Assembly (NCBI GenBank): GCA_964409665.1
Contig: CAYPEE010000001.1
Coordinates: 16,844 to 60,199, forward strand
Direction of reading: 5' to 3'
DNA from: an uncultured Oscillospiraceae bacterium
GTDB lineage: Bacteria > Bacillota > Clostridia > Oscillospirales > Oscillospiraceae
DNA length: 43,356 nt
Shown: piece after piece, positions 1 through 43,356 of the stretch
Layout of the letters: each line of letters begins with the position of its first letter
How positions within the stretch are numbered: position 1 is the stretch's first letter
Notes under the pieces: generated by a model
Told to the model about the DNA's origin: nothing
Database searches by the model: none
What the model saw: only the letters and a program-made list of their open reading frames with translations
Made by a program: the position numbers and the translations under genes

Positions 1-54
1 GGGGCTCCTGCGTGGGCGCCTCGGTGGGGGGCTCCTGCGTGGGCGCCTCGGTGG
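1..54 (-). repeat. 27-bp tandem repeat x2 encoding Pro/Thr-rich linker (PTEAPTQEP) in the kinase C-terminus
   Basis: ggggctcctgcgtgggcgcctcggtgg at 1-27 and 28-54. Confidence 0.8.
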
Positions 55-1888
55 GGGGCGCGGTGGGCGGCAGCGTGGGCGTGGGCGGCGGCGTCGGCGT
101 GGGGGTGGGCTCCTGGGTGGGCTCAGGCCCGGTGGACACCCACAGTTCAATGGTCGTGCCCTTTTCCACCTGGGAAGTGCTGGGGTAATTCTGCCAGAAG
201 ACGACTCCGGCGGGGCGCTCGTTGCTGGGGTACTCCTTGACCAGGGCCTTCAGGCCCATCTCCTCGATTTGCCGCCTGGCCTCGGTGATACTGACCCCCA
301 CCCAGTTGATCACGGTCACCGGCTCGGATTTGGGCCCCTGGCTGACCACGATGGTGACGGTCTGGCCCTCCTCCAGCACGGTGCCCTCCTCCGGATCGGT
401 GGAGATCACATAGTCCTGGGTAATCCTGTCGGAATAGTCGTGCCTGATCACCACGACCATGCCCATCTCTCGGAGCGTCTGCTCCGCGCTGCGGTACTCC
501 TGGTTGATCAGATAGGGCATATTGAGTTCGTCCCTGCCGCTGCTGACGTTGACCCGGATGATGCGGTTGTCCTCCAGGACCTCCTCTCCGGCCTCGGGGG
601 ACTGGTTGCAGATCTGCCCCTCCTCGTAGTCGGCGCTGTAAGTCTCGCTGCCCACTTCCAGGGTAAAGCCGTCCAGCAGGTCGGGATCGTCCTCCAGTTC
701 CTCCAGGGTCTTACCCAGCAGGTCGGGCACCTGGTACTTCTCCGGTTCACCGGGGTGGAGCAGCGGGCTGATGATCACGTTCCACACGAACAGGCCCATG
801 CCCACGATGAAGATGAGGACCGCGACCACCGCGAGGGCGGGGGCGATGGAGGCGATCCGGCTGCCTCGTCCGCTGTCCTCCTCCTCGTAGTCCTCCTGCT
901 CCGGCTCGGCCCGGCGGCCCTGACGCCGGCTGTCCAGGGCGGGATCCGGTTCCTGCCCCCGGCGGGCGGCGCGGCCCGCCGGCTCCGCGGTCGGCGCCAT
1001 GACCACCGTGGGCTCGTCCAGCACGTCCTCACGGGTCGGGGGGATCACCGCCATGGCGGGATTCTTGCGAAACTCCTTCAGGTCCTCCAGCATGGCCTCG
1101 GCGGAGGGATAGCGCTGGTTCAGATCGGGGGCCATGGCCTTCAGGGTGATAGCCTCCAGGGCCGGCGGGATGTCCGGGTTGAGATCCCTGGGCGGAATGG
1201 GAATGGAACTGATGTGCTGAATGGCCACGTTGACCGGATTGTCCCCCTCATAGGGAAGCCGGCCGGTGAGCATCTCATAGAGGACCACGCCGGCGGAGTA
1301 GATGTCGGTGCGGCAGTCCACATGGCTGCCCTTGGCCTGCTCCGGGGAGATATAGTGGACCGAGCCGATGGCCTCGGCGGTCATGGTGTGCTGGGCGGCG
1401 CTGGCGATGCGGGCGATGCCGAAATCGGTGACCTTCACGCTGCCGTCCCGCAGGATCAGCACGTTCTGGGGCTTGATGTCCCGGTGGATGATGCCCCGGC
1501 TGTGGGCGTGATCCAGAGCCCGCAGGATCTGGGTGATGAAGTGGATAGCCTCCCGCCAGTTCAGCGGGGTCCCCCGCTTGCGCAAATACTGCTTGAGGGT
1601 CATGCCGTCGATCAGTTCCATGACGATGTAGTCCAGCCCGTCGGAGCGGCTCACGTCATACACGGAGACGATATTGGAGTGGGACAGCATGGCAACGGCC
1701 TGGGACTCATCGTGGAACCGGCGGCGGATGTCGGCGTCGCTGGCCAGTTCCGGCTTTAAGATCTTCACCGCCACCAGCCGGTTCAGCCGGTGATCCCTGG
1801 CCTTGTAGACCACGGCCATGCCTCCGTTTCCGATGCGCTCCAATATCTCATAGCGGTTGTCGAGCATTTTACCTATGTATTGATCCAT
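1..1888 (-). CDS. prkC: PASTA-domain Ser/Thr protein kinase (PrkC/PknB/Stk1), 3' end runs off the window
   Basis: Manual minus-strand translation from ATG 1888 (RBS GAGGAGG): MDQYIGKMLDNRYEILERIGNGGMAVVYKA...HRDIKPQN...DFGIAR...GSVHYISPEQA, then a TM segment and PASTA-like repeats. Adjacent to the PP2C phosphatase. Absent from the ORF track because there is no stop in the window. Confidence 0.93.
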   Translation of the reverse strand, partial: MDQYIGKMLDNRYEILERIGNGGMAVVYKARDHRLNRLVAVKILKPELASDADIRRRFHDESQAVAMLSHSNIVSVYDVSRSDGLDYIVMELIDGMTLKQYLRKRGTPLNWREAIHFITQILRALDHAHSRGIIHRDIKPQNVLILRDGSVKVTDFGIARIASAAQHTMTAEAIGSVHYISPEQAKGSHVDCRTDIYSAGVVLYEMLTGRLPYEGDNPVNVAIQHISSIPIPPRDLNPDIPPALEAITLKAMAPDLNQRYPSAEAMLEDLKEFRKNPAMAVIPPTREDVLDEPTVVMAPTAEPAGRAARRGQEPDPALDSRRQGRRAEPEQEDYEEEDSGRGSRIASIAPALAVVAVLIFIVGMGLFVWNVIISPLLHPGEPEKYQVPDLLGKTLEELEDDPDLLDGFTLEVGSETYSADYEEGQICNQSPEAGEEVLEDNRIIRVNVSSGRDELNMPYLINQEYRSAEQTLREMGMVVVIRHDYSDRITQDYVISTDPEEGTVLEEGQTVTIVVSQGPKSEPVTVINWVGVSITEARRQIEEMGLKALVKEYPSNERPAGVVFWQNYPSTSQVEKGTTIELWVSTGPEPTQEPTPTPTPPPTPTLPPTAPPTEAPTQEPPTEAPTQEP

Positions 1889-1905
1889 AGTGTAAATCCT
1901 CCTCG

Positions 1906-2643
1906 TCAAATCTCAGCCAGGACCACGGTCACGTTGTCCGGCGCGCCGCGCTCCAGCGTGGTATTCAGCAGAGCGCGGGCGTACCGCTCCGGGTCGGCCT
2001 CCGCGGCGGAACGCCCGGCCAGTTCGGCGTCGTTCAGCACGTTGGTGAGCCCGTCTGAGCAGAGCAGCAGCCGGTCGCCGGGCCGGGTGCCCAGGCTCGT
2101 CAGGTCGCAGTCCACCTCACTGTCCACTCCCACGGCCCGGGTGATCATGTTCCGCTTGGGGTGGCGCCGGGCCTCCTCCGGGGTGATCTCCCCCCGGTCC
2201 ACCAGCATCTGCACATAGGAGTGGTCGGTGGTCAGCTGCCTGGCGGCGCCGTCCCGGAGGAGGTAGCAGCGGCTGTCTCCCACGTTGGCGATGTAGGCCT
2301 CGCCGGGCAGGACCAGGGCGCCCACCAGGGTGGTGCCCATGCCCTGACAGGCCAAATTTTGCTGCGCCATGCCGTACACCCGCCGGTTGGCGGCGGCGGC
2401 GGCCTGGAGCAGGATCTGTTCCCGGCCCGGCCGCTCACGGGGTATGCCGCCGCCGCAGATCTCCTCCACGGCCGCGGAAAACGCCTCTACCGCCACGGCG
2501 CTGGCGACGCTGCCGCTCCGGGCGCCGCCCATGCCGTCGCACACCACCAGAACCGCCGTGTCGTCCGTCAGCTGGCGAAAGGCGTAGCTGTCCTGGTTGT
2601 CCCGGCGGACACGGCCCACATCGGTCATACCGTACAGATTCAT
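1906..2643 (-). CDS. stp: Stp1/PrpC PP2C-family Ser/Thr phosphatase
   Basis: TDVGRVRRDNQD, VCDGMGG, GMGTT, NVGDSR, LLCSDGL, DNVT motifs; upstream of kinase. Confidence 0.93.
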   Translation of the reverse strand: MNLYGMTDVGRVRRDNQDSYAFRQLTDDTAVLVVCDGMGGARSGSVASAVAVEAFSAAVEEICGGGIPRERPGREQILLQAAAAANRRVYGMAQQNLACQGMGTTLVGALVLPGEAYIANVGDSRCYLLRDGAARQLTTDHSYVQMLVDRGEITPEEARRHPKRNMITRAVGVDSEVDCDLTSLGTRPGDRLLLCSDGLTNVLNDAELAGRSAAEADPERYARALLNTTLERGAPDNVTVVLAEI

Positions 2644-2648
2644 ACCAA

Positions 2649-3683
2649 TTACCTCCCTGCCGCGATCTGCCGCCGCCGAAGCTGGCCGCAGGACGCGTCG
2701 ATATCGCCGCCCAGTTTCCGGCGCACTGTGACGGTGACGCCGTGGCTCTCCAGCCGCCTCTGAAACTCCCTCACCCGCCGGCTGGGCTTCAGCGGGGACT
2801 CGTCGATGTCGTTCAGCGGGATCAGATTCACATGGGCCGGCTGCCCCTTCAGCAGAGCGGCCAGCCGGTCCGCCTGCCCGTCGCTGTCGTTGACGCCGTC
2901 GATCACGGCGTACTCATAGGAGACGCGCCGCCCCGTGGTCCTGAAGTACCGGCGGCAGGTCTCCATCAGCGCCTCCACCCCCACGGAGCGGTTCACCGGC
3001 ATCAGCCGGGAGCGGGTCTCGTCGTCGGGGGCGTGGAGGGATACGCTGAGCGTTAATTGTAACCCAAGAGAGGCCAGTTTGTCAATTCTCCTGATGAGCC
3101 CGCAGGTGGACAGGGAGATGTGCCGCATCCCGATGTTCAGCCCGTCGGGGCGGTTGACCAGCGCAAGGAACCGCAGTACGTTGTCAAAGTTGTCCAGCGG
3201 CTCGCCGATGCCCATCATCACGACGTTGGACACCTTTTCCCCGCTGTCCTTCCGGGCGAAAATGACCTGGTCCAAAATCTCCCCGGCGGTCAGATCCCGC
3301 GCCTTGCCCCCCAGGGTGGATGCGCAGAACACACAGCCCATATCGCACCCCGCCTGACAGGATACGCACACAGTATTGCCATGATGATAGCGCATCAAAA
3401 CCGTCTCCACGCAGTTGCCGTCCCACAGCCGCCAGAGATATTTGACAGTCCCGTCGATCCCGGACACCTGTTTTCGCACAATCTGCGGAGCGGACAGGCG
3501 GCACTCCCCCGCCAGTTTCTCCCGCAGGTCCCTGGGCAGGTCGGTCATCTCGTCAAAGGACTCCGCTCCCTCATTCAGCCAGCGGAACACCTGCCGCGCC
3601 CGGAAGGCGGGCTGGCCCAGCCCCCTGAAAAATGCGGCCAGTTCCTCCGGCGTCATGGATTTCAGATCGATCAAAGGGTTCAC
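2649..3683 (-). CDS. rlmN: 23S rRNA (adenine-2503-C2) methyltransferase RlmN
   Basis: Radical-SAM CxxxCxxC (CDMGCVFC), MGIGEPL, DIDASCGQL. Confidence 0.95.
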   Translation of the reverse strand: MNPLIDLKSMTPEELAAFFRGLGQPAFRARQVFRWLNEGAESFDEMTDLPRDLREKLAGECRLSAPQIVRKQVSGIDGTVKYLWRLWDGNCVETVLMRYHHGNTVCVSCQAGCDMGCVFCASTLGGKARDLTAGEILDQVIFARKDSGEKVSNVVMMGIGEPLDNFDNVLRFLALVNRPDGLNIGMRHISLSTCGLIRRIDKLASLGLQLTLSVSLHAPDDETRSRLMPVNRSVGVEALMETCRRYFRTTGRRVSYEYAVIDGVNDSDGQADRLAALLKGQPAHVNLIPLNDIDESPLKPSRRVREFQRRLESHGVTVTVRRKLGGDIDASCGQLRRRQIAAGR

Positions 3684-5017
3684 CCTCTCTTTCGCAGCCT
3701 GGCCGCGAAGAAACCGTCGGTGTGGTGGATGTGGGGCCAGAAGGTCATCTTTCCGGGCTGCTCCCCAAAGCGGGGCAGCGAAAAGGGCTCCAACGCGAAC
3801 CGGGGCTCCTCCGCCAGAAAGCCGTCCACCACGTCCTCGTTCTCCCGCTCCAGAAGCGTACAGGTGGAGTAGAGCAGGACCCCGCCGGGTCTGACATATC
3901 TCGCGCAGTTGTCGAGGATGGCCCGCTGGACCGCCGGAAGGCCCTCCATGGAACCGGGGTCCTTATAGCGGATATCCGGTTTCTTCCGGATGACCCCCAG
4001 GCCGGAGCAGGGCACGTCGGTGATGACGGCGTCAAAGCCGCCCTCCCACTCCGGGCGAAATTCCAAACCACTCTGGAGGACCGGAACGATCGCGGACAGG
4101 CCCAGCCGGTCACGGCCGGCGGTCAGCAGGCGGATCTTGTGGGGATGGATGTCGCAGGAGACGACCTCTCCCCGATTCCCCATCGCAATGGCGGCGGCGA
4201 AGGACTTGCCTCCGGGGGCGGCGCAGGCGTCCAGCACCCGCATCCCCGGCGCAAGGCCGGCGGCGGACACCGCCAGGCGGGCCGCCGGGTCCTGGATATA
4301 GAACAGCCCCTTTTGAAAGGCGGACAGCCGCTCCAGATCGCCGGGGTTCTTCAGGATCAGGCAGTCGGTCAGCCAAGGATGGGGCTCCGCCTCCGCCCCC
4401 TCCGCACGCAGGGCGGAGATGACCTCCTCCGCCGGGGCCCGCGTGGTGTTCACCTGGGCGGCGGCGGGGGGCTGTTCGTTGTCGGCGGCCAGCAGACGGG
4501 CGGCGTCCTCCTCCCCCAGGCGGGCGACGAATGCCTCCGTCAGCCACCGGGGATGGCTGAATTTCACTGACAGGGTTTCAACCTTGTCAGTTCCTGAAAA
4601 TTGCGGCAATTCCCCCGCTCGAAGCATGGCCCGGAGCACCGCGTTGACCATACCCGCTGCCCGGGGGTTTTTACAGTGCCGGCGAGTCAGTTCCACCGCC
4701 TCGTTGACGGCGGCGCTGGCGGGGATCCTGTCCAGAAACAGGAACTGATAGGCGGCGATGCGCAGATTGCACAGCGCATTGAGTTCCAGCCGGTCCAGTT
4801 TCATCCTGCAGAACCGGGCCAGATGCCAGTCCAGCAGCATCCGGTTCTGGAGGACGCCGAAACACAGGCGGGTGGCCAGCGCCGCCTCCCGGCGGTCCAG
4901 CCCGCCCTCCCGGAGGGTCCTTTTGAGAAAGCCGTCCGACCAGGCGCCCTGCCGCTCGCAGGCGGCCAGGGTGAGCATCGCCGCCTCCCGGGCGGACATG
5001 GGACGCCCTTCGCTCAT
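3680..5017 (-). CDS. rsmB: 16S rRNA m5C967 methyltransferase RsmB (Sun)
   Basis: NusB-like N-terminus, DACAAPGGKS, DVPCSGLG, YSTCT, TDGFF. Confidence 0.93.
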   Translation of the reverse strand: MSEGRPMSAREAAMLTLAACERQGAWSDGFLKRTLREGGLDRREAALATRLCFGVLQNRMLLDWHLARFCRMKLDRLELNALCNLRIAAYQFLFLDRIPASAAVNEAVELTRRHCKNPRAAGMVNAVLRAMLRAGELPQFSGTDKVETLSVKFSHPRWLTEAFVARLGEEDAARLLAADNEQPPAAAQVNTTRAPAEEVISALRAEGAEAEPHPWLTDCLILKNPGDLERLSAFQKGLFYIQDPAARLAVSAAGLAPGMRVLDACAAPGGKSFAAAIAMGNRGEVVSCDIHPHKIRLLTAGRDRLGLSAIVPVLQSGLEFRPEWEGGFDAVITDVPCSGLGVIRKKPDIRYKDPGSMEGLPAVQRAILDNCARYVRPGGVLLYSTCTLLERENEDVVDGFLAEEPRFALEPFSLPRFGEQPGKMTFWPHIHHTDGFFAARLRKRG

Positions 5018-5940
5018 AGCGGGCCCCCGACCGGGTGCCCCATGAGGAAAGCGGCGGCGGGCATGGGCCTTTTGCCGTCTGGCTGTAAGTCCAGAATTTC
5101 AAGGATCTCCCCGTCTCCGCAGGCGATCTTCAACCCCTTTTTATCGGCCTGGACCACAGACCCGGCGGGCCTGTCAAAGCGCTCCCCTGTCAGGCCGGTA
5201 CGCAGGATCTTGCAGCGGATGCCGTCCAGCGCCGTCACCGCCGCCGGCCAGGGGTACAGTCCCCGTACCTGATCGTGGATGCGCCGGGCGGTCCGGGTCC
5301 AGTCGATGGGGGAAAGTTCCCTGGAGAGCATGGGGGCATAGCAGGACTGTTCGCCGTCCTGGGGGACGGGTTTCGCCCTTCCGGCGGCGATGTCTTCCAC
5401 CGTCTTCTTCAACAGGACGGCTCCCAGCTCCGCCAGACGGGCGGTCAGTTCCTGAGCGTTCTCGACGATGCCGATGGGCGTTTCAGCCTGGGCCAGAATG
5501 TCTCCGGTGTCCAGGCCCTCGGCCATATACAGAGTGGTGACGCCGGTCCTGTCCTCTCCGTTCAGGATGGCCCAGTTGACGGGGGCGGCCCCCCGGTATT
5601 TCGGCAGCAGGGACGAGTGGACGTTGACGCAGCCGTACCGGGGCAGCGACAGAATGTCCGGCGGCAGGATCCTGCCGTAGGCCGCCACCGCGATCAGTTC
5701 CGGGGACAGATCGTTCAGGATAGCCAGCGCCTCCCCGTCCCGCATTTTCGCGGGCTGGAAAACAGGGATCCCTTCTGACAAGGCATATTCCTTCACAGGG
5801 CTTGGCTGAAAGCGGTTTTGATGCCGTCCTACCGGCTTATCCGGCTGGGTGAACACGCCGCGCACCTCGTGTCCCGCCTCCAACAGCGCTCTCAGGGAGG
5901 GCACCGCGAACTCCGGGGTGCCCATGAACACGATCCTCAT
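5014..5940 (-). CDS. fmt: Methionyl-tRNA formyltransferase
   Basis: MRIVFMGTPEFAV, NVHSSLLPKYRGAAP. Confidence 0.96.
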   Translation of the reverse strand: MRIVFMGTPEFAVPSLRALLEAGHEVRGVFTQPDKPVGRHQNRFQPSPVKEYALSEGIPVFQPAKMRDGEALAILNDLSPELIAVAAYGRILPPDILSLPRYGCVNVHSSLLPKYRGAAPVNWAILNGEDRTGVTTLYMAEGLDTGDILAQAETPIGIVENAQELTARLAELGAVLLKKTVEDIAAGRAKPVPQDGEQSCYAPMLSRELSPIDWTRTARRIHDQVRGLYPWPAAVTALDGIRCKILRTGLTGERFDRPAGSVVQADKKGLKIACGDGEILEILDLQPDGKRPMPAAAFLMGHPVGGPL

Positions 5941-6473
5941 GCTCCGCCCTCCGGCCCGTTCTTTTCCCCCTCCCCGGCGCGGGCGTTCCGGTACGCCTCC
6001 ATCTCCTCGGGGGTGTAGAGTTTATCCACATGCTCCACAAACAGATGCCCGTCCAAATGCTCCAGTTCATGGCAGAGGCACCGGGCCACGATCTCCTCGC
6101 CGGTGGCCTCAAACCAGTTGCCGTCCCGGTCCTGGGCCCGGACGGTGACCACATTGGGGCGGGTGACGAGACCATACTGGCCGGGAACGCTGAGGCAGCC
6201 CTCAAAGTCGGTCTGCTCCCCCTCCCGGGCGATGATCTCCGGATTGACCAGCTCCAGAATGTGCTCGCTGCCCTCGTCCATCACGTCCATGACCACCGCC
6301 ACCCGGCGGAGGATGCCCACCTGGGGGGCGGCAAGGCCCACGCCGTTGGCGGTCAGCAGGGTCTCCCTCATGTCGTCGATGAGGGTGTGGAGCCGCCTGT
6401 CGAACTTCACCACCGGACGGCACTTCTTTTCCAGGGCGGGGTCCCCCCGCGTCAAAATGATCCTCTCCGCCAT
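5937..6473 (-). CDS. def: Peptide deformylase
   Basis: GVGLAAPQVG, EGCLSVP, HELEHLDG. Confidence 0.96.
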   Translation of the reverse strand: MAERIILTRGDPALEKKCRPVVKFDRRLHTLIDDMRETLLTANGVGLAAPQVGILRRVAVVMDVMDEGSEHILELVNPEIIAREGEQTDFEGCLSVPGQYGLVTRPNVVTVRAQDRDGNWFEATGEEIVARCLCHELEHLDGHLFVEHVDKLYTPEEMEAYRNARAGEGEKNGPEGGA

Positions 6474-6491
6474 ATCACAGGTCCCTCCTCG

Positions 6492-8960
6492 TCAATCCAG
6501 CGGATCCACGTCGGCAAAGACGGCCACTCCGCGGTTTGCCCTGTCCGTCTGAGCCTGCCGCAGCAGATGGGCTATCAGCAGGCGGATATCCTTCGTGTTT
6601 TTGGTATTTAAGATCAGCCGGTAGCGGTAGCGGTTGTTCACCTTGGCCACCGCCGCCGGAGCGGGTCCCAACAGCTGCCAGATCTGATCGGAATAGGGCG
6701 TTTGTCTCAGCGCCCCGCCGAGGGCGTCCCGGAGCCGGAGGCAGGTCCTCAGCACCGCCGTCTCCTCCAGCCCGGAGGCGGACAGCACAAACAGATCGCT
6801 GAACGGCGGGAAGTCCCGGGCCCTGCGGATCCTGATCTCCTGCTCATAGAAACTGTCGTAGTCCTGCCGGGCGGCGCAGCGGATCACCTCGTTGTCCGGG
6901 GTGTAGGTCTGAATGACCGCCTGGCCCTCTTTGCCGCCCCGGCCCGCCCTTCCGACCACCTGGGTGAGCAGGGAAAAGGTGCGCTCCCCCGCGTGAATGT
7001 CCCCGCTGTACAGGGACTGGTCGGCGGACACCGCCCCCACCAGGGTGACATTCTCGAAGTCCAGCCCCTTGGCCACCATCTGGGTGCCCAGCAGGATGGG
7101 GACTCTCCGCTTGCGGAATTCCTCTAAAATGGCCTCGTGGCTGTGGGTGACGGAGACCGAATCGGCGTCCATGCGGAGGCTCTCCGCGCCGGGAAACAGG
7201 TCCCGCAGCTCCTCCTGGAGTTTCTGGGTGCCGGTCCCCACAAAGTTCAGAATGCCGCCGCAGGAGGGACACGCCTCCGGCAGGGGTTCCGAGTGGCCGC
7301 AGTAGTGGCACATGAGCCTCCGGTTGGCGGAGTGATAGGTCAGACTCACCGAACACCGGGGACAGGCGGGGGTCTCGCCGCACTCGCCACAGGTCACCAT
7401 CCGGTGGGCCCCCCGGCGGTTGAGGAACAGGATGGCCTGCTCTCCCCGGTCGATGGTCTCCCCCAGCTTTTCCGCCAGAACGGAACTGACGCTGGTACCG
7501 TTGCCCCGCCGCAGTTCCTCCTTCATATCCACGATGGCCACCCGGGGCAGGGCCCTCTCATTGAACCGGTGATCCAGTTGGAACAGGCGGTAGTCCCCCT
7601 GCCTGGCGTGGTACATGGTCTCAACGGAAGGAGTGGCGGAACCCAGCACCAGCAGGGCGTTTTCCTTAAAACAGCGGTATTTCGCCACATCCCGGGCGTG
7701 ATAGCGCGGGCTCTGCTCCGACTTATAGGTGGGTTCCTGCTCCTCGTCGATCACGATGACGCCCAGGTCGGGCAAAGGCGCGAACACGGCGGACCGGGTG
7801 CCCACCACCACTTTGGCCTCCCCCCGCCTGGAGCGCTTCCACTCGTCGTACCGCTCCCCGGCGGAGAGCAGGCTGTGGAGAATGGCCACCTCCCGGCCGA
7901 AGTGGGAGGTGAAGATGCGCATGAGCTGGGGGGTCAGGGCGATCTCGGGCACCAGCACCAGAGCGGTCCTGCCCTGGTCCAGCAGGGCGTGGATCAGTTG
8001 GAGATACACCTGGGTCTTACCGCTGCCGGTGATGCCGTAGAGCAGCGCCGCGGCGGGCTTTCCGGCCTCCGCCAGCGCCAGCAGGCCCTGGTAGGCCGCG
8101 TTCTGCTGGCCGTTGAGCGCCACAGGGGCCGCCTGGGGCAGTTCGTGCAGTTCGGGCCGGCGGTAGACCTCCCGCCTGGAGAGAGTAAGGATCCCCCGCT
8201 TCTCCAGGGTGCGAAGGGTGGCCATGGAGGCCCCGGTGAAGTAGCACAGTTCCTTGGCGGACACGGTGCCGGTGGCGCACAGCGCCTCCGTGGCGGCGTA
8301 CTGGAGAGGCGCCCGGCTCCGCTTGGGGGCTACCAGCGCCATGGCGTCGGCCGGCGGCATGGCCAGTTCCGCCACCTGCTCCGACTTGTCCCCCACATTC
8401 CGGGCGGTCTGGGTCTCCTTGACGATGATCCCCCTGTCCGCCAGAGTCTTGATGGCCGTGCCGGGATCGGCGGTGCCGAACGCCATGCGGATCTTTTTCA
8501 CCTCCGCCGCCCCGCCGTTGGCATAGAGCAGTTCGATCAGCTTATTGGCGCTGGCGGAGCGGCCCGCCGCCTCATAGGCGGTCTCCCGGTCCACGCCGGG
8601 GGCGATCCTCCAGCAGTCCATGAGGGAGAACCACAGCCCCGCCGGCAGCATGACGCGCAGCGCGTCGTACACAGTGCAGAAATACCGCTCCCGCATCCAC
8701 AGGGCCAGTTGGAGGGACCGCTCGTCCAGCACCGGCTCCTCGTCCAACAGAGCCTGGATGGATTTCAGCTGCGCGCCGTCCTCCCGCTGGTCCAGGGACA
8801 GCACCACGCCGTCCGTCCCCCGGTTGCCGGACCCGAAGGACACCGCCACCCGCATCCCCGGGCGGACCAGTCCCTCCAGTTCCGGGGGGATCAGATAGTC
8901 ATAGGGCCGGTCGATGGCGTAGGGGGCCGCCGACACCACGATCTTCGCGATATTTGCCAT
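6492..8960 (-). CDS. priA: Primosomal protein N' (PriA helicase)
   Basis: GITGSGKT, DEEQE, SATPS, Cys-rich zinc region, GTQMVAKGLDF, QVVGRAGR. Start reassigned to ATG 8960 (MANIAK). Confidence 0.95.
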   Translation of the reverse strand: MANIAKIVVSAAPYAIDRPYDYLIPPELEGLVRPGMRVAVSFGSGNRGTDGVVLSLDQREDGAQLKSIQALLDEEPVLDERSLQLALWMRERYFCTVYDALRVMLPAGLWFSLMDCWRIAPGVDRETAYEAAGRSASANKLIELLYANGGAAEVKKIRMAFGTADPGTAIKTLADRGIIVKETQTARNVGDKSEQVAELAMPPADAMALVAPKRSRAPLQYAATEALCATGTVSAKELCYFTGASMATLRTLEKRGILTLSRREVYRRPELHELPQAAPVALNGQQNAAYQGLLALAEAGKPAAALLYGITGSGKTQVYLQLIHALLDQGRTALVLVPEIALTPQLMRIFTSHFGREVAILHSLLSAGERYDEWKRSRRGEAKVVVGTRSAVFAPLPDLGVIVIDEEQEPTYKSEQSPRYHARDVAKYRCFKENALLVLGSATPSVETMYHARQGDYRLFQLDHRFNERALPRVAIVDMKEELRRGNGTSVSSVLAEKLGETIDRGEQAILFLNRRGAHRMVTCGECGETPACPRCSVSLTYHSANRRLMCHYCGHSEPLPEACPSCGGILNFVGTGTQKLQEELRDLFPGAESLRMDADSVSVTHSHEAILEEFRKRRVPILLGTQMVAKGLDFENVTLVGAVSADQSLYSGDIHAGERTFSLLTQVVGRAGRGGKEGQAVIQTYTPDNEVIRCAARQDYDSFYEQEIRIRRARDFPPFSDLFVLSASGLEETAVLRTCLRLRDALGGALRQTPYSDQIWQLLGPAPAAVAKVNNRYRYRLILNTKNTKDIRLLIAHLLRQAQTDRANRGVAVFADVDPLD

Positions 8961-9030
8961 GCGCTCCACCCCCTGAACAAAAACGGCCAAAGGGCAAGCG
9001 GGTCGTCCCCGCTTGCCCCTCACGGATGAA

Positions 9031-9261
9031 TTACTGCTCGGTATCCTCGGACTGCTGCGCCTGGCGCTCGGCGGACTCGACGGTCAGCGCGCCGCTGGCC
9101 ACCTCGTCGATGGCCAGGGACACCGCCTTTTCCTGGAGGGGTTCCCCCTCCTTCTCCGCCTCGCTGGACAGTTGTCTGGCCCGGTTGGCGACTATATTCA
9201 CCAGCATATAGCGGCTGGGCACTTTGTCGAGCAGATCCCGAATGGCTGGATACAGTAACAT
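9031..9261 (-). CDS. rpoZ: RNA polymerase omega subunit
   Basis: MLLYPAIRDLLDKVPSRYMLVNIVANRARQL; RBS GGGAGG; gmk-rpoZ synteny. Confidence 0.9.
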   Translation of the reverse strand: MLLYPAIRDLLDKVPSRYMLVNIVANRARQLSSEAEKEGEPLQEKAVSLAIDEVASGALTVESAERQAQQSEDTEQ

Positions 9262-9274
9262 AATATTTTCCTCC

Positions 9275-9925
9275 CTATTGATGTGCTGGCCGTCCTCCAC
9301 CGCTTTGGAAATTGGCGATCCCCTCGGCCAGATAGAGCCGCTTGCGGGTCCGGCACCGCTCCGCCTCTAGGATCGACTGGATCTGGCGCGCGGCGGACAC
9401 CACCGTGTCATTCACCACCAGGTAGTCGTACCGTGGGCACTCCCGGCACTCCTCCCGGGCCTTCTCCAGCCGGAGGGCGATGGCCTCCTCCCCGTCGGTA
9501 TTGCGGCTTCGGAGCCGGCGGGAAAGTTCCTCGATGGAGGGCGGGATCAAAAAGATGAGGACCGCGTCGGGGCACTTCTCCTTCACATGGGTTGCCCCCT
9601 GGACCTCGATGTCCAGCAGCACGTCCGTCCCTCTGTCCAGCTGCTCCCGGATGACTTTCAGAGAGGTGCCGTAGCAATTGCCCACATACTCGGCGTACTC
9701 CAGCAGCTCGCCGTCCCGGATCATCCGCTGAAATTCCTCCCGGGAGACAAAGTTGTAATTGACGCCGTTCTGCTCCCCTACCCGCGGGGCCCGCGTGGTG
9801 AAGGACACCGAAAAGTGGATGTCCGGCCGGGCGCTCAGCAGTTCTGCGATCACCGTGCTCTTGCCCACCCCGGAGGGGCCGGACAGCACGATCAGTTCCC
9901 CCCGTCCGTTCTGACGTTCACTCAT
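9275..9925 (-). CDS. gmk: Guanylate kinase
   Basis: GPSGVGKS P-loop, TTRAPR, YGT, DIEVQGA. Confidence 0.95.
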
Positions 9926-10184
9926 TGGACTGTTCCTCCGTACCGTCGCCGCCGGCAAACCGGGCGGAAAGCTGTTCGCAGGTCAGGGATGACCAGATCA
10001 CATGGCCGCTGTCCGTCACGATCACGGCCCGGGTCTTGCGGCCGAAACTGGCGTCGATGAGGGCGCCCCGCTCCCTGGACTCCTGGCCCAGCCGTTTCAC
10101 CGGGGCGGAGTCCGGGCTGATGATGGCCACCACCCGCCGGGGGTTGACCAGGTTCCCGAACCCGATGTTTACCAGTTTCATCAA
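9918..10184 (-). CDS. remA: RemA/DUF370 family protein
   Basis: [11 protein letters not shown]...[10 protein letters not shown]...[15 protein letters not shown]; yicC-remA-gmk synteny. Confidence 0.88.
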
Positions 10185-10196
10185 AAGTCCCCCCGG

Positions 10197-11081
10197 CTAT
10201 TCCAGATTTTGAATCTGTTCCCGGATCTTCTCGATCTCCGCCTTGATGTCCACCACCGTGCGGGTGATGTCCAGATCGGAGCACTTGGAGCCGATGGTGT
10301 TGGCCTCGCGGTTGAACTCCTGGATCAGGAAGTCCAGCTTGCGGCCCACCGCCCCGCCGCCCGCCAGCAGTTCCCGGAGTTGGGAGATATGGCTGCGGAG
10401 GCGGACCGTCTCCTCGTCCACCGCCACTTTATCGGCAAAGATGGCCGCTTCGGTGAGGATGCGGGCGGGGTCGATCTGCGTACTCTGGAGCACCTCGTTC
10501 ATGCGGGCCTCCAGCCTGGCCCGGTACTCGGACACCGTCTGCGGGGAGCGCTCCTCCACCCTGGCCACCATGGCCTCGATGGTACCGGCCCGGCCCAGGA
10601 TGTCATCCGCCAGCCGGGCGCCCTCCTTTTCCCGCATGGCGTTGAAGTCCGCGATGGCCAGATCCAGCGCGGCCAGCAGCCGCTCCCTCATCCGGTCCGG
10701 GTCCTCCTCCTTCTTCTCCACGGTGAGCACGTCCTGGAAACGGGCCAGGTCGGTGACGGAATACCGGCCGCGCATCATGCCGTCGGTCAACCCGTACAGT
10801 TGCTTCAGCGCGCCGATGTAGCTTCCGGCCAGCGCCTCATTCACGGTGACGGCCAGATCGTCCCCACCGGCGCGGGTGATGGTGACGAACACATCCACCT
10901 TGCCCCGGCTGATCCCCGCCTGGACCCTCGTCTTCATGGCGTCCTCGGCAAAGAGGTAGCTGCGGGGCATCTTGACGGTGCAGTCCAGATAGCGGTTGTT
11001 CACCGAGCGCAACTCCACGGTGACGGTCATATCCTCGTAGGTCCGCTCTCCCCGGCCGTAGCCGGTCATACTTCTAACCAT
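10197..11081 (-). CDS. yicC: YicC/YloC family endoribonuclease
   Basis: SMTGYGR, SVNNRYLD, GRKLDFLIQEFNREANTIGSK, EKIREQIQNLE. Confidence 0.93.
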   Translation of the reverse strand: MVRSMTGYGRGERTYEDMTVTVELRSVNNRYLDCTVKMPRSYLFAEDAMKTRVQAGISRGKVDVFVTITRAGGDDLAVTVNEALAGSYIGALKQLYGLTDGMMRGRYSVTDLARFQDVLTVEKKEEDPDRMRERLLAALDLAIADFNAMREKEGARLADDILGRAGTIEAMVARVEERSPQTVSEYRARLEARMNEVLQSTQIDPARILTEAAIFADKVAVDEETVRLRSHISQLRELLAGGGAVGRKLDFLIQEFNREANTIGSKCSDLDITRTVVDIKAEIEKIREQIQNLE

Positions 11082-11110
11082 TTGGGATCCCTCTCATTCG
11101 TTCCGGCCGC

Positions 11111-11635
11111 TCAGCGGATATGTCTGTCCACCCGCGCGATGTACAGGGCGATCAGCCCGCTGAAACCGAAGTCATAGAGCAAAAAGACGATGTTGCCGAT
11201 CAGATACACGATCCACCAGCCCCGGGACATAAACTCCGGCAGGGAGGACAGAAGGGCGGCCCGCATGACCAGCCACAGCACCGTCAGCGCGGCGTTGAAA
11301 AACGCCAGCTTGACCCCATATTGCAGGATCCTGGGCCACCGGCGGGACTCCACGACGGACTTCACCATGGGGTAAAGCCCGAACAGCACGGCAAACATCA
11401 GGGCGCAGAACTTGTCCGGCGCCAGCAGGAAGGCCAGGATTGACACGGCGGCCCAGCACAGAAACCCGGCCCGCAGGCCGACGGAGATCACCGCCCCCGC
11501 CATGAGGACCCCCGCCGCCGCCACGATGCCGATATTCCCCCTCGGCGCGATGGAGCCCAAATATACCAGCGCCAGGGCCAGGGCCGTCAGGATGGCGGGA
11601 TAGGCCACCCGCGCCGCTGCGCTTTTCCGTCTCAT
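11111..11635 (-). CDS. Multi-pass membrane protein, unknown function
   Basis: Several hydrophobic helices; co-oriented in operon. Confidence 0.7.
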   Translation of the reverse strand: MRRKSAAARVAYPAILTALALALVYLGSIAPRGNIGIVAAAGVLMAGAVISVGLRAGFLCWAAVSILAFLLAPDKFCALMFAVLFGLYPMVKSVVESRRWPRILQYGVKLAFFNAALTVLWLVMRAALLSSLPEFMSRGWWIVYLIGNIVFLLYDFGFSGLIALYIARVDRHIR

Positions 11636-11636
11636 G

Positions 11637-12251
11637 TCAGCACCGGCTGCCGCTGCAGCAGCAGTTCATGCACATCATCGAAGTGCAGCAGTCCATGGCG
11701 TCGCACTGGGCCCCCGACGCGCCGGCGGGCTGATAGGCATAGCCCCCCTGCTGCATCATGGCCAGAGCCTGCCGGAACTCCATGTTGGAGGGCTCCATCT
11801 GTACGGCGATCTGGAAATTCTGCCTGGCCTCGTCCAGCCAGCCCCGGCGGTAGGCGATGCTTCCCATCAGGAAGTACCACTCCCCCGTTTTGGCGCCGGA
11901 ACTCTGGAGGGTCCGCTCCGCGCCGTCCAGGTCGCCGGCGTTGATCTGCTGCCGGGCCTGGGCGTAGGCCGGGTTGGAGGACTGCTGATAGGCGCCCCCG
12001 CCGTATCCTTGTTGCTGATAGGCGGAGCCGCCGTACCCGCCGGAGGAGTACCCGCCGGACCCGCCGCGCCCTTTGGTGATGGCGTCGTAGGCCTCGTTGA
12101 TCTCCTTCATCTTCTCCTCGGCCAGGTCGGCCAGCGGGTTGTTCTGGTAGTTGTCCGGGTGGTATTTCCGGGCCAGTTCCCGGTAGGCCCTTTTGACCTC
12201 CTCGTCGCTGGCGCCCTGGCTCAGGCCAAGCACCTCATAAGGATCGCGCAT
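11637..12251 (-). CDS. DnaJ-domain protein with TPR-like region and Cys-rich tail
   Basis: [10 protein letters not shown]...YHPD J-domain; C-terminus [12 protein letters not shown]. Start reassigned to ATG 12251. Confidence 0.85.
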
Positions 12252-13125
12252 GGGGGCTCCTCCTTGTCTTTTTCGTCTGTAATTCCTTCCACCGGCCCTC
12301 CAGCACGGCCTTTTCCACCGTGGGCAGACCCAGATAAACCACATTTTCCACGATGGGCGCCCACTCTCCCAGCGCCATCAGGTTGGCCGCCGAGGCCGCC
12401 AGCCGGGCGGAGTGGGCGACGGTAGTCTCGAAGTAGTCCCGCTCCTCCTTCGCCCTGCCGCCGAAACGGGCGTCCAGAGGATTGTAGCGGCCCTGTCTGA
12501 CGTCGTTCTCCAAATCGTCCCAGGCGTCCACCAGATAGATCCACCGGCCCAGGTGATAGAGCAGCCGCTCCATGGGCCGCCGGTTGGGGTGGTCCTCAGG
12601 GAGGCTGTCCGCCGCGGCGGACAGAAGGGAGGCGAACACGTCGGCCACCCGGTCCAATTCCGGCGAGCGGGCCCGCTCCAGAGCGCTCAGGCGCTCCAGC
12701 CCCTCCCGGACTCTTTGATCGAACCGGGGACGGGCGGAGGCCGCCTTACGGTAGGCCCTTCGGAACACCATGAGCAGGAACCGGGCGGGCAGGCCGGTGA
12801 AAAAGCCGTGATCCGCCACGTCGTCGCGCAGCTTATGCCAGGTGAGGATCATACTCTCGTCGGCGGCCAGATCCAGGGCCTCCCCCCTCAGGCAGAGGCG
12901 GGGTTCGCGGAGGGGGTGGGCGGGGCACCGGCGGCACTCCGGCTTGCACGGCTCACCGGCCGTTAGGAGAATGGCGAGAAAAGTGAAGTCATACTGCAAA
13001 GTGAACCGGGCCCAGAAACCGCAGCGCCGCCCCAGAGCATGGCACAGACCGCAGTAGGCGGACTGATAGGTCTCCCGCTCCTCCCCGCTCAGCCGATCCA
13101 GGACGGGGCGCACATAGCCGAACAT
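12235..13125 (-). CDS. DUF5685-like conserved protein
   Basis: MFGYVRP...YCGLCHALG...YDFTFL...[16 protein letters not shown]; usual partner of the J-domain gene in Clostridia. Confidence 0.75.
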
Positions 13126-14417
13126 CAGGGCGCTTCGGGGATGGACCTGACGCCCTGCGTCAGATTGATGGCGATGCGGTAGTCCCCGCTGAGCACCCCC
13201 ACCTCGGCGGCGGAGGGCGCGCTGTCCAGATAGACCCGCACGGTGGCGGAATACCCGCCCGCCGCGGGAGTCACGTTCTGCAGGTCGGCCACCGCCCGCA
13301 GGCTGTCCTCGGTGAGCGCGTCCAGCGCTCCGGGCTCGCCCCGGACGGTGACGGAGAGCACCTGGGTGATGACCTCCGCCGTCCAGCCCTCGGGGACGTT
13401 GATGCAGCGGATGTTGCGGACCGAGAAAGTCCGCTCCTCCAGCCGCTTGTGGAAGCGGACCGTAACCTCCACCTCCTCCACGCCGGTGAGGTTGGTCAGT
13501 TCATCGGCCAGGGGCACCGGGAAGGTCAGTTTCTCCCCGTCGCTGACGGCGGCCAGATCAATGGTGCCGAGATTGATGGCCCCCGCCGCTTTGATGGCCT
13601 CCACCGCCTCGGTAGCGCCCGCCACATTGATGCTCTTCACGGACAGACTGGCGGCGGCCTCATCGGCCCCCACGCCGCCGCCGTCCGCGAGGGTCACGGT
13701 CAGCGGGATCTCGGCGGTGGCCTGGATGGGAAAGCGGACAGACACCGTCTGCACATCGCAGGTCACATCCAAATCCAGTTCGTTGCCGGAGCGATCCTCC
13801 AGCCGGAAGGGACATTCCCTGTCCACCGTCTCCGTGAGGCCCTCGTCGTCGATGGTGACCACCGCGCGGGCCACCTGGTTCACGTCCTCCAGGCGGCCGC
13901 TGACCACCACGACCTCGGGGGCAAAATCGAAGTCCTGATTGTCCCCCGCCAGATAGCCCTCGGCGGCGCTGCCGGTAAACTCGCCCTCGATGGGGATCTC
14001 CTGGCTGCTGAACCGGGCCACCTCCACGCCGTTGATCACGTTTCCGTTGACCCCGCTGACGACGGAGAACTGGTTCGGGGACACGCCGGAGGGCGGCGTC
14101 ACGGTGTAACTCACCGAATAACTCCCCTCCTCGTAGAGGCCGGACACGTTGGCGGTCACCTGGACCGTCTGGTTGGTCAGGGACGCCAGCACCGTATTGG
14201 TGGCCTGCACCGTCACGTTGGCGTAGTAAGGTCCGCCCACCAGCATCAGGCCCCGCTCCGCCAGGATCTCCTCCCCGGTAAAGGTGACGGGGATCCGCGA
14301 GATGGTCTGGGAATGCGCGGCCTCGTCGTTGACGGTCACATAGAGCCACAGGCCGACGGCGATGAGAATGGACAGGACAATGTAGAGAAAGCGGCTGTCA
14401 AGAATCTTCTTTCCCAT
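13125..14417 (-). CDS. cdaR: CdaR/YbbR-like diadenylate cyclase regulator
   Basis: N-terminal TM (SILIAVGLWLYV), beta-rich YbbR-like repeats; downstream of cdaA. Confidence 0.82.
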   Translation of the reverse strand: MGKKILDSRFLYIVLSILIAVGLWLYVTVNDEAAHSQTISRIPVTFTGEEILAERGLMLVGGPYYANVTVQATNTVLASLTNQTVQVTANVSGLYEEGSYSVSYTVTPPSGVSPNQFSVVSGVNGNVINGVEVARFSSQEIPIEGEFTGSAAEGYLAGDNQDFDFAPEVVVVSGRLEDVNQVARAVVTIDDEGLTETVDRECPFRLEDRSGNELDLDVTCDVQTVSVRFPIQATAEIPLTVTLADGGGVGADEAAASLSVKSINVAGATEAVEAIKAAGAINLGTIDLAAVSDGEKLTFPVPLADELTNLTGVEEVEVTVRFHKRLEERTFSVRNIRCINVPEGWTAEVITQVLSVTVRGEPGALDALTEDSLRAVADLQNVTPAAGGYSATVRVYLDSAPSAAEVGVLSGDYRIAINLTQGVRSIPEAP

Positions 14418-15291
14418 GATCACCGTCTCCCTTGAACCCCTTCAGCACACTGGTAAGTTTGGCGGCGGAATTGGCCAGTTTGCCGCCCTCCTCCTCCGCC
14501 GGCAACAGTTCGGTCCGAAGGATCTCCTCCAGCTCGATACGGTCCAGATCCCGCCGCAGCGTTCCGTTGATCGCCACCGAGACGGAGCCCGTCTCCTCGG
14601 ACACCACGGCCACGACGGCGTCGGAGTTCTCGCTGGCGCCGATGGCGGCCCGGTGGCGCATCCCCAAACTGTGATCCAGATTCACGTTTCCCGACAGGGG
14701 GAGCATACAGCCCGCCCCCACGATCCGCCCCGCCCGGACGATGACCGCCCCGTCGTGCAGTGGGGCCTTATTCCAGAACAGGTTTTTCAGCAGCTGGGCG
14801 GATACCGCCGCGTCCAGCTGGGTGCCGGTCTTGAGCACATCGTCCAGAATGGTCTTGCGCTCGAACACCATCAGGGCGCCCACCTTGTCGGCGGACATAT
14901 CGGCGTAGGCCGACGCCGTCTCGATGATGGCGTTTTCCAAGTCGTTTCCCGCGCTCTCCGATACGAACAGTTCCTTGATACGGCCGCTGCCCACCCGCTC
15001 CAGGAACCGGCGCAGTTCCGGCTGAAACAGGATGATCAGGGCGATGAGGCCCAATTCCACCGTGCGGTTGAGCACATAGCTCACCACCCGCAGCCGCAGC
15101 AGGTTGGCCACCAGCATAGCCGCGATGATGATCACCACCGCCCGGACCACCTGGCCGGAGCGGCTCTTTCGGGCAAAGCGGAACAGATGATAGACGCCGA
15201 AGGCGATGAGCGCCATATCCAGCACGTCAAAGGGGCCGATGAGCCTGAGATATTCCGGGATCTGCCGCAGGAATTGCAGGATGGCGTCCAT
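14398..15291 (-). CDS. cdaA: Diadenylate cyclase CdaA/DacA
   Basis: 3 TM helices, FQPELRRFLE, PLHDGAV, GMRHRAA. Start reassigned to ATG 15291 after RBS GGAAAGGGG. Confidence 0.93.
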   Translation of the reverse strand: MDAILQFLRQIPEYLRLIGPFDVLDMALIAFGVYHLFRFARKSRSGQVVRAVVIIIAAMLVANLLRLRVVSYVLNRTVELGLIALIILFQPELRRFLERVGSGRIKELFVSESAGNDLENAIIETASAYADMSADKVGALMVFERKTILDDVLKTGTQLDAAVSAQLLKNLFWNKAPLHDGAVIVRAGRIVGAGCMLPLSGNVNLDHSLGMRHRAAIGASENSDAVVAVVSEETGSVSVAINGTLRRDLDRIELEEILRTELLPAEEEGGKLANSAAKLTSVLKGFKGDGDHGKEDS

Positions 15292-15366
15292 GGGTCTACC
15301 CCCTTTCCCCGGAAAACCGACTTGATGCCGCCTGTCCGCGGACAGGTTCGCAAAATCATTCAGGGC

Positions 15367-15396
15367 ATTATACCACATTCACACCGGGAATGGCAA
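15367..15396 (-). promoter_or_regulatory. sigma-A promoter of the cdaA operon
   Basis: Minus strand TTGCCA-N18-TATAAT with TG extended -10. Confidence 0.7.
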
Positions 15397-15404
15397 GTAA
15401 AACC

Positions 15405-15422
15405 GCGAAATTTTAAGGCTGA
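15405..15422 (+). repeat. Left 18-bp direct repeat (attL core or long target-site duplication)
   Basis: GCGAAATTTTAAGGCTGA, identical to 37560-37577. Confidence 0.9.
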
Positions 15423-15511
15423 GGCGAGGTTTAATATTAGCTTGTGCAAAGGTCGACGACCTTCGCGCAAGCTGATTTTTTTATATCTGGACGCGGAAAG
15501 AAGGTGAAAAT

Positions 15512-15775
15512 GTGCGAAAACAGGTCAAAAGGCTGGACTTCAGTGACAGAAAGACGGTCGCCGCCTTGTACGAAGGCGGAGCGGGGGCCGCCGAAATTGC
15601 CGAGAAGGTCGGCGTGTCCCGCGCGGCTGTCTATACCGAACTGAAGCGCGGCCAGGACGGCGTCACCCTGGACAAGAACCTTCGGTTCGCCTATGACCCC
15701 GCCCTGGCCCAGAAGCGGGTCCAGGAAGGGCTTCGGAAATGCGGAAAAAGGAAAGGAGTGGATCAGAATGTCTAA
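15512..15775 (+). CDS. HTH protein paralogous to the IS30 transposase N-terminal DNA-binding domain
   Basis: EIAEKVGVSRAAVYTELKRG...YDPALAQ vs transposase EIADEIGVHRNTIYNELKRG...YSPDIAQ. Confidence 0.78.
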   Translation: MRKQVKRLDFSDRKTVAALYEGGAGAAEIAEKVGVSRAAVYTELKRGQDGVTLDKNLRFAYDPALAQKRVQEGLRKCGKRKGVDQNV

Positions 15776-16241
15776 ACCCCTGAAGTTCAGAAATCAGGGC
15801 TACGGGGCCGCGAAGATCGCGCGCCGGAACAACGTCGAATATACCGTTCACTATGACTACTGGAAGGACGGGAAGAAGGCCGACGCCCCCTACTATGTCG
15901 GAATCTGGGACCTGAAGAACCATGACAACGTCGACACCGGCCGGTCCCGGCGGTTCGCTTCCGAACAGGAAGCCTTCGACTTCTGTCAGGACGTATGTGA
16001 CGGCCGCGTCCGGCTGTCCGACCTGAAGAAGGAAGCCCAGGCGATCGCCGACGCCGAAGAAGCCGCGTACAGGAAGCAGATCGACGACCAGGTCGCCGCC
16101 TTCCGGGACGTCCTGGCGGACCAGGGGGTCAGCCTGAAGGGCTTCCTGGTGTGTCTGAAGTCCTGGGACGACCTTCGGAGCGACGCACACGTCGCCCTGT
16201 GTCGGTCCCTGGCCGACGACGGGAAGGAGGGCGCCGAATGA
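15768..16241 (+). CDS. Phage hypothetical protein
   Basis: ATG 15768 after AAGGAG; phage-type codon usage; overlaps neighbours. Confidence 0.7.
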   Translation: MSKPLKFRNQGYGAAKIARRNNVEYTVHYDYWKDGKKADAPYYVGIWDLKNHDNVDTGRSRRFASEQEAFDFCQDVCDGRVRLSDLKKEAQAIADAEEAAYRKQIDDQVAAFRDVLADQGVSLKGFLVCLKSWDDLRSDAHVALCRSLADDGKEGAE

Positions 16242-16426
16242 CCGCGAACACGCGCGACGGCGCGCCCGTCGTCAGGTGTGGCCGCTGTGGCCGGCGCCTG
16301 AAGAATCCCGTCTACATCGAAGCCGGCTTCGGCCGGACGTGCGCCGCGAAGCTGGGGATCGTCATTCCCCAGAAGCGGAAGACCGCGCCGGCGGACCCCG
16401 CCGCGCCGGACGGCGAAGGACGGTGA
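16238..16426 (+). CDS. DUF6011-like small zinc-binding protein
   Basis: CGRCGRRLKNP...GFGRTCA; RBS AAGGAGG; ATGA overlap. Confidence 0.65.
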   Translation: MTANTRDGAPVVRCGRCGRRLKNPVYIEAGFGRTCAAKLGIVIPQKRKTAPADPAAPDGEGR

Positions 16427-16431
16427 CACCC

Positions 16432-16797
16432 ATGAAGTGGTCGATCACCACCCAGGATCGAAACGCCCTGGTCGAATCACATCTGGGGTGTATCTGGTGG
16501 ACTATCAACAAAAACCGCAGCCTGATTGCCGCCGCTGACCTGGACGACGACGACGTCTTCCAACAGTTAGCGGTCCGCATGATCCGCGCGATCCAGAACT
16601 ACGACCCCGACAAGGGGAAGGACCTGGAACAGCACATCTTCGCCCAGCTTCAGTATGAAATCCTGAACTGTAAGGACGCCGCGAAGCGTTACGGCCTGAA
16701 GGGCGCCCCCTATGGAGCGCGGGACCTGGTCGTGTCCCTGGAAGCCCTGGCGGACGCCGGGGTCCAGTTTGCGGGGGGGGGGTACTTAAATGCTTAG
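16432..16797 (+). CDS. Sigma-70 region-2-like phage protein
   Basis: RNALVESHL...DDDDVFQ...IRAIQNYDPDKG resembles sigma region 2; no region 4 visible. Confidence 0.6.
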   Translation: MKWSITTQDRNALVESHLGCIWWTINKNRSLIAAADLDDDDVFQQLAVRMIRAIQNYDPDKGKDLEQHIFAQLQYEILNCKDAAKRYGLKGAPYGARDLVVSLEALADAGVQFAGGGYLNA

Positions 16798-16975
16798 AAA
16801 TAAGACAGCGCGGACCGTGTGCGGCGTGATCGCCTTCGTCATGTTCTTCCTGGCCCTGGGGACCGTCGGAAGCATGGAACAAGACCTGATCCCCTTGGGG
16901 GCCGGCTTCGTCCGAACCCTGGTCTTCGAAGCCCTGTTCGCCCTGTTCGCGAAGCTGGCCGGCGCTATGAACTGA
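16790..16975 (+). CDS. Small two-TM phage membrane protein
   Basis: Two hydrophobic stretches in 61 aa. Confidence 0.6.
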   Translation: MLRNKTARTVCGVIAFVMFFLALGTVGSMEQDLIPLGAGFVRTLVFEALFALFAKLAGAMN

Positions 16976-16989
16976 AAGGAGGGAACCGC

Positions 16990-17151
16990 GTGAAATATCC
17001 GTCGAAGACGCTGACCCCGGTCCAGGTCGGACAGGTCGTGAAGGCCCTGGTCCTTCTGGGCGCCCGGAAGATCACCGTCGAAGAAATAGAGAAGGACCGC
17101 TTCGTCGTCACCACAACAACCGAAGCGGCCCAGTCCAAAAAATCGAACTGA
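16990..17151 (+). CDS. Phage hypothetical protein (53 aa)
   Basis: GTG 16990 after AAGGAGG. Confidence 0.55.
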   Translation: MKYPSKTLTPVQVGQVVKALVLLGARKITVEEIEKDRFVVTTTTEAAQSKKSN

Positions 17152-17183
17152 CTGCATTATAGCAGAGAATGGAAAGGTTTTCA

Positions 17184-17492
17184 ATGTCTAATCTGAAAAA
17201 CTTCAATTTTTACGACACGGACGCCGTGAAGGGCCTGGTCCTGGACGTCCTGGTCGAGAATCACCAACTTCGCGAAGCCCTGGACAGGGCCGAAAAGGGG
17301 TCGACCGACTGGTGGGAGCGGTTCAAGACGGAGCGGGACCGCGCTGACGCCGCCGAAGCGAAGGCGTCCGCCGCGAAGTCCGTCCTGGAACACTTCAAGG
17401 ACACCCGCCGGATCGTCCCGACCGACGACGACACCACCGGCCGGATCGTGGACGACGCGATCGCCCTTCTGACTGGGGGTGAAGCGAAATGA
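17184..17492 (+). CDS. Phage coiled-coil hypothetical protein
   Basis: RBS AAAGG; heptad-like sequence; ATGA overlap with next gene. Confidence 0.6.
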   Translation: MSNLKNFNFYDTDAVKGLVLDVLVENHQLREALDRAEKGSTDWWERFKTERDRADAAEAKASAAKSVLEHFKDTRRIVPTDDDTTGRIVDDAIALLTGGEAK

Positions 17493-17983
17493 CCGCCAGC
17501 CTGTACGAAATCAGCGCCGACTTCCTGAAGGCCCTGGACAGCCTGGAAGTCGACGAAGACACCGGGGAGATCATCAACTTCGACGCCGTGGAAGCCCTGG
17601 GCGCGAAGTTCGACGACAAGGCCGAAAGCGTGGCCTGTTACATAAAGAACTGGGCCGCCTTCGCCGGGAACCTGAAGGCGGAGGAAGAAACCCTGGCGGC
17701 CCGTCGGAAGGCCGCCGAACGCCGGGTCGACAGCATGAAGAAATACCTGTCTTCGTGCATGGAAGCCGTCGGCCGGGACAAGGTCGAAACCGCGAAGGCG
17801 CGGATCAGCTTCAGGAAGTCCGTCCAGGTCCAGATCGTCGACGAAGCCGCCCTTCCGGCGGACTACGTCACGACCACCGTGACCACGAAGCCGGACAAGA
17901 CCGCAATCAAGAAGGCGATCCAGGGCGGCCAGACCGTGGCCGGCGCTTCCCTGGTGGAAAACCGGAACCTTCAGATCAAGTAA
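17489..17983 (+). CDS. Siphovirus Gp157 family protein
   Basis: SLYEI...KAESVACYIKN...ISFRKS...KPDKTAIKKAI...GASLVENRNLQIK. Confidence 0.85.
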   Translation: MTASLYEISADFLKALDSLEVDEDTGEIINFDAVEALGAKFDDKAESVACYIKNWAAFAGNLKAEEETLAARRKAAERRVDSMKKYLSSCMEAVGRDKVETAKARISFRKSVQVQIVDEAALPADYVTTTVTTKPDKTAIKKAIQGGQTVAGASLVENRNLQIK

Positions 17984-17996
17984 AGGGGGCGCGAAC

Positions 17997-18896
17997 ATGG
18001 AAGACAAGAGAATCGACCAGGGGGCGGGACCGTCCGCCCCCGTTGAGCCTATCAGGGGCGCCGAAGGCGTCCCCCAGAAGCCCCAGGACGTCCCCCAGGC
18101 GGCCCCGGTCACGATCCCCCTGTTGACGGCCCAGGACATCGAATGTCGGGTCCAGAGCGTCAGCCGGTCGAAAGGGTCCGGCCGCGTCGGCGCCGTCCTT
18201 CTGTTATACAAGGACGCGCGGGTCGATATGCGAATCCTGGATCAGGTCTTCGGCCCGAACAACTGGCGCCGGACCCATGAAGTGATCAACGGGAATCTGT
18301 TCTGTAATATCGACATATGGGACGCCCAGAAACACGACTGGGTCAGGAAACAGGACGTCGGCGTCGAAAGCAACACCGAAAAGGAAAAGGGTCAGGCGTC
18401 CGACGCCTTCAAACGCGCCGGCTTCAACGTCGGGATCGGCCGGGAACTTTACACGGCCCCCTTCATCTATGTCGAACTGGCCGAAAATGAGTTCTATTCA
18501 GAAGGCCAGCAGAACGGCCGGAAGGAAGTCCTTCGGTGTTACCCGTCCACCCGGTTCACCGTGGCCCAGGTCGAATATAACGACCGGCGGGAAGTGTGCG
18601 ACCTGGTGATCGTCGACCGGACCGGGGCGGTTCGGTTCGACATGAAACGGAAAGTCGAGGGACCGCCCAGGGCGCCCCAGAACGCGGCCCAGGGCGGCGG
18701 AAGGTCCCAGGCCCAGGGAAGGCCCCCGGCGGCCCCCAGGGGCCAGCAGAGCGGCCAGGGAAGGCCGTCTGGCGCGCCCCAGGACAGCGGGGCGAAGTGT
18801 CCGATCTGTGGCGGATCGATCACGAAGGCCGAACAGGACTATTCCCTTCGCCGCTATGGCCGGGAAGCCTGTCGGAACTGTCAAAGGACTTTGTAA
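17997..18896 (+). CDS. Rad52/Rad22-like single-strand annealing protein (Sak) with C-terminal zinc finger
   Basis: YKDARVDMRILD...KQDVGVESNTEKEKGQASDAFKRA...GIGRELY; CPIC...CRNC. Confidence 0.8.
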   Translation: MEDKRIDQGAGPSAPVEPIRGAEGVPQKPQDVPQAAPVTIPLLTAQDIECRVQSVSRSKGSGRVGAVLLLYKDARVDMRILDQVFGPNNWRRTHEVINGNLFCNIDIWDAQKHDWVRKQDVGVESNTEKEKGQASDAFKRAGFNVGIGRELYTAPFIYVELAENEFYSEGQQNGRKEVLRCYPSTRFTVAQVEYNDRREVCDLVIVDRTGAVRFDMKRKVEGPPRAPQNAAQGGGRSQAQGRPPAAPRGQQSGQGRPSGAPQDSGAKCPICGGSITKAEQDYSLRRYGREACRNCQRTL

Positions 18897-18911
18897 AAGG
18901 AGGGGGTCGAA

Positions 18912-19679
18912 GTGCCGAGCAGGATCATAAAAGAATCCATCGTCACCAGCGAATCGCTGACAGAGATCAGCGCGGAAGCGGAACGCTTCTTCTGGCGCCT
19001 GGTCGTCAAGGCCGACGACTACGGCCTTTATTACGGGAACCCGCGAATCCTGGCGTCTATGTGCTTCCCTATGGAGCCGCCGAAGGAACAGAAGGTCGTC
19101 GCGTGGCTGGGCGAACTGGTCGCCGCCGGCATGGTCGGGACCTATACGGCCGCCGAAGACGGGAAGAAATACCTGAAACTTCTGTCCTGGGACAAACACC
19201 AGCAGACGCGCGCGAAGAAAAGCAAATATCCGCTTCCTGTTGCATTTGATAACACTTGCAAACAGACGAATGGAAAGCAAGTGAAATCAAAAGTCCCCGT
19301 AAACGTAAACGAAAACGGGAACGAAAACGAGAAACGAGAAACGGGAACGCGCCCAGACGGGGCGCAAGTGACCCCGCCGGGATTTGATCGCTTCTGGTCA
19401 GTCTATCCCCGCCGGGTCGGGAAACAGGACGCCCTGAAAGCCTGGGGACAGCTTCAGCCGGACGAAGACCTGGTCGGCCAGATCGTGGCCGGGGTCGAAC
19501 GCTGGAAGACAAGTGACACCTGGACGAAGGACGGCGGGAAGTTCATCTGTTACCCCGCGACCTTCCTTCGCGGCCGGCGCTGGGAGGAAGACAACCGGCC
19601 CGACGCCCTGGACGCGACCGCCCCCGGCCGCGCCGCCCGGAACTACGACGGCGACGAAGACTTCCTGGGGGGACGGTGA
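18912..19679 (+). CDS. Phage replication initiator / replisome organiser
   Basis: MPSRIIKESI...ADDYG N-terminus; FDRFWSVYPRRVGK...YPATFL C-terminus; precedes helicase loader. Confidence 0.8.
   Translation: MPSRIIKESIVTSESLTEISAEAERFFWRLVVKADDYGLYYGNPRILASMCFPMEPPKEQKVVAWLGELVAAGMVGTYTAAEDGKKYLKLLSWDKHQQTRAKKSKYPLPVAFDNTCKQTNGKQVKSKVPVNVNENGNENEKRETGTRPDGAQVTPPGFDRFWSVYPRRVGKQDALKAWGQLQPDEDLVGQIVAGVERWKTSDTWTKDGGKFICYPATFLRGRRWEEDNRPDALDATAPGRAARNYDGDEDFLGGR
19301..19349 (+). repeat. A-rich AACG short repeats inside initiator gene (candidate origin)
   Basis: aaacgtaaacgaaaacgggaacgaaaacgagaaacgagaaacgggaacg, 8 AACG units. Confidence 0.4.
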
Positions 19680-19683
19680 TCGC

Positions 19684-20556
19684 GTGGAATCTATCGGCGA
19701 CATCATGGCCGGCATGATCCAGAAAAGCCTTCAGAACGAAGAACCCGGCGACTACTACGGGGAAGACGGCTTCCTTTACTGCGGGAAGTGCCACACCCGG
19801 AAACAGTATGAAATCACCCTTCCGGCCGACGGGGACGGGACGGAACGGAAGGTCCGCGTCGGGATCGCCTGTAAGTGTCAGGCGGCCGTCCTGGAAGCGG
19901 AGGAACGCGAACGCGAACGGAAGGACTTCGAACAGCGCATGGAAGCCCTTCGGCGGGACGGGATCACCGACCCGGCCTATTTGCGATACACCTTCGCCCA
20001 GGACGACCGCCGGAACCCCGACGTCACGGACGTCTGTCTTCGATACGTCCAGAACTGGAAGGAAATGAAGGCGGAAAACATCGGAATCCTGTTCTATGGC
20101 GACGTCGGGACCGGGAAGTCCTTCCTGGCGTGTGCGATTGCGAACGCCCTTCTGGGGCGCCTGGTCAGCGTCAGCGTGACCAACTTCCCCCGGCTTCTGA
20201 ACGCGATCCAGGGGACCTTCGACGAAGAACGCCAGCGGCGGATCGACAGCCTTCAGCGATATTCCCTTCTGGTCATTGACGACCTGGGGGTCGAGCGCGA
20301 CACGGCGTTTTCCGTCGAACAGGTCTACAACGTGATCGACACCAGGGCCAGGTCCGGGAAGCCCGTGATCATCACGACGAATCTGTCCATGAAGGACCTT
20401 CAGAACCCGCCGTCCCTGGCCTATAAGCGAATCTATGACCGGGTCCTGGAAATGTGTCCGATCCGGCTGAAAATGGTCGGAGAATCCCGCCGCGCCGGCA
20501 ACGCGAACGAACGCCGGGAACTGGCGCGGCGGCTTCTGGGCCTGGAAGGGGCGTGA
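19684..20556 (+). CDS. DnaC/IstB-like AAA+ helicase loader
   Basis: CGKC..CKC zinc site, GDVGTGKS Walker A, LLVIDDLG Walker B, ITTN, RIYDRV; start uncertain (19684 or 19705). Confidence 0.88.
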   Translation: MESIGDIMAGMIQKSLQNEEPGDYYGEDGFLYCGKCHTRKQYEITLPADGDGTERKVRVGIACKCQAAVLEAEERERERKDFEQRMEALRRDGITDPAYLRYTFAQDDRRNPDVTDVCLRYVQNWKEMKAENIGILFYGDVGTGKSFLACAIANALLGRLVSVSVTNFPRLLNAIQGTFDEERQRRIDSLQRYSLLVIDDLGVERDTAFSVEQVYNVIDTRARSGKPVIITTNLSMKDLQNPPSLAYKRIYDRVLEMCPIRLKMVGESRRAGNANERRELARRLLGLEGA

Positions 20557-20560
20557 CACC

Positions 20561-20977
20561 GTGAAACAGTACAGACTGACGATCCCCGGCGTCCTTCCCG
20601 GCCTGAATGAGTACATCGACGCGGAGCGCGGCCACAATGGGAAATACAAGGCCGCTTCCATGAAGAAACAGGCCCAGAACGTGATCGGCTTCCTGGTAAA
20701 GACCCAGCTTCTGGGCGTTCACTTCACCCGCCCCGTGATCATTCGCTACTTGTGGATCGAACCGTCCCGCCGGCGCGATAAGGACAATATCGCCTTCGCG
20801 AAGAAGTTCATACAGGACGCCCTGGTCGAAGCCGGGACCCTGAAGAACGACGGCTGGGACGAAATCGCACAATTCACCGACGACTTCGCCGTGGACCGGA
20901 AGAACCCCCGGATCGAAGTCACGATCGAAGAAATCGAAGGAGGAACCCGAAATGGGAAAAGCAACCGTAAAAATTAA
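20561..20977 (+). CDS. RusA-like Holliday junction resolvase
   Basis: RRRDKDNI...KFIQDALV...ND...NPRIEVTIEE. Confidence 0.8.
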   Translation: MKQYRLTIPGVLPGLNEYIDAERGHNGKYKAASMKKQAQNVIGFLVKTQLLGVHFTRPVIIRYLWIEPSRRRDKDNIAFAKKFIQDALVEAGTLKNDGWDEIAQFTDDFAVDRKNPRIEVTIEEIEGGTRNGKSNRKN

Positions 20978-21662
20978 GGACCTGGCCCCCGGCGCGGTCT
21001 TCGACACCGGGATCGAGGGCGTCAAGGCCCAGATCATGGAACACTTCGCGACCGGGGAAACCCTTCTGGTGACGGCGGCGCCGATCGGCTTCCGGCCCTT
21101 CACCGTCCGCCCCTTCACCTTCAGGGAACCCAGCGACGAAAACGCGAAGCCGAACAACTTCGCCTTCGCGTCCCTTCGGAACGACCTGAATAACGACTTC
21201 CTGGACGCCCTGGTCGACGGCGGCGTGATCCCCTATGAGCGAATCAGCGACACCGCCTGGGACCTGTCCGACCACCAGGGCGGCCCCGGCTATGGGTCCG
21301 TCACCTGTAAGGTCGGAATGTTGACCGAACCCCAGGTCAGGAAATACTTCGACGCCGGCCTTCTGAAGATCGAAGACTGGGAATGGACGATCACCCCGAG
21401 CGCCGGCAACGCGAACTACGCGCGGCACGTCAACCCCGACGGGAGCCTGAACCACTACAACGCGTACGTCGGCCACAACGGCGTTCGGCCGGCTTTGGTC
21501 GTGGATTCTGACATCTGTCTATCCCTGGAACCTGACGAAGTCGACCTGTCGGATTCCGTTCTGTTGCGGGAATACAGTTCGAAGCGCCTTGTCGAAGAAG
21601 TCCTTCGCCGGATCGCCGCCGGGGAGGAAGACACGGCCGACGACGACGGGGACGAATGGTAA
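20952..21662 (+). CDS. DGR target protein 2 (DUF6273-like / CLec-type domain), early-region gene
   Basis: NNFAFASLRNDLN...KVGMLT...WEWTITP...GVRPAL; contains VR2. Confidence 0.85.
   Translation: MGKATVKIKDLAPGAVFDTGIEGVKAQIMEHFATGETLLVTAAPIGFRPFTVRPFTFREPSDENAKPNNFAFASLRNDLNNDFLDALVDGGVIPYERISDTAWDLSDHQGGPGYGSVTCKVGMLTEPQVRKYFDAGLLKIEDWEWTITPSAGNANYARHVNPDGSLNHYNAYVGHNGVRPALVVDSDICLSLEPDEVDLSDSVLLREYSSKRLVEEVLRRIAAGEEDTADDDGDEW
21393..21497 (+). repeat. DGR variable region VR2
   Basis: 105-nt ungapped match to TR; 10 mismatches, all at TR adenines. Confidence 0.95.
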
Positions 21663-21898
21663 AGTCCGCCGCCCTGAAGGCCAGGGTCGAAGACAGGATC
21701 GGGGCCGCCCTTCCGGCTGACGTCTTCGACCAGGCCGAACAATACGCGCGCCGGAAGCTGGCCCTGATCAACGCGCGCGCCGGCCGTCAATACGGCGAAG
21801 ACGGCTACGGCGACGAATACCTGGTCATTCTGGCCGTCGAGATCGTCCGGGAAATGGCCCTGACGGCCTACCTGAACGGGAAGGGGGCGGCCGTATGA
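21656..21898 (+). CDS. Phage hypothetical protein
   Basis: Overlapping start/stop with neighbours; phage codon usage. Confidence 0.65.
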   Translation: MVKSAALKARVEDRIGAALPADVFDQAEQYARRKLALINARAGRQYGEDGYGDEYLVILAVEIVREMALTAYLNGKGAAV

Positions 21899-22125
21899 GA
21901 AGGCGGAAGGAACCGCTTCCGAAATGGGTCTACGCCTTTTCCTGTCGGAAGTGTCAGAACATTCAGTTCGTCCACGACGAAGCGAAGGGCCGCGACGGCG
22001 ACTACTGCGTGAAGGCGATCGAGCGCGCCGGCGCCGGCCTTCCCGGCCCGATACACGCCGACGACGACCGCGTGGTCCGCTGTGATTGCTTCAGCCCGAT
22101 CCCGGAAGAAGGCGATCCTGGGTGA
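21895..22125 (+). CDS. Small Cys-rich phage protein
   Basis: CRKC...C...CDC; ATGA/GTGA overlaps. Confidence 0.55.
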   Translation: MRRRKEPLPKWVYAFSCRKCQNIQFVHDEAKGRDGDYCVKAIERAGAGLPGPIHADDDRVVRCDCFSPIPEEGDPG

Positions 22126-22670
22126 TACCATTCCCGGACAAAAAGTATTCCGTGATCTACGCCGACCCGCCCTGGTCCTACACCGCCGGCGGGAAACAAA
22201 GGAACGTCCGCCGGCATTACCACACAATGGCCCCGGAAGACATCTTCGACCTTCCGGTCCAGGACATAGCGGCCGACAACTGTCTTCTGTTCCTATGGGC
22301 CACATTCCCGAACCTGGACGTCGCCCTTGAAACGATCCGGCGCTGGGGCTTCAAGTATAAGACCGCCGCCTTCGTCTGGGTCAAGCGGAACAGGAAGTCC
22401 CCCGGCTTTTTCTGGGGTATGGGAAACTGGACCAGGTCGAACCCGGAAGTCTGCCTTCTGGGAGTGAAGGGAAAGCCGACCCGCGCGTCGGCGTCAGTCC
22501 ATAGCGTGATCGAAGCCCCGATCGGCCGGCATAGCGAGAAGCCGGCGGAAACCCGCGACAGGATCGTCCAGCTTGCGGGGGGGGGTCCTATGATCGAACT
22601 ATTCGCACGAAAGACCGCCCCCGGCTGGGACGCCTGGGGCGACGAAGTCGAAGGGAGTGACACACAATGA
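22122..22670 (+). CDS. MT-A70 family adenine methyltransferase
   Basis: YSVIYADPPW, LFLWAT, WGFKYKT..FVWVK, HSEKP, IELFAR, GWDAWGDE. Confidence 0.9.
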   Translation: MIPFPDKKYSVIYADPPWSYTAGGKQRNVRRHYHTMAPEDIFDLPVQDIAADNCLLFLWATFPNLDVALETIRRWGFKYKTAAFVWVKRNRKSPGFFWGMGNWTRSNPEVCLLGVKGKPTRASASVHSVIEAPIGRHSEKPAETRDRIVQLAGGGPMIELFARKTAPGWDAWGDEVEGSDTQ

Positions 22671-23032
22671 GCGACACCAACACCACCCGCGCCAGGGTGG
22701 AAGCGGCCCTGGCCGAACGGCTGAAGGCCAGGATCGGCCCGAACGCCGGGATTCTGGCGGACGACCTTCTGGACGACCTGATCGCCGCCGGCGGCGTCCT
22801 TCTTCCTGTAAGGCCGAACGGGACCGTCTGGGTGATCCACCGCCGGCGCGCCGTGTCCGCGACCGTCATGTTCGCCGGCGTCGGCGCTGACGGCCTGGCC
22901 GCCTTCAGCGTCCTTCGCGGCCGGCTGGGGACCACCGCCTGGTCGTCCATGAACTTCACGGAACACGACATCGGGAAGGCCGTGTTCCTGACGCGGGAAG
23001 ACGCCGAAGCGGCCCTGAAGGCGGAAGAATGA
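22667..23032 (+). CDS. Phage hypothetical protein
   Basis: C-terminal IGKAVFLTREDAEAAL motif common in Firmicutes phage early proteins. Confidence 0.65.
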   Translation: MSDTNTTRARVEAALAERLKARIGPNAGILADDLLDDLIAAGGVLLPVRPNGTVWVIHRRRAVSATVMFAGVGADGLAAFSVLRGRLGTTAWSSMNFTEHDIGKAVFLTREDAEAALKAEE

Positions 23033-23217
23033 GGGACCGGGGATTCCTTGAATCCGTCCGGCGGAAGCAGACCGACCGGCTGAAGGTCTGTGAAACCTGT
23101 GGAAACCTGGTCCGCCTGGGCGGAACGCTGATCGGCTGTGAAGCCCATGACAAACTGATCCTTCCCGACTATCTCCCATACCACGGGAACATGACCTGTC
23201 CCGACTGGAAGAAATAA
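23029..23217 (+). CDS. Small Cys-containing phage protein
   Basis: CETC...C...CPDW; ATGA overlap. Confidence 0.55.
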   Translation: MRDRGFLESVRRKQTDRLKVCETCGNLVRLGGTLIGCEAHDKLILPDYLPYHGNMTCPDWKK

Positions 23218-23234
23218 CGATAAGGAGGAACCCC

Positions 23235-23612
23235 ATGACTATTTCCGACATCATTCAGCGCGCGCATGACAACGCCGTGAAACATGGCTTCTGGAACCCG
23301 GCCCCGGAGTTCGGGACCGCGATCGCGCTGATTCATTCCGAACTGTCCGAAGCCCTGGAAGAAATGAGGGCCGGGAACAAGATCAGGCCGAAGGACCCGA
23401 CGCCCATGATCTACTTCAGCGGCGGCGGATATGTCGCGACGGACCCGACCCGCGTCTGTACGAAGCCCGAAGGCGTGGCCGTGGAACTGGCCGACGCCGT
23501 GATCCGGATCGCGGACCTGTGCGGACACCTGGGGATCGACCTGGAAGCGGCGATCGCCCTGAAAATGGACTATAACGAAACGCGCCCGTTCAAACACGGG
23601 AAGCGGTTCTGA
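23235..23612 (+). CDS. MazG-like nucleotide pyrophosphohydrolase
   Basis: IALIHSELSEALEE...ELADAVIRIADL...KMDYNETRP.KHGKRF; RBS AAGGAGG. Confidence 0.8.
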   Translation: MTISDIIQRAHDNAVKHGFWNPAPEFGTAIALIHSELSEALEEMRAGNKIRPKDPTPMIYFSGGGYVATDPTRVCTKPEGVAVELADAVIRIADLCGHLGIDLEAAIALKMDYNETRPFKHGKRF

Positions 23613-23617
23613 AGGGG

Positions 23618-24058
23618 GTGGTCCGTATGCTGACGACACGCCAGAACCCGCCGGTCGAAGTCCGGCGCGGCGACGTCTTCTTCTGTCAGGGAAGCCTGGA
23701 CGGCGCCGACTGGAACACCAGGAAGACCCGCCCGGTCGTGGTCATATCGAACGACGCCGGGAACACCACGTCCCCGAAGGTGATCGTCGTGAACATGACG
23801 ACCAACGTCACCCGCCGCCTTTATCCTATGCACTTCGACATAGTGATCACAGGCCGGGGCGTGTCCCGCGTTCACTGTGAGGAAATCAGGACGGTCGAGA
23901 AGGTCGACCTGATCGACCGAATCTATTCCCTGACCCCCGAAGAAGTCCGGCACCTGGATCACTGTCTGGCCTGGTCCCTGGGTATGGCCCCCAGAAGCCC
24001 CCCAGACGCCCCAGGAAGCCCCCAGGGGCGCGGACGCCGGGGACGCCCTGTTCCATAG
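23618..24058 (+). CDS. PemK/MazF-family protein; C-terminus appears frameshifted (alternative frame continues to 24245)
   Basis: VRRGDVFF...KTRPVVVISND.GN...VIVV..TT...CEEIRTVEK. Confidence 0.78.
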   Translation: MVRMLTTRQNPPVEVRRGDVFFCQGSLDGADWNTRKTRPVVVISNDAGNTTSPKVIVVNMTTNVTRRLYPMHFDIVITGRGVSRVHCEEIRTVEKVDLIDRIYSLTPEEVRHLDHCLAWSLGMAPRSPPDAPGSPQGRGRRGRPVP

Positions 24059-24241
24059 ACTGGCCCGGAAGGGCCTGTCAGCGGCCGTCATTCCCCTTCC
24101 GCTACTGAATCAGGTGAACGTCACGATCACCGACGGCGGACAGGTCAACGTGACCCGAAACTTCACCGCCGGGATCATGGAGGGGATCAGACACATCGTC
24201 GACGTTCTGGACGACCGGGACGCCGGCGCGGAGGAAGACCA

Positions 24242-24544
24242 GTGAAGACGTGTTCCGTATGCGGCCGGAAGGTGAACGTGACGGTCGCCTGTCCATACCA
24301 GCGCCGGGGCCTGGAAACCTGTCCCGACTGTTGCGAAAAGTGCTACCAGACGACCCCCTTCCCCTGTCGGGAACACGACCAGCGGAAGGCGGCGGAGCCG
24401 AAGACCTGGGACGCCGCCGCCGCGAAGCTGGCCGGCGCCCTGGACCTTCCCGAAGACCAGGCGATCCCCTGTCTGATCGCATACGCTTGCACACGCTATG
24501 TATGGCAAGGGAAGCGACTATACAAAGATTTACAACGCGAATAA
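24242..24544 (+). CDS. Cys-rich phage protein, probably truncated/chimeric at the deletion junction
   Basis: CSVC..CPDCCEKC; last ~14 aa are an out-of-frame read of the LysM remnant. Confidence 0.5.
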   Translation: MKTCSVCGRKVNVTVACPYQRRGLETCPDCCEKCYQTTPFPCREHDQRKAAEPKTWDAAAAKLAGALDLPEDQAIPCLIAYACTRYVWQGKRLYKDLQRE

Positions 24545-24605
24545 AGGGGTGATCGGGAAGAACCCGAATCTGATCTACCCCGGACAGGTCTTCGTGATCC
24601 CATGA
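24501..24605 (+). pseudogene. C-terminal remnant of XkdP-like LysM tail protein
   Basis: YGKGSDYTKIYNANKGVIGKNPNLIYPGQVFVIP*; stop overlaps xkdQ ATG; N-terminal part absent. Confidence 0.85.
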
Positions 24606-25555
24606 CGATTCTATATCAGAACAACGTCAGCGGCGACGCCTTCGACGTCGCTTCGCTGTGTACGGCCGCGAAGTGGTCCACAAAACGGTCCGGGTCCCCC
24701 GCTTCCCTGGAACTGACCGTCATAGACCACCCGTCGGTCGAATGGGTCCACGGCGGGATCGTGGCCCTGAAGGACGACGACGGGAACGGCCTGTTCTATG
24801 GCTACGTCGTGAAGATCGGCCGGTCCGAGAAGGAACAGACCACCGTCACCGCCTACGACCAGACCTGGTATTTGAAAAGGAACAAGGAAACCTATGTCTT
24901 CAACGGGAAACGCGCCGATCAGATTCTGACGGAGATCGCCGAAGACTTCGGCCTGAAATGCGGGTCCCTTGCGAATACCGGCTATGCGATCCCGTCCATG
25001 ATCGAAGACGGCCAGACCCTTTTCGACATAGCCCTGAAGGCCCTGGACCATACCCTGATCAACCCCGGGACAATGTTCGACCTATGGGACGACTTCGGGT
25101 CCCTTCGGATCACCGACGTCGAACAGTCGAAGCTGGACCTGTACGTCGGCGACCGAAGTCTGGCGACCGGCTACACCTACGAATCGGAAATTGATTCCGA
25201 AACCTACAACAAGATCAAACTGGTCCGGGACAACAAGGAAACCGGAAAACGCGACGTTTATATCTTCCAGGATTCAAAGAACATGACCCTATGGGGCGTC
25301 CTTCAGGACTACGAATCCGTCGACGAAGATATGAACGAAGCCCAGATCAAAGAACGCGGCGGTCAAATGCTGGAACTTTACAACCGCCCGAAGAAGTCCT
25401 TCGAAGTCAAGGCCCTTCTGGACCTGTCCGTCCGCGCCGGCCGCGCCCTGTATATCGGGATCGAGCGGGTCGGCGTCAGTTCCTTCTTCATCGTCGAGGA
25501 ACACACGGCGGACCTTCTGAAGGAAACTATGACGTTGAAACTGAAGGTGGTGTGA
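24602..25555 (+). CDS. XkdQ/YqbQ-like baseplate hub protein
   Basis: TAYDQTWYLKRNKETY, SEIDSETYNKIKL, WGVLQ; order P-Q-R-S-T-U. Confidence 0.82.
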   Translation: MTILYQNNVSGDAFDVASLCTAAKWSTKRSGSPASLELTVIDHPSVEWVHGGIVALKDDDGNGLFYGYVVKIGRSEKEQTTVTAYDQTWYLKRNKETYVFNGKRADQILTEIAEDFGLKCGSLANTGYAIPSMIEDGQTLFDIALKALDHTLINPGTMFDLWDDFGSLRITDVEQSKLDLYVGDRSLATGYTYESEIDSETYNKIKLVRDNKETGKRDVYIFQDSKNMTLWGVLQDYESVDEDMNEAQIKERGGQMLELYNRPKKSFEVKALLDLSVRAGRALYIGIERVGVSSFFIVEEHTADLLKETMTLKLKVV

Positions 25556-25556
25556 T

Positions 25557-25961
25557 ATGTCTTTACTTGACGTAATGAAGAAGACCGCCGAACAGTCCCA
25601 GGGGGCCGCCGTCCCGGCGGCCTTCATGTTCGGAAATGTGACGGCCCTGTCGCCGCTGACGATCCGTGTCGACAACCGCTTCGACATATCCGGCGAAGCG
25701 ATCGTCGTCCCGAAGGAATATCGCGCCGGCTACTACCCGACACACCGTCACACCGGCTTCGCCGACAGCCCGACGACTGAATCCAGGTCCGGCGGCGCCG
25801 GCGAAGCGGCCTTCGCTGGACACGATCACGTCCTGAAGGACACCTACAAGACCAACACCGGCCAGACGTCCGAAGAATACTACGGTCTGGCCGTCGGCGA
25901 CAAGGTGGTCCTTCTTCGGAATCATGGCGGCCAGTCCTTCCTGGTCCTGGGGAGGGTGTGA
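25557..25961 (+). CDS. XkdR/DUF2577-like baseplate spike protein
   Basis: FGNVTALSPLTIRVD...GLAVGDKVVLLR..GGQSFLVL. Confidence 0.78.
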   Translation: MSLLDVMKKTAEQSQGAAVPAAFMFGNVTALSPLTIRVDNRFDISGEAIVVPKEYRAGYYPTHRHTGFADSPTTESRSGGAGEAAFAGHDHVLKDTYKTNTGQTSEEYYGLAVGDKVVLLRNHGGQSFLVLGRV

Positions 25962-25962
25962 A

Positions 25963-26391
25963 ATGGCGCTGACACCGAATCAGGGCGCGGTCACGGTCGG
26001 CGACGTGGTGGAAATCACGTCCCCGGCAGACCAGCCGACCCGAACCTATAAACTGGACCTGGACGCCGGCCGCGTGGCCGGCATGGTCGACGGCGTGGAC
26101 GCTATGAAACAGGTGATCCTGAAAATCCTGTTGACAGAGCGGTTCTCCTACCTGATTTATTCCTGGAACTATGGAATCGAACTGAACGCCGTGGTCGGGA
26201 AAAGTTATCAGGTGTTTTCAAGTGAAATCAAACGCGTTATAACGGAAGCCCTTCTGGCGGACAGCCGGATCACGGCCGTCACGGACTTCAAGGTCGAACA
26301 GATCGACAAGAGGTCCGCGCGCGTCAGCTTCACGGCGGACACCGTCTTCGGCCCGATTGAAATTGAAAGGACGGTGACGGCCAATGTATGA
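25963..26391 (+). CDS. XkdS/DUF2634 baseplate wedge protein
   Basis: AMKQ..LKILLTERF.YLIYSWNYGIE...ITEALL.DSRI...DTVFG. Confidence 0.82.
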   Translation: MALTPNQGAVTVGDVVEITSPADQPTRTYKLDLDAGRVAGMVDGVDAMKQVILKILLTERFSYLIYSWNYGIELNAVVGKSYQVFSSEIKRVITEALLADSRITAVTDFKVEQIDKRSARVSFTADTVFGPIEIERTVTANV

Positions 26392-27460
26392 AAACATGAC
26401 CTTCGAAAACATCATGGACCGCTGTCTGTCCCGCGTGTCCGCTTCCGTGGACAAACGGGAAGGGTCCATCGTCTGGGACGCGATCGCGCCGGCGGCGGCC
26501 GAACTGGCGATCATGTATATCGAACTGGCCTATCTTCTGGACAGGGCCTTCCCGGACACCGCGACGGGGGACGACCTGACGAAGAAGTGTCAGGAACGAA
26601 GCGTCTTCAGGACGGCCGCGACCTATGCGGTCCGGCGGGGCTACTTCGAAAAGGCGGACGGGTCCGGCTGTGACGTGGAGATCGGGACCAGGTTTTCCGG
26701 CGGCGGGATCAACTACGCCGCGACGGAGCGGACGGCGCCCGGTCAGTACAGGCTGACGGCCGAAACCCCCGGCGTGATCGGGAACACCTACGTCGGGACC
26801 CTGTTCCCGATCGACTATGTCCCGGACCTGGCGGCCGCGCGGATCGCGGACATTCTGATCCCCGGCGAAGACGAAGAAGACGACGACGCCCTTCGGGAAC
26901 GCTACTTCGCGTCCCTGGAATCCCAGGCGTTCGGCGGGAATATCGCCGACTACAAGGAAAAGGTCGGACTTATGGACGGGGTCGGGGCCGTGAAGGTGGT
27001 CCCGGTCTGGAACGGCGGCGGGACCGTCAAGGTCATAATCGTCGCGTCCGACTGGTCCGTCCCTTCCCCCGAACTGGTCCAGAAGGTCCAGGAAGCCGTC
27101 GACCCCGTCGGGACCCCCGGCGTCGGCCTGGGGATCGCGCCGATCGGGCACGTCGTCACGGTCGAGGGCGTGGAGGGGACGAGGATCGACGTGTCCTTCA
27201 CGCTGACCTTCGACGGCGTCACCTGGGAAGACGTGAAGGCGAACGTCGAAACGGCCCTAAAGGACTACTTCCGGGAACTGGCCCAGTCCTGGGCCGACAC
27301 CGACAGCCTGGTCGTCCGGGTCAGTCAGGTCGAAACCCGTGTCCTGGACGTGGCCGGCGTCATTGACGTCGCCGGGACGAAGATCAACGGCGCCGCGTCG
27401 AACGTGACCCTGGCGTCGAACGCGATCCCGGTCCTGGGGGTGGTCACGAATGGAAATTAA
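26384..27460 (+). CDS. Baseplate J-like protein (XkdT)
   Basis: DKREGSIVWDAIAP, EDDDALRER, GGNIADY, WNGGGTVKV, GIAPIGH. Confidence 0.9.
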   Translation: MYENMTFENIMDRCLSRVSASVDKREGSIVWDAIAPAAAELAIMYIELAYLLDRAFPDTATGDDLTKKCQERSVFRTAATYAVRRGYFEKADGSGCDVEIGTRFSGGGINYAATERTAPGQYRLTAETPGVIGNTYVGTLFPIDYVPDLAAARIADILIPGEDEEDDDALRERYFASLESQAFGGNIADYKEKVGLMDGVGAVKVVPVWNGGGTVKVIIVASDWSVPSPELVQKVQEAVDPVGTPGVGLGIAPIGHVVTVEGVEGTRIDVSFTLTFDGVTWEDVKANVETALKDYFRELAQSWADTDSLVVRVSQVETRVLDVAGVIDVAGTKINGAASNVTLASNAIPVLGVVTNGN

Positions 27461-27998
27461 GGAATACTGGCCGCGATACCTTCAGGACGTGATCGAGTTC
27501 GACCAGATCGCGAGGGCGGAACAGCCGGAGTTCACGAAGGTCCGTCAGGACGTCCAGGGCGCCCCTGACGACTTTTTTATCGTCAGCCTGTCCGACTATG
27601 GCTGTCGGCGCTGGGAAGTCATTCTGGGCCTTCCTGTGGCCCCTGACGCGCCCCTGGAAGCGCGCCGCGAAAAAATCCTGATAAAGTACCTTGACCAGCT
27701 TCCCTACACATACAGGGCGCTTCTGAAGTATCTGTCGACGGTCAGTGAAGACTTCACGGTCCGGCTGGACAATGACGCCTATGAACTGTTCCTTCGGATC
27801 GTTCTGAACGGCTACACCCAGCGGGACGCCCTTCTGGCCGTCCTGGGACAAATGCTTCCGGCGAACCTGGTCCTTCTGACCCAGACGGCGATCCCCCAGA
27901 CCGTCCTTCGGCCGGCTACGGTCGCGGCCGCCGCTATGGTCACACTGGTCAGGCACGAACACCAACCCGAAGGAGGAACTACAAATGGCCCGATATAA
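27450..27998 (+). CDS. XkdU/DUF2313 (YmfQ-like) baseplate protein
   Basis: RWEVILGL...LEARREKI...LPYT...MLPANL. Confidence 0.8.
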   Translation: MEIKEYWPRYLQDVIEFDQIARAEQPEFTKVRQDVQGAPDDFFIVSLSDYGCRRWEVILGLPVAPDAPLEARREKILIKYLDQLPYTYRALLKYLSTVSEDFTVRLDNDAYELFLRIVLNGYTQRDALLAVLGQMLPANLVLLTQTAIPQTVLRPATVAAAAMVTLVRHEHQPEGGTTNGPI

Positions 27999-28755
27999 GT
28001 CCACGATCACCGACAAGGGCGCCGAAGTCCTGACGCGCTTCGTCGCGGAAGGCCGCCAGCTTGCGATCGTCAGCGCGGCCGCCGGCGACGGCGTCGCCGA
28101 CCCGGAAGTCAGCCCGAACACGCTGACCGCCCTGATCCACCCCGTCCAGGTCCCCGCCCAGGTCGGGGAAAAGACCTTCGTCGAAGGGTCCCCGTCCTAT
28201 ATGCGGATTCCGGTCCAGGTCACGAACGCCGGCCTGGATCATAGCGAATATGTCCGCGAAGTCGCGACCTTCGCCCAGGACGAAGACGGGAATCCCTTCA
28301 TGTTCAGCTATTCATGGCTGGACGGGGAGGACAGCGACAACGTCCTTCCGCCCTGTTCCTTCCTGGACCGTGAACCCGTGGAAGGCGAAGGCGACACCGT
28401 CCACGTCCACGACGTCGCGATCGTCGTGACGAATCAGGAAAACAATTCCGCCCGCGTCGAGATCGGAAGCGGGTCCTATGTGACCACCGCGCAAATGATC
28501 GCATACGCGGCCCCCATCGTCCACGGCCACAACGCGGCGGACGTCCAGGAAAGCACCGGCGAAAGCGTGGAAACCGTTCAGCGGCGCCAAGACTTCGACA
28601 TTTCCGCTATGAAGGAACAACTGGACACCGGCTTCAACGGGACCACCGTGACCCACACGTTCGCGTCGGCCCAACTGGACCAGTGGAAGGGCTACGAAGG
28701 CGAAGGCGTCCCGGAAGGGATTCTGGACCCGACGTCCAACAGGCTTTATTTATGA
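27985..28755 (+). CDS. Tail-collar/tail fibre proximal protein
   Basis: ITDKG...GDG...VREVATFAQD motif typical of fibre N-termini; follows xkdU. Confidence 0.65.
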   Translation: MARYKSTITDKGAEVLTRFVAEGRQLAIVSAAAGDGVADPEVSPNTLTALIHPVQVPAQVGEKTFVEGSPSYMRIPVQVTNAGLDHSEYVREVATFAQDEDGNPFMFSYSWLDGEDSDNVLPPCSFLDREPVEGEGDTVHVHDVAIVVTNQENNSARVEIGSGSYVTTAQMIAYAAPIVHGHNAADVQESTGESVETVQRRQDFDISAMKEQLDTGFNGTTVTHTFASAQLDQWKGYEGEGVPEGILDPTSNRLYL

Positions 28756-29015
28756 CCAGGTTCGCCTGTACGCCGGCCGAAACGTCCTGTCTGTTATCTA
28801 ACCTTTTCACCGAATGGCGGCCCGTGTGCGGCCGCTGTGAAGGCGACAGCGTCGTTCTGTGCGGCCTGACCTATGAAGGCGAAGAACAGACCGTCGTCCT
28901 TCGGGACTACGGCTTCGACTATTCCGGCCGGCGTGACACGGTCGAAAAGATCAGGAACCGAAGGTGTATCAATGGGATCGCGAAACTACCACCGGCGCAG
29001 AGAAGACACGCATAG
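28752..29015 (+). CDS. Phage hypothetical protein (87 aa)
   Basis: ATGA overlap with previous stop. Confidence 0.55.
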   Translation: MTRFACTPAETSCLLSNLFTEWRPVCGRCEGDSVVLCGLTYEGEEQTVVLRDYGFDYSGRRDTVEKIRNRRCINGIAKLPPAQRRHA

Positions 29016-29469
29016 AGAACAGGACCCGCTTCGAATCCTTCCGGTCGCGGAAGATTTGATCGACTACACCCTGGACGTCACGGACAACGCGAAACGCTAC
29101 CCGAAGAAGGTCCGCTTCACGTTCGTCGACCGAATCCAGAATATCGTCCTGGAAGTGTACGACGACCTTCTGGCCGCGAATGAGATATTCCCGATCTGGA
29201 CCCAGAAGGACAAGGCGGACCGGCTGACCCTTCAGCGGAACGCCCTGACGGCCTGTAAACGGCTTCTGTTCTTCGTGAAGCTGTCGAAGAAGCGACACTA
29301 CATCGACGAATGGACCTTCGACACATGGACGTCGAAGGTCCTTGACGTGAAGGTCATGGCCGCCGCCTGGTACAACGCCGAACAGGCGACCCAGTGGACG
29401 CCGCCCGAAGGGGCCGCCCCGAAGGTCGACAGTCCGGCCGACGCCGCCGGCGGAAATGATAAAAACTGA
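28972..29469 (+). CDS. avd: DGR accessory variability determinant Avd (four-helix bundle)
   Basis: RYPKKVRFTFVDRIQN...AAN...RLTLQ..AL...; immediately upstream of TR and RT. Confidence 0.85.
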   Translation: MGSRNYHRRREDTHREQDPLRILPVAEDLIDYTLDVTDNAKRYPKKVRFTFVDRIQNIVLEVYDDLLAANEIFPIWTQKDKADRLTLQRNALTACKRLLFFVKLSKKRHYIDEWTFDTWTSKVLDVKVMAAAWYNAEQATQWTPPEGAAPKVDSPADAAGGNDKN

Positions 29470-29486
29470 ATAGGGTATGATCTGTT

Positions 29487-29591
29487 ACCCCGAACGCCGG
29501 CAACGCGAACAACGCGCGGAACGTCAACACCGACGGGAGCCTGAACAACAACAACGCGTACAACGGCAACAACGGCGTTCGGCCGGATTTG
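29487..29591 (+). ncRNA. DGR template repeat (TR)
   Basis: Intergenic between avd and RT; 13 AAC triplets in the VR frame; matches VR1 and VR2 except at its adenines. Confidence 0.95.
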
Positions 29592-29753
29592 GAGGAAACC
29601 GCGACCGAGTAAGGCGACGAACCTGAAAGCAGAAGACCCCCTACAAAGGAGATCATATCCTTCCCGACGTCGGAAAGACCAGGGTAAACACATGATCGCC
29701 GACGAAAGGGCTTCGGCTACGACGCCCGAACTATAAGCGGCGAGGAGGTACAC

Positions 29754-30878
29754 ATGAACACACCCCAGCCCCCGGCGGCGTCCTTCGCCGCTATGGCGGA
29801 TTTTAACAACCTATTTCAGGCATACCTGGAAGCGCGGAAGGGAAAAAGGTGGAAAAGCGCCGTCGTCCGTTATCAAGTGAACGACATTGAAAACACAATG
29901 TTCCTTCACTACCTACTGGCGGCGCGGAAATACCGAATGTCCCCCTATAATCGTTTTATGATCTACGAACCGAAGGAACGACTGATCATGTATAACAGCT
30001 TCCGGGACAAAATCGTCCAGCATAGCCTGTGCGACCACGTCCTGGAACCGCTTCTGTCGAAAACCCTGATCTATGACAATTACGCCAGTCAGAAGGGCAA
30101 GGGGACACACTTCGGCCTGGACCGTCTGAAGTCGTTTATGGAGCGATACCACCGGCAGTTCGGGGCGGACGGCTGGGTCCTGAAGTGTGATATTACGAAA
30201 TATTTCTATCGGATTGATCACGACGTTCTGAAGGCCCAACTTCGCCAGAAGATCACTGACCCCGGCGTTTTGTGGCTTCTGGATATGATCATAGATTCCA
30301 CCGAAGGGCCGGGAATCCCGATCGGGAATCACACGTCCCAATGGTTCGCGATCCTGTACCTGTCGGGAATGGACCACATGATCAAGGAACGCCTGGGAAT
30401 CAAGTTCTACGGCCGTTATATGGACGACTTCTATCTGATACACCAGGACAAGGAATATCTGGCGTATTGTCTGGAAGAAATCAAAAAGTTCCTGGTCCCC
30501 CTGGGCCTGGAACTGAATCACAAGACGGCTATTTTCCCGCTGGCCCAGGGGATCGACTTCCTGGGATTCCGAACGTATATGACCCCCAGCGGAAAGGTCG
30601 TTCGGAAGCTACGCCGCGACAGCAAAAACCGGATCAGAAGGAAACTGAAGAAGTTCCGCCGGCTTCTGGACGAAGGGAAGATCACCTTCGAAGCCGTGGT
30701 CCAGTCATATTCTTCCTGGACCGGTCACGCCGGTCACGGCAACTGTCACCACCTGATCAGGCTGACGGACGAACTGTTCTTCAGCCTGTTCAGAAAAGAA
30801 ATGGAGGAATACCATGTCAAAACAACTGTCGACGCTTCCCGTTGGATCGGTCGTCAAGTCGGTCAACACGAAGTATAA
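29754..30878 (+). CDS. DGR reverse transcriptase
   Basis: IYEPKER, RDKIVQH, KGKGTHFG, LKCDITKYF, GIPIGNHTSQ, YGRYMDDF, GIDFLG; RBS GAGGAGG. Confidence 0.95.
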   Translation: MNTPQPPAASFAAMADFNNLFQAYLEARKGKRWKSAVVRYQVNDIENTMFLHYLLAARKYRMSPYNRFMIYEPKERLIMYNSFRDKIVQHSLCDHVLEPLLSKTLIYDNYASQKGKGTHFGLDRLKSFMERYHRQFGADGWVLKCDITKYFYRIDHDVLKAQLRQKITDPGVLWLLDMIIDSTEGPGIPIGNHTSQWFAILYLSGMDHMIKERLGIKFYGRYMDDFYLIHQDKEYLAYCLEEIKKFLVPLGLELNHKTAIFPLAQGIDFLGFRTYMTPSGKVVRKLRRDSKNRIRRKLKKFRRLLDEGKITFEAVVQSYSSWTGHAGHGNCHHLIRLTDELFFSLFRKEMEEYHVKTTVDASRWIGRQVGQHEV

Positions 30879-32520
30879 CGGGGCCGTGATCCGGTTCATC
30901 GTCGGACACCAGTTTTCAGACCGGGTCGGTCTGGTGACGGAACGAATTATCACCCTGAAGTGTTTCGACGCGAAGGAGCCGTCCAACGCGAACAAAGATC
31001 AGAAGAACTACGGAAACAACCGCGCCAGCGTGTCGAACCTTCTTCAATGGCTGAACAGCGCGGCCGCCGCCGGCCAGTGGTACAGCGCCCAGCATAGCGC
31101 CGACGCCGCCCCGACGGACGCGAACGTCTGGTCAAACAATAACGAGTATGTCCAGGAAGCCGGCTTCCTGTCCTTCTTCGAAGCCGACTTCAGGAACGCC
31201 CTTCTGAACGACACGATCACCGTCGCCCTGAACACCGTGACGGACGGCGGCGGGTCGGAAAAGATCACCCGGAAGGTCCGCCTGTTGACGGAAACCGAAG
31301 TCGGCCTGGGGAACGAAAACGGGATCGTCGAAGGGGTCCAGTGGTCCTATTTCAACAGCGCCGACCGCCGGAAGGCTATGCCTACCGCCGAAGCCGTCGC
31401 GAAGTCCGAATATCAGTCGTCCAGTCTGTCGGCTACTCAAAACTGGTGGTGGTGGTTACTCACCCCGAACGCCGGCAACGCGTACCTCGCGCGGCGCGTC
31501 AGCACCGGCGGGAGCCTGGACAACTACTACGCGTGCATCGGCTACGTCGGCGTTCGGCCGGCTTTGTTTCTGGCCCCTGGGACCCTGGTATCCGATGCAA
31601 CGGACACCGACGGGGCGTATATTCTCCAGTGGAATCAGCCGCCCACGACCCCTTCGTCTATTTCTCACGGGACCCCGCGCGCCGGTCAGGCGTTGGACAT
31701 TTCCACCGGCGGGTCCACGGACCCCGAAGGTGACGGGATCACCTACACCTGGGAACGCCGGGTCGATTCCGGCGCCTACACCCAGATCGGCCAGGGCGCG
31801 GCGAAGACCGTCCGCGACACCGTCCCGACCGCCGGGACGAACTACCAGGTCCGCGTGAAGGCGGTCGACGCCCACGGCGCCGAATCCGCGTACAGGACCG
31901 GGACGGCGACGCCCATTTCCTACAACACGAACCCCGTGATCAGCGGGTCCGACGAAAACGTCGGCGCGAAGGACGCCCCCTTCGCCCATCAGTACACGGT
32001 CACGGACCAGGAATCCGCGTCCCAGACGCTGACGGTGAAGGAAACCGTCACCAACGGGGCCGAAACGATCACCCTTCGGACGTACACCGCGACAAGCGGG
32101 ACCCAGAACAAGGCGGACCTGTCCGGCGTATGGCTTCGCCTTCTGGCCGGGTCCCATGTCCTGACGATCGAGGTCAGCGACGGCGCCGGCGGGTCCGCGA
32201 TCAGGAAGATCACCTTCAGCCGGACCGTGACCAGGATCGCCGCGTCCCGCGCGGTCAGTACGGACGCCTTCGTGTCGAAGTGCTTCCTGTCCCTGTTCCC
32301 GTCCGACCGGCCGGCCGACGCCGTCCTTCACTGTGAAGTCACGAACAACCCGTTCGACGAAGTCCCGGTCTGGGAAGACATCACGTCGAAGGTCGGCCGC
32401 TTCGTCCACACCTTCACGAACGCGAAGGCGACGAAGGGGAACGGCCTGGCCTATCGGTTCTATATCACGAAGGGGTCCCAGACGATCGAAGTGATCCAGG
32501 CGACCGTCCGGTTCGCGTAA
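30814..32520 (+). CDS. DGR target protein 1: N-terminal DUF6273-like/CLec domain with VR1, then Fn3/Ig-like beta domains (putative tail receptor-binding protein)
   Basis: YGNNR..VSNLLQWLNS, KVRLLTETEVG, WWWWLLTP, GVRPAL; YQVRVKAVD..GAES Fn3-like; tail-module position. Confidence 0.85.
   Translation: MSKQLSTLPVGSVVKSVNTKYNGAVIRFIVGHQFSDRVGLVTERIITLKCFDAKEPSNANKDQKNYGNNRASVSNLLQWLNSAAAAGQWYSAQHSADAAPTDANVWSNNNEYVQEAGFLSFFEADFRNALLNDTITVALNTVTDGGGSEKITRKVRLLTETEVGLGNENGIVEGVQWSYFNSADRRKAMPTAEAVAKSEYQSSSLSATQNWWWWLLTPNAGNAYLARRVSTGGSLDNYYACIGYVGVRPALFLAPGTLVSDATDTDGAYILQWNQPPTTPSSISHGTPRAGQALDISTGGSTDPEGDGITYTWERRVDSGAYTQIGQGAAKTVRDTVPTAGTNYQVRVKAVDAHGAESAYRTGTATPISYNTNPVISGSDENVGAKDAPFAHQYTVTDQESASQTLTVKETVTNGAETITLRTYTATSGTQNKADLSGVWLRLLAGSHVLTIEVSDGAGGSAIRKITFSRTVTRIAASRAVSTDAFVSKCFLSLFPSDRPADAVLHCEVTNNPFDEVPVWEDITSKVGRFVHTFTNAKATKGNGLAYRFYITKGSQTIEVIQATVRFA
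31462..31566 (+). repeat. DGR variable region VR1
   Basis: 105-nt ungapped match to TR; 16 mismatches, all at TR adenines. Confidence 0.95.
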
Positions 32521-32534
32521 AGGAGGGAAAGACC

Positions 32535-33017
32535 ATGTTCGACCCTGGAAAATGTGACCATGTCAGCATGAAGGACGCCCAGGAGCGGGACCGCCAGAAC
32601 CCGACGGCGGCCGTCGCGCGCGCGGCGTCGATCGCCTTCGTCAGTCTGGCCGAAGCCGGTCAGATCGACGACGTGACGGCGACAGAAAACGCGGACCAGT
32701 TCGCGACCTGGGCCTATCCGGTCGACTATAAGGCCGGCCAGATCAGGCGTGACCCCCTGGACGGGAACCTGTATAAGGTCAACGCCGGCCAGGACCACAC
32801 GTCACAAGAAGGCTGGAATCCTTCACTGACCCCGGCCCTGTGGAAGAAGATCGGCGACCCGTCGGAGGAATGGCCCGAATGGTCCCAGCCCCTGGGCGCC
32901 CATGACGCCTATAACACCGGCGACAAAGTGACCTATGACGGGAAACACTGGATCAGCACCGTCGACGCGAACGTCTGGAAACCCGGCGTCTATGGCTGGA
33001 CCCAGGCCGACGAATAA
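32535..33017 (+). CDS. Tail-associated protein with CBM5/12-like carbohydrate-binding motifs
   Basis: [14 protein letters not shown]; [38 protein letters not shown]. Confidence 0.7.
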
Positions 33018-33073
33018 TCAGCATGAAGGGCGGGGGCGCGGACCCCCGCCCTTCCCGTATGGAGGGAAAAACA

Positions 33074-33985
33074 ATGATGAAAAGTAAGGTCTTCGTCGAC
33101 AAGCTGGTCGAGATCGCGACGAAGTATAAGACCCTGTATGTCATGGGGTGTTTTGGCGCCCCTATGACGGCGGCCAATAAGACCCGATACTGTAACAATC
33201 ATTCCTACAACCGGAACGCGGCCCGGACCGCTATGATCAAGGCCGCTTCCGCCGACACCTTCGGTTTTGACTGTGTGTGTTTGCTGAAGGGCGTCCTGTG
33301 GGGGTGGTCCGGGGACAAGTCGAAGGTCTACGGCGGCGCCGGCTACGCCGTGAACGGCGTCCCTGACATCGGCGCCGACACTATGATCACGAAATGTCCC
33401 GACGCTTCGACCACCGGCTGGGCCGACATGGTCCCCGGCGAAGCTGTGTGGCTGTCCGGTCATATCGGCGTATATATCGGCGACGGACTGGCGGTCGAGT
33501 GTTCCCCGAAATGGGAAAACAAGGTCCAGATCACGGCCGTCGGGAACATCGGAAAGAAGTCCGGCTACAATACGCGGACCTGGACGAAACACGGCCGCCT
33601 TCCCTATGTCGACTATTCCGACGCGGCGAAGCCGGCCGACGACACCCCGGCCCCGGCCCAGCCGGCCGGCGAAGTGGTCTACACCGTGAAGGCCGGGGAC
33701 ACCCTGTCCGCGATCGCGGCGAAGTACGGGACCACCTACCAGAAGATCTCCGACTATAACGGGATCGCGAACCCGAACCTGATCCATGTCGGCCAGAAGA
33801 TCAAGATTCCGACCGCCGGCGCCCAGGCGGCGCCGACCATTTACACCGTGAAGAAGGGGGACAGTCTGTGGAAGATCGCCGCGTCGCTTCTGGGGAACGG
33901 TTCGCGCTGGCCGGAAATCCAGAAGGCGAACGGCCTGTCTTCGACGACTATCTATCCGGGGCAGAAACTGAAAATCCCGGTCTAA
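33074..33985 (+). CDS. Endolysin: NlpC/P60-like Cys-His catalytic domain plus two LysM domains
   Basis: [17 protein letters not shown]; [13 protein letters not shown]...[14 protein letters not shown]; [13 protein letters not shown]...[10 protein letters not shown]. Confidence 0.85.
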
Positions 33986-34010
33986 AAGGCCGGGGGAAAG
34001 AAGGCGTATT

Positions 34011-34508
34011 ATGGAACACATCAACACTGTGAAGGCGGCCCTTGTGGCCTTCTTCGGAACGCTGACAGCGTTCTTCGGCTGGTTCGGCTGGCTGGTCGTT
34101 CTGTTCGTCCTGTGTATGGCGATCGACTACCTGACCGGATCGGCCGCCGCTATTCAGAAGGGGGACTGGTCTTCCGCGACCGCGCGCGCCGGTCTGTGGC
34201 ACAAATGCGGCGCCCTGATCGCCGTGGTCGGGGCCGGCCTGACCGACATCGTGATCGGCCTGGTGGTGAACAATATCCCCGCGATCACGCTTCCCTTCGA
34301 ATACACCGTCCTGATCTGTCCCGTCGTGGTGGTATGGTACATTCTAACCGAACTGGGAAGCATTATCGAAAACGCCGGCGCCCTTGGCGCGCCGATCCCC
34401 GACTTCCTGAAGAAGGCGATCCGCGTGTTCAAGAACGACACCGATTCCGCCGGCGACGCCCTGACTGGGAACGACGATCCGGATCAGGGCAAGGAAGGCA
34501 AGGACTGA
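34011..34508 (+). CDS. Phage holin (toxin-secretion/phage-lysis holin family)
   Basis: MAIDYLTG...GLWHK...ELGSIIENAG.LGAPIP.FL. Confidence 0.88.
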   Translation: MEHINTVKAALVAFFGTLTAFFGWFGWLVVLFVLCMAIDYLTGSAAAIQKGDWSSATARAGLWHKCGALIAVVGAGLTDIVIGLVVNNIPAITLPFEYTVLICPVVVVWYILTELGSIIENAGALGAPIPDFLKKAIRVFKNDTDSAGDALTGNDDPDQGKEGKD

Positions 34509-34511
34509 CCC

Positions 34512-34997
34512 GTGGCCGTAAGGAAGGGCGACCTGGTCAAGTGGATCGGGCAACTGGAAGCCCTGAAGGGCGACGTCCCGGCCGTCATGGACAAGATCGC
34601 CGTCGGCGAAGGGACCTACGCTGTGAAACAGGCAAAACAGATTTGCACCGAAGACGTCCCCGACATCGTCAACACCGGCGAATATCGCCGGAACTGGCAT
34701 AGTGACAAAAAGGCGCGGCGGAGCGGCCGGAAGTATATCGTCCGGTTCTTTAATTCCCTGGACTACGCGGGGCATATCGAACACGGCTTCCGAAGTCACT
34801 TCGTCCCCGGTCACTGGGACGGGAACAGCTTCGTCTATCAGCGGAACGACCCCCAGGGCGGAATGTTCGTCGGTCCGAAGTCCGGCTATGTCCGGGGACA
34901 CTTCACAATGAAGCGCGCCGCGAAGCGGACCCTGACCACCCAGGCGGCCAGGGTCAGTCGGAAGATCGACCGGGAAATCAATCAGCGCATGAAATGA
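34512..34997 (+). CDS. HK97 gp10-like protein
   Basis: VNTGEYRRNW...NSLDYAGHIEHG...YVRGHF.M. Confidence 0.65.
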   Translation: MAVRKGDLVKWIGQLEALKGDVPAVMDKIAVGEGTYAVKQAKQICTEDVPDIVNTGEYRRNWHSDKKARRSGRKYIVRFFNSLDYAGHIEHGFRSHFVPGHWDGNSFVYQRNDPQGGMFVGPKSGYVRGHFTMKRAAKRTLTTQAARVSRKIDREINQRMK

Positions 34998-35000
34998 GAG

Positions 35001-35036
35001 AAGGCCGGACGGGGGAAGCCCTGTCCGGCCTTTTTT
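35001..35036 (+). terminator. Intrinsic terminator between convergent genes
   Basis: aaggccggacggg-ggaag-ccctgtccggcc followed by T6. Confidence 0.8.
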
Positions 35037-35693
35037 CTATTTCCTGACCACCAGGTCAAGGGCCTTCGTGAAGAACCCCTGGTCGGCTACGGCCAGACGG
35101 TAAGTCTTCGCCCCGGCCTGGATCAGGACACGGCCCCCTTCCGGGGCGATTGCCGAAATCGTGTCCAGGCCACATTCGAAGCCGTTCTGGGTCGCCAGGA
35201 AGACGACCCGCCGGTTCGTCAGGACCACCTGTCCGGGGAAGGCATCGGTCACGTCGTCATATATCGTCTGACTGGCCCCGCCGCCCGACCGGACGGACAC
35301 GCCCTTCGCGACGCGGACGCTGACGCCCCCGTGACTTCCGGTCCGGCCGACCGCCTTCTTCTTCGTGATATACCGGCGCGCCGGCGCGAAGAAACAGGCC
35401 GTTTCCCCGTCCCCCAGGACCACCGGGACCCCGGCCAGTGACGGAAGGCCGCCGGCCTGTATGGTCTGAAGGTCCTGGTCCGACATATACGCGCGCGCGG
35501 CGTCCTTCACGGCCGCCTTCTTCCGCTTCCCGGCCTTCGCCCCCTTCCAGAAGAACACGGCCGCCAGGACGGCGAAAACGACGACGATCGGAAGCTCGAT
35601 TCCTGTCAGGTATTCCGCCGGCGTGGTCAGCTTCACCAACAGCGCGACGGCCGCCAGGGCGGACAGGGCGCCCCCGCCTATCTTCCAACCCAT
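35037..35693 (-). CDS. Membrane-anchored lysogenic accessory protein (2 TM plus soluble domain)
   Basis: Two N-terminal hydrophobic helices; G.SVRVAKGVSVR...GQVVLTNRRVVF; only minus-strand gene in the element. Confidence 0.72.
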   Translation of the reverse strand: MGWKIGGGALSALAAVALLVKLTTPAEYLTGIELPIVVVFAVLAAVFFWKGAKAGKRKKAAVKDAARAYMSDQDLQTIQAGGLPSLAGVPVVLGDGETACFFAPARRYITKKKAVGRTGSHGGVSVRVAKGVSVRSGGGASQTIYDDVTDAFPGQVVLTNRRVVFLATQNGFECGLDTISAIAPEGGRVLIQAGAKTYRLAVADQGFFTKALDLVVRK

Positions 35694-35756
35694 GAAAAAA
35701 GCCCCCTTTTCCCCGGCTTCTGGGCCGGGATTTTTGAATTATGGTTCATGCCAATA

Positions 35757-35786
35757 ATATTAACCGCCGATTCATGGTAATGTCAA
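35757..35786 (-). promoter_or_regulatory. sigma-A promoter for the minus-strand membrane gene
   Basis: Minus strand TTGACA-N18-TAATAT. Confidence 0.55.
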
Positions 35787-35824
35787 GTAAAATATTGCAC
35801 ATACTAATAACAAGGGGGACCGGC

Positions 35825-36076
35825 GTGAAAAGTCTGGGGTATAATGGGCGGCGGAATATATGCGGGGAGCGGGTCAGAATGGCCCGTCTGGCGAAGCGTA
35901 TGTCCCAGGAAGCCCTGGCGGCAAAATTGCAGACGCGGGGCGTGAATATCGCCCAGGACGCGATCAGCAACATCGAATCAGGCGCGCGTCTGGTGACAGA
36001 CTATGAACTTCGCGGCTTCGCGGTCGTCCTTCAGGTCCCGATCGAATCCCTTCTGGACCCCGAAGACGAAGACTGA
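35825..36076 (+). CDS. XRE-family HTH regulator
   Basis: NICGERVRMARLAKRMSQEALAAKLQ...ISNIESGARLVTDYEL; GTG after AAGGGGG. Confidence 0.85.
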   Translation: MKSLGYNGRRNICGERVRMARLAKRMSQEALAAKLQTRGVNIAQDAISNIESGARLVTDYELRGFAVVLQVPIESLLDPEDED

Positions 36077-36106
36077 CCCACGGGAAAAACCCGTGGGTCT
36101 TTTTTT
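36075..36106 (+). terminator. Intrinsic terminator
   Basis: gacccacggg-aaaaa-cccgtgggtc followed by T7. Confidence 0.85.
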
Positions 36107-36116
36107 ATTTTCCCCC

Positions 36117-36145
36117 TTGACATTACGCCCTAAAAGGCGTAATAT
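36117..36145 (+). promoter_or_regulatory. sigma-A promoter with overlapping palindromic operator
   Basis: TTGACA-N17-TAATAT; ATTACGCC-N6-GGCGTAAT at 36122-36143. Confidence 0.8.
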
Positions 36146-36178
36146 AAAGACACCACCACAAAGGAAAGGGCGATCCGA

Positions 36179-36391
36179 ATGAAATCTGGAAGCACGAAAA
36201 ACACGACGAAGGTCGCGCGCTTGCGCTGTAAACGGGGCCTGACGCAAGCCGCATTTGCCGACGGCGTCGGCGTGAACATTCGAACGGTCCAGAAGCTGGA
36301 AAGCGGGGAACAGGACATCATGTCCGTGTCCCTTGGCCTGGGTCTTCGGATCGCCGACTTCCTGGGCGTCCCGCCGCGCGAACTGGTCTGA
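36179..36391 (+). CDS. XRE/Cro-family HTH regulator
   Basis: LRCKRGLTQAAFADGVGVNIRTVQKLESGE...IADFLGV. Confidence 0.82.
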   Translation: MKSGSTKNTTKVARLRCKRGLTQAAFADGVGVNIRTVQKLESGEQDIMSVSLGLGLRIADFLGVPPRELV

Positions 36392-36404
36392 ATATAAGCA
36401 AACA

Positions 36405-36446
36405 GCCCCCACCCTTGCCGGCATGGCATGGGCGGGGGCCTTTTTT
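36405..36446 (+). terminator. Intrinsic terminator just upstream of the transposase
   Basis: gcccccaccc...gggcgggggc imperfect GC stem followed by T6. Confidence 0.6.
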
Positions 36447-36465
36447 ATTCTAAGGGGGATTCACA

Positions 36466-37521
36466 ATGAAGAAGCGCAGATTTAGACATCTGACCTGGAA
36501 CGACCGTCTTCGGATCGAAACCGGCCTGAAGCATGGCCTGAAGGTCCAGGAAATCGCCGACGAAATCGGCGTCCACCGGAACACGATATACAACGAACTG
36601 AAGCGGGGCCGTTATATCCACCGGAACAGCGACTGGACCGAAGAAGAACGATACAGTCCCGACATAGCCCAGGCCGCCTATGAAGAACACCTGGCCGCGA
36701 AGGGTCCCGGCCTGAAGATCGGGAAGGACCACCGTCTGGCGGAACACATCGAACGCCGGATCGTCGAAGGCGGCTATTCCCCGGCCGCCGTCCTGGGGGA
36801 AATCAAGGTCAAGGGCCTTCAGTTCGACACGTCGATTTGTGAAGCGACCCTGTATTCCTACATAAAGAAGGGGATATTCCTGAACCTGGAAAGTTCGAAC
36901 CTTCCCAGGGGCGGCCGGAAGAAGCGCGGCTATAAGCGCGTCAGGAAGACGGCCGCCAGGGCCGCCGCCGGCGACAGCATTGAAAACCGGCCGGCCGAAG
37001 TCCTGGATCGCGCCGTCGTCGGGAACTGGGAAATGGACTGTGTCGTCGGGAAGAAGAAGACGAAGGACGCCCTTCTGGTCCTGTCGGAGCGGAAGGCCCG
37101 GAAGGAAATAATCATCAAGATCAAGGACAAGACCGCCGACAGCGTGGTCGCCGCCCTGGACCGGCTGGAACGCCGCTTCGGCGCGGTCTTCTATACCATG
37201 TTCCAGACGATCACCGTCGACAACGGGTCGGAGTTTTCCGACCCCGAAGGAATGGAACGGTCCTGTCGCCGGAAGGGGCGCCGGACGAAGATATACTACT
37301 GTCACCCGTATTCTTCCTTCGAACGCGGGACGAATGAGAATATAAACGGCATGATCCGCCGCTGGCTTCCGAAGGGGACCGACTTCGGCGCGATCCCGGC
37401 GAAGGCGATCCAGGCCGTCGAAGACTGGCTGAACAACTACCCGCGCGAAATCCTGGGCTTCCGAACGGCCGACGAAGTCTTCGCCGAAGGTCTGGCGGCC
37501 CTGTCCTGTCCAGGACTATAA
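36466..37521 (+). CDS. IS30-family DDE transposase (candidate prophage integrase)
   Basis: HTH (EIADEIGVHRNTIYNELKRG), SIENRP, GNWEMDCV, TITVDNGSEF, HPYSSFERGTNENINGMIRR.LPKG, NNYPR.ILGF. Confidence 0.93.
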   Translation: MKKRRFRHLTWNDRLRIETGLKHGLKVQEIADEIGVHRNTIYNELKRGRYIHRNSDWTEEERYSPDIAQAAYEEHLAAKGPGLKIGKDHRLAEHIERRIVEGGYSPAAVLGEIKVKGLQFDTSICEATLYSYIKKGIFLNLESSNLPRGGRKKRGYKRVRKTAARAAAGDSIENRPAEVLDRAVVGNWEMDCVVGKKKTKDALLVLSERKARKEIIIKIKDKTADSVVAALDRLERRFGAVFYTMFQTITVDNGSEFSDPEGMERSCRRKGRRTKIYYCHPYSSFERGTNENINGMIRRWLPKGTDFGAIPAKAIQAVEDWLNNYPREILGFRTADEVFAEGLAALSCPGL

Positions 37522-37559
37522 AAAAATTTCTGAAACTTTACAATTTAATCTTGACTTTT

Positions 37560-37577
37560 GCGAAATTTTAAGGCTGA
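37560..37577 (+). repeat. Right 18-bp direct repeat (attR core or long target-site duplication)
   Basis: GCGAAATTTTAAGGCTGA, identical to 15405-15422. Confidence 0.9.
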
Positions 37578-37591
37578 AATCAGATCGGGAC

Positions 37592-37628
37592 GGCAAAGAG
37601 GCGCGGCTGTTCACCGCGCCTCTTTGCC
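37592..37628. other. Perfect 15-bp inverted repeat over the desulfurase stop codon
   Basis: ggcaaagaggcgcgg-ctgttca-ccgcgcctctttgcc; no clear U-tract. Confidence 0.6.
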
Positions 37629-38741
37629 CTGTAATACGATCTGCCTGAAAATTTCCGCCGCCCGGTCGGTCTCCTGGGCGGTATTGAACGCCGAAAAGCT
37701 GAACCGGACGGTGCCGCTCTCCTCCGTCCCCGCCGTGCGGTGGGCCAGGGGCGAGCAGTGGAGCCCCGTTCGGACGGCCACCCCGCGCTTTGCCAGAGCT
37801 GCGCCAACATCCTCGCAGTCCATGCGCTCCACGGTGACGGAGAACACCCCGCTCTGGCCCGCGCCCCGGTATACGGTGACGCCGGGAATCCCGGCCAGCC
37901 GGTCCATCATCCGCCCGGCCAGCCTGACCTCATGGGCGCGGATGCGGGATATGCCCCTCTCTCTGACGAAGCGCATCCCCGCCAGCAGGCCGGCGGCGCC
38001 GCACACGTTCTGGGTGCCCGCCTCCAGCCGGTCGGGGAGAAAATCGGGCATCTCCTGGAGCCGGGACTGGCTGCCCGTGCCCCCGTACAGGATGGGATCC
38101 GCCGGACCCCCGCAGAGCAGCAGGCCGGTGCCCTGGGGGCCGTACAGTCCCTTGTGTCCCGGCATGGCCACAAAGGCGGCCCCCCAGCGGTCCAGATCCA
38201 CTGGCAGCACGCCTGCGGACTGGGAAGCGTCCACGATCAGCGGCACATTCCGCTCTTTGCACAGGGCGGCGATCCGCTCCACCGGCTGAATAAAGCCGAA
38301 CACGTTGGAAACGTGGTTGCAGATGACAAGATCCACCTCCGGGGTCAGTTCCCGGCGGAACGCCTCATAGACGCCGTCCGCGTCGAACAGGGGACCGGCG
38401 GCAATTTTGACGTTCACATCCGGCCGGGCGCACAGAGGCCGGGTGACGGCGTTGTGCTCGTAGCCCGAGATCAAAACGGTGCTCCCCCGCCGCGCCAGCG
38501 AGTGGATGGCAAGGTTCAGACCGTGGGTGGCGCTGGAGGTCAGGACCACCTGCTCCGGGCAGCCAACGCCAAAGAGTTCCGCCGCCAGTTCCCGGCAGCG
38601 GTACATGGCGTCTGCGGCCAGGGCGCTGGCCGGATGGCCGCCCCGGCCGGGGCTGGCCATGTGCGTCATAGCCCAGGCGGCGGCGGCCGGGACGCTCCGG
38701 GGTTTCTGCAGGGTGGTGGCCGCGCTGTCCAGATAGATCAT
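37611..38741 (-). CDS. Cysteine desulfurase-like class V aminotransferase
   Basis: MIYLDSAATT, EHNAV, HVSNV, DASQSAG, PGHKGLYGPQGTG, EAGT, RTGLHCSP. Confidence 0.9.
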   Translation of the reverse strand: MIYLDSAATTLQKPRSVPAAAAWAMTHMASPGRGGHPASALAADAMYRCRELAAELFGVGCPEQVVLTSSATHGLNLAIHSLARRGSTVLISGYEHNAVTRPLCARPDVNVKIAAGPLFDADGVYEAFRRELTPEVDLVICNHVSNVFGFIQPVERIAALCKERNVPLIVDASQSAGVLPVDLDRWGAAFVAMPGHKGLYGPQGTGLLLCGGPADPILYGGTGSQSRLQEMPDFLPDRLEAGTQNVCGAAGLLAGMRFVRERGISRIRAHEVRLAGRMMDRLAGIPGVTVYRGAGQSGVFSVTVERMDCEDVGAALAKRGVAVRTGLHCSPLAHRTAGTEESGTVRFSFSAFNTAQETDRAAEIFRQIVLQGKEAR

Positions 38742-38992
38742 GCGGGCACCTCGCTGTATACCCCTTCCGCCGACTGGAGGAACACCTGCCGGGGCGGCAT
38801 TCCCTCCCGGCGGAGGACCATCAGCGCGTCGGTGAGCTTTCGCTCGGTCACGCGGACGCAGTAGCCGCAGCCCTCCCTGGAGATCACCTTTGGGGCGCGG
38901 ATCACAGAGCCGGCGATGCCCGCCCTCTCCAGCAGATGGGCGGTGCGCTGCGCGTGGGTCAGCGAGCGGCAGACGATCAAATAGTAAACCAT
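38738..38992 (-). CDS. DUF3343-like small protein (putative S/Se carrier)
   Basis: SLTHAQR...P..IS..GCGYCVR; next to desulfurase. Confidence 0.7.
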   Translation of the reverse strand: MVYYLIVCRSLTHAQRTAHLLERAGIAGSVIRAPKVISREGCGYCVRVTERKLTDALMVLRREGMPPRQVFLQSAEGVYSEVPA

Positions 38993-39081
38993 CGGCCCAT
39001 CATTCCTTTCCTGGATCGAGGGGCGCGAAAACGCTCCTCACAGGGCATTGTATGCCCTGCGCGGAGCGTTGGTGCGCGTGT

Positions 39082-39558
39082 TCACTTCTCCCCGATGAGG
39101 GCCACCGCATGGGCGGCGACGCCCTCCCCCGCGCCGGTAAAGCCCAAACCCTCCTCGGTGGTGGCTTTAACATTCACCCGACCGGCGGGGACGCCCATGA
39201 CAGACGCCAGTTTCTCCCGCATCTCCGGGAGGTAGGGGGACAGTTTGGGCCGCTGGGCGATGATCGTGGCGTCCACGTTGCCCACCCCATAGCCCTGATC
39301 GCCCAGCATCTCCATCACCCGCTCCAGCAGGATCAGGCTGGAGATGCCCTCATAGGCCGGATCGCTGTCCGGAAAGGCGTGGCCGATGTCCCGCAGGCCC
39401 GCCGCCCCCAGCAGGGCGTCCATGACCGCGTGGGTGAGTACGTCCGCGTCGGAATGACCCAGCAGGCCCAGTTCCCAGGGGATCTCCACCCCGCCCAAAA
39501 TCAGCTTGCGCCCCGGCGCCAGCCGGTGTACGTCATATCCGTGTCCGACGCGCGTCAT
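39082..39558 (-). CDS. ispF: 2-C-methyl-D-erythritol 2,4-cyclodiphosphate synthase
   Basis: [33 protein letters not shown]; start ATG 39558. Confidence 0.95.
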
Positions 39559-40283
39559 TGGGCATATTCCTCCATCAGCGTTTTGGCCACCGCCAGGTCC
39601 ACGGGGGTGGTGAGCTTGATGTTCCGTTCGTCGCCGGGGACCAGGGCCACTTTCATGCCCAGCCGCTCCACGGCGGCGCAGTCGTCGGTGAGTTCCGCCC
39701 CGTCGTCGATGGCCTTCTGCAGGGCGGCCCGGATCAGATCCCCGTCGAACACCTGGGGGGTCTGGATGGCCCACAGAGTGTCGCGGTCCAGGGTCTCGGC
39801 CACAAAGCCGTCCTCCCCCACCCGCTTGACGGTGTCCTTCACCGGCAGGGCCGGGGCCGCCGCGCCGCCGACGGCCGCCTGGGCCACCGCGTCCTCGATG
39901 ACGTCCACGGTGACAAAGGGCCGCGCCCCGTCGTGGACGGCGATGAGTTTGGCCTTGTGTTTGACCTCCAGGGTGCCCAGCCGGGCGGAGCGTGTGCGGG
40001 TGTCGCCCCCCCGGACGATCTTTGTCACCTTGGTCAGGCCGGCCTCTCTGCAGAGCCGGGCCGCCGCGCCCAGGGCCTCCTCCCGGACCACCACCACGAT
40101 CTCCTCGACGGAGGGGGCGGCCTCAAAGGTCCGCAGACAGCGGATCAGGGCGGGCTCGCCGCCCACGTCGGTAAAGATCTTGTCAAATCCCATCCGCGTG
40201 GAGCCGCCCGCCGCCACCACCACGGCGGAGCACTGGATCGGGGATTTTTTGCCCGTCAGCTTTTGCAGCAGTTGTCTCACCAT
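39555..40283 (-). CDS. ispD: 2-C-methyl-D-erythritol 4-phosphate cytidylyltransferase
   Basis: [32 protein letters not shown]. Confidence 0.93.
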
Positions 40284-40335
40284 CTCACAGTCCTCCTTAC
40301 GCGAAAAAGGAGCCCTCCCGGCTCCTTCCGCTCGA

Positions 40336-40815
40336 TCACTGGCGCAACGCGCTGTCCACATTGGCCTCCACCGTCTCATACGGCAAACTCTGAGCCAGGA
40401 CCAGCTCAGAGATGAGGATCTGTTTCGCCAAATGGAGCATCTTCCGCTCCCCGTTGGACAAACCGCGCTGGCTCTCGCGGGCCATCAGGCCCTTGATCAC
40501 CTTGGCGACCTCCAAAAGGTCTCCGCTCTTCAGCCGCACCATGTTTTCACGGTAACGGCGGTTCCAATTCTGCGTCATATCCACCTCAAGATGTTTCATG
40601 GCGCTGAGAATGTCCTCCGCCTGCTCCACCGTCACCACCGGCCTGACGCCGATCTCCTCGGTGCTGCCGGTCGGGATCATGACCATCATGCTTCCGGCGG
40701 ACAGCTTCAGCAGATAGTAGTCCTGGGTCTGCCCGGCCACCTTGCGCTGGACGATGGAATCGATGATCCCGGCTCCATGCATGGGATGGACCACCTTATC
40801 CCCGACCTGATACAC
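40336..40815 (-). CDS. carD: CarD-family transcriptional regulator
   Basis: VGDKVVHPMHGAG...WNRRYREN...ERKML..AKQIL.SEL. Confidence 0.92.
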   Translation of the reverse strand: MYQVGDKVVHPMHGAGIIDSIVQRKVAGQTQDYYLLKLSAGSMMVMIPTGSTEEIGVRPVVTVEQAEDILSAMKHLEVDMTQNWNRRYRENMVRLKSGDLLEVAKVIKGLMARESQRGLSNGERKMLHLAKQILISELVLAQSLPYETVEANVDSALRQ

Positions 40816-40884
40816 GCCATCGCCTCCTTTTTCAGGCCCGCGCGGACGGTCGGCGGGTCAAACGTGTATAAAAGTCCAAACTGT

Positions 40885-40913
40885 AGTATACACGATTATG
40901 AGACAGTTTGCAA
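40885..40913 (-). promoter_or_regulatory. sigma-A promoter of carD-ispDF
   Basis: Minus strand TTGCAA-N17-TATACT in AT-rich gap. Confidence 0.55.
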
Positions 40914-41038
40914 GTATTTTTTACAGATTTGTCAGCATTTATGAGATCCCCGCAGGATTTCCCATGATTTTGATTTGTCCAGCGGCGTCCTGTCGCTGAC
41001 AAAAACCGCCGCGAGGGCCCTCCCGCCGGGGAAGGCCC

Positions 41039-41791
41039 TCAGATCACATGGTTAACCAGCACGCCCACGCCCTCGATGTCCACCTCGACGGTGTCGCCGG
41101 GTACCATGGGGCCGATGCCCGCCGGGGTGCCGGTGGCGACGACGTCCCCCGGCTCCAGGGTCATGGAGGCGGTGATGAATTCGATTATCCCAGGCACATC
41201 AGTGATAAAATCGGCGGTGCTGCCCCGCTGGACGGTCTTACCGTTGAGGCGGGTCTCCACCTTCAGGCGGGCGGGGTCCACCTCGTCTGTGACCCATGGG
41301 CCCACGGGGCAGAAACCGTCCATGGACTTGCCGCGGGTCCACTGGCCGTCGTGCTGCTGCACGTCCCGGGCGGTGACATCGTTCAGGCAGGTGTAACCCA
41401 GCACATAGTCCGCAAAGTCTTTTGCCTTTACTTCCTTCGCCCGGCGCCTGATGACCACCGCCAGTTCTCCCTCGTAGTCCAGCCGTTGGACGAAGGAGGG
41501 CGCGTGGAGGGCCCCCTCCTGCCGGTTAAGCGTGTTGGGCCCCTTGAGAAACAGTACCGGGAACCCGGGGGGCTCGGCGCCCAGTTCCCGGGCATGGTCG
41601 GCGTAGTTCTTGCCCACGCAGACAATCTTGCTGGGCTGACAGGGGGCCATCAGTTTGCAGCCGCTCAGAGACAGGCCGCCGCCATCGTATTCGATCCCAT
41701 CATAGGGGGCCTTTTTCAAGGTGAGGACGTCCTCCCCCTTCACCACGCCCCAGACCGGACCGCCCGGCCGGTCAACGCGTACATATTTCAC
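41039..41791 (-). CDS. Fumarylacetoacetate hydrolase family protein
   Basis: KIVCVGKNYADH, DYEGEL, NDVTARD, TGTPAG. Confidence 0.92.
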   Translation of the reverse strand: MKYVRVDRPGGPVWGVVKGEDVLTLKKAPYDGIEYDGGGLSLSGCKLMAPCQPSKIVCVGKNYADHARELGAEPPGFPVLFLKGPNTLNRQEGALHAPSFVQRLDYEGELAVVIRRRAKEVKAKDFADYVLGYTCLNDVTARDVQQHDGQWTRGKSMDGFCPVGPWVTDEVDPARLKVETRLNGKTVQRGSTADFITDVPGIIEFITASMTLEPGDVVATGTPAGIGPMVPGDTVEVDIEGVGVLVNHVI

Positions 41792-42387
41792 AGCGTTCCC
41801 TCCACATAGTTCGAGATCAGGCCCAGCAGTCGGTCCCGGCCCTCCCCCTTTTCGGCGGAAAAGGGAATCAGGGGAACCCGCTCCGGCAGTTCCAGCGTCT
41901 CCCGAATGAGGGCCAGATTCTCCTCGACCTGGCGTTTCTTCAGCTTATCCAGCTTATTGGCCACCGCCACATAGGGCTGGCCGGCGCCCAAAAACAGATC
42001 GGACATGGTGCGGTCGTCGGCGGTGGGCCTGTGGCGGGAATCCACCACTAAGACGCCCAGGGCCATCCTCCCCGCGTCCGCGAACCACCGCTCCACAAGC
42101 CTGCCCCAGCGGTCACGCTCCGCTTTTGAGACCTGCGCGTAGCCGTAGCCCGGCAGGTCCACCAGGTACAGTTTGCCGTCAACGCGGAAGTAATGGATCT
42201 GGGTGGTCTTGCCGGGGGCCGCCCCCACCCGGGCGAAATTCTTTCGGTTCAGCAGCCGGTTGATGACCGACGACTTGCCCACATTGGACCGCCCCGCGAA
42301 CACCGCCTGGGGCAGAGCGTCCCGGATGAAATCGGCGGGCCCTGCCGCCGAGCGGACAAACTCCGCCCTGTTCCAATTCACCGCCAT
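41788..42387 (-). CDS. engB: Ribosome biogenesis GTPase YihA/YsxC (EngB)
   Basis: GRSNVGKSS, PGKT, DLPGYGY, NKLD; lon-engB synteny. Confidence 0.94.
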   Translation of the reverse strand: MAVNWNRAEFVRSAAGPADFIRDALPQAVFAGRSNVGKSSVINRLLNRKNFARVGAAPGKTTQIHYFRVDGKLYLVDLPGYGYAQVSKAERDRWGRLVERWFADAGRMALGVLVVDSRHRPTADDRTMSDLFLGAGQPYVAVANKLDKLKKRQVEENLALIRETLELPERVPLIPFSAEKGEGRDRLLGLISNYVEGTL

Positions 42388-42394
42388 AGGGACC

Positions 42395-43356
42395 TCACTG
42401 GCACAGGCCGATGGGGTTAACGGCGGAATGGGGCGGATCCGTCACGGCGGCGGCCTGGGACATCGGGGCGGCGGCCTTGCCGGTCAGGGCCTCCGCCAGC
42501 GCCTCATCCGCCCGGCGGATGGGCACAAACTTCAGCGCCGCCCGAACGGTCTGGTCGATCTCGTCCAGATCCTTCACATTGTCGGCGGGGATCAGCACGG
42601 TGGCGATGCGATTGCGGAGGGCGGCCATGGTCTTCTCCCGCAGGCCGCCGATGGCCAGCACCCGGCCCCGGAGGGTGATCTCCCCCGTCATAGCCACGTC
42701 CCGCCGGACGGGCGTGCCCGTCAAAGCGGACACCATGGCGGTGGCAATGGCCACGCCGGCGGAGGGGCCGTCCTTGGGCACCGCGCCCTCTGGAAAGTGA
42801 ACGTGGATGTCCCTGGTCCTGTAGAAGTCCTCCTCCACCCCCAGGCGGTCCGCGTGGCCCCGGATGAAGGACAGGGCAGCCTGGGCGGACTCCTTCATCA
42901 CGTCCCCCAGATTGCCGGTGAGGTGGATCTTGCCGCTGCCGGGGACCACGTTGGCCTCCACTTCCAAGATCTCCCCGCCGACCGAGGTCCAGGCCAGGCC
43001 GTTGACCACGCCCACCAGGGGCTCCCGCTCCGAAAGCTCATCCTGATAGCGCCGGGGGCCCAGCATCTCCCGCAGATCGGCCTCCGCAACGGCGACCCGT
43101 TTCTCCCCGTCCCGGACGATACGCACCGCCGCCTTCCGGCACAGGGCGGCCAGCTGCCGCTCCAGCAGGCGCACGCCGGATTCCCGGGTGTAGCCGGTGA
43201 TGATGGCGAGAAGCGCCTCGTCGGTGATCCGCAGCTGGGCTCTGGTCAGGCCGTGGCGCTTGATCTCCCGGGGCAGCAGATGCCGTTTGGCGATCTCAAG
43301 TTTCTCCCGGTCGGTGTAACTGGGCAGTTCGATGACCTCCATCCGGTCCAGCAGAG
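42395..43356 (-). CDS. lon: Lon protease, C-terminal part (5' end outside window)
   Basis: GLAWT, TGNLGDVMKESA, PKDGPSAG, AMTGEITLRGRVLAIGGLREK. Confidence 0.95.
   Translation of the reverse strand, partial: LLDRMEVIELPSYTDREKLEIAKRHLLPREIKRHGLTRAQLRITDEALLAIITGYTRESGVRLLERQLAALCRKAAVRIVRDGEKRVAVAEADLREMLGPRRYQDELSEREPLVGVVNGLAWTSVGGEILEVEANVVPGSGKIHLTGNLGDVMKESAQAALSFIRGHADRLGVEEDFYRTRDIHVHFPEGAVPKDGPSAGVAIATAMVSALTGTPVRRDVAMTGEITLRGRVLAIGGLREKTMAALRNRIATVLIPADNVKDLDEIDQTVRAALKFVPIRRADEALAEALTGKAAAPMSQAAAVTDPPHSAVNPIGLCQ

What the first reader, a model, noticed from the sequence alone, without database searches (positions are those of the whole stretch)
15512..15775. Stand-alone copy of the transposase HTH domain at the opposite prophage end: candidate directionality factor
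Seen: the first phage gene (87 aa) aligns by eye to the transposase N-terminus: L.FSDR vs LTWNDR, EIAEKVGVSRAAVYTELKRG vs EIADEIGVHRNTIYNELKRG, YDPALAQ vs YSPDIAQ. It has no DDE domain and heads the lytic operon. After circularisation it would lie directly downstream of the transposase across the junction. Inference: an excisionase-like or Cro-like protein derived from the transposase that binds the element ends and controls integration versus excision.
Basis: partly seen in the sequence, partly recalled or inferred. Interest (0 to 1): 0.7.

Follow-up and report, generated by a model that had tools for sequence, protein, structure and literature searches.

The report
Domesticated transposase head in IScream prophage
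A gut prophage bounded by an IS30 transposase at one end carries at its other end a conserved small gene for a copy of that enzyme's DNA-binding head, behind a predicted promoter whose two halves meet only when the phage ends are joined, so the protein likely acts after circularisation to damp that promoter and block re-insertion, rather than being the decayed remnant described in print.

Summary
Observation confirmed. The 87-aa first gene is an IS30-type HTH (HTH_38, 30% identical to the transposase N-terminus) with no DDE domain. The element is an IScream prophage (15423-37562, 15-bp target duplication, about 15.6 kb deleted). Wirbel et al. 2025 call such genes 'deprecated' IS30 remnants. 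Here they form a family of 80-116 aa under purifying selection, no closer to their own transposase than to others. In 40 of 41 joined-end relatives the right end gives a -35 and the left end a -10 at 17-18 bp, pointing at this gene; none of 51 integrated flanks supplies such a -35. A terminator-like hairpin overlaps the predicted start site. The gene is therefore likely silent before circle formation, which argues against an excisionase. Best reading (0.5): an OrfA/Ner-like protein that binds the joined ends, damps their promoter and blocks re-integration. Binding and function are untested. Insertions also sit 24-27 bp upstream of host promoters (28 of 51). This scan noted a similar arrangement before on another genome (e1-7844309).

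The parts
15512..15775 (+). Stand-alone IS30-type HTH gene, 87 aa
15423..37562 (.). IScream-type prophage, end to end (deletion derivative)
15408..15422 (.). Left copy of the 15-bp target duplication (exact repeat runs 18 nt from 15405 because the right end finishes in the same three bases)
37563..37577 (.). Right copy of the target duplication
15432..15437 (+). -10 hexamer (TAATAT) of the predicted junction promoter, in the left end
37551..37556 (+). -35 hexamer (TTGACT) of the predicted junction promoter, in the right end
15435..15448 (+). Inner inverted-repeat box of the left end, overlapping the -10 and predicted start site; candidate binding site
15464..15477 (-). Weaker inverted copy of the box in the 3' arm of the hairpin; candidate second half-site
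37537..37550 (-). Inner inverted-repeat box of the right end
15436..15482 (+). Bulged hairpin plus T-run, terminator-like, starting upstream of the predicted +1
   Evidence: not called by the perfect-stem scan
36466..37521 (+). Full-length IS30-family transposase, 351 aa, directed outwards
35741..36391 (+). Two XRE-type HTH genes upstream of the transposase, with a promoter-like site at 36117-36145; likely repressor module
15367..15396 (-). Host sigma70-type promoter-like site upstream of the diadenylate cyclase gene; its -35 lies 26 bp from the phage left end and faces away
15768..24544 (+). Early genes downstream of the HTH gene (Gp157-like, IstB-like ATPase, RusA-like, MT-A70 methylase)
24495..24499 (.). 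Breakpoint where about 15.6 kb present in relative G950 is missing

Best explanation
The gene is a conserved stand-alone copy of the IS30 transposase DNA-binding head that is likely switched on only after the phage ends are joined, and its protein likely binds the joined ends to damp their promoter and keep the transposase from re-inserting the circle. Shown by sequence: joined ends abut across a variable spacer of about 2 bp and place a -35 and a -10 hexamer 17 bp apart, facing this gene; integration separates them and leaves a 14-16 bp duplication. Inferred: in the prophage the left end has only the -10, and the full hairpin plus T-run would stop read-through, so the early operon is off without needing a repressor there. 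In the circle, transcription would start inside the hairpin and escape it. Inferred: the protein then occupies the inner end boxes that overlap the -10 and start site, giving negative feedback (Ner/Cro-like) and competing with the transposase (OrfA-like), which biases the circle towards the lytic path. Likely origin: the left IS copy of an ancestral composite transposon, cut to its HTH and kept by selection.
For: Family: 84 of 84 candidates at 55-98% identity; 116 of 119 related loci carry a short ORF, 80-116 aa in the 115 with a called start, none with DDE in frame. Selection: 703 of 716 pairs have dN/dS below 1; pooled pN/pS 0.44 over 40 non-overlapping pairs, against 0.42 for transposase N-termini. 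Identity to cognate and non-cognate transposase heads is the same, 0.317 and 0.315 (15 representatives). Junction promoter: 40 of 41 joined-end loci; 12 of 13 duplication-defined prophages rebuild it with a -10 match of at least 4 of 6; 0 of 51 integrated flanks reach 5 of 6 at the -35 position. An unguided scan finds it in L001 and no forward site in the window. Transposase-first survey: all 30 accepted junctions among 80 loci have the gene downstream. Recognition helix matches the cognate transposase above permutation, 61 against 52.0, p 0.002; helices 1 and 2 do not (16 pairs). Hairpin: median -20.4 kcal/mol whole, -9.2 from the assumed +1 (28 representatives); compensatory changes at 4 of 13 pairs. 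Precedent: IS30 Pjunc (PMC9333248); IS2 OrfA represses, and a 17-kDa IS30 head binds the inner ends (PMC3299598).
Against: No binding, expression or start site is shown; the RNA runs held only contigs. In this window's own pair the recognition helix shares just 3 of 8 residues with the transposase, and the conserved His is replaced in 10 of 16 family members, so specificity may have moved. The permutation test ignores kinship. The -35 was picked by pattern, so only searches test it without that bias. The hairpin was not called by the perfect-stem terminator scan, its z-scores use single-base shuffles, and +1 was assumed. IS911 OrfA, the same kind of protein, stimulates circle insertion instead (PMC3299598). 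Many loci are near-copies of a few phages. This copy of the prophage lacks about 15.6 kb.
Confidence: 0.5

Rival explanations
1. Early transcription regulator whose specificity has drifted: made from the junction promoter but acting at other phage or host promoters, for example the XRE/transposase control region, not at the ends.
For: Recognition-helix His and Arg/Asn are replaced in this subgroup; the family sits on a long branch apart from all transposase heads; it opens the early operon like Cro or Ner.
Against: The recognition helix alone tracks the cognate transposase. The one box-like site in the control region (35796-35809) is not kept in relatives.
Confidence: 0.2
2. Integration helper, like IS911 OrfA: made early after infection, it joins the transposase on the junction and promotes insertion, favouring lysogeny.
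For: Same timing and same candidate sites as the best explanation; IS911 OrfA stimulates minicircle insertion (PMC3299598, passages).
Against: Single-gene IS30-family elements without this gene already make 12-22 bp duplications (13 of 14 copies), and one of them lands 35-37 bp from promoter-like sites (3 of 3), so targeting does not need it.
Confidence: 0.15
3. Excisionase-like factor needed to bring the two prophage ends together and form the circle.
For: Small basic DNA-binding protein at the element end; ends 31-52 kb apart may need an accessory factor; always present beside junctions.
Against: No forward promoter-like site in the 89 bp before the gene in the integrated state; no integrated flank restores the -35 (0 of 51); the hairpin would block read-through; IS30 circles arise by copy-out with the transposase and host repair (PMC9333248).
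Confidence: 0.12
4. Decayed second IS30 copy of a composite transposon, with no function (the reading in Wirbel et al. 2025).
For: No catalytic domain; it sits where simple IS relatives have their transposase gene; one copy (L101) looks degraded, and two distant members are only 64-66 aa.
Against: Narrow length range, purifying selection equal to the transposase head, no in-frame DDE in 116 loci, and no member sister to its own transposase.
Confidence: 0.03

Closest known systems
IScream phages (Wirbel, Hickey et al., Nature 2025, PMC12823448)
   Same: Prophage with a full outward IS30 transposase at one end and a short IS30-like ORF without catalytic domain at the other; gut Clostridia hosts.
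   Different: The paper calls the short ORF 'deprecated' and decaying. Its main text has no occurrence of HTH, excisionase, directionality, promoter, target site or inverted repeat. Here the ORF is a selected gene family behind a junction promoter.
Faecalibacterium phages Lagaffe (PMC5883640) and FP01 (PMC13432834)
   Same: Lagaffe: IS30 transposase as integrase, flanking direct repeats, a DGR. FP01: two XRE genes, IS30 transposase (orf43), then an 84-aa HTH gene (orf46).
   Different: In the passages read, the Lagaffe direct repeats are called surprising and are not explained; FP01 orf46 is listed only as a transcriptional regulator. Their sequences were not compared here.
IS30 junction promoter Pjunc and copy-out-paste-in transposition (PMC9333248)
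   Same: Ends joined across a 2-bp spacer; promoter formed by joining.
   Different: IS30 Pjunc drives the transposase and insertions duplicate 2 bp. Here it faces the stand-alone HTH and early operon, duplications are 14-16 bp, and a hairpin follows the -10.
OrfA of IS2 and IS911 (PMC3299598); InsA of IS1 (recalled)
   Same: Transposase DNA-binding head made as a separate protein that regulates promoter or insertion step.
   Different: OrfA is the identical N-terminus of the same gene, made without frameshifting. This is a separate gene, 30% identical, 21 kb away.
Mu Ner and lambda Cro (recalled)
   Same: Small HTH protein first in the early operon.
   Different: Different family (HTH_38); its promoter would exist only in the circle.
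TnGBS and ISLre2 promoter-targeted elements (PMC3942029)
   Same: DDE transposase inserting at a fixed distance upstream of sigmaA promoters.
   Different: Mutator-like enzymes, 15-17 bp, fixed orientation; here IS30 family, 24-27 bp including the duplication, both orientations.

Membership tests
IScream phage | IS30-like genes at both prophage ends | tested here: met
   HTH_38 at both ends, inside the duplication
IScream phage | Outward copy full length with catalytic domain | tested here: met
   351 aa; rve hit E 2.6e-6, under cut-off; D191, D252 and E286 invariant in 22 sequences (their role as the triad is recalled)
IScream phage | Inward copy lacks the catalytic domain | tested here: met
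IScream phage | No tyrosine or serine integrase | tested here: met
   None among the 38 prophage ORFs scanned; the missing 15.6 kb was not scanned
IScream phage | Full structural gene set and virions | tested here: not met
   No terminase, portal, capsid, sheath or tape-measure family; about 15.6 kb missing against G950. This copy is a defective member.
IScream phage | Transposase falls in the published phage clade | not tested
   The paper's reference sequences were not fetched
Recombination directionality factor (Xis/Cox type) | Expressed from the prophage before excision | tested here: inconclusive
   Sequence argues against it; no expression data
Recombination directionality factor (Xis/Cox type) | Excisionase sequence family or fold | tested here: inconclusive
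   Only HTH_38 passes its cut-off among the 5 of 10 families shown; no PDB fold match at E 0.001
Recombination directionality factor (Xis/Cox type) | Binds attachment sites, stimulates excision, inhibits integration | not testable with these tools
   Needs EMSA and recombination assays
OrfA/InsA-type regulator | Same gene and sequence as the transposase N-terminus | tested here: not met
   Separate gene, 30% identical
OrfA/InsA-type regulator | Binds element ends and regulates promoter or insertion | tested here: inconclusive
   Recognition helix tracks cognate transposase, p 0.002; no binding data
Decayed IS half of a composite transposon | Neutral evolution, scattered lengths, DDE remnant, closest to partner copy | tested here: not met

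The most novel reading that the evidence does not exclude
IScream phages run a lysis-lysogeny switch built from IS30 parts: joining the ends creates the only early promoter, integration destroys it, a hairpin that only junction-born transcripts escape insulates the prophage, and a domesticated transposase head guards the junction as the commitment factor, while the transposase parks the phage just upstream of host promoters.
Probability: 0.35. Interest if true: 0.85.

Novelty: new variant of a known kind. Interest (0 to 1): 0.65.

Why it matters
IScream phages are a common gut phage group (1,780 candidates in MGV per PMC12823448) whose control of integration is undescribed. If true, the gene dismissed as a decayed IS is the regulator, and the element's own DNA topology switches early genes on and off. 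It also explains the direct repeats that puzzled the Lagaffe authors as long target duplications. Cultured models exist (Blautia hansenii ATCC 27552, Lagaffe, FP01), so every step can be tested. Promoter-targeted insertion by an IS30 enzyme would also help explain the wide lysogenic host range.

Tried and rejected
Homodimer prediction on residues 1-82 gave no verdict (score 0.00). AlphaFold model (pLDDT 72, three-helix HTH, hairpin, long C-terminal helix) found no PDB match at E 0.001; best were DtxR/MntR repressors at E 0.02. RNA runs X17 and X18 are contigs and cannot show start site or level. A 59-nt contig in X1 spans the junction with two other letters but is under the tool's 31-letter rule, so it is not counted. 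A box-like site at 35796-35809 is not conserved. Longer homologues: 5 hits among 7995 candidates; the 4 read look like mis-called starts or read-through chimeras, not transposases. Annotated phage collection gave 2 uninformative hits. Treating the 18-nt repeat as an integrase att core was rejected: joined ends lack it, repeats differ at every site, and three relatives have the site empty. Rows left out: L074 (right end followed by host DNA); 14 of 41 loci (motif not matched or gene broken); L021, L051, L059 from the integrated set (truncated junctions) plus flanks under 110 nt and near-duplicates; L101, G757's HTH, L194 and L220 from the tree; G150 (likely hybrid); 5 of 18 intact pairs had no repeat of 12 nt or more near the transposase stop. 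Look-up of earlier findings by sequence gave nothing.

Full report
Observation. The ORF at 15512-15775 encodes 87 aa, aligns with the first 76 residues of the transposase at 36466-37521 (23 of 77 identical, E 1e-9) and passes the Pfam HTH_38 cut-off. The prophage runs from 15423 to 37562. An 18-nt repeat flanks it. Contig L001, a near-identical phage, shows the ends joined across two other bases, with the transposase stop 132 nt before this gene. In runs X1 and X10, from two studies, contigs leave the phage exactly at those two end positions. Three genomes of the same genus have the site empty (the 3 best of 7 relative loci). The window's copy lacks about 15.6 kb present in G950, and no head, sheath or tape-measure family was found among 38 prophage ORFs, so it is defective or mis-assembled.

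What is known. This is the IScream layout. In PMC12823448 (sections 9 and 10 read whole, plus passages) the inward IS30 ORF is called 'deprecated' and likened to a decaying half of a composite transposon. The preprint says the same (passages). One supplementary PDF held 844 characters and no hit; MOESM4 was too large to read and 16 other files were not searched, so a discussion there cannot be excluded. Lagaffe has an IS30 integrase and unexplained direct repeats (PMC5883640, passages). FP01 has an 84-aa HTH gene three genes after its IS30 transposase (PMC13432834, passages). Eight full-text searches returned no paper assigning the gene a function or describing a junction promoter or promoter targeting in these phages; most subscription papers are not in that library.

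Not a decayed remnant. 84 of 84 candidates are 55-98% identical (lengths limited to 47-153 aa). Of 119 loci (80 kept of 100 viral, 39 genomic), 116 carry a short ORF, 80-116 aa in the 115 with a called start, and none continues into DDE; the other 3 are long proteins. Among 100 distinct genes, 703 of 716 pairs with dS 0.05-1 have dN/dS below 1. In 21 of 22 non-overlapping pairs with dS under 0.25 it is 0.41 or less; the exception involves L101. Pooled pN/pS is 0.44, against 0.42 for transposase N-termini. Many of these pairs are strains of one phage group. Identity to the cognate transposase head (0.317) equals identity to others (0.315), while family members share 0.48. In a 69-row, 85-column tree, a 100/98 branch separates 21 phage and 10 other transposase heads from all 37 family members, with one long-branch IS30 (L122) falling among the latter. 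The root is unknown, so descent from the phage transposase rather than another IS30 is not shown.

A promoter made by joining. In 41 loci the transposase lies directly upstream. In 40 of them TTGAC(T/A) in the right end sits 17 bp (39) or 18 bp (1) from a -10 hexamer with 4-5 of 6 matches; that -35 was picked by pattern. Unbiased checks agree. In 13 of 18 prophages with both ends on one contig, a 14-18 nt repeat defines the ends, a TTGA hexamer lies just inside the right end in all 13, and the rebuilt -10 matches at least 4 of 6 in 12. In 51 distinct integrated flanks the would-be -35 never reaches 5 of 6. A plain scan finds the site in L001 and no forward site in window 15250-15800. Starting from the transposase instead (best 80 of 567 loci), 28 junction calls plus 2 with a spacer one base off all have the gene downstream; 3 of these are contigs seen before. 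Two further calls without the gene lacked the hairpin and were judged host flank by eye; 4 loci had a gene hit without a junction; 44 had neither, 30 of them with under 800 nt downstream. IS30 itself joins ends across 2 bp and forms Pjunc (PMC9333248, introduction part 1 and passages).

The hairpin. All 28 representative junctions have a hairpin and T-run after the -10. The stem starts a median 8 nt before the assumed +1; from +1 the fold weakens from -20.4 to -9.2 kcal/mol and ends 6 nt short of the T-run. In 14 close relatives 4 of 13 pairs show compensatory changes and G-U pairs are common, which fits an RNA structure. The perfect-stem scan did not call it. The 5' arm is the inner end box and the 3' arm a weaker inverted copy, so it may double as an operator.

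Control. Two single-gene IS30-family elements in the same phylum give 12-22 bp duplications in 13 of 14 copies, carry TTGCAA and TAAAAT in their ends (16 bp apart with a 2-bp spacer), have the transposase as first gene, and show no hairpin (z 0.0 and 0.4). So long duplications and the split promoter are inherited; the hairpin and the separate HTH gene belong to the phage. The gene stands where the ancestor's transposase gene stood.

Does it bind the ends? Over 16 pairs at 70% identity or less, the recognition helix matches the cognate transposase more than shuffled partners (61 against 52.0, p 0.002); helices 1 and 2 do not (p 0.51, 0.88). Against this, the test ignores kinship, and this window's pair shares 3 of 8 residues.

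Mechanism. Shown: gene, selection, ends, duplication, junction geometry, co-occurrence. Inferred: promoter activity, termination, timing, binding, direction. If the gene is off until the ends join, it cannot start circle formation, which leaves action on the circle. The boxes overlap the -10 and start site, so binding would repress; a head without catalytic domain would compete with the transposase. IS2 OrfA represses and the truncated IS30 head binds the inner ends, but IS911 OrfA helps insertion (PMC3299598, passages), so direction stays open. Odds: guard and autorepressor 0.5, regulator elsewhere 0.2, insertion helper 0.15, excisionase 0.12, remnant 0.03.

Target choice. 28 of 51 integrated left flanks have a strong outward-facing promoter-like site 24-27 bp from the end, against 0-2 in 13 other 4-nt windows; in 13 of 13 intact prophages a -10 of at least 5 of 6 lies at 24-31 bp on one side, 9 left and 4 right. 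This resembles TnGBS targeting (PMC3942029, passages).

Finding e1-7844309, on another genome, reached a similar reading. I saw it; it gave the Lagaffe lead and is not counted as support.

Verdict. Real; a new variant of a known kind; interest 0.65.

Noticed in passing
window 15367-15422 and 51 related flanks: These prophages insert 24-27 bp upstream of the -35 of host sigma70-type promoters, facing away, in either orientation, with 14-16 bp duplications. Not found in print for IS30-family enzymes in the searches run.
   Followed up: yes
window 28873-31567 and 21379-21498: Diversity-generating retroelement: Avd-like gene, template repeat 29473-29592, reverse transcriptase, and two variable repeats, one in a tail-region gene and one in an early gene, both DUF6273.
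   Followed up: no
window 24495-24499: About 15.6 kb present in relative G950 is missing here; real deletion or mis-assembly not resolved.
   Followed up: partly
G000:C27 about 6080-10590 (L197, L204): Second, roughly 4.5-kb element in the same genome with both ends, a 16-nt repeat, HTH gene, a few early genes and a transposase.
   Followed up: partly
G044:C4 46571-135500 (L138, L179, L180; also L094, L095): Two head-to-tail prophage copies with a junction between them and one duplication around the pair; tandem dimer as in IS30 dimers, or assembly artefact.
   Followed up: partly
G150:C10 9195-18900 (L159, L169) and L014: Short hybrid remnant with left end and HTH of one phage group and transposase of another, at the same host site as L014.
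   Followed up: no
L208, L219, L224 (G907); L218-L236 (G868): Single-gene IS30-family elements with 12-22 bp duplications; G907's three copies each lie 35-37 bp from a promoter-like site.
   Followed up: partly
window 37515-37543 (-): Promoter-like site in the right end pointing back into the transposase gene; possible antisense control.
   Followed up: no
L089, L090, L101 (G001): One genome holds three left ends at different sites but no transposase match at E 1e-30 with this query; one HTH copy runs on to 113 aa.
   Followed up: no
window 22086-22670 and 23618-24058: MT-A70 methyltransferase and PemK/MazF-like genes in the early operon.
   Followed up: no

Follow-up and report, generated by a model that had tools for sequence, protein, structure and literature searches.

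We analyzed a stretch of 43,356 nt (hereafter the window) from an uncultured Oscillospiraceae bacterium (GTDB lineage Bacteria; Bacillota; Clostridia; Oscillospirales; Oscillospiraceae). It corresponds to positions 16,844-60,199 of the forward strand of contig CAYPEE010000001.1 in assembly GCA_964409665.1, and all coordinates are window positions. The following features were found:

15408..15422, forward strand: direct repeat of 15 nt at the left border of the prophage (18 nt counting the preceding GCG)
15423..37562, forward strand: prophage remnant of 22.1 kb from an IS30-bound (IScream-type) myovirus, its ends joined in the relatives G061 and G063
15512..15775, forward strand: inward-directed, truncated IS30 HTH ORF of 87 aa (phrog_11420, E 3e-24)
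17489..20977, forward strand: replication/recombination block 5' of target 2 with Gam-like, Erf-like, initiator, DnaC-like loader and RusA genes, separated by gaps of at most 15 nt or overlapping
20952..21662, forward strand: target 2, a lone DUF6273 (C-type-lectin-like) protein of 236 aa (phrog_9958, E 7e-40; pI 4.5; no hydrophobic segment)
21393..21497, forward strand: VR2, codons 148-182 of 236 in target 2
22086..22670, forward strand: MT-A70 methyltransferase
23235..23612, forward strand: pyrophosphatase, by family match (phrog_3301)
24495..24499: deletion junction
24602..28755, forward strand: baseplate and tail-fibre genes
28972..29469, forward strand: avd (phrog_3206, E 4e-27), probable start ATG at 28972 in a frame open from 28873
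29487..29591, forward strand: template repeat (TR), 105-nt aligned core with 32 A; read in the target frame it has 13 AAC codons
29592..29753, forward strand: spacer between TR and RT
29754..30878, forward strand: DGR reverse transcriptase (RT), open frame of 374 aa (RVT_1; phrog_1423, E 2e-134)
30814..32520, forward strand: target 1, a tentaclin-type protein of 568 aa with an N-terminal DUF6273 and three predicted beta-sandwich domains (phrog_10993, 'Hoc-like')
31462..31566, forward strand: VR1, codons 217-251 of 568 in target 1
36466..37521, forward strand: outward-directed, full-length IS30-family transposase (phrog_4646, E 1e-135; rve)
37563..37577, forward strand: second copy of this repeat, 15 nt at the right border of the prophage

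Structure of the prophage

The truncated IS30 ORF covers positions 2-85 of 344 in phrog_4646 and shares 30% identity with the N-terminus of the full transposase. Homologues of the IS30-type transposase were present in G061, G063, G065 and the phages nd4 and nd12. Among the scanned prophage ORFs, which comprised most ORFs with some small ones outside the scan, no tyrosine or serine integrase was detected, and the full-length transposase likely acts as the phage integrase. In G061 and G063 both prophage ends meet at a circle junction, across a 2-nt spacer. The 15-nt flanking repeat is not present at these junctions and is likely a target-site duplication.

Comparison with relatives located a deletion, 15.6 kb or longer, at a 5-nt microhomology (GCTAT). 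The genes for SSB, a late regulator, terminase, portal, head, adaptors, sheath, tube and tape-measure were lost, while the baseplate and tail-fibre genes are still present. The near-identical sister phage G061 keeps the terminase, portal, head, sheath, tube and tape-measure genes, and the undeleted flanks of the junction were seen in four other runs. The phage lineage is an active one, of which the copy in the window, without its packaging and head module, represents a remnant. A sequence-only reading of this DNA had stressed the remoteness of target 2; the 8.1-kb spacing is indeed present, but it results from this deletion, which shortened the locus. In the undeleted layout the remote target lies at a distance of at least 23 kb. 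As a smaller second possibility, the headless IS30-bound remnant may keep the DGR running to the benefit of the host.

The DGR cassette and its two VRs

As described before, avd and an intact RT flank the TR. The Pfam bAvd match to avd reached 22 bits, which is under the curated cut-off of 40 bits; the RT motifs GIPIGNHTSQ and YMDD are intact. Between the window and G061 the RT protein is 100% identical, the TR is the same, and TR plus spacer differ by one SNP in 284 nt. The TR-RT spacer region gave no Rfam match, and we take it, from BPP-1, to lie within the DGR RNA.

Adenine-specific differences between TR and VR are the signature of DGRs (Bordetella BPP-1). Ungapped alignment of the TR over 105 nt gave 16 mismatches to VR1 and 10 to VR2, and all 26 fell on TR adenines, so that the coordinates and counts given earlier were right. 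In a hypergeometric draw the chance of an all-adenine pattern is 2e-10 for VR1 and 2e-6 for VR2. Six positions were altered in both VRs, four of them to the same base. At one of the six, TR position 101 (A>C), which follows a GC-rich run, 21 of 21 VRs from 11 related records carried C; this site counts as a fixed difference between TR and VR, which leaves 15 (VR1) and 9 (VR2) mutagenised positions. When all 172 contigs of G000 were scanned on both strands with adenines masked (threshold at least 48 of 73 non-A positions), three copies only were returned, each with 73/73. The locus combines four features of a DGR of the BPP-1 type: an RT with an intact catalytic motif, avd beside the TR, in-frame TR/VR pairs with A-only differences and an invariant TR with varying VRs.

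Adenine-directed, error-prone copying of the TR is established for BPP-1. Here, given the A-only pattern, Avd and RT would miscopy adenines of the TR RNA. The cDNA would then overwrite either locus with a stretch homologous to the TR that terminates in the GC-rich GGCGTTCGGCCGGCTTTG element, which we infer to be the homing signal. Alignment entropy shows that each VR recodes up to 19 residues of the DUF6273 C-type-lectin-like domain; surface exposure of these residues is taken from PMC10743442.

Variation of VR1 and VR2

Between the window and G061, VR2 differed at 16 sites and VR1 at 19, in both cases exclusively at TR adenines. Within the target-2 gene 16 of the 19 SNPs were inside VR2, which makes up 15% of the gene (Fisher p 1e-11). 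Public run X3 contained two VR2 alleles (depths 58 and 24) with at least six variant rows in VR2, all of those listed lying at TR adenines. These comparisons show that both loci get rewritten and identify VR2 as a live DGR target in the phage lineage. The sequence-only reading, in which one TR diversifies two targets, is borne out: against G061, VR2 is neither invariant nor changed at non-adenines, and in the reads of X3 the VR2 polymorphism listed is at A positions.

In 10 of the 12 related records having an RT and a full-length target 2, VR2 showed 9-22 A and at most three non-A mismatches to its own TR. The VR2 of G082 had nine non-A mismatches, located at the frame edges, and that of G065 no longer fits its own TR (15 A and 14 non-A mismatches). 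The TRs of the relatives have diverged, sharing 63-66 of 73 non-A positions with the window TR, and the VR2s still match their own TRs. In an alignment of 52 homologues, TR-A codons had a mean entropy of 2.09 bits, compared with 0.15 for the remaining VR codons and 0.68 for positions beyond the VR.

These data bear on the view that target 2 is a bystander with a fixed cytoplasmic function, derived from a duplicated lectin domain and rewritten through a leftover homing signal, with the variation being tolerated. Family members do persist without a fitting TR, as in G065 and on contig 27 of G000, where a member has no TR match, so a target-2 family protein can exist undiversified. Moreover, the gene was reported in 98.8% of phages and the DGR in 68% (Toutatis preprint, bioRxiv 10.1101/2024.10.15.618418), and single-target relatives retain the tentaclin target (PMC10743442). 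However, the match of VR2 to diverged TRs at non-A positions needs continued homing, though a handful of substitutions in the 3' element would be enough to escape it, and the two-target arrangement recurs across unrelated phage genera. We consider a tolerated by-product improbable.

Target 1

Tentaclins are described with a seven-residue consensus in the C-terminal Ig domain (PMC10743442); the last 100 aa of target 1 share 33-36% identity with proteins of nd4, nd12, Mushu, Brigit and Toutatis. Its DUF6273 domain (residues 40-254, E 1e-26) contains VR1 (217-251); the 3D model of this domain is of low confidence. Past residue 277 three confident all-beta domains were modelled, colinear with tgt1 of nd4 and nd12. 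Targets of phage DGRs are usually tail receptor-binding proteins, and target 1 had been assigned to this class. It is likely displayed on the virion as an adhesin, but a canonical tail fibre was rejected in favour of a protein of the tentaclin/'Hoc-like' type that combines lectin and Ig domains and carries its VR internally. Following the literature, it would be expressed together with the tail genes and attached to the virion through its last Ig domain. VR1 and VR2 are both internal, neither at the gene end. As for an IMH/IMH* with a downstream hairpin, the predicted folds that follow the two VRs are unlike each other in an uncontrolled comparison.

Location, fold and predicted dimer of target 2

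Target 2 belongs to the same family, phrog_9958, as nd4_tgt2 and nd12_tgt2. As a lone DUF6273 protein with its VR toward the C-terminus and remote from the cassette, it corresponds to the small second targets. Its position in the replication operon was confirmed, as the ORFs overlap or nearly abut. Of the neighbours named earlier, RusA (phrog_1682) precedes target 2. The MT-A70 gene follows after two small ORFs, in an exchangeable slot that holds a PAPS-reductase-like gene in G061. Going by similarity at the N-terminus, 10 of the 11 relatives examined have a RusA-like ORF 5' of target 2. In nd4, nd12, Toutatis and Brigit, homologues of target 2 map to early/DNA-metabolism regions. The family search gave 1152 homologues at E 0.001 or better.

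The AlphaFold model of target 2 had a mean pLDDT of 64, with values below 50 in the VR, and a Foldseek search with it gave no match. In a structure comparison the best hit was the N-terminal domain of 9qa6 (Z 9.9, rmsd 3.6, 158 aligned), followed by 4eps and TvpA 2y3c. This domain of 9qa6 is described as CTLD-like (PMC12237041) and as DUF6273 (PMC12402451). By this comparison, target 2 has a C-type-lectin-like fold. An Mtd-like architecture was rejected: the model comprises one globular domain and a C-terminal helix, with no N-terminal beta-prism and beta-sandwich in front of the CLec domain.

The protein is predicted to dimerise. Its homodimer model, with two copies folded, scored 0.68 against 0.09 for the best control (contact agreement and pLDDT at least 88% and 88, respectively); among solved structures, 20 of 30 homodimers and 1 of 23 monomers attained the mark. 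In nd4 and nd12, target 2 has no dimer arm (residues 44-58). The C-terminal helix (residues 210-222) is conserved, its motif being matched in 10 of 65 family representatives, and the C-terminal tails differ across the family.

Putative function of target 2

Neither an Ig anchor in target 2 nor a hydrophobic or signal-like segment in any of 120 close homologues was found, although this hydropathy screen cannot separate cytoplasm from virion because virion proteins also lack signal peptides. A MazG-like NTP pyrophosphohydrolase (phrog_2245) was fused to the family in 4 of 149 profile-search representatives. These are distant members known as sequences without genomic context, and they may stem from read-through between adjacent genes, since the same list includes proteins that are chimeric or frameshifted (e.g. 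P0196, P0131). Target 2 of nd12 is fused to a phrog_236/DUF3310-type domain. The MazG-like fusions favour a cytoplasmic role, and it is plausible, from these fusions and the missing Ig anchor and hydrophobic segment, that target 2 works inside the cell, although the place of a gene does not determine where its protein is located.

In contrast, a virion receptor-binding role has been proposed for the same family (PMC10743442). Target 2 would then be a second receptor-binding protein comparable to Mtd, encoded early and loaded on the tail or baseplate, as favoured by PMC10743442 and the Toutatis preprint (bioRxiv 10.1101/2024.10.15.618418). It does share the CLec-like fold and the template with the adhesin, and the conserved C-terminal helix could serve docking. 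Against this, neither the beta-prism and beta-sandwich of Mtd nor an Ig anchor is present (also PMC10743442), several unrelated phages encode the protein within their replication operon, its family fuses to nucleotide-metabolism domains, and the tails are variable, with the helix motif in few representatives. We rate a virion receptor-binding role as rather unlikely.

A free competitor or exclusion factor, released at lysis or present in lysogens, would occupy the receptor or neutralise related phages, and would co-vary with the adhesin through the common template. Genes of the replication operon are normally repressed in lysogens by lambdoid logic, which counts against this, as does the lack of an export signal in the hydropathy screen. 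VR1 and VR2 were moreover unlike each other within every genome examined (also PMC10743442), so that a shared ligand of both targets is not expected. The common template and fold and the soluble, anchor-less nature of target 2 would suit such a factor, and a Mushuvirus tentaclin was reported to be expressed in lysogens and found in vesicles (10.64898/2026.05.08.723808). Altogether it appears to us a poor candidate.

We rather propose that target 2 would be made with the replication genes and stay in the cell, where it most likely would bind a strain-variable host factor, e.g. a defence protein. Its diversification would track host immunity and not receptors; we put this forward tentatively, as somewhat less probable than its negation. 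For the locus as a whole, the reading that one template of a complete avd-TR-RT DGR serves a virion-displayed tentaclin and a cytoplasmic, dimeric, variable-tipped lectin-fold binder of host proteins comes close to an even chance. It is doubtful whether early-operon DUF6273 proteins in general are widespread dimeric intracellular phage 'antibodies' against strain-variable defence proteins, with a lectin fold and hypermutated from the template that also serves the virion adhesin, some delivering a fused MazG-like nucleotide hydrolase. If target 2 does bind host defence proteins, targeted hypermutation by phages serves counter-defence besides adsorption; if the 'antibody' reading is true, phage DGRs run a counter-defence arm besides host-range switching.

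Comparison with known systems

The remote two-target layout and the non-structural reading have been published already, and the window adds one lineage. The closest systems are nd4 and nd12 (OR777945, OR777946; Baykov et al. 2023, PMC10743442), whose two-target DGR comprises the tentaclin tgt1 and tgt2. Target 1 (568 vs 569/579 aa; phrog_10993 in common) shares 41-43% identity over 98%, and target 2 (236 vs 234/297 aa; phrog_9958 in common) 34-38% over about 55%. In both phages the remote VR2 lies beside DNA-metabolism genes, 11.7 and 14.1 kb from the TR, and in nd12 a member of the phrog_3301 family sits directly 5' of target 2. Both records hold an IS30-type transposase (47% and 61% identity to that of the window). 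However, they represent another phage lineage, that of the window being listed from animal gut runs; they lack the deletion, and their target 2 has neither the arm 44-58 nor the C-terminal helix. PMC10743442 reads tgt2 as a receptor-binding protein, and its main text contains no mention of replication, early, intracellular or IS30.

Toutatisvirus (FP_Toutatis; bioRxiv 10.1101/2024.10.15.618418) likewise has an avd-TR-RT-Hoc-like cassette and a distant small DUF6273 target, gp24, encoded in the early region with 13 of 14 VR mismatches at A. Target 2 did not match gp24 at E 1e-5, and the tie runs through the family. Unlike the IS30-bound phage of the window, Toutatis has 55 kb, is of the integrase type and infects Faecalibacterium. 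For CP11 and Lagaffe_CP, both VRs had been shown to vary before (Lelie/CP11, PMC11792537). A distal second VR near methyltransferases is known from Quimbyvirus (PMC8008677) and four induced gut prophage species (PMC12629997), and the authors of both studies regard the distal target as a non-structural protein in phage-host conflict. Quimbyvirus, a Bacteroides phage with a frameshifted RT, is likened to the window by layout and not by target sequence. BPP-1 (mtd-avd-TR-brt) shares Avd, TR, RT, the adenine-specific TR-to-VR change and a CLec-fold target, but has a single target, which precedes avd and has its VR at the 3' end, instead of two with internal VRs, one 3' of the RT and one remote. 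The published pattern leaves the role of the small second target as the next question, for which the family in the window offers many near-isogenic VR2 alleles, a predicted dimer interface and the MazG-like fusions.

The prophage ends resemble those of the IScream phages (PMC12823448) in the full outward IS30 transposase, the truncated inward IS30 ORF, no other integrase found and the circular junction in relatives. IScream phages are defined with a full set of structural genes and the production of virions, whereas the window copy, a remnant of such a phage, has lost terminase, portal, head, sheath, tube and tape-measure. The main text of PMC12823448 makes no mention of a DGR, an inverted repeat or a target site duplication, and neither the flanking repeat of 15 nt nor the 2-nt spacer of the circle nor a link to a two-target DGR was found in the available part of that source. 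The repeat and the spacer at the IS30-bound ends provide a testable detail on IScream integration.

Template and variable repeats of the DGR

The three repeats of the diversity-generating retroelement (DGR), comprising the template repeat (TR) and the variable repeats of target 1 (VR1) and target 2 (VR2), were confirmed at the positions reported in the sequence-only reading.

29487-29591, TR
31462-31566, VR1, internal to target 1 (30814-32520; codons 217-251 of 568)
21393-21497, VR2, internal to target 2 (20952-21662; codons 148-182 of 236)

Over 105 ungapped bases TR differed from VR1 at 16 and from VR2 at 10 positions, as counted previously. The adenine specificity claimed for these mismatches was borne out as well, since all 26 were located at one of the 32 TR adenines (hypergeometric probability 2e-10 for VR1 and 2e-6 for VR2). 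Six sites were changed in both VRs, four of them to the same base. The genes flanking TR were indeed avd (phrog_3206) and a reverse transcriptase (RT) of 374 aa with the motifs GIPIGNHTSQ and YMDD. When the entire assembly (172 contigs, 80% complete) was scanned with adenines masked, only these three copies of the repeat emerged, and no further VR was found in the host genome at a level of at least 48 of the 73 non-adenine positions.

The A>C exchange at TR position 101 was present as C in 21 of 21 VRs from 11 related records and is therefore a fixed difference between template and target, which probably reflects the IMH*/IMH distinction. Rfam families were not detected within 15300-37700, and the promoter and terminator scans remained near shuffle level (6 vs. 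3.4 and 32 vs. 24.6, respectively).

Variation of VR2 among strains and relatives

The sister phage G061 (an IMG/VR record) was approximately 98% identical to the prophage (15423-37562) and carried an identical TR. Within the target-2 gene 19 SNPs were found, 16 of them inside VR2 (Fisher p 1e-11). All 16 were located at TR adenines, as were all 19 differences found in VR1. A fossil duplication as the origin of VR2 was rejected, because the differences between strains were confined to TR adenines. An invariant VR2, or changes at non-adenine positions, had been named beforehand as speaking against an active target; this was not the picture in the relatives.

In total, 33 virus records were reached via RT relatives. 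A full-length target 2 was found in 12; the VR2 count excludes the other 21, in which it was not found. Most of these were 52-86% complete, but G080, G091, G092 and G093 were at least 90% complete; G091 carried a distant hit. In 10 of the 12 records VR2 fitted the record's own TR with 9-22 adenine and at most three non-adenine mismatches. The non-adenine mismatches in record G082 were located at the edges of the 105-nt frame used. VR2 of record G065 was off-pattern against its own TR (15 adenine and 14 non-adenine mismatches) and VR1 of this record fitted; a swap of the allele or of the cassette is likely, or this VR2 may be stale.

Among 52 aligned target-2 homologues the entropy was 2.09 bits at the 19 VR2 codons whose first or second base is an adenine in TR, compared with 0.15 bits at the remaining 16 codons of VR2 and 0.68 bits elsewhere. 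The region was covered by contigs from four public runs, each belonging to a different study. One run contained two VR2 alleles, and the VR2 differences among those listed were at TR adenines in six of six cases; this comparison used only contigs, matched at 80% likeness, and the presence of two strains would give the same picture. RNA datasets were not present among the sequencing runs listed. Any match to target 2 was restricted to three of 61 related bacterial genomes (the source assembly G000, G016 and G023). Taken together, we regard a DGR with two live targets as practically certain.

Genomic position of target 2 and the deletion

Target 2 overlaps rusA by 26 nt and belongs to a series of Gam-like, Erf-like, initiator, DnaC-like and RusA genes in which no gap exceeds 17 nt. 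Of 11 relatives compared, 10 had a RusA-like ORF ahead of target 2. The slot downstream is variable, carrying an MT-A70 gene in the window and a PAPS-reductase-like gene in G061. Of the setting proposed from sequence, RusA and the replication operon stood, and the MT-A70 neighbour proved to be exchangeable.

Two-target DGRs have been published for the gut phages nd4 and nd12. The nd4 homologue adjoins a DNA-polymerase exonuclease and a methyltransferase; a pyrophosphatase precedes the nd12 homologue, to which a phrog_236-type domain is fused. Homologues in the early region are also found in Toutatis (gp24) and Brigit (gp06). In Brigit gp06 (L123 4373-4452, NC_047909) seven of nine mismatches over 80 nt were at TR adenines, and on this alignment the early gene probably carries a second VR; the accessible text of the Brigit paper names only the Hoc-like target (PMC5883640).

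Relative to G061, at least 15.6 kb are missing from the window at 24495-24499, and the two sides meet at a microhomology of 5 nt. Among the genes lost are those for SSB, both terminases, portal, minor head, adaptors, sheath, tube and tape measure; a scan of them named no major capsid family. The packaging, head and sheath module is gone, and the genes for baseplate, tail fibre, DGR and lysis were kept. The distance of about 8 kb given earlier for target 2 reflects this shortening; in the intact phage it amounts to at least 23.3 kb along the prophage, or 14.1 kb by way of the circle. With the module missing, this copy could not package itself. A blastn search with G061 30450-37471 and 3862-8602 found neither stretch elsewhere in the 80% complete assembly, and contigs of all four public runs compared had undeleted flanks. 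With so short a microhomology, a genuine deletion appears more likely than a join made during assembly.

Further differences from G061 were observed. A PemK/MazF-like toxin gene is located on a 618-nt insertion (23616-24233) in place of one base; the insertion was absent from G061 and all four public runs compared, and an antitoxin was not identified. Two stretches were not alignable to G061, where the catalytic part of the endolysin (33119-33623) and the region of a sigma-factor-like gene (16382-16789) are exchanged between the sister phages.

Structure and family of the target proteins

Target 1 starts with a DUF6273 domain (40-254), modelled with low confidence, behind which three beta-sandwich domains are predicted with confidence. 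It matched phrog_10993 ('Hoc-like') along its whole length and shared 41-43% identity with the nd4 and nd12 tentaclins. A search of solved sequences gave nothing below E 0.05. A protein of the Bacillus jumbo phages AR9 and PBS1 shares 37-39% identity with the lectin domain of target 1.

Target 2 is a lone DUF6273 protein (phrog_9958), a family shared by the second targets of nd4 and nd12. Its model was of moderate quality (pLDDT 64, VR under 50) and gave no Foldseek match at E 0.001. In a wide structural search only the N-terminal domain of 9qa6 matched clearly (Z 9.9, rmsd 3.6, 158 residues), followed by 4eps and the DGR protein TvpA; profile search reached the same 9qa6 chain (E 6e-4). This domain is described as C-type-lectin-like (PMC12237041) and as DUF6273 (PMC12402451) in the accessible parts of the respective papers. 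Atlas hits were restricted to DUF6273 or unnamed clusters.

Two-copy prediction placed a homodimer interface at residues 44-58, with VR residues 172-175 at the rim. The score was 0.68 (best control 0.09), contact agreement and pLDDT were at least 88% and 88, respectively; 20 of 30 solved homodimers attained the mark, as did one of 23 monomers. The model supports putative homodimerisation via residues 44-58, an arm which target 2 of nd4 and nd12 lacks. Dimerisation via the C-terminal helix, our initial expectation, was discarded as the model puts the interface on 44-58.

Profile search of the target-2 family yielded 888 clusters at E 0.001. For fusions, 20 long representatives were scanned against PHROGs, and a custom profile was run over all 269 proteins retrieved. 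Four of 149 new representatives (P0171, P0180, P0211, P0223), known from their protein sequences, carried a C-terminal MazG-like NTP pyrophosphohydrolase domain (phrog_2245), in which the acidic motifs EExxE and ExAD are kept. Chimeric products were also present among the representatives. A description of a DUF6273-MazG fusion was not found in the literature searched, which covered few subscription papers.

Possible role of target 2

In BPP-1, TR RNA is copied with errors at adenines, as summarised in PMC10743442. Avd and RT would act likewise here, and the cDNA would replace VR1 or VR2, where rewriting is indicated by the strain comparison and the homing signal is presumed. Either VR could be replaced because both keep the non-adenine scaffold and a GC-rich 3' element. 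The thirteen AAC codons would thereby alter a single patch of a lectin-like fold that both targets share in different settings. It is likely through its last Ig domain that target 1 is displayed on the virion, where such display is itself only likely.

None of 120 close target-2 homologues had a hydrophobic or signal-like stretch. Together with the gene position and the MazG-like fusions this favours a cytoplasmic target 2 but falls short of proof; we consider such a location somewhat more probable than not. In the accessible text of PMC10743442, which describes the pair of tentaclin and small target and reports that either VR varies at adenines (39 and 13 genomes), the small target is proposed as a receptor binder and its gene position is left undiscussed. 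A second receptor-binding protein on the virion would agree with this proposal and with the fold shared with target 1, and is set against the early gene position; we hold it to be rather unlikely. A free competitor or exclusion factor, which could use the same fold, seems still less likely, and the same holds for target 2 as a bystander.

A cytoplasmic target 2 would be made early, retained in the cell and bind a host protein that varies between strains, counter-defence being the most plausible purpose. A distal second target near methyltransferases has been read as non-structural and conflict-related (PMC8008677), and this reading was repeated for four prophage species (PMC12629997), as far as the accessible texts go. 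The boldest reading, an intracellular hypermutated counter-defence binder, is rather unlikely, and the model as a whole, with a virion-displayed target 1 and a cytoplasmic, host-protein-binding target 2, is tentative, falling a little short of an even chance.

Pairs of a Hoc-like and a remote DUF6273 protein are reported for Toutatisvirus (bioRxiv 10.1101/2024.10.15.618418) and for Lelie and CP11 (PMC11792537); PMC5883640, 10.64898/2026.05.08.723808 and PMC13432834 provide context, their accessible parts holding no small-target data. The two-target finding is real and well supported, and its layout and interpretation are already described. The remaining value of this prophage is as a tractable handle on the unsolved function of target 2.

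Prophage ends

In the circular relatives G061 and G063 the equivalents of positions 37562 and 15423 are connected through a variable spacer of 2 nt (TT, CT). The prophage ends are flanked in the window by a 15-nt direct repeat.

15408-15422, left copy of the direct repeat
15423-15775, left end with an IS30 ORF (87-aa HTH fragment, inward-directed)
36466-37577, right end with an IS30 ORF (full IS30-family transposase, outward-directed) and the right copy of the direct repeat

This arrangement corresponds to the IScream layout of IS30-bound phages, as given in the accessible text of PMC12823448. An IS30 transposase of the same type occurs in nd4 and nd12, so that these phages with published two-target DGRs may likewise belong to the IScream group. 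A link between IScream and two-target DGRs was not found in the literature searched, which covered few subscription papers.

A second IS30-bound remnant of approximately 4.3 kb was observed on contig 27 of the assembly (L070 6101-10402). A TR match was not found for its target-2 paralogue, which is accompanied by an IS30-HTH-like ORF, three more ORFs and an IS30 transposase matching that of the window at 49%.
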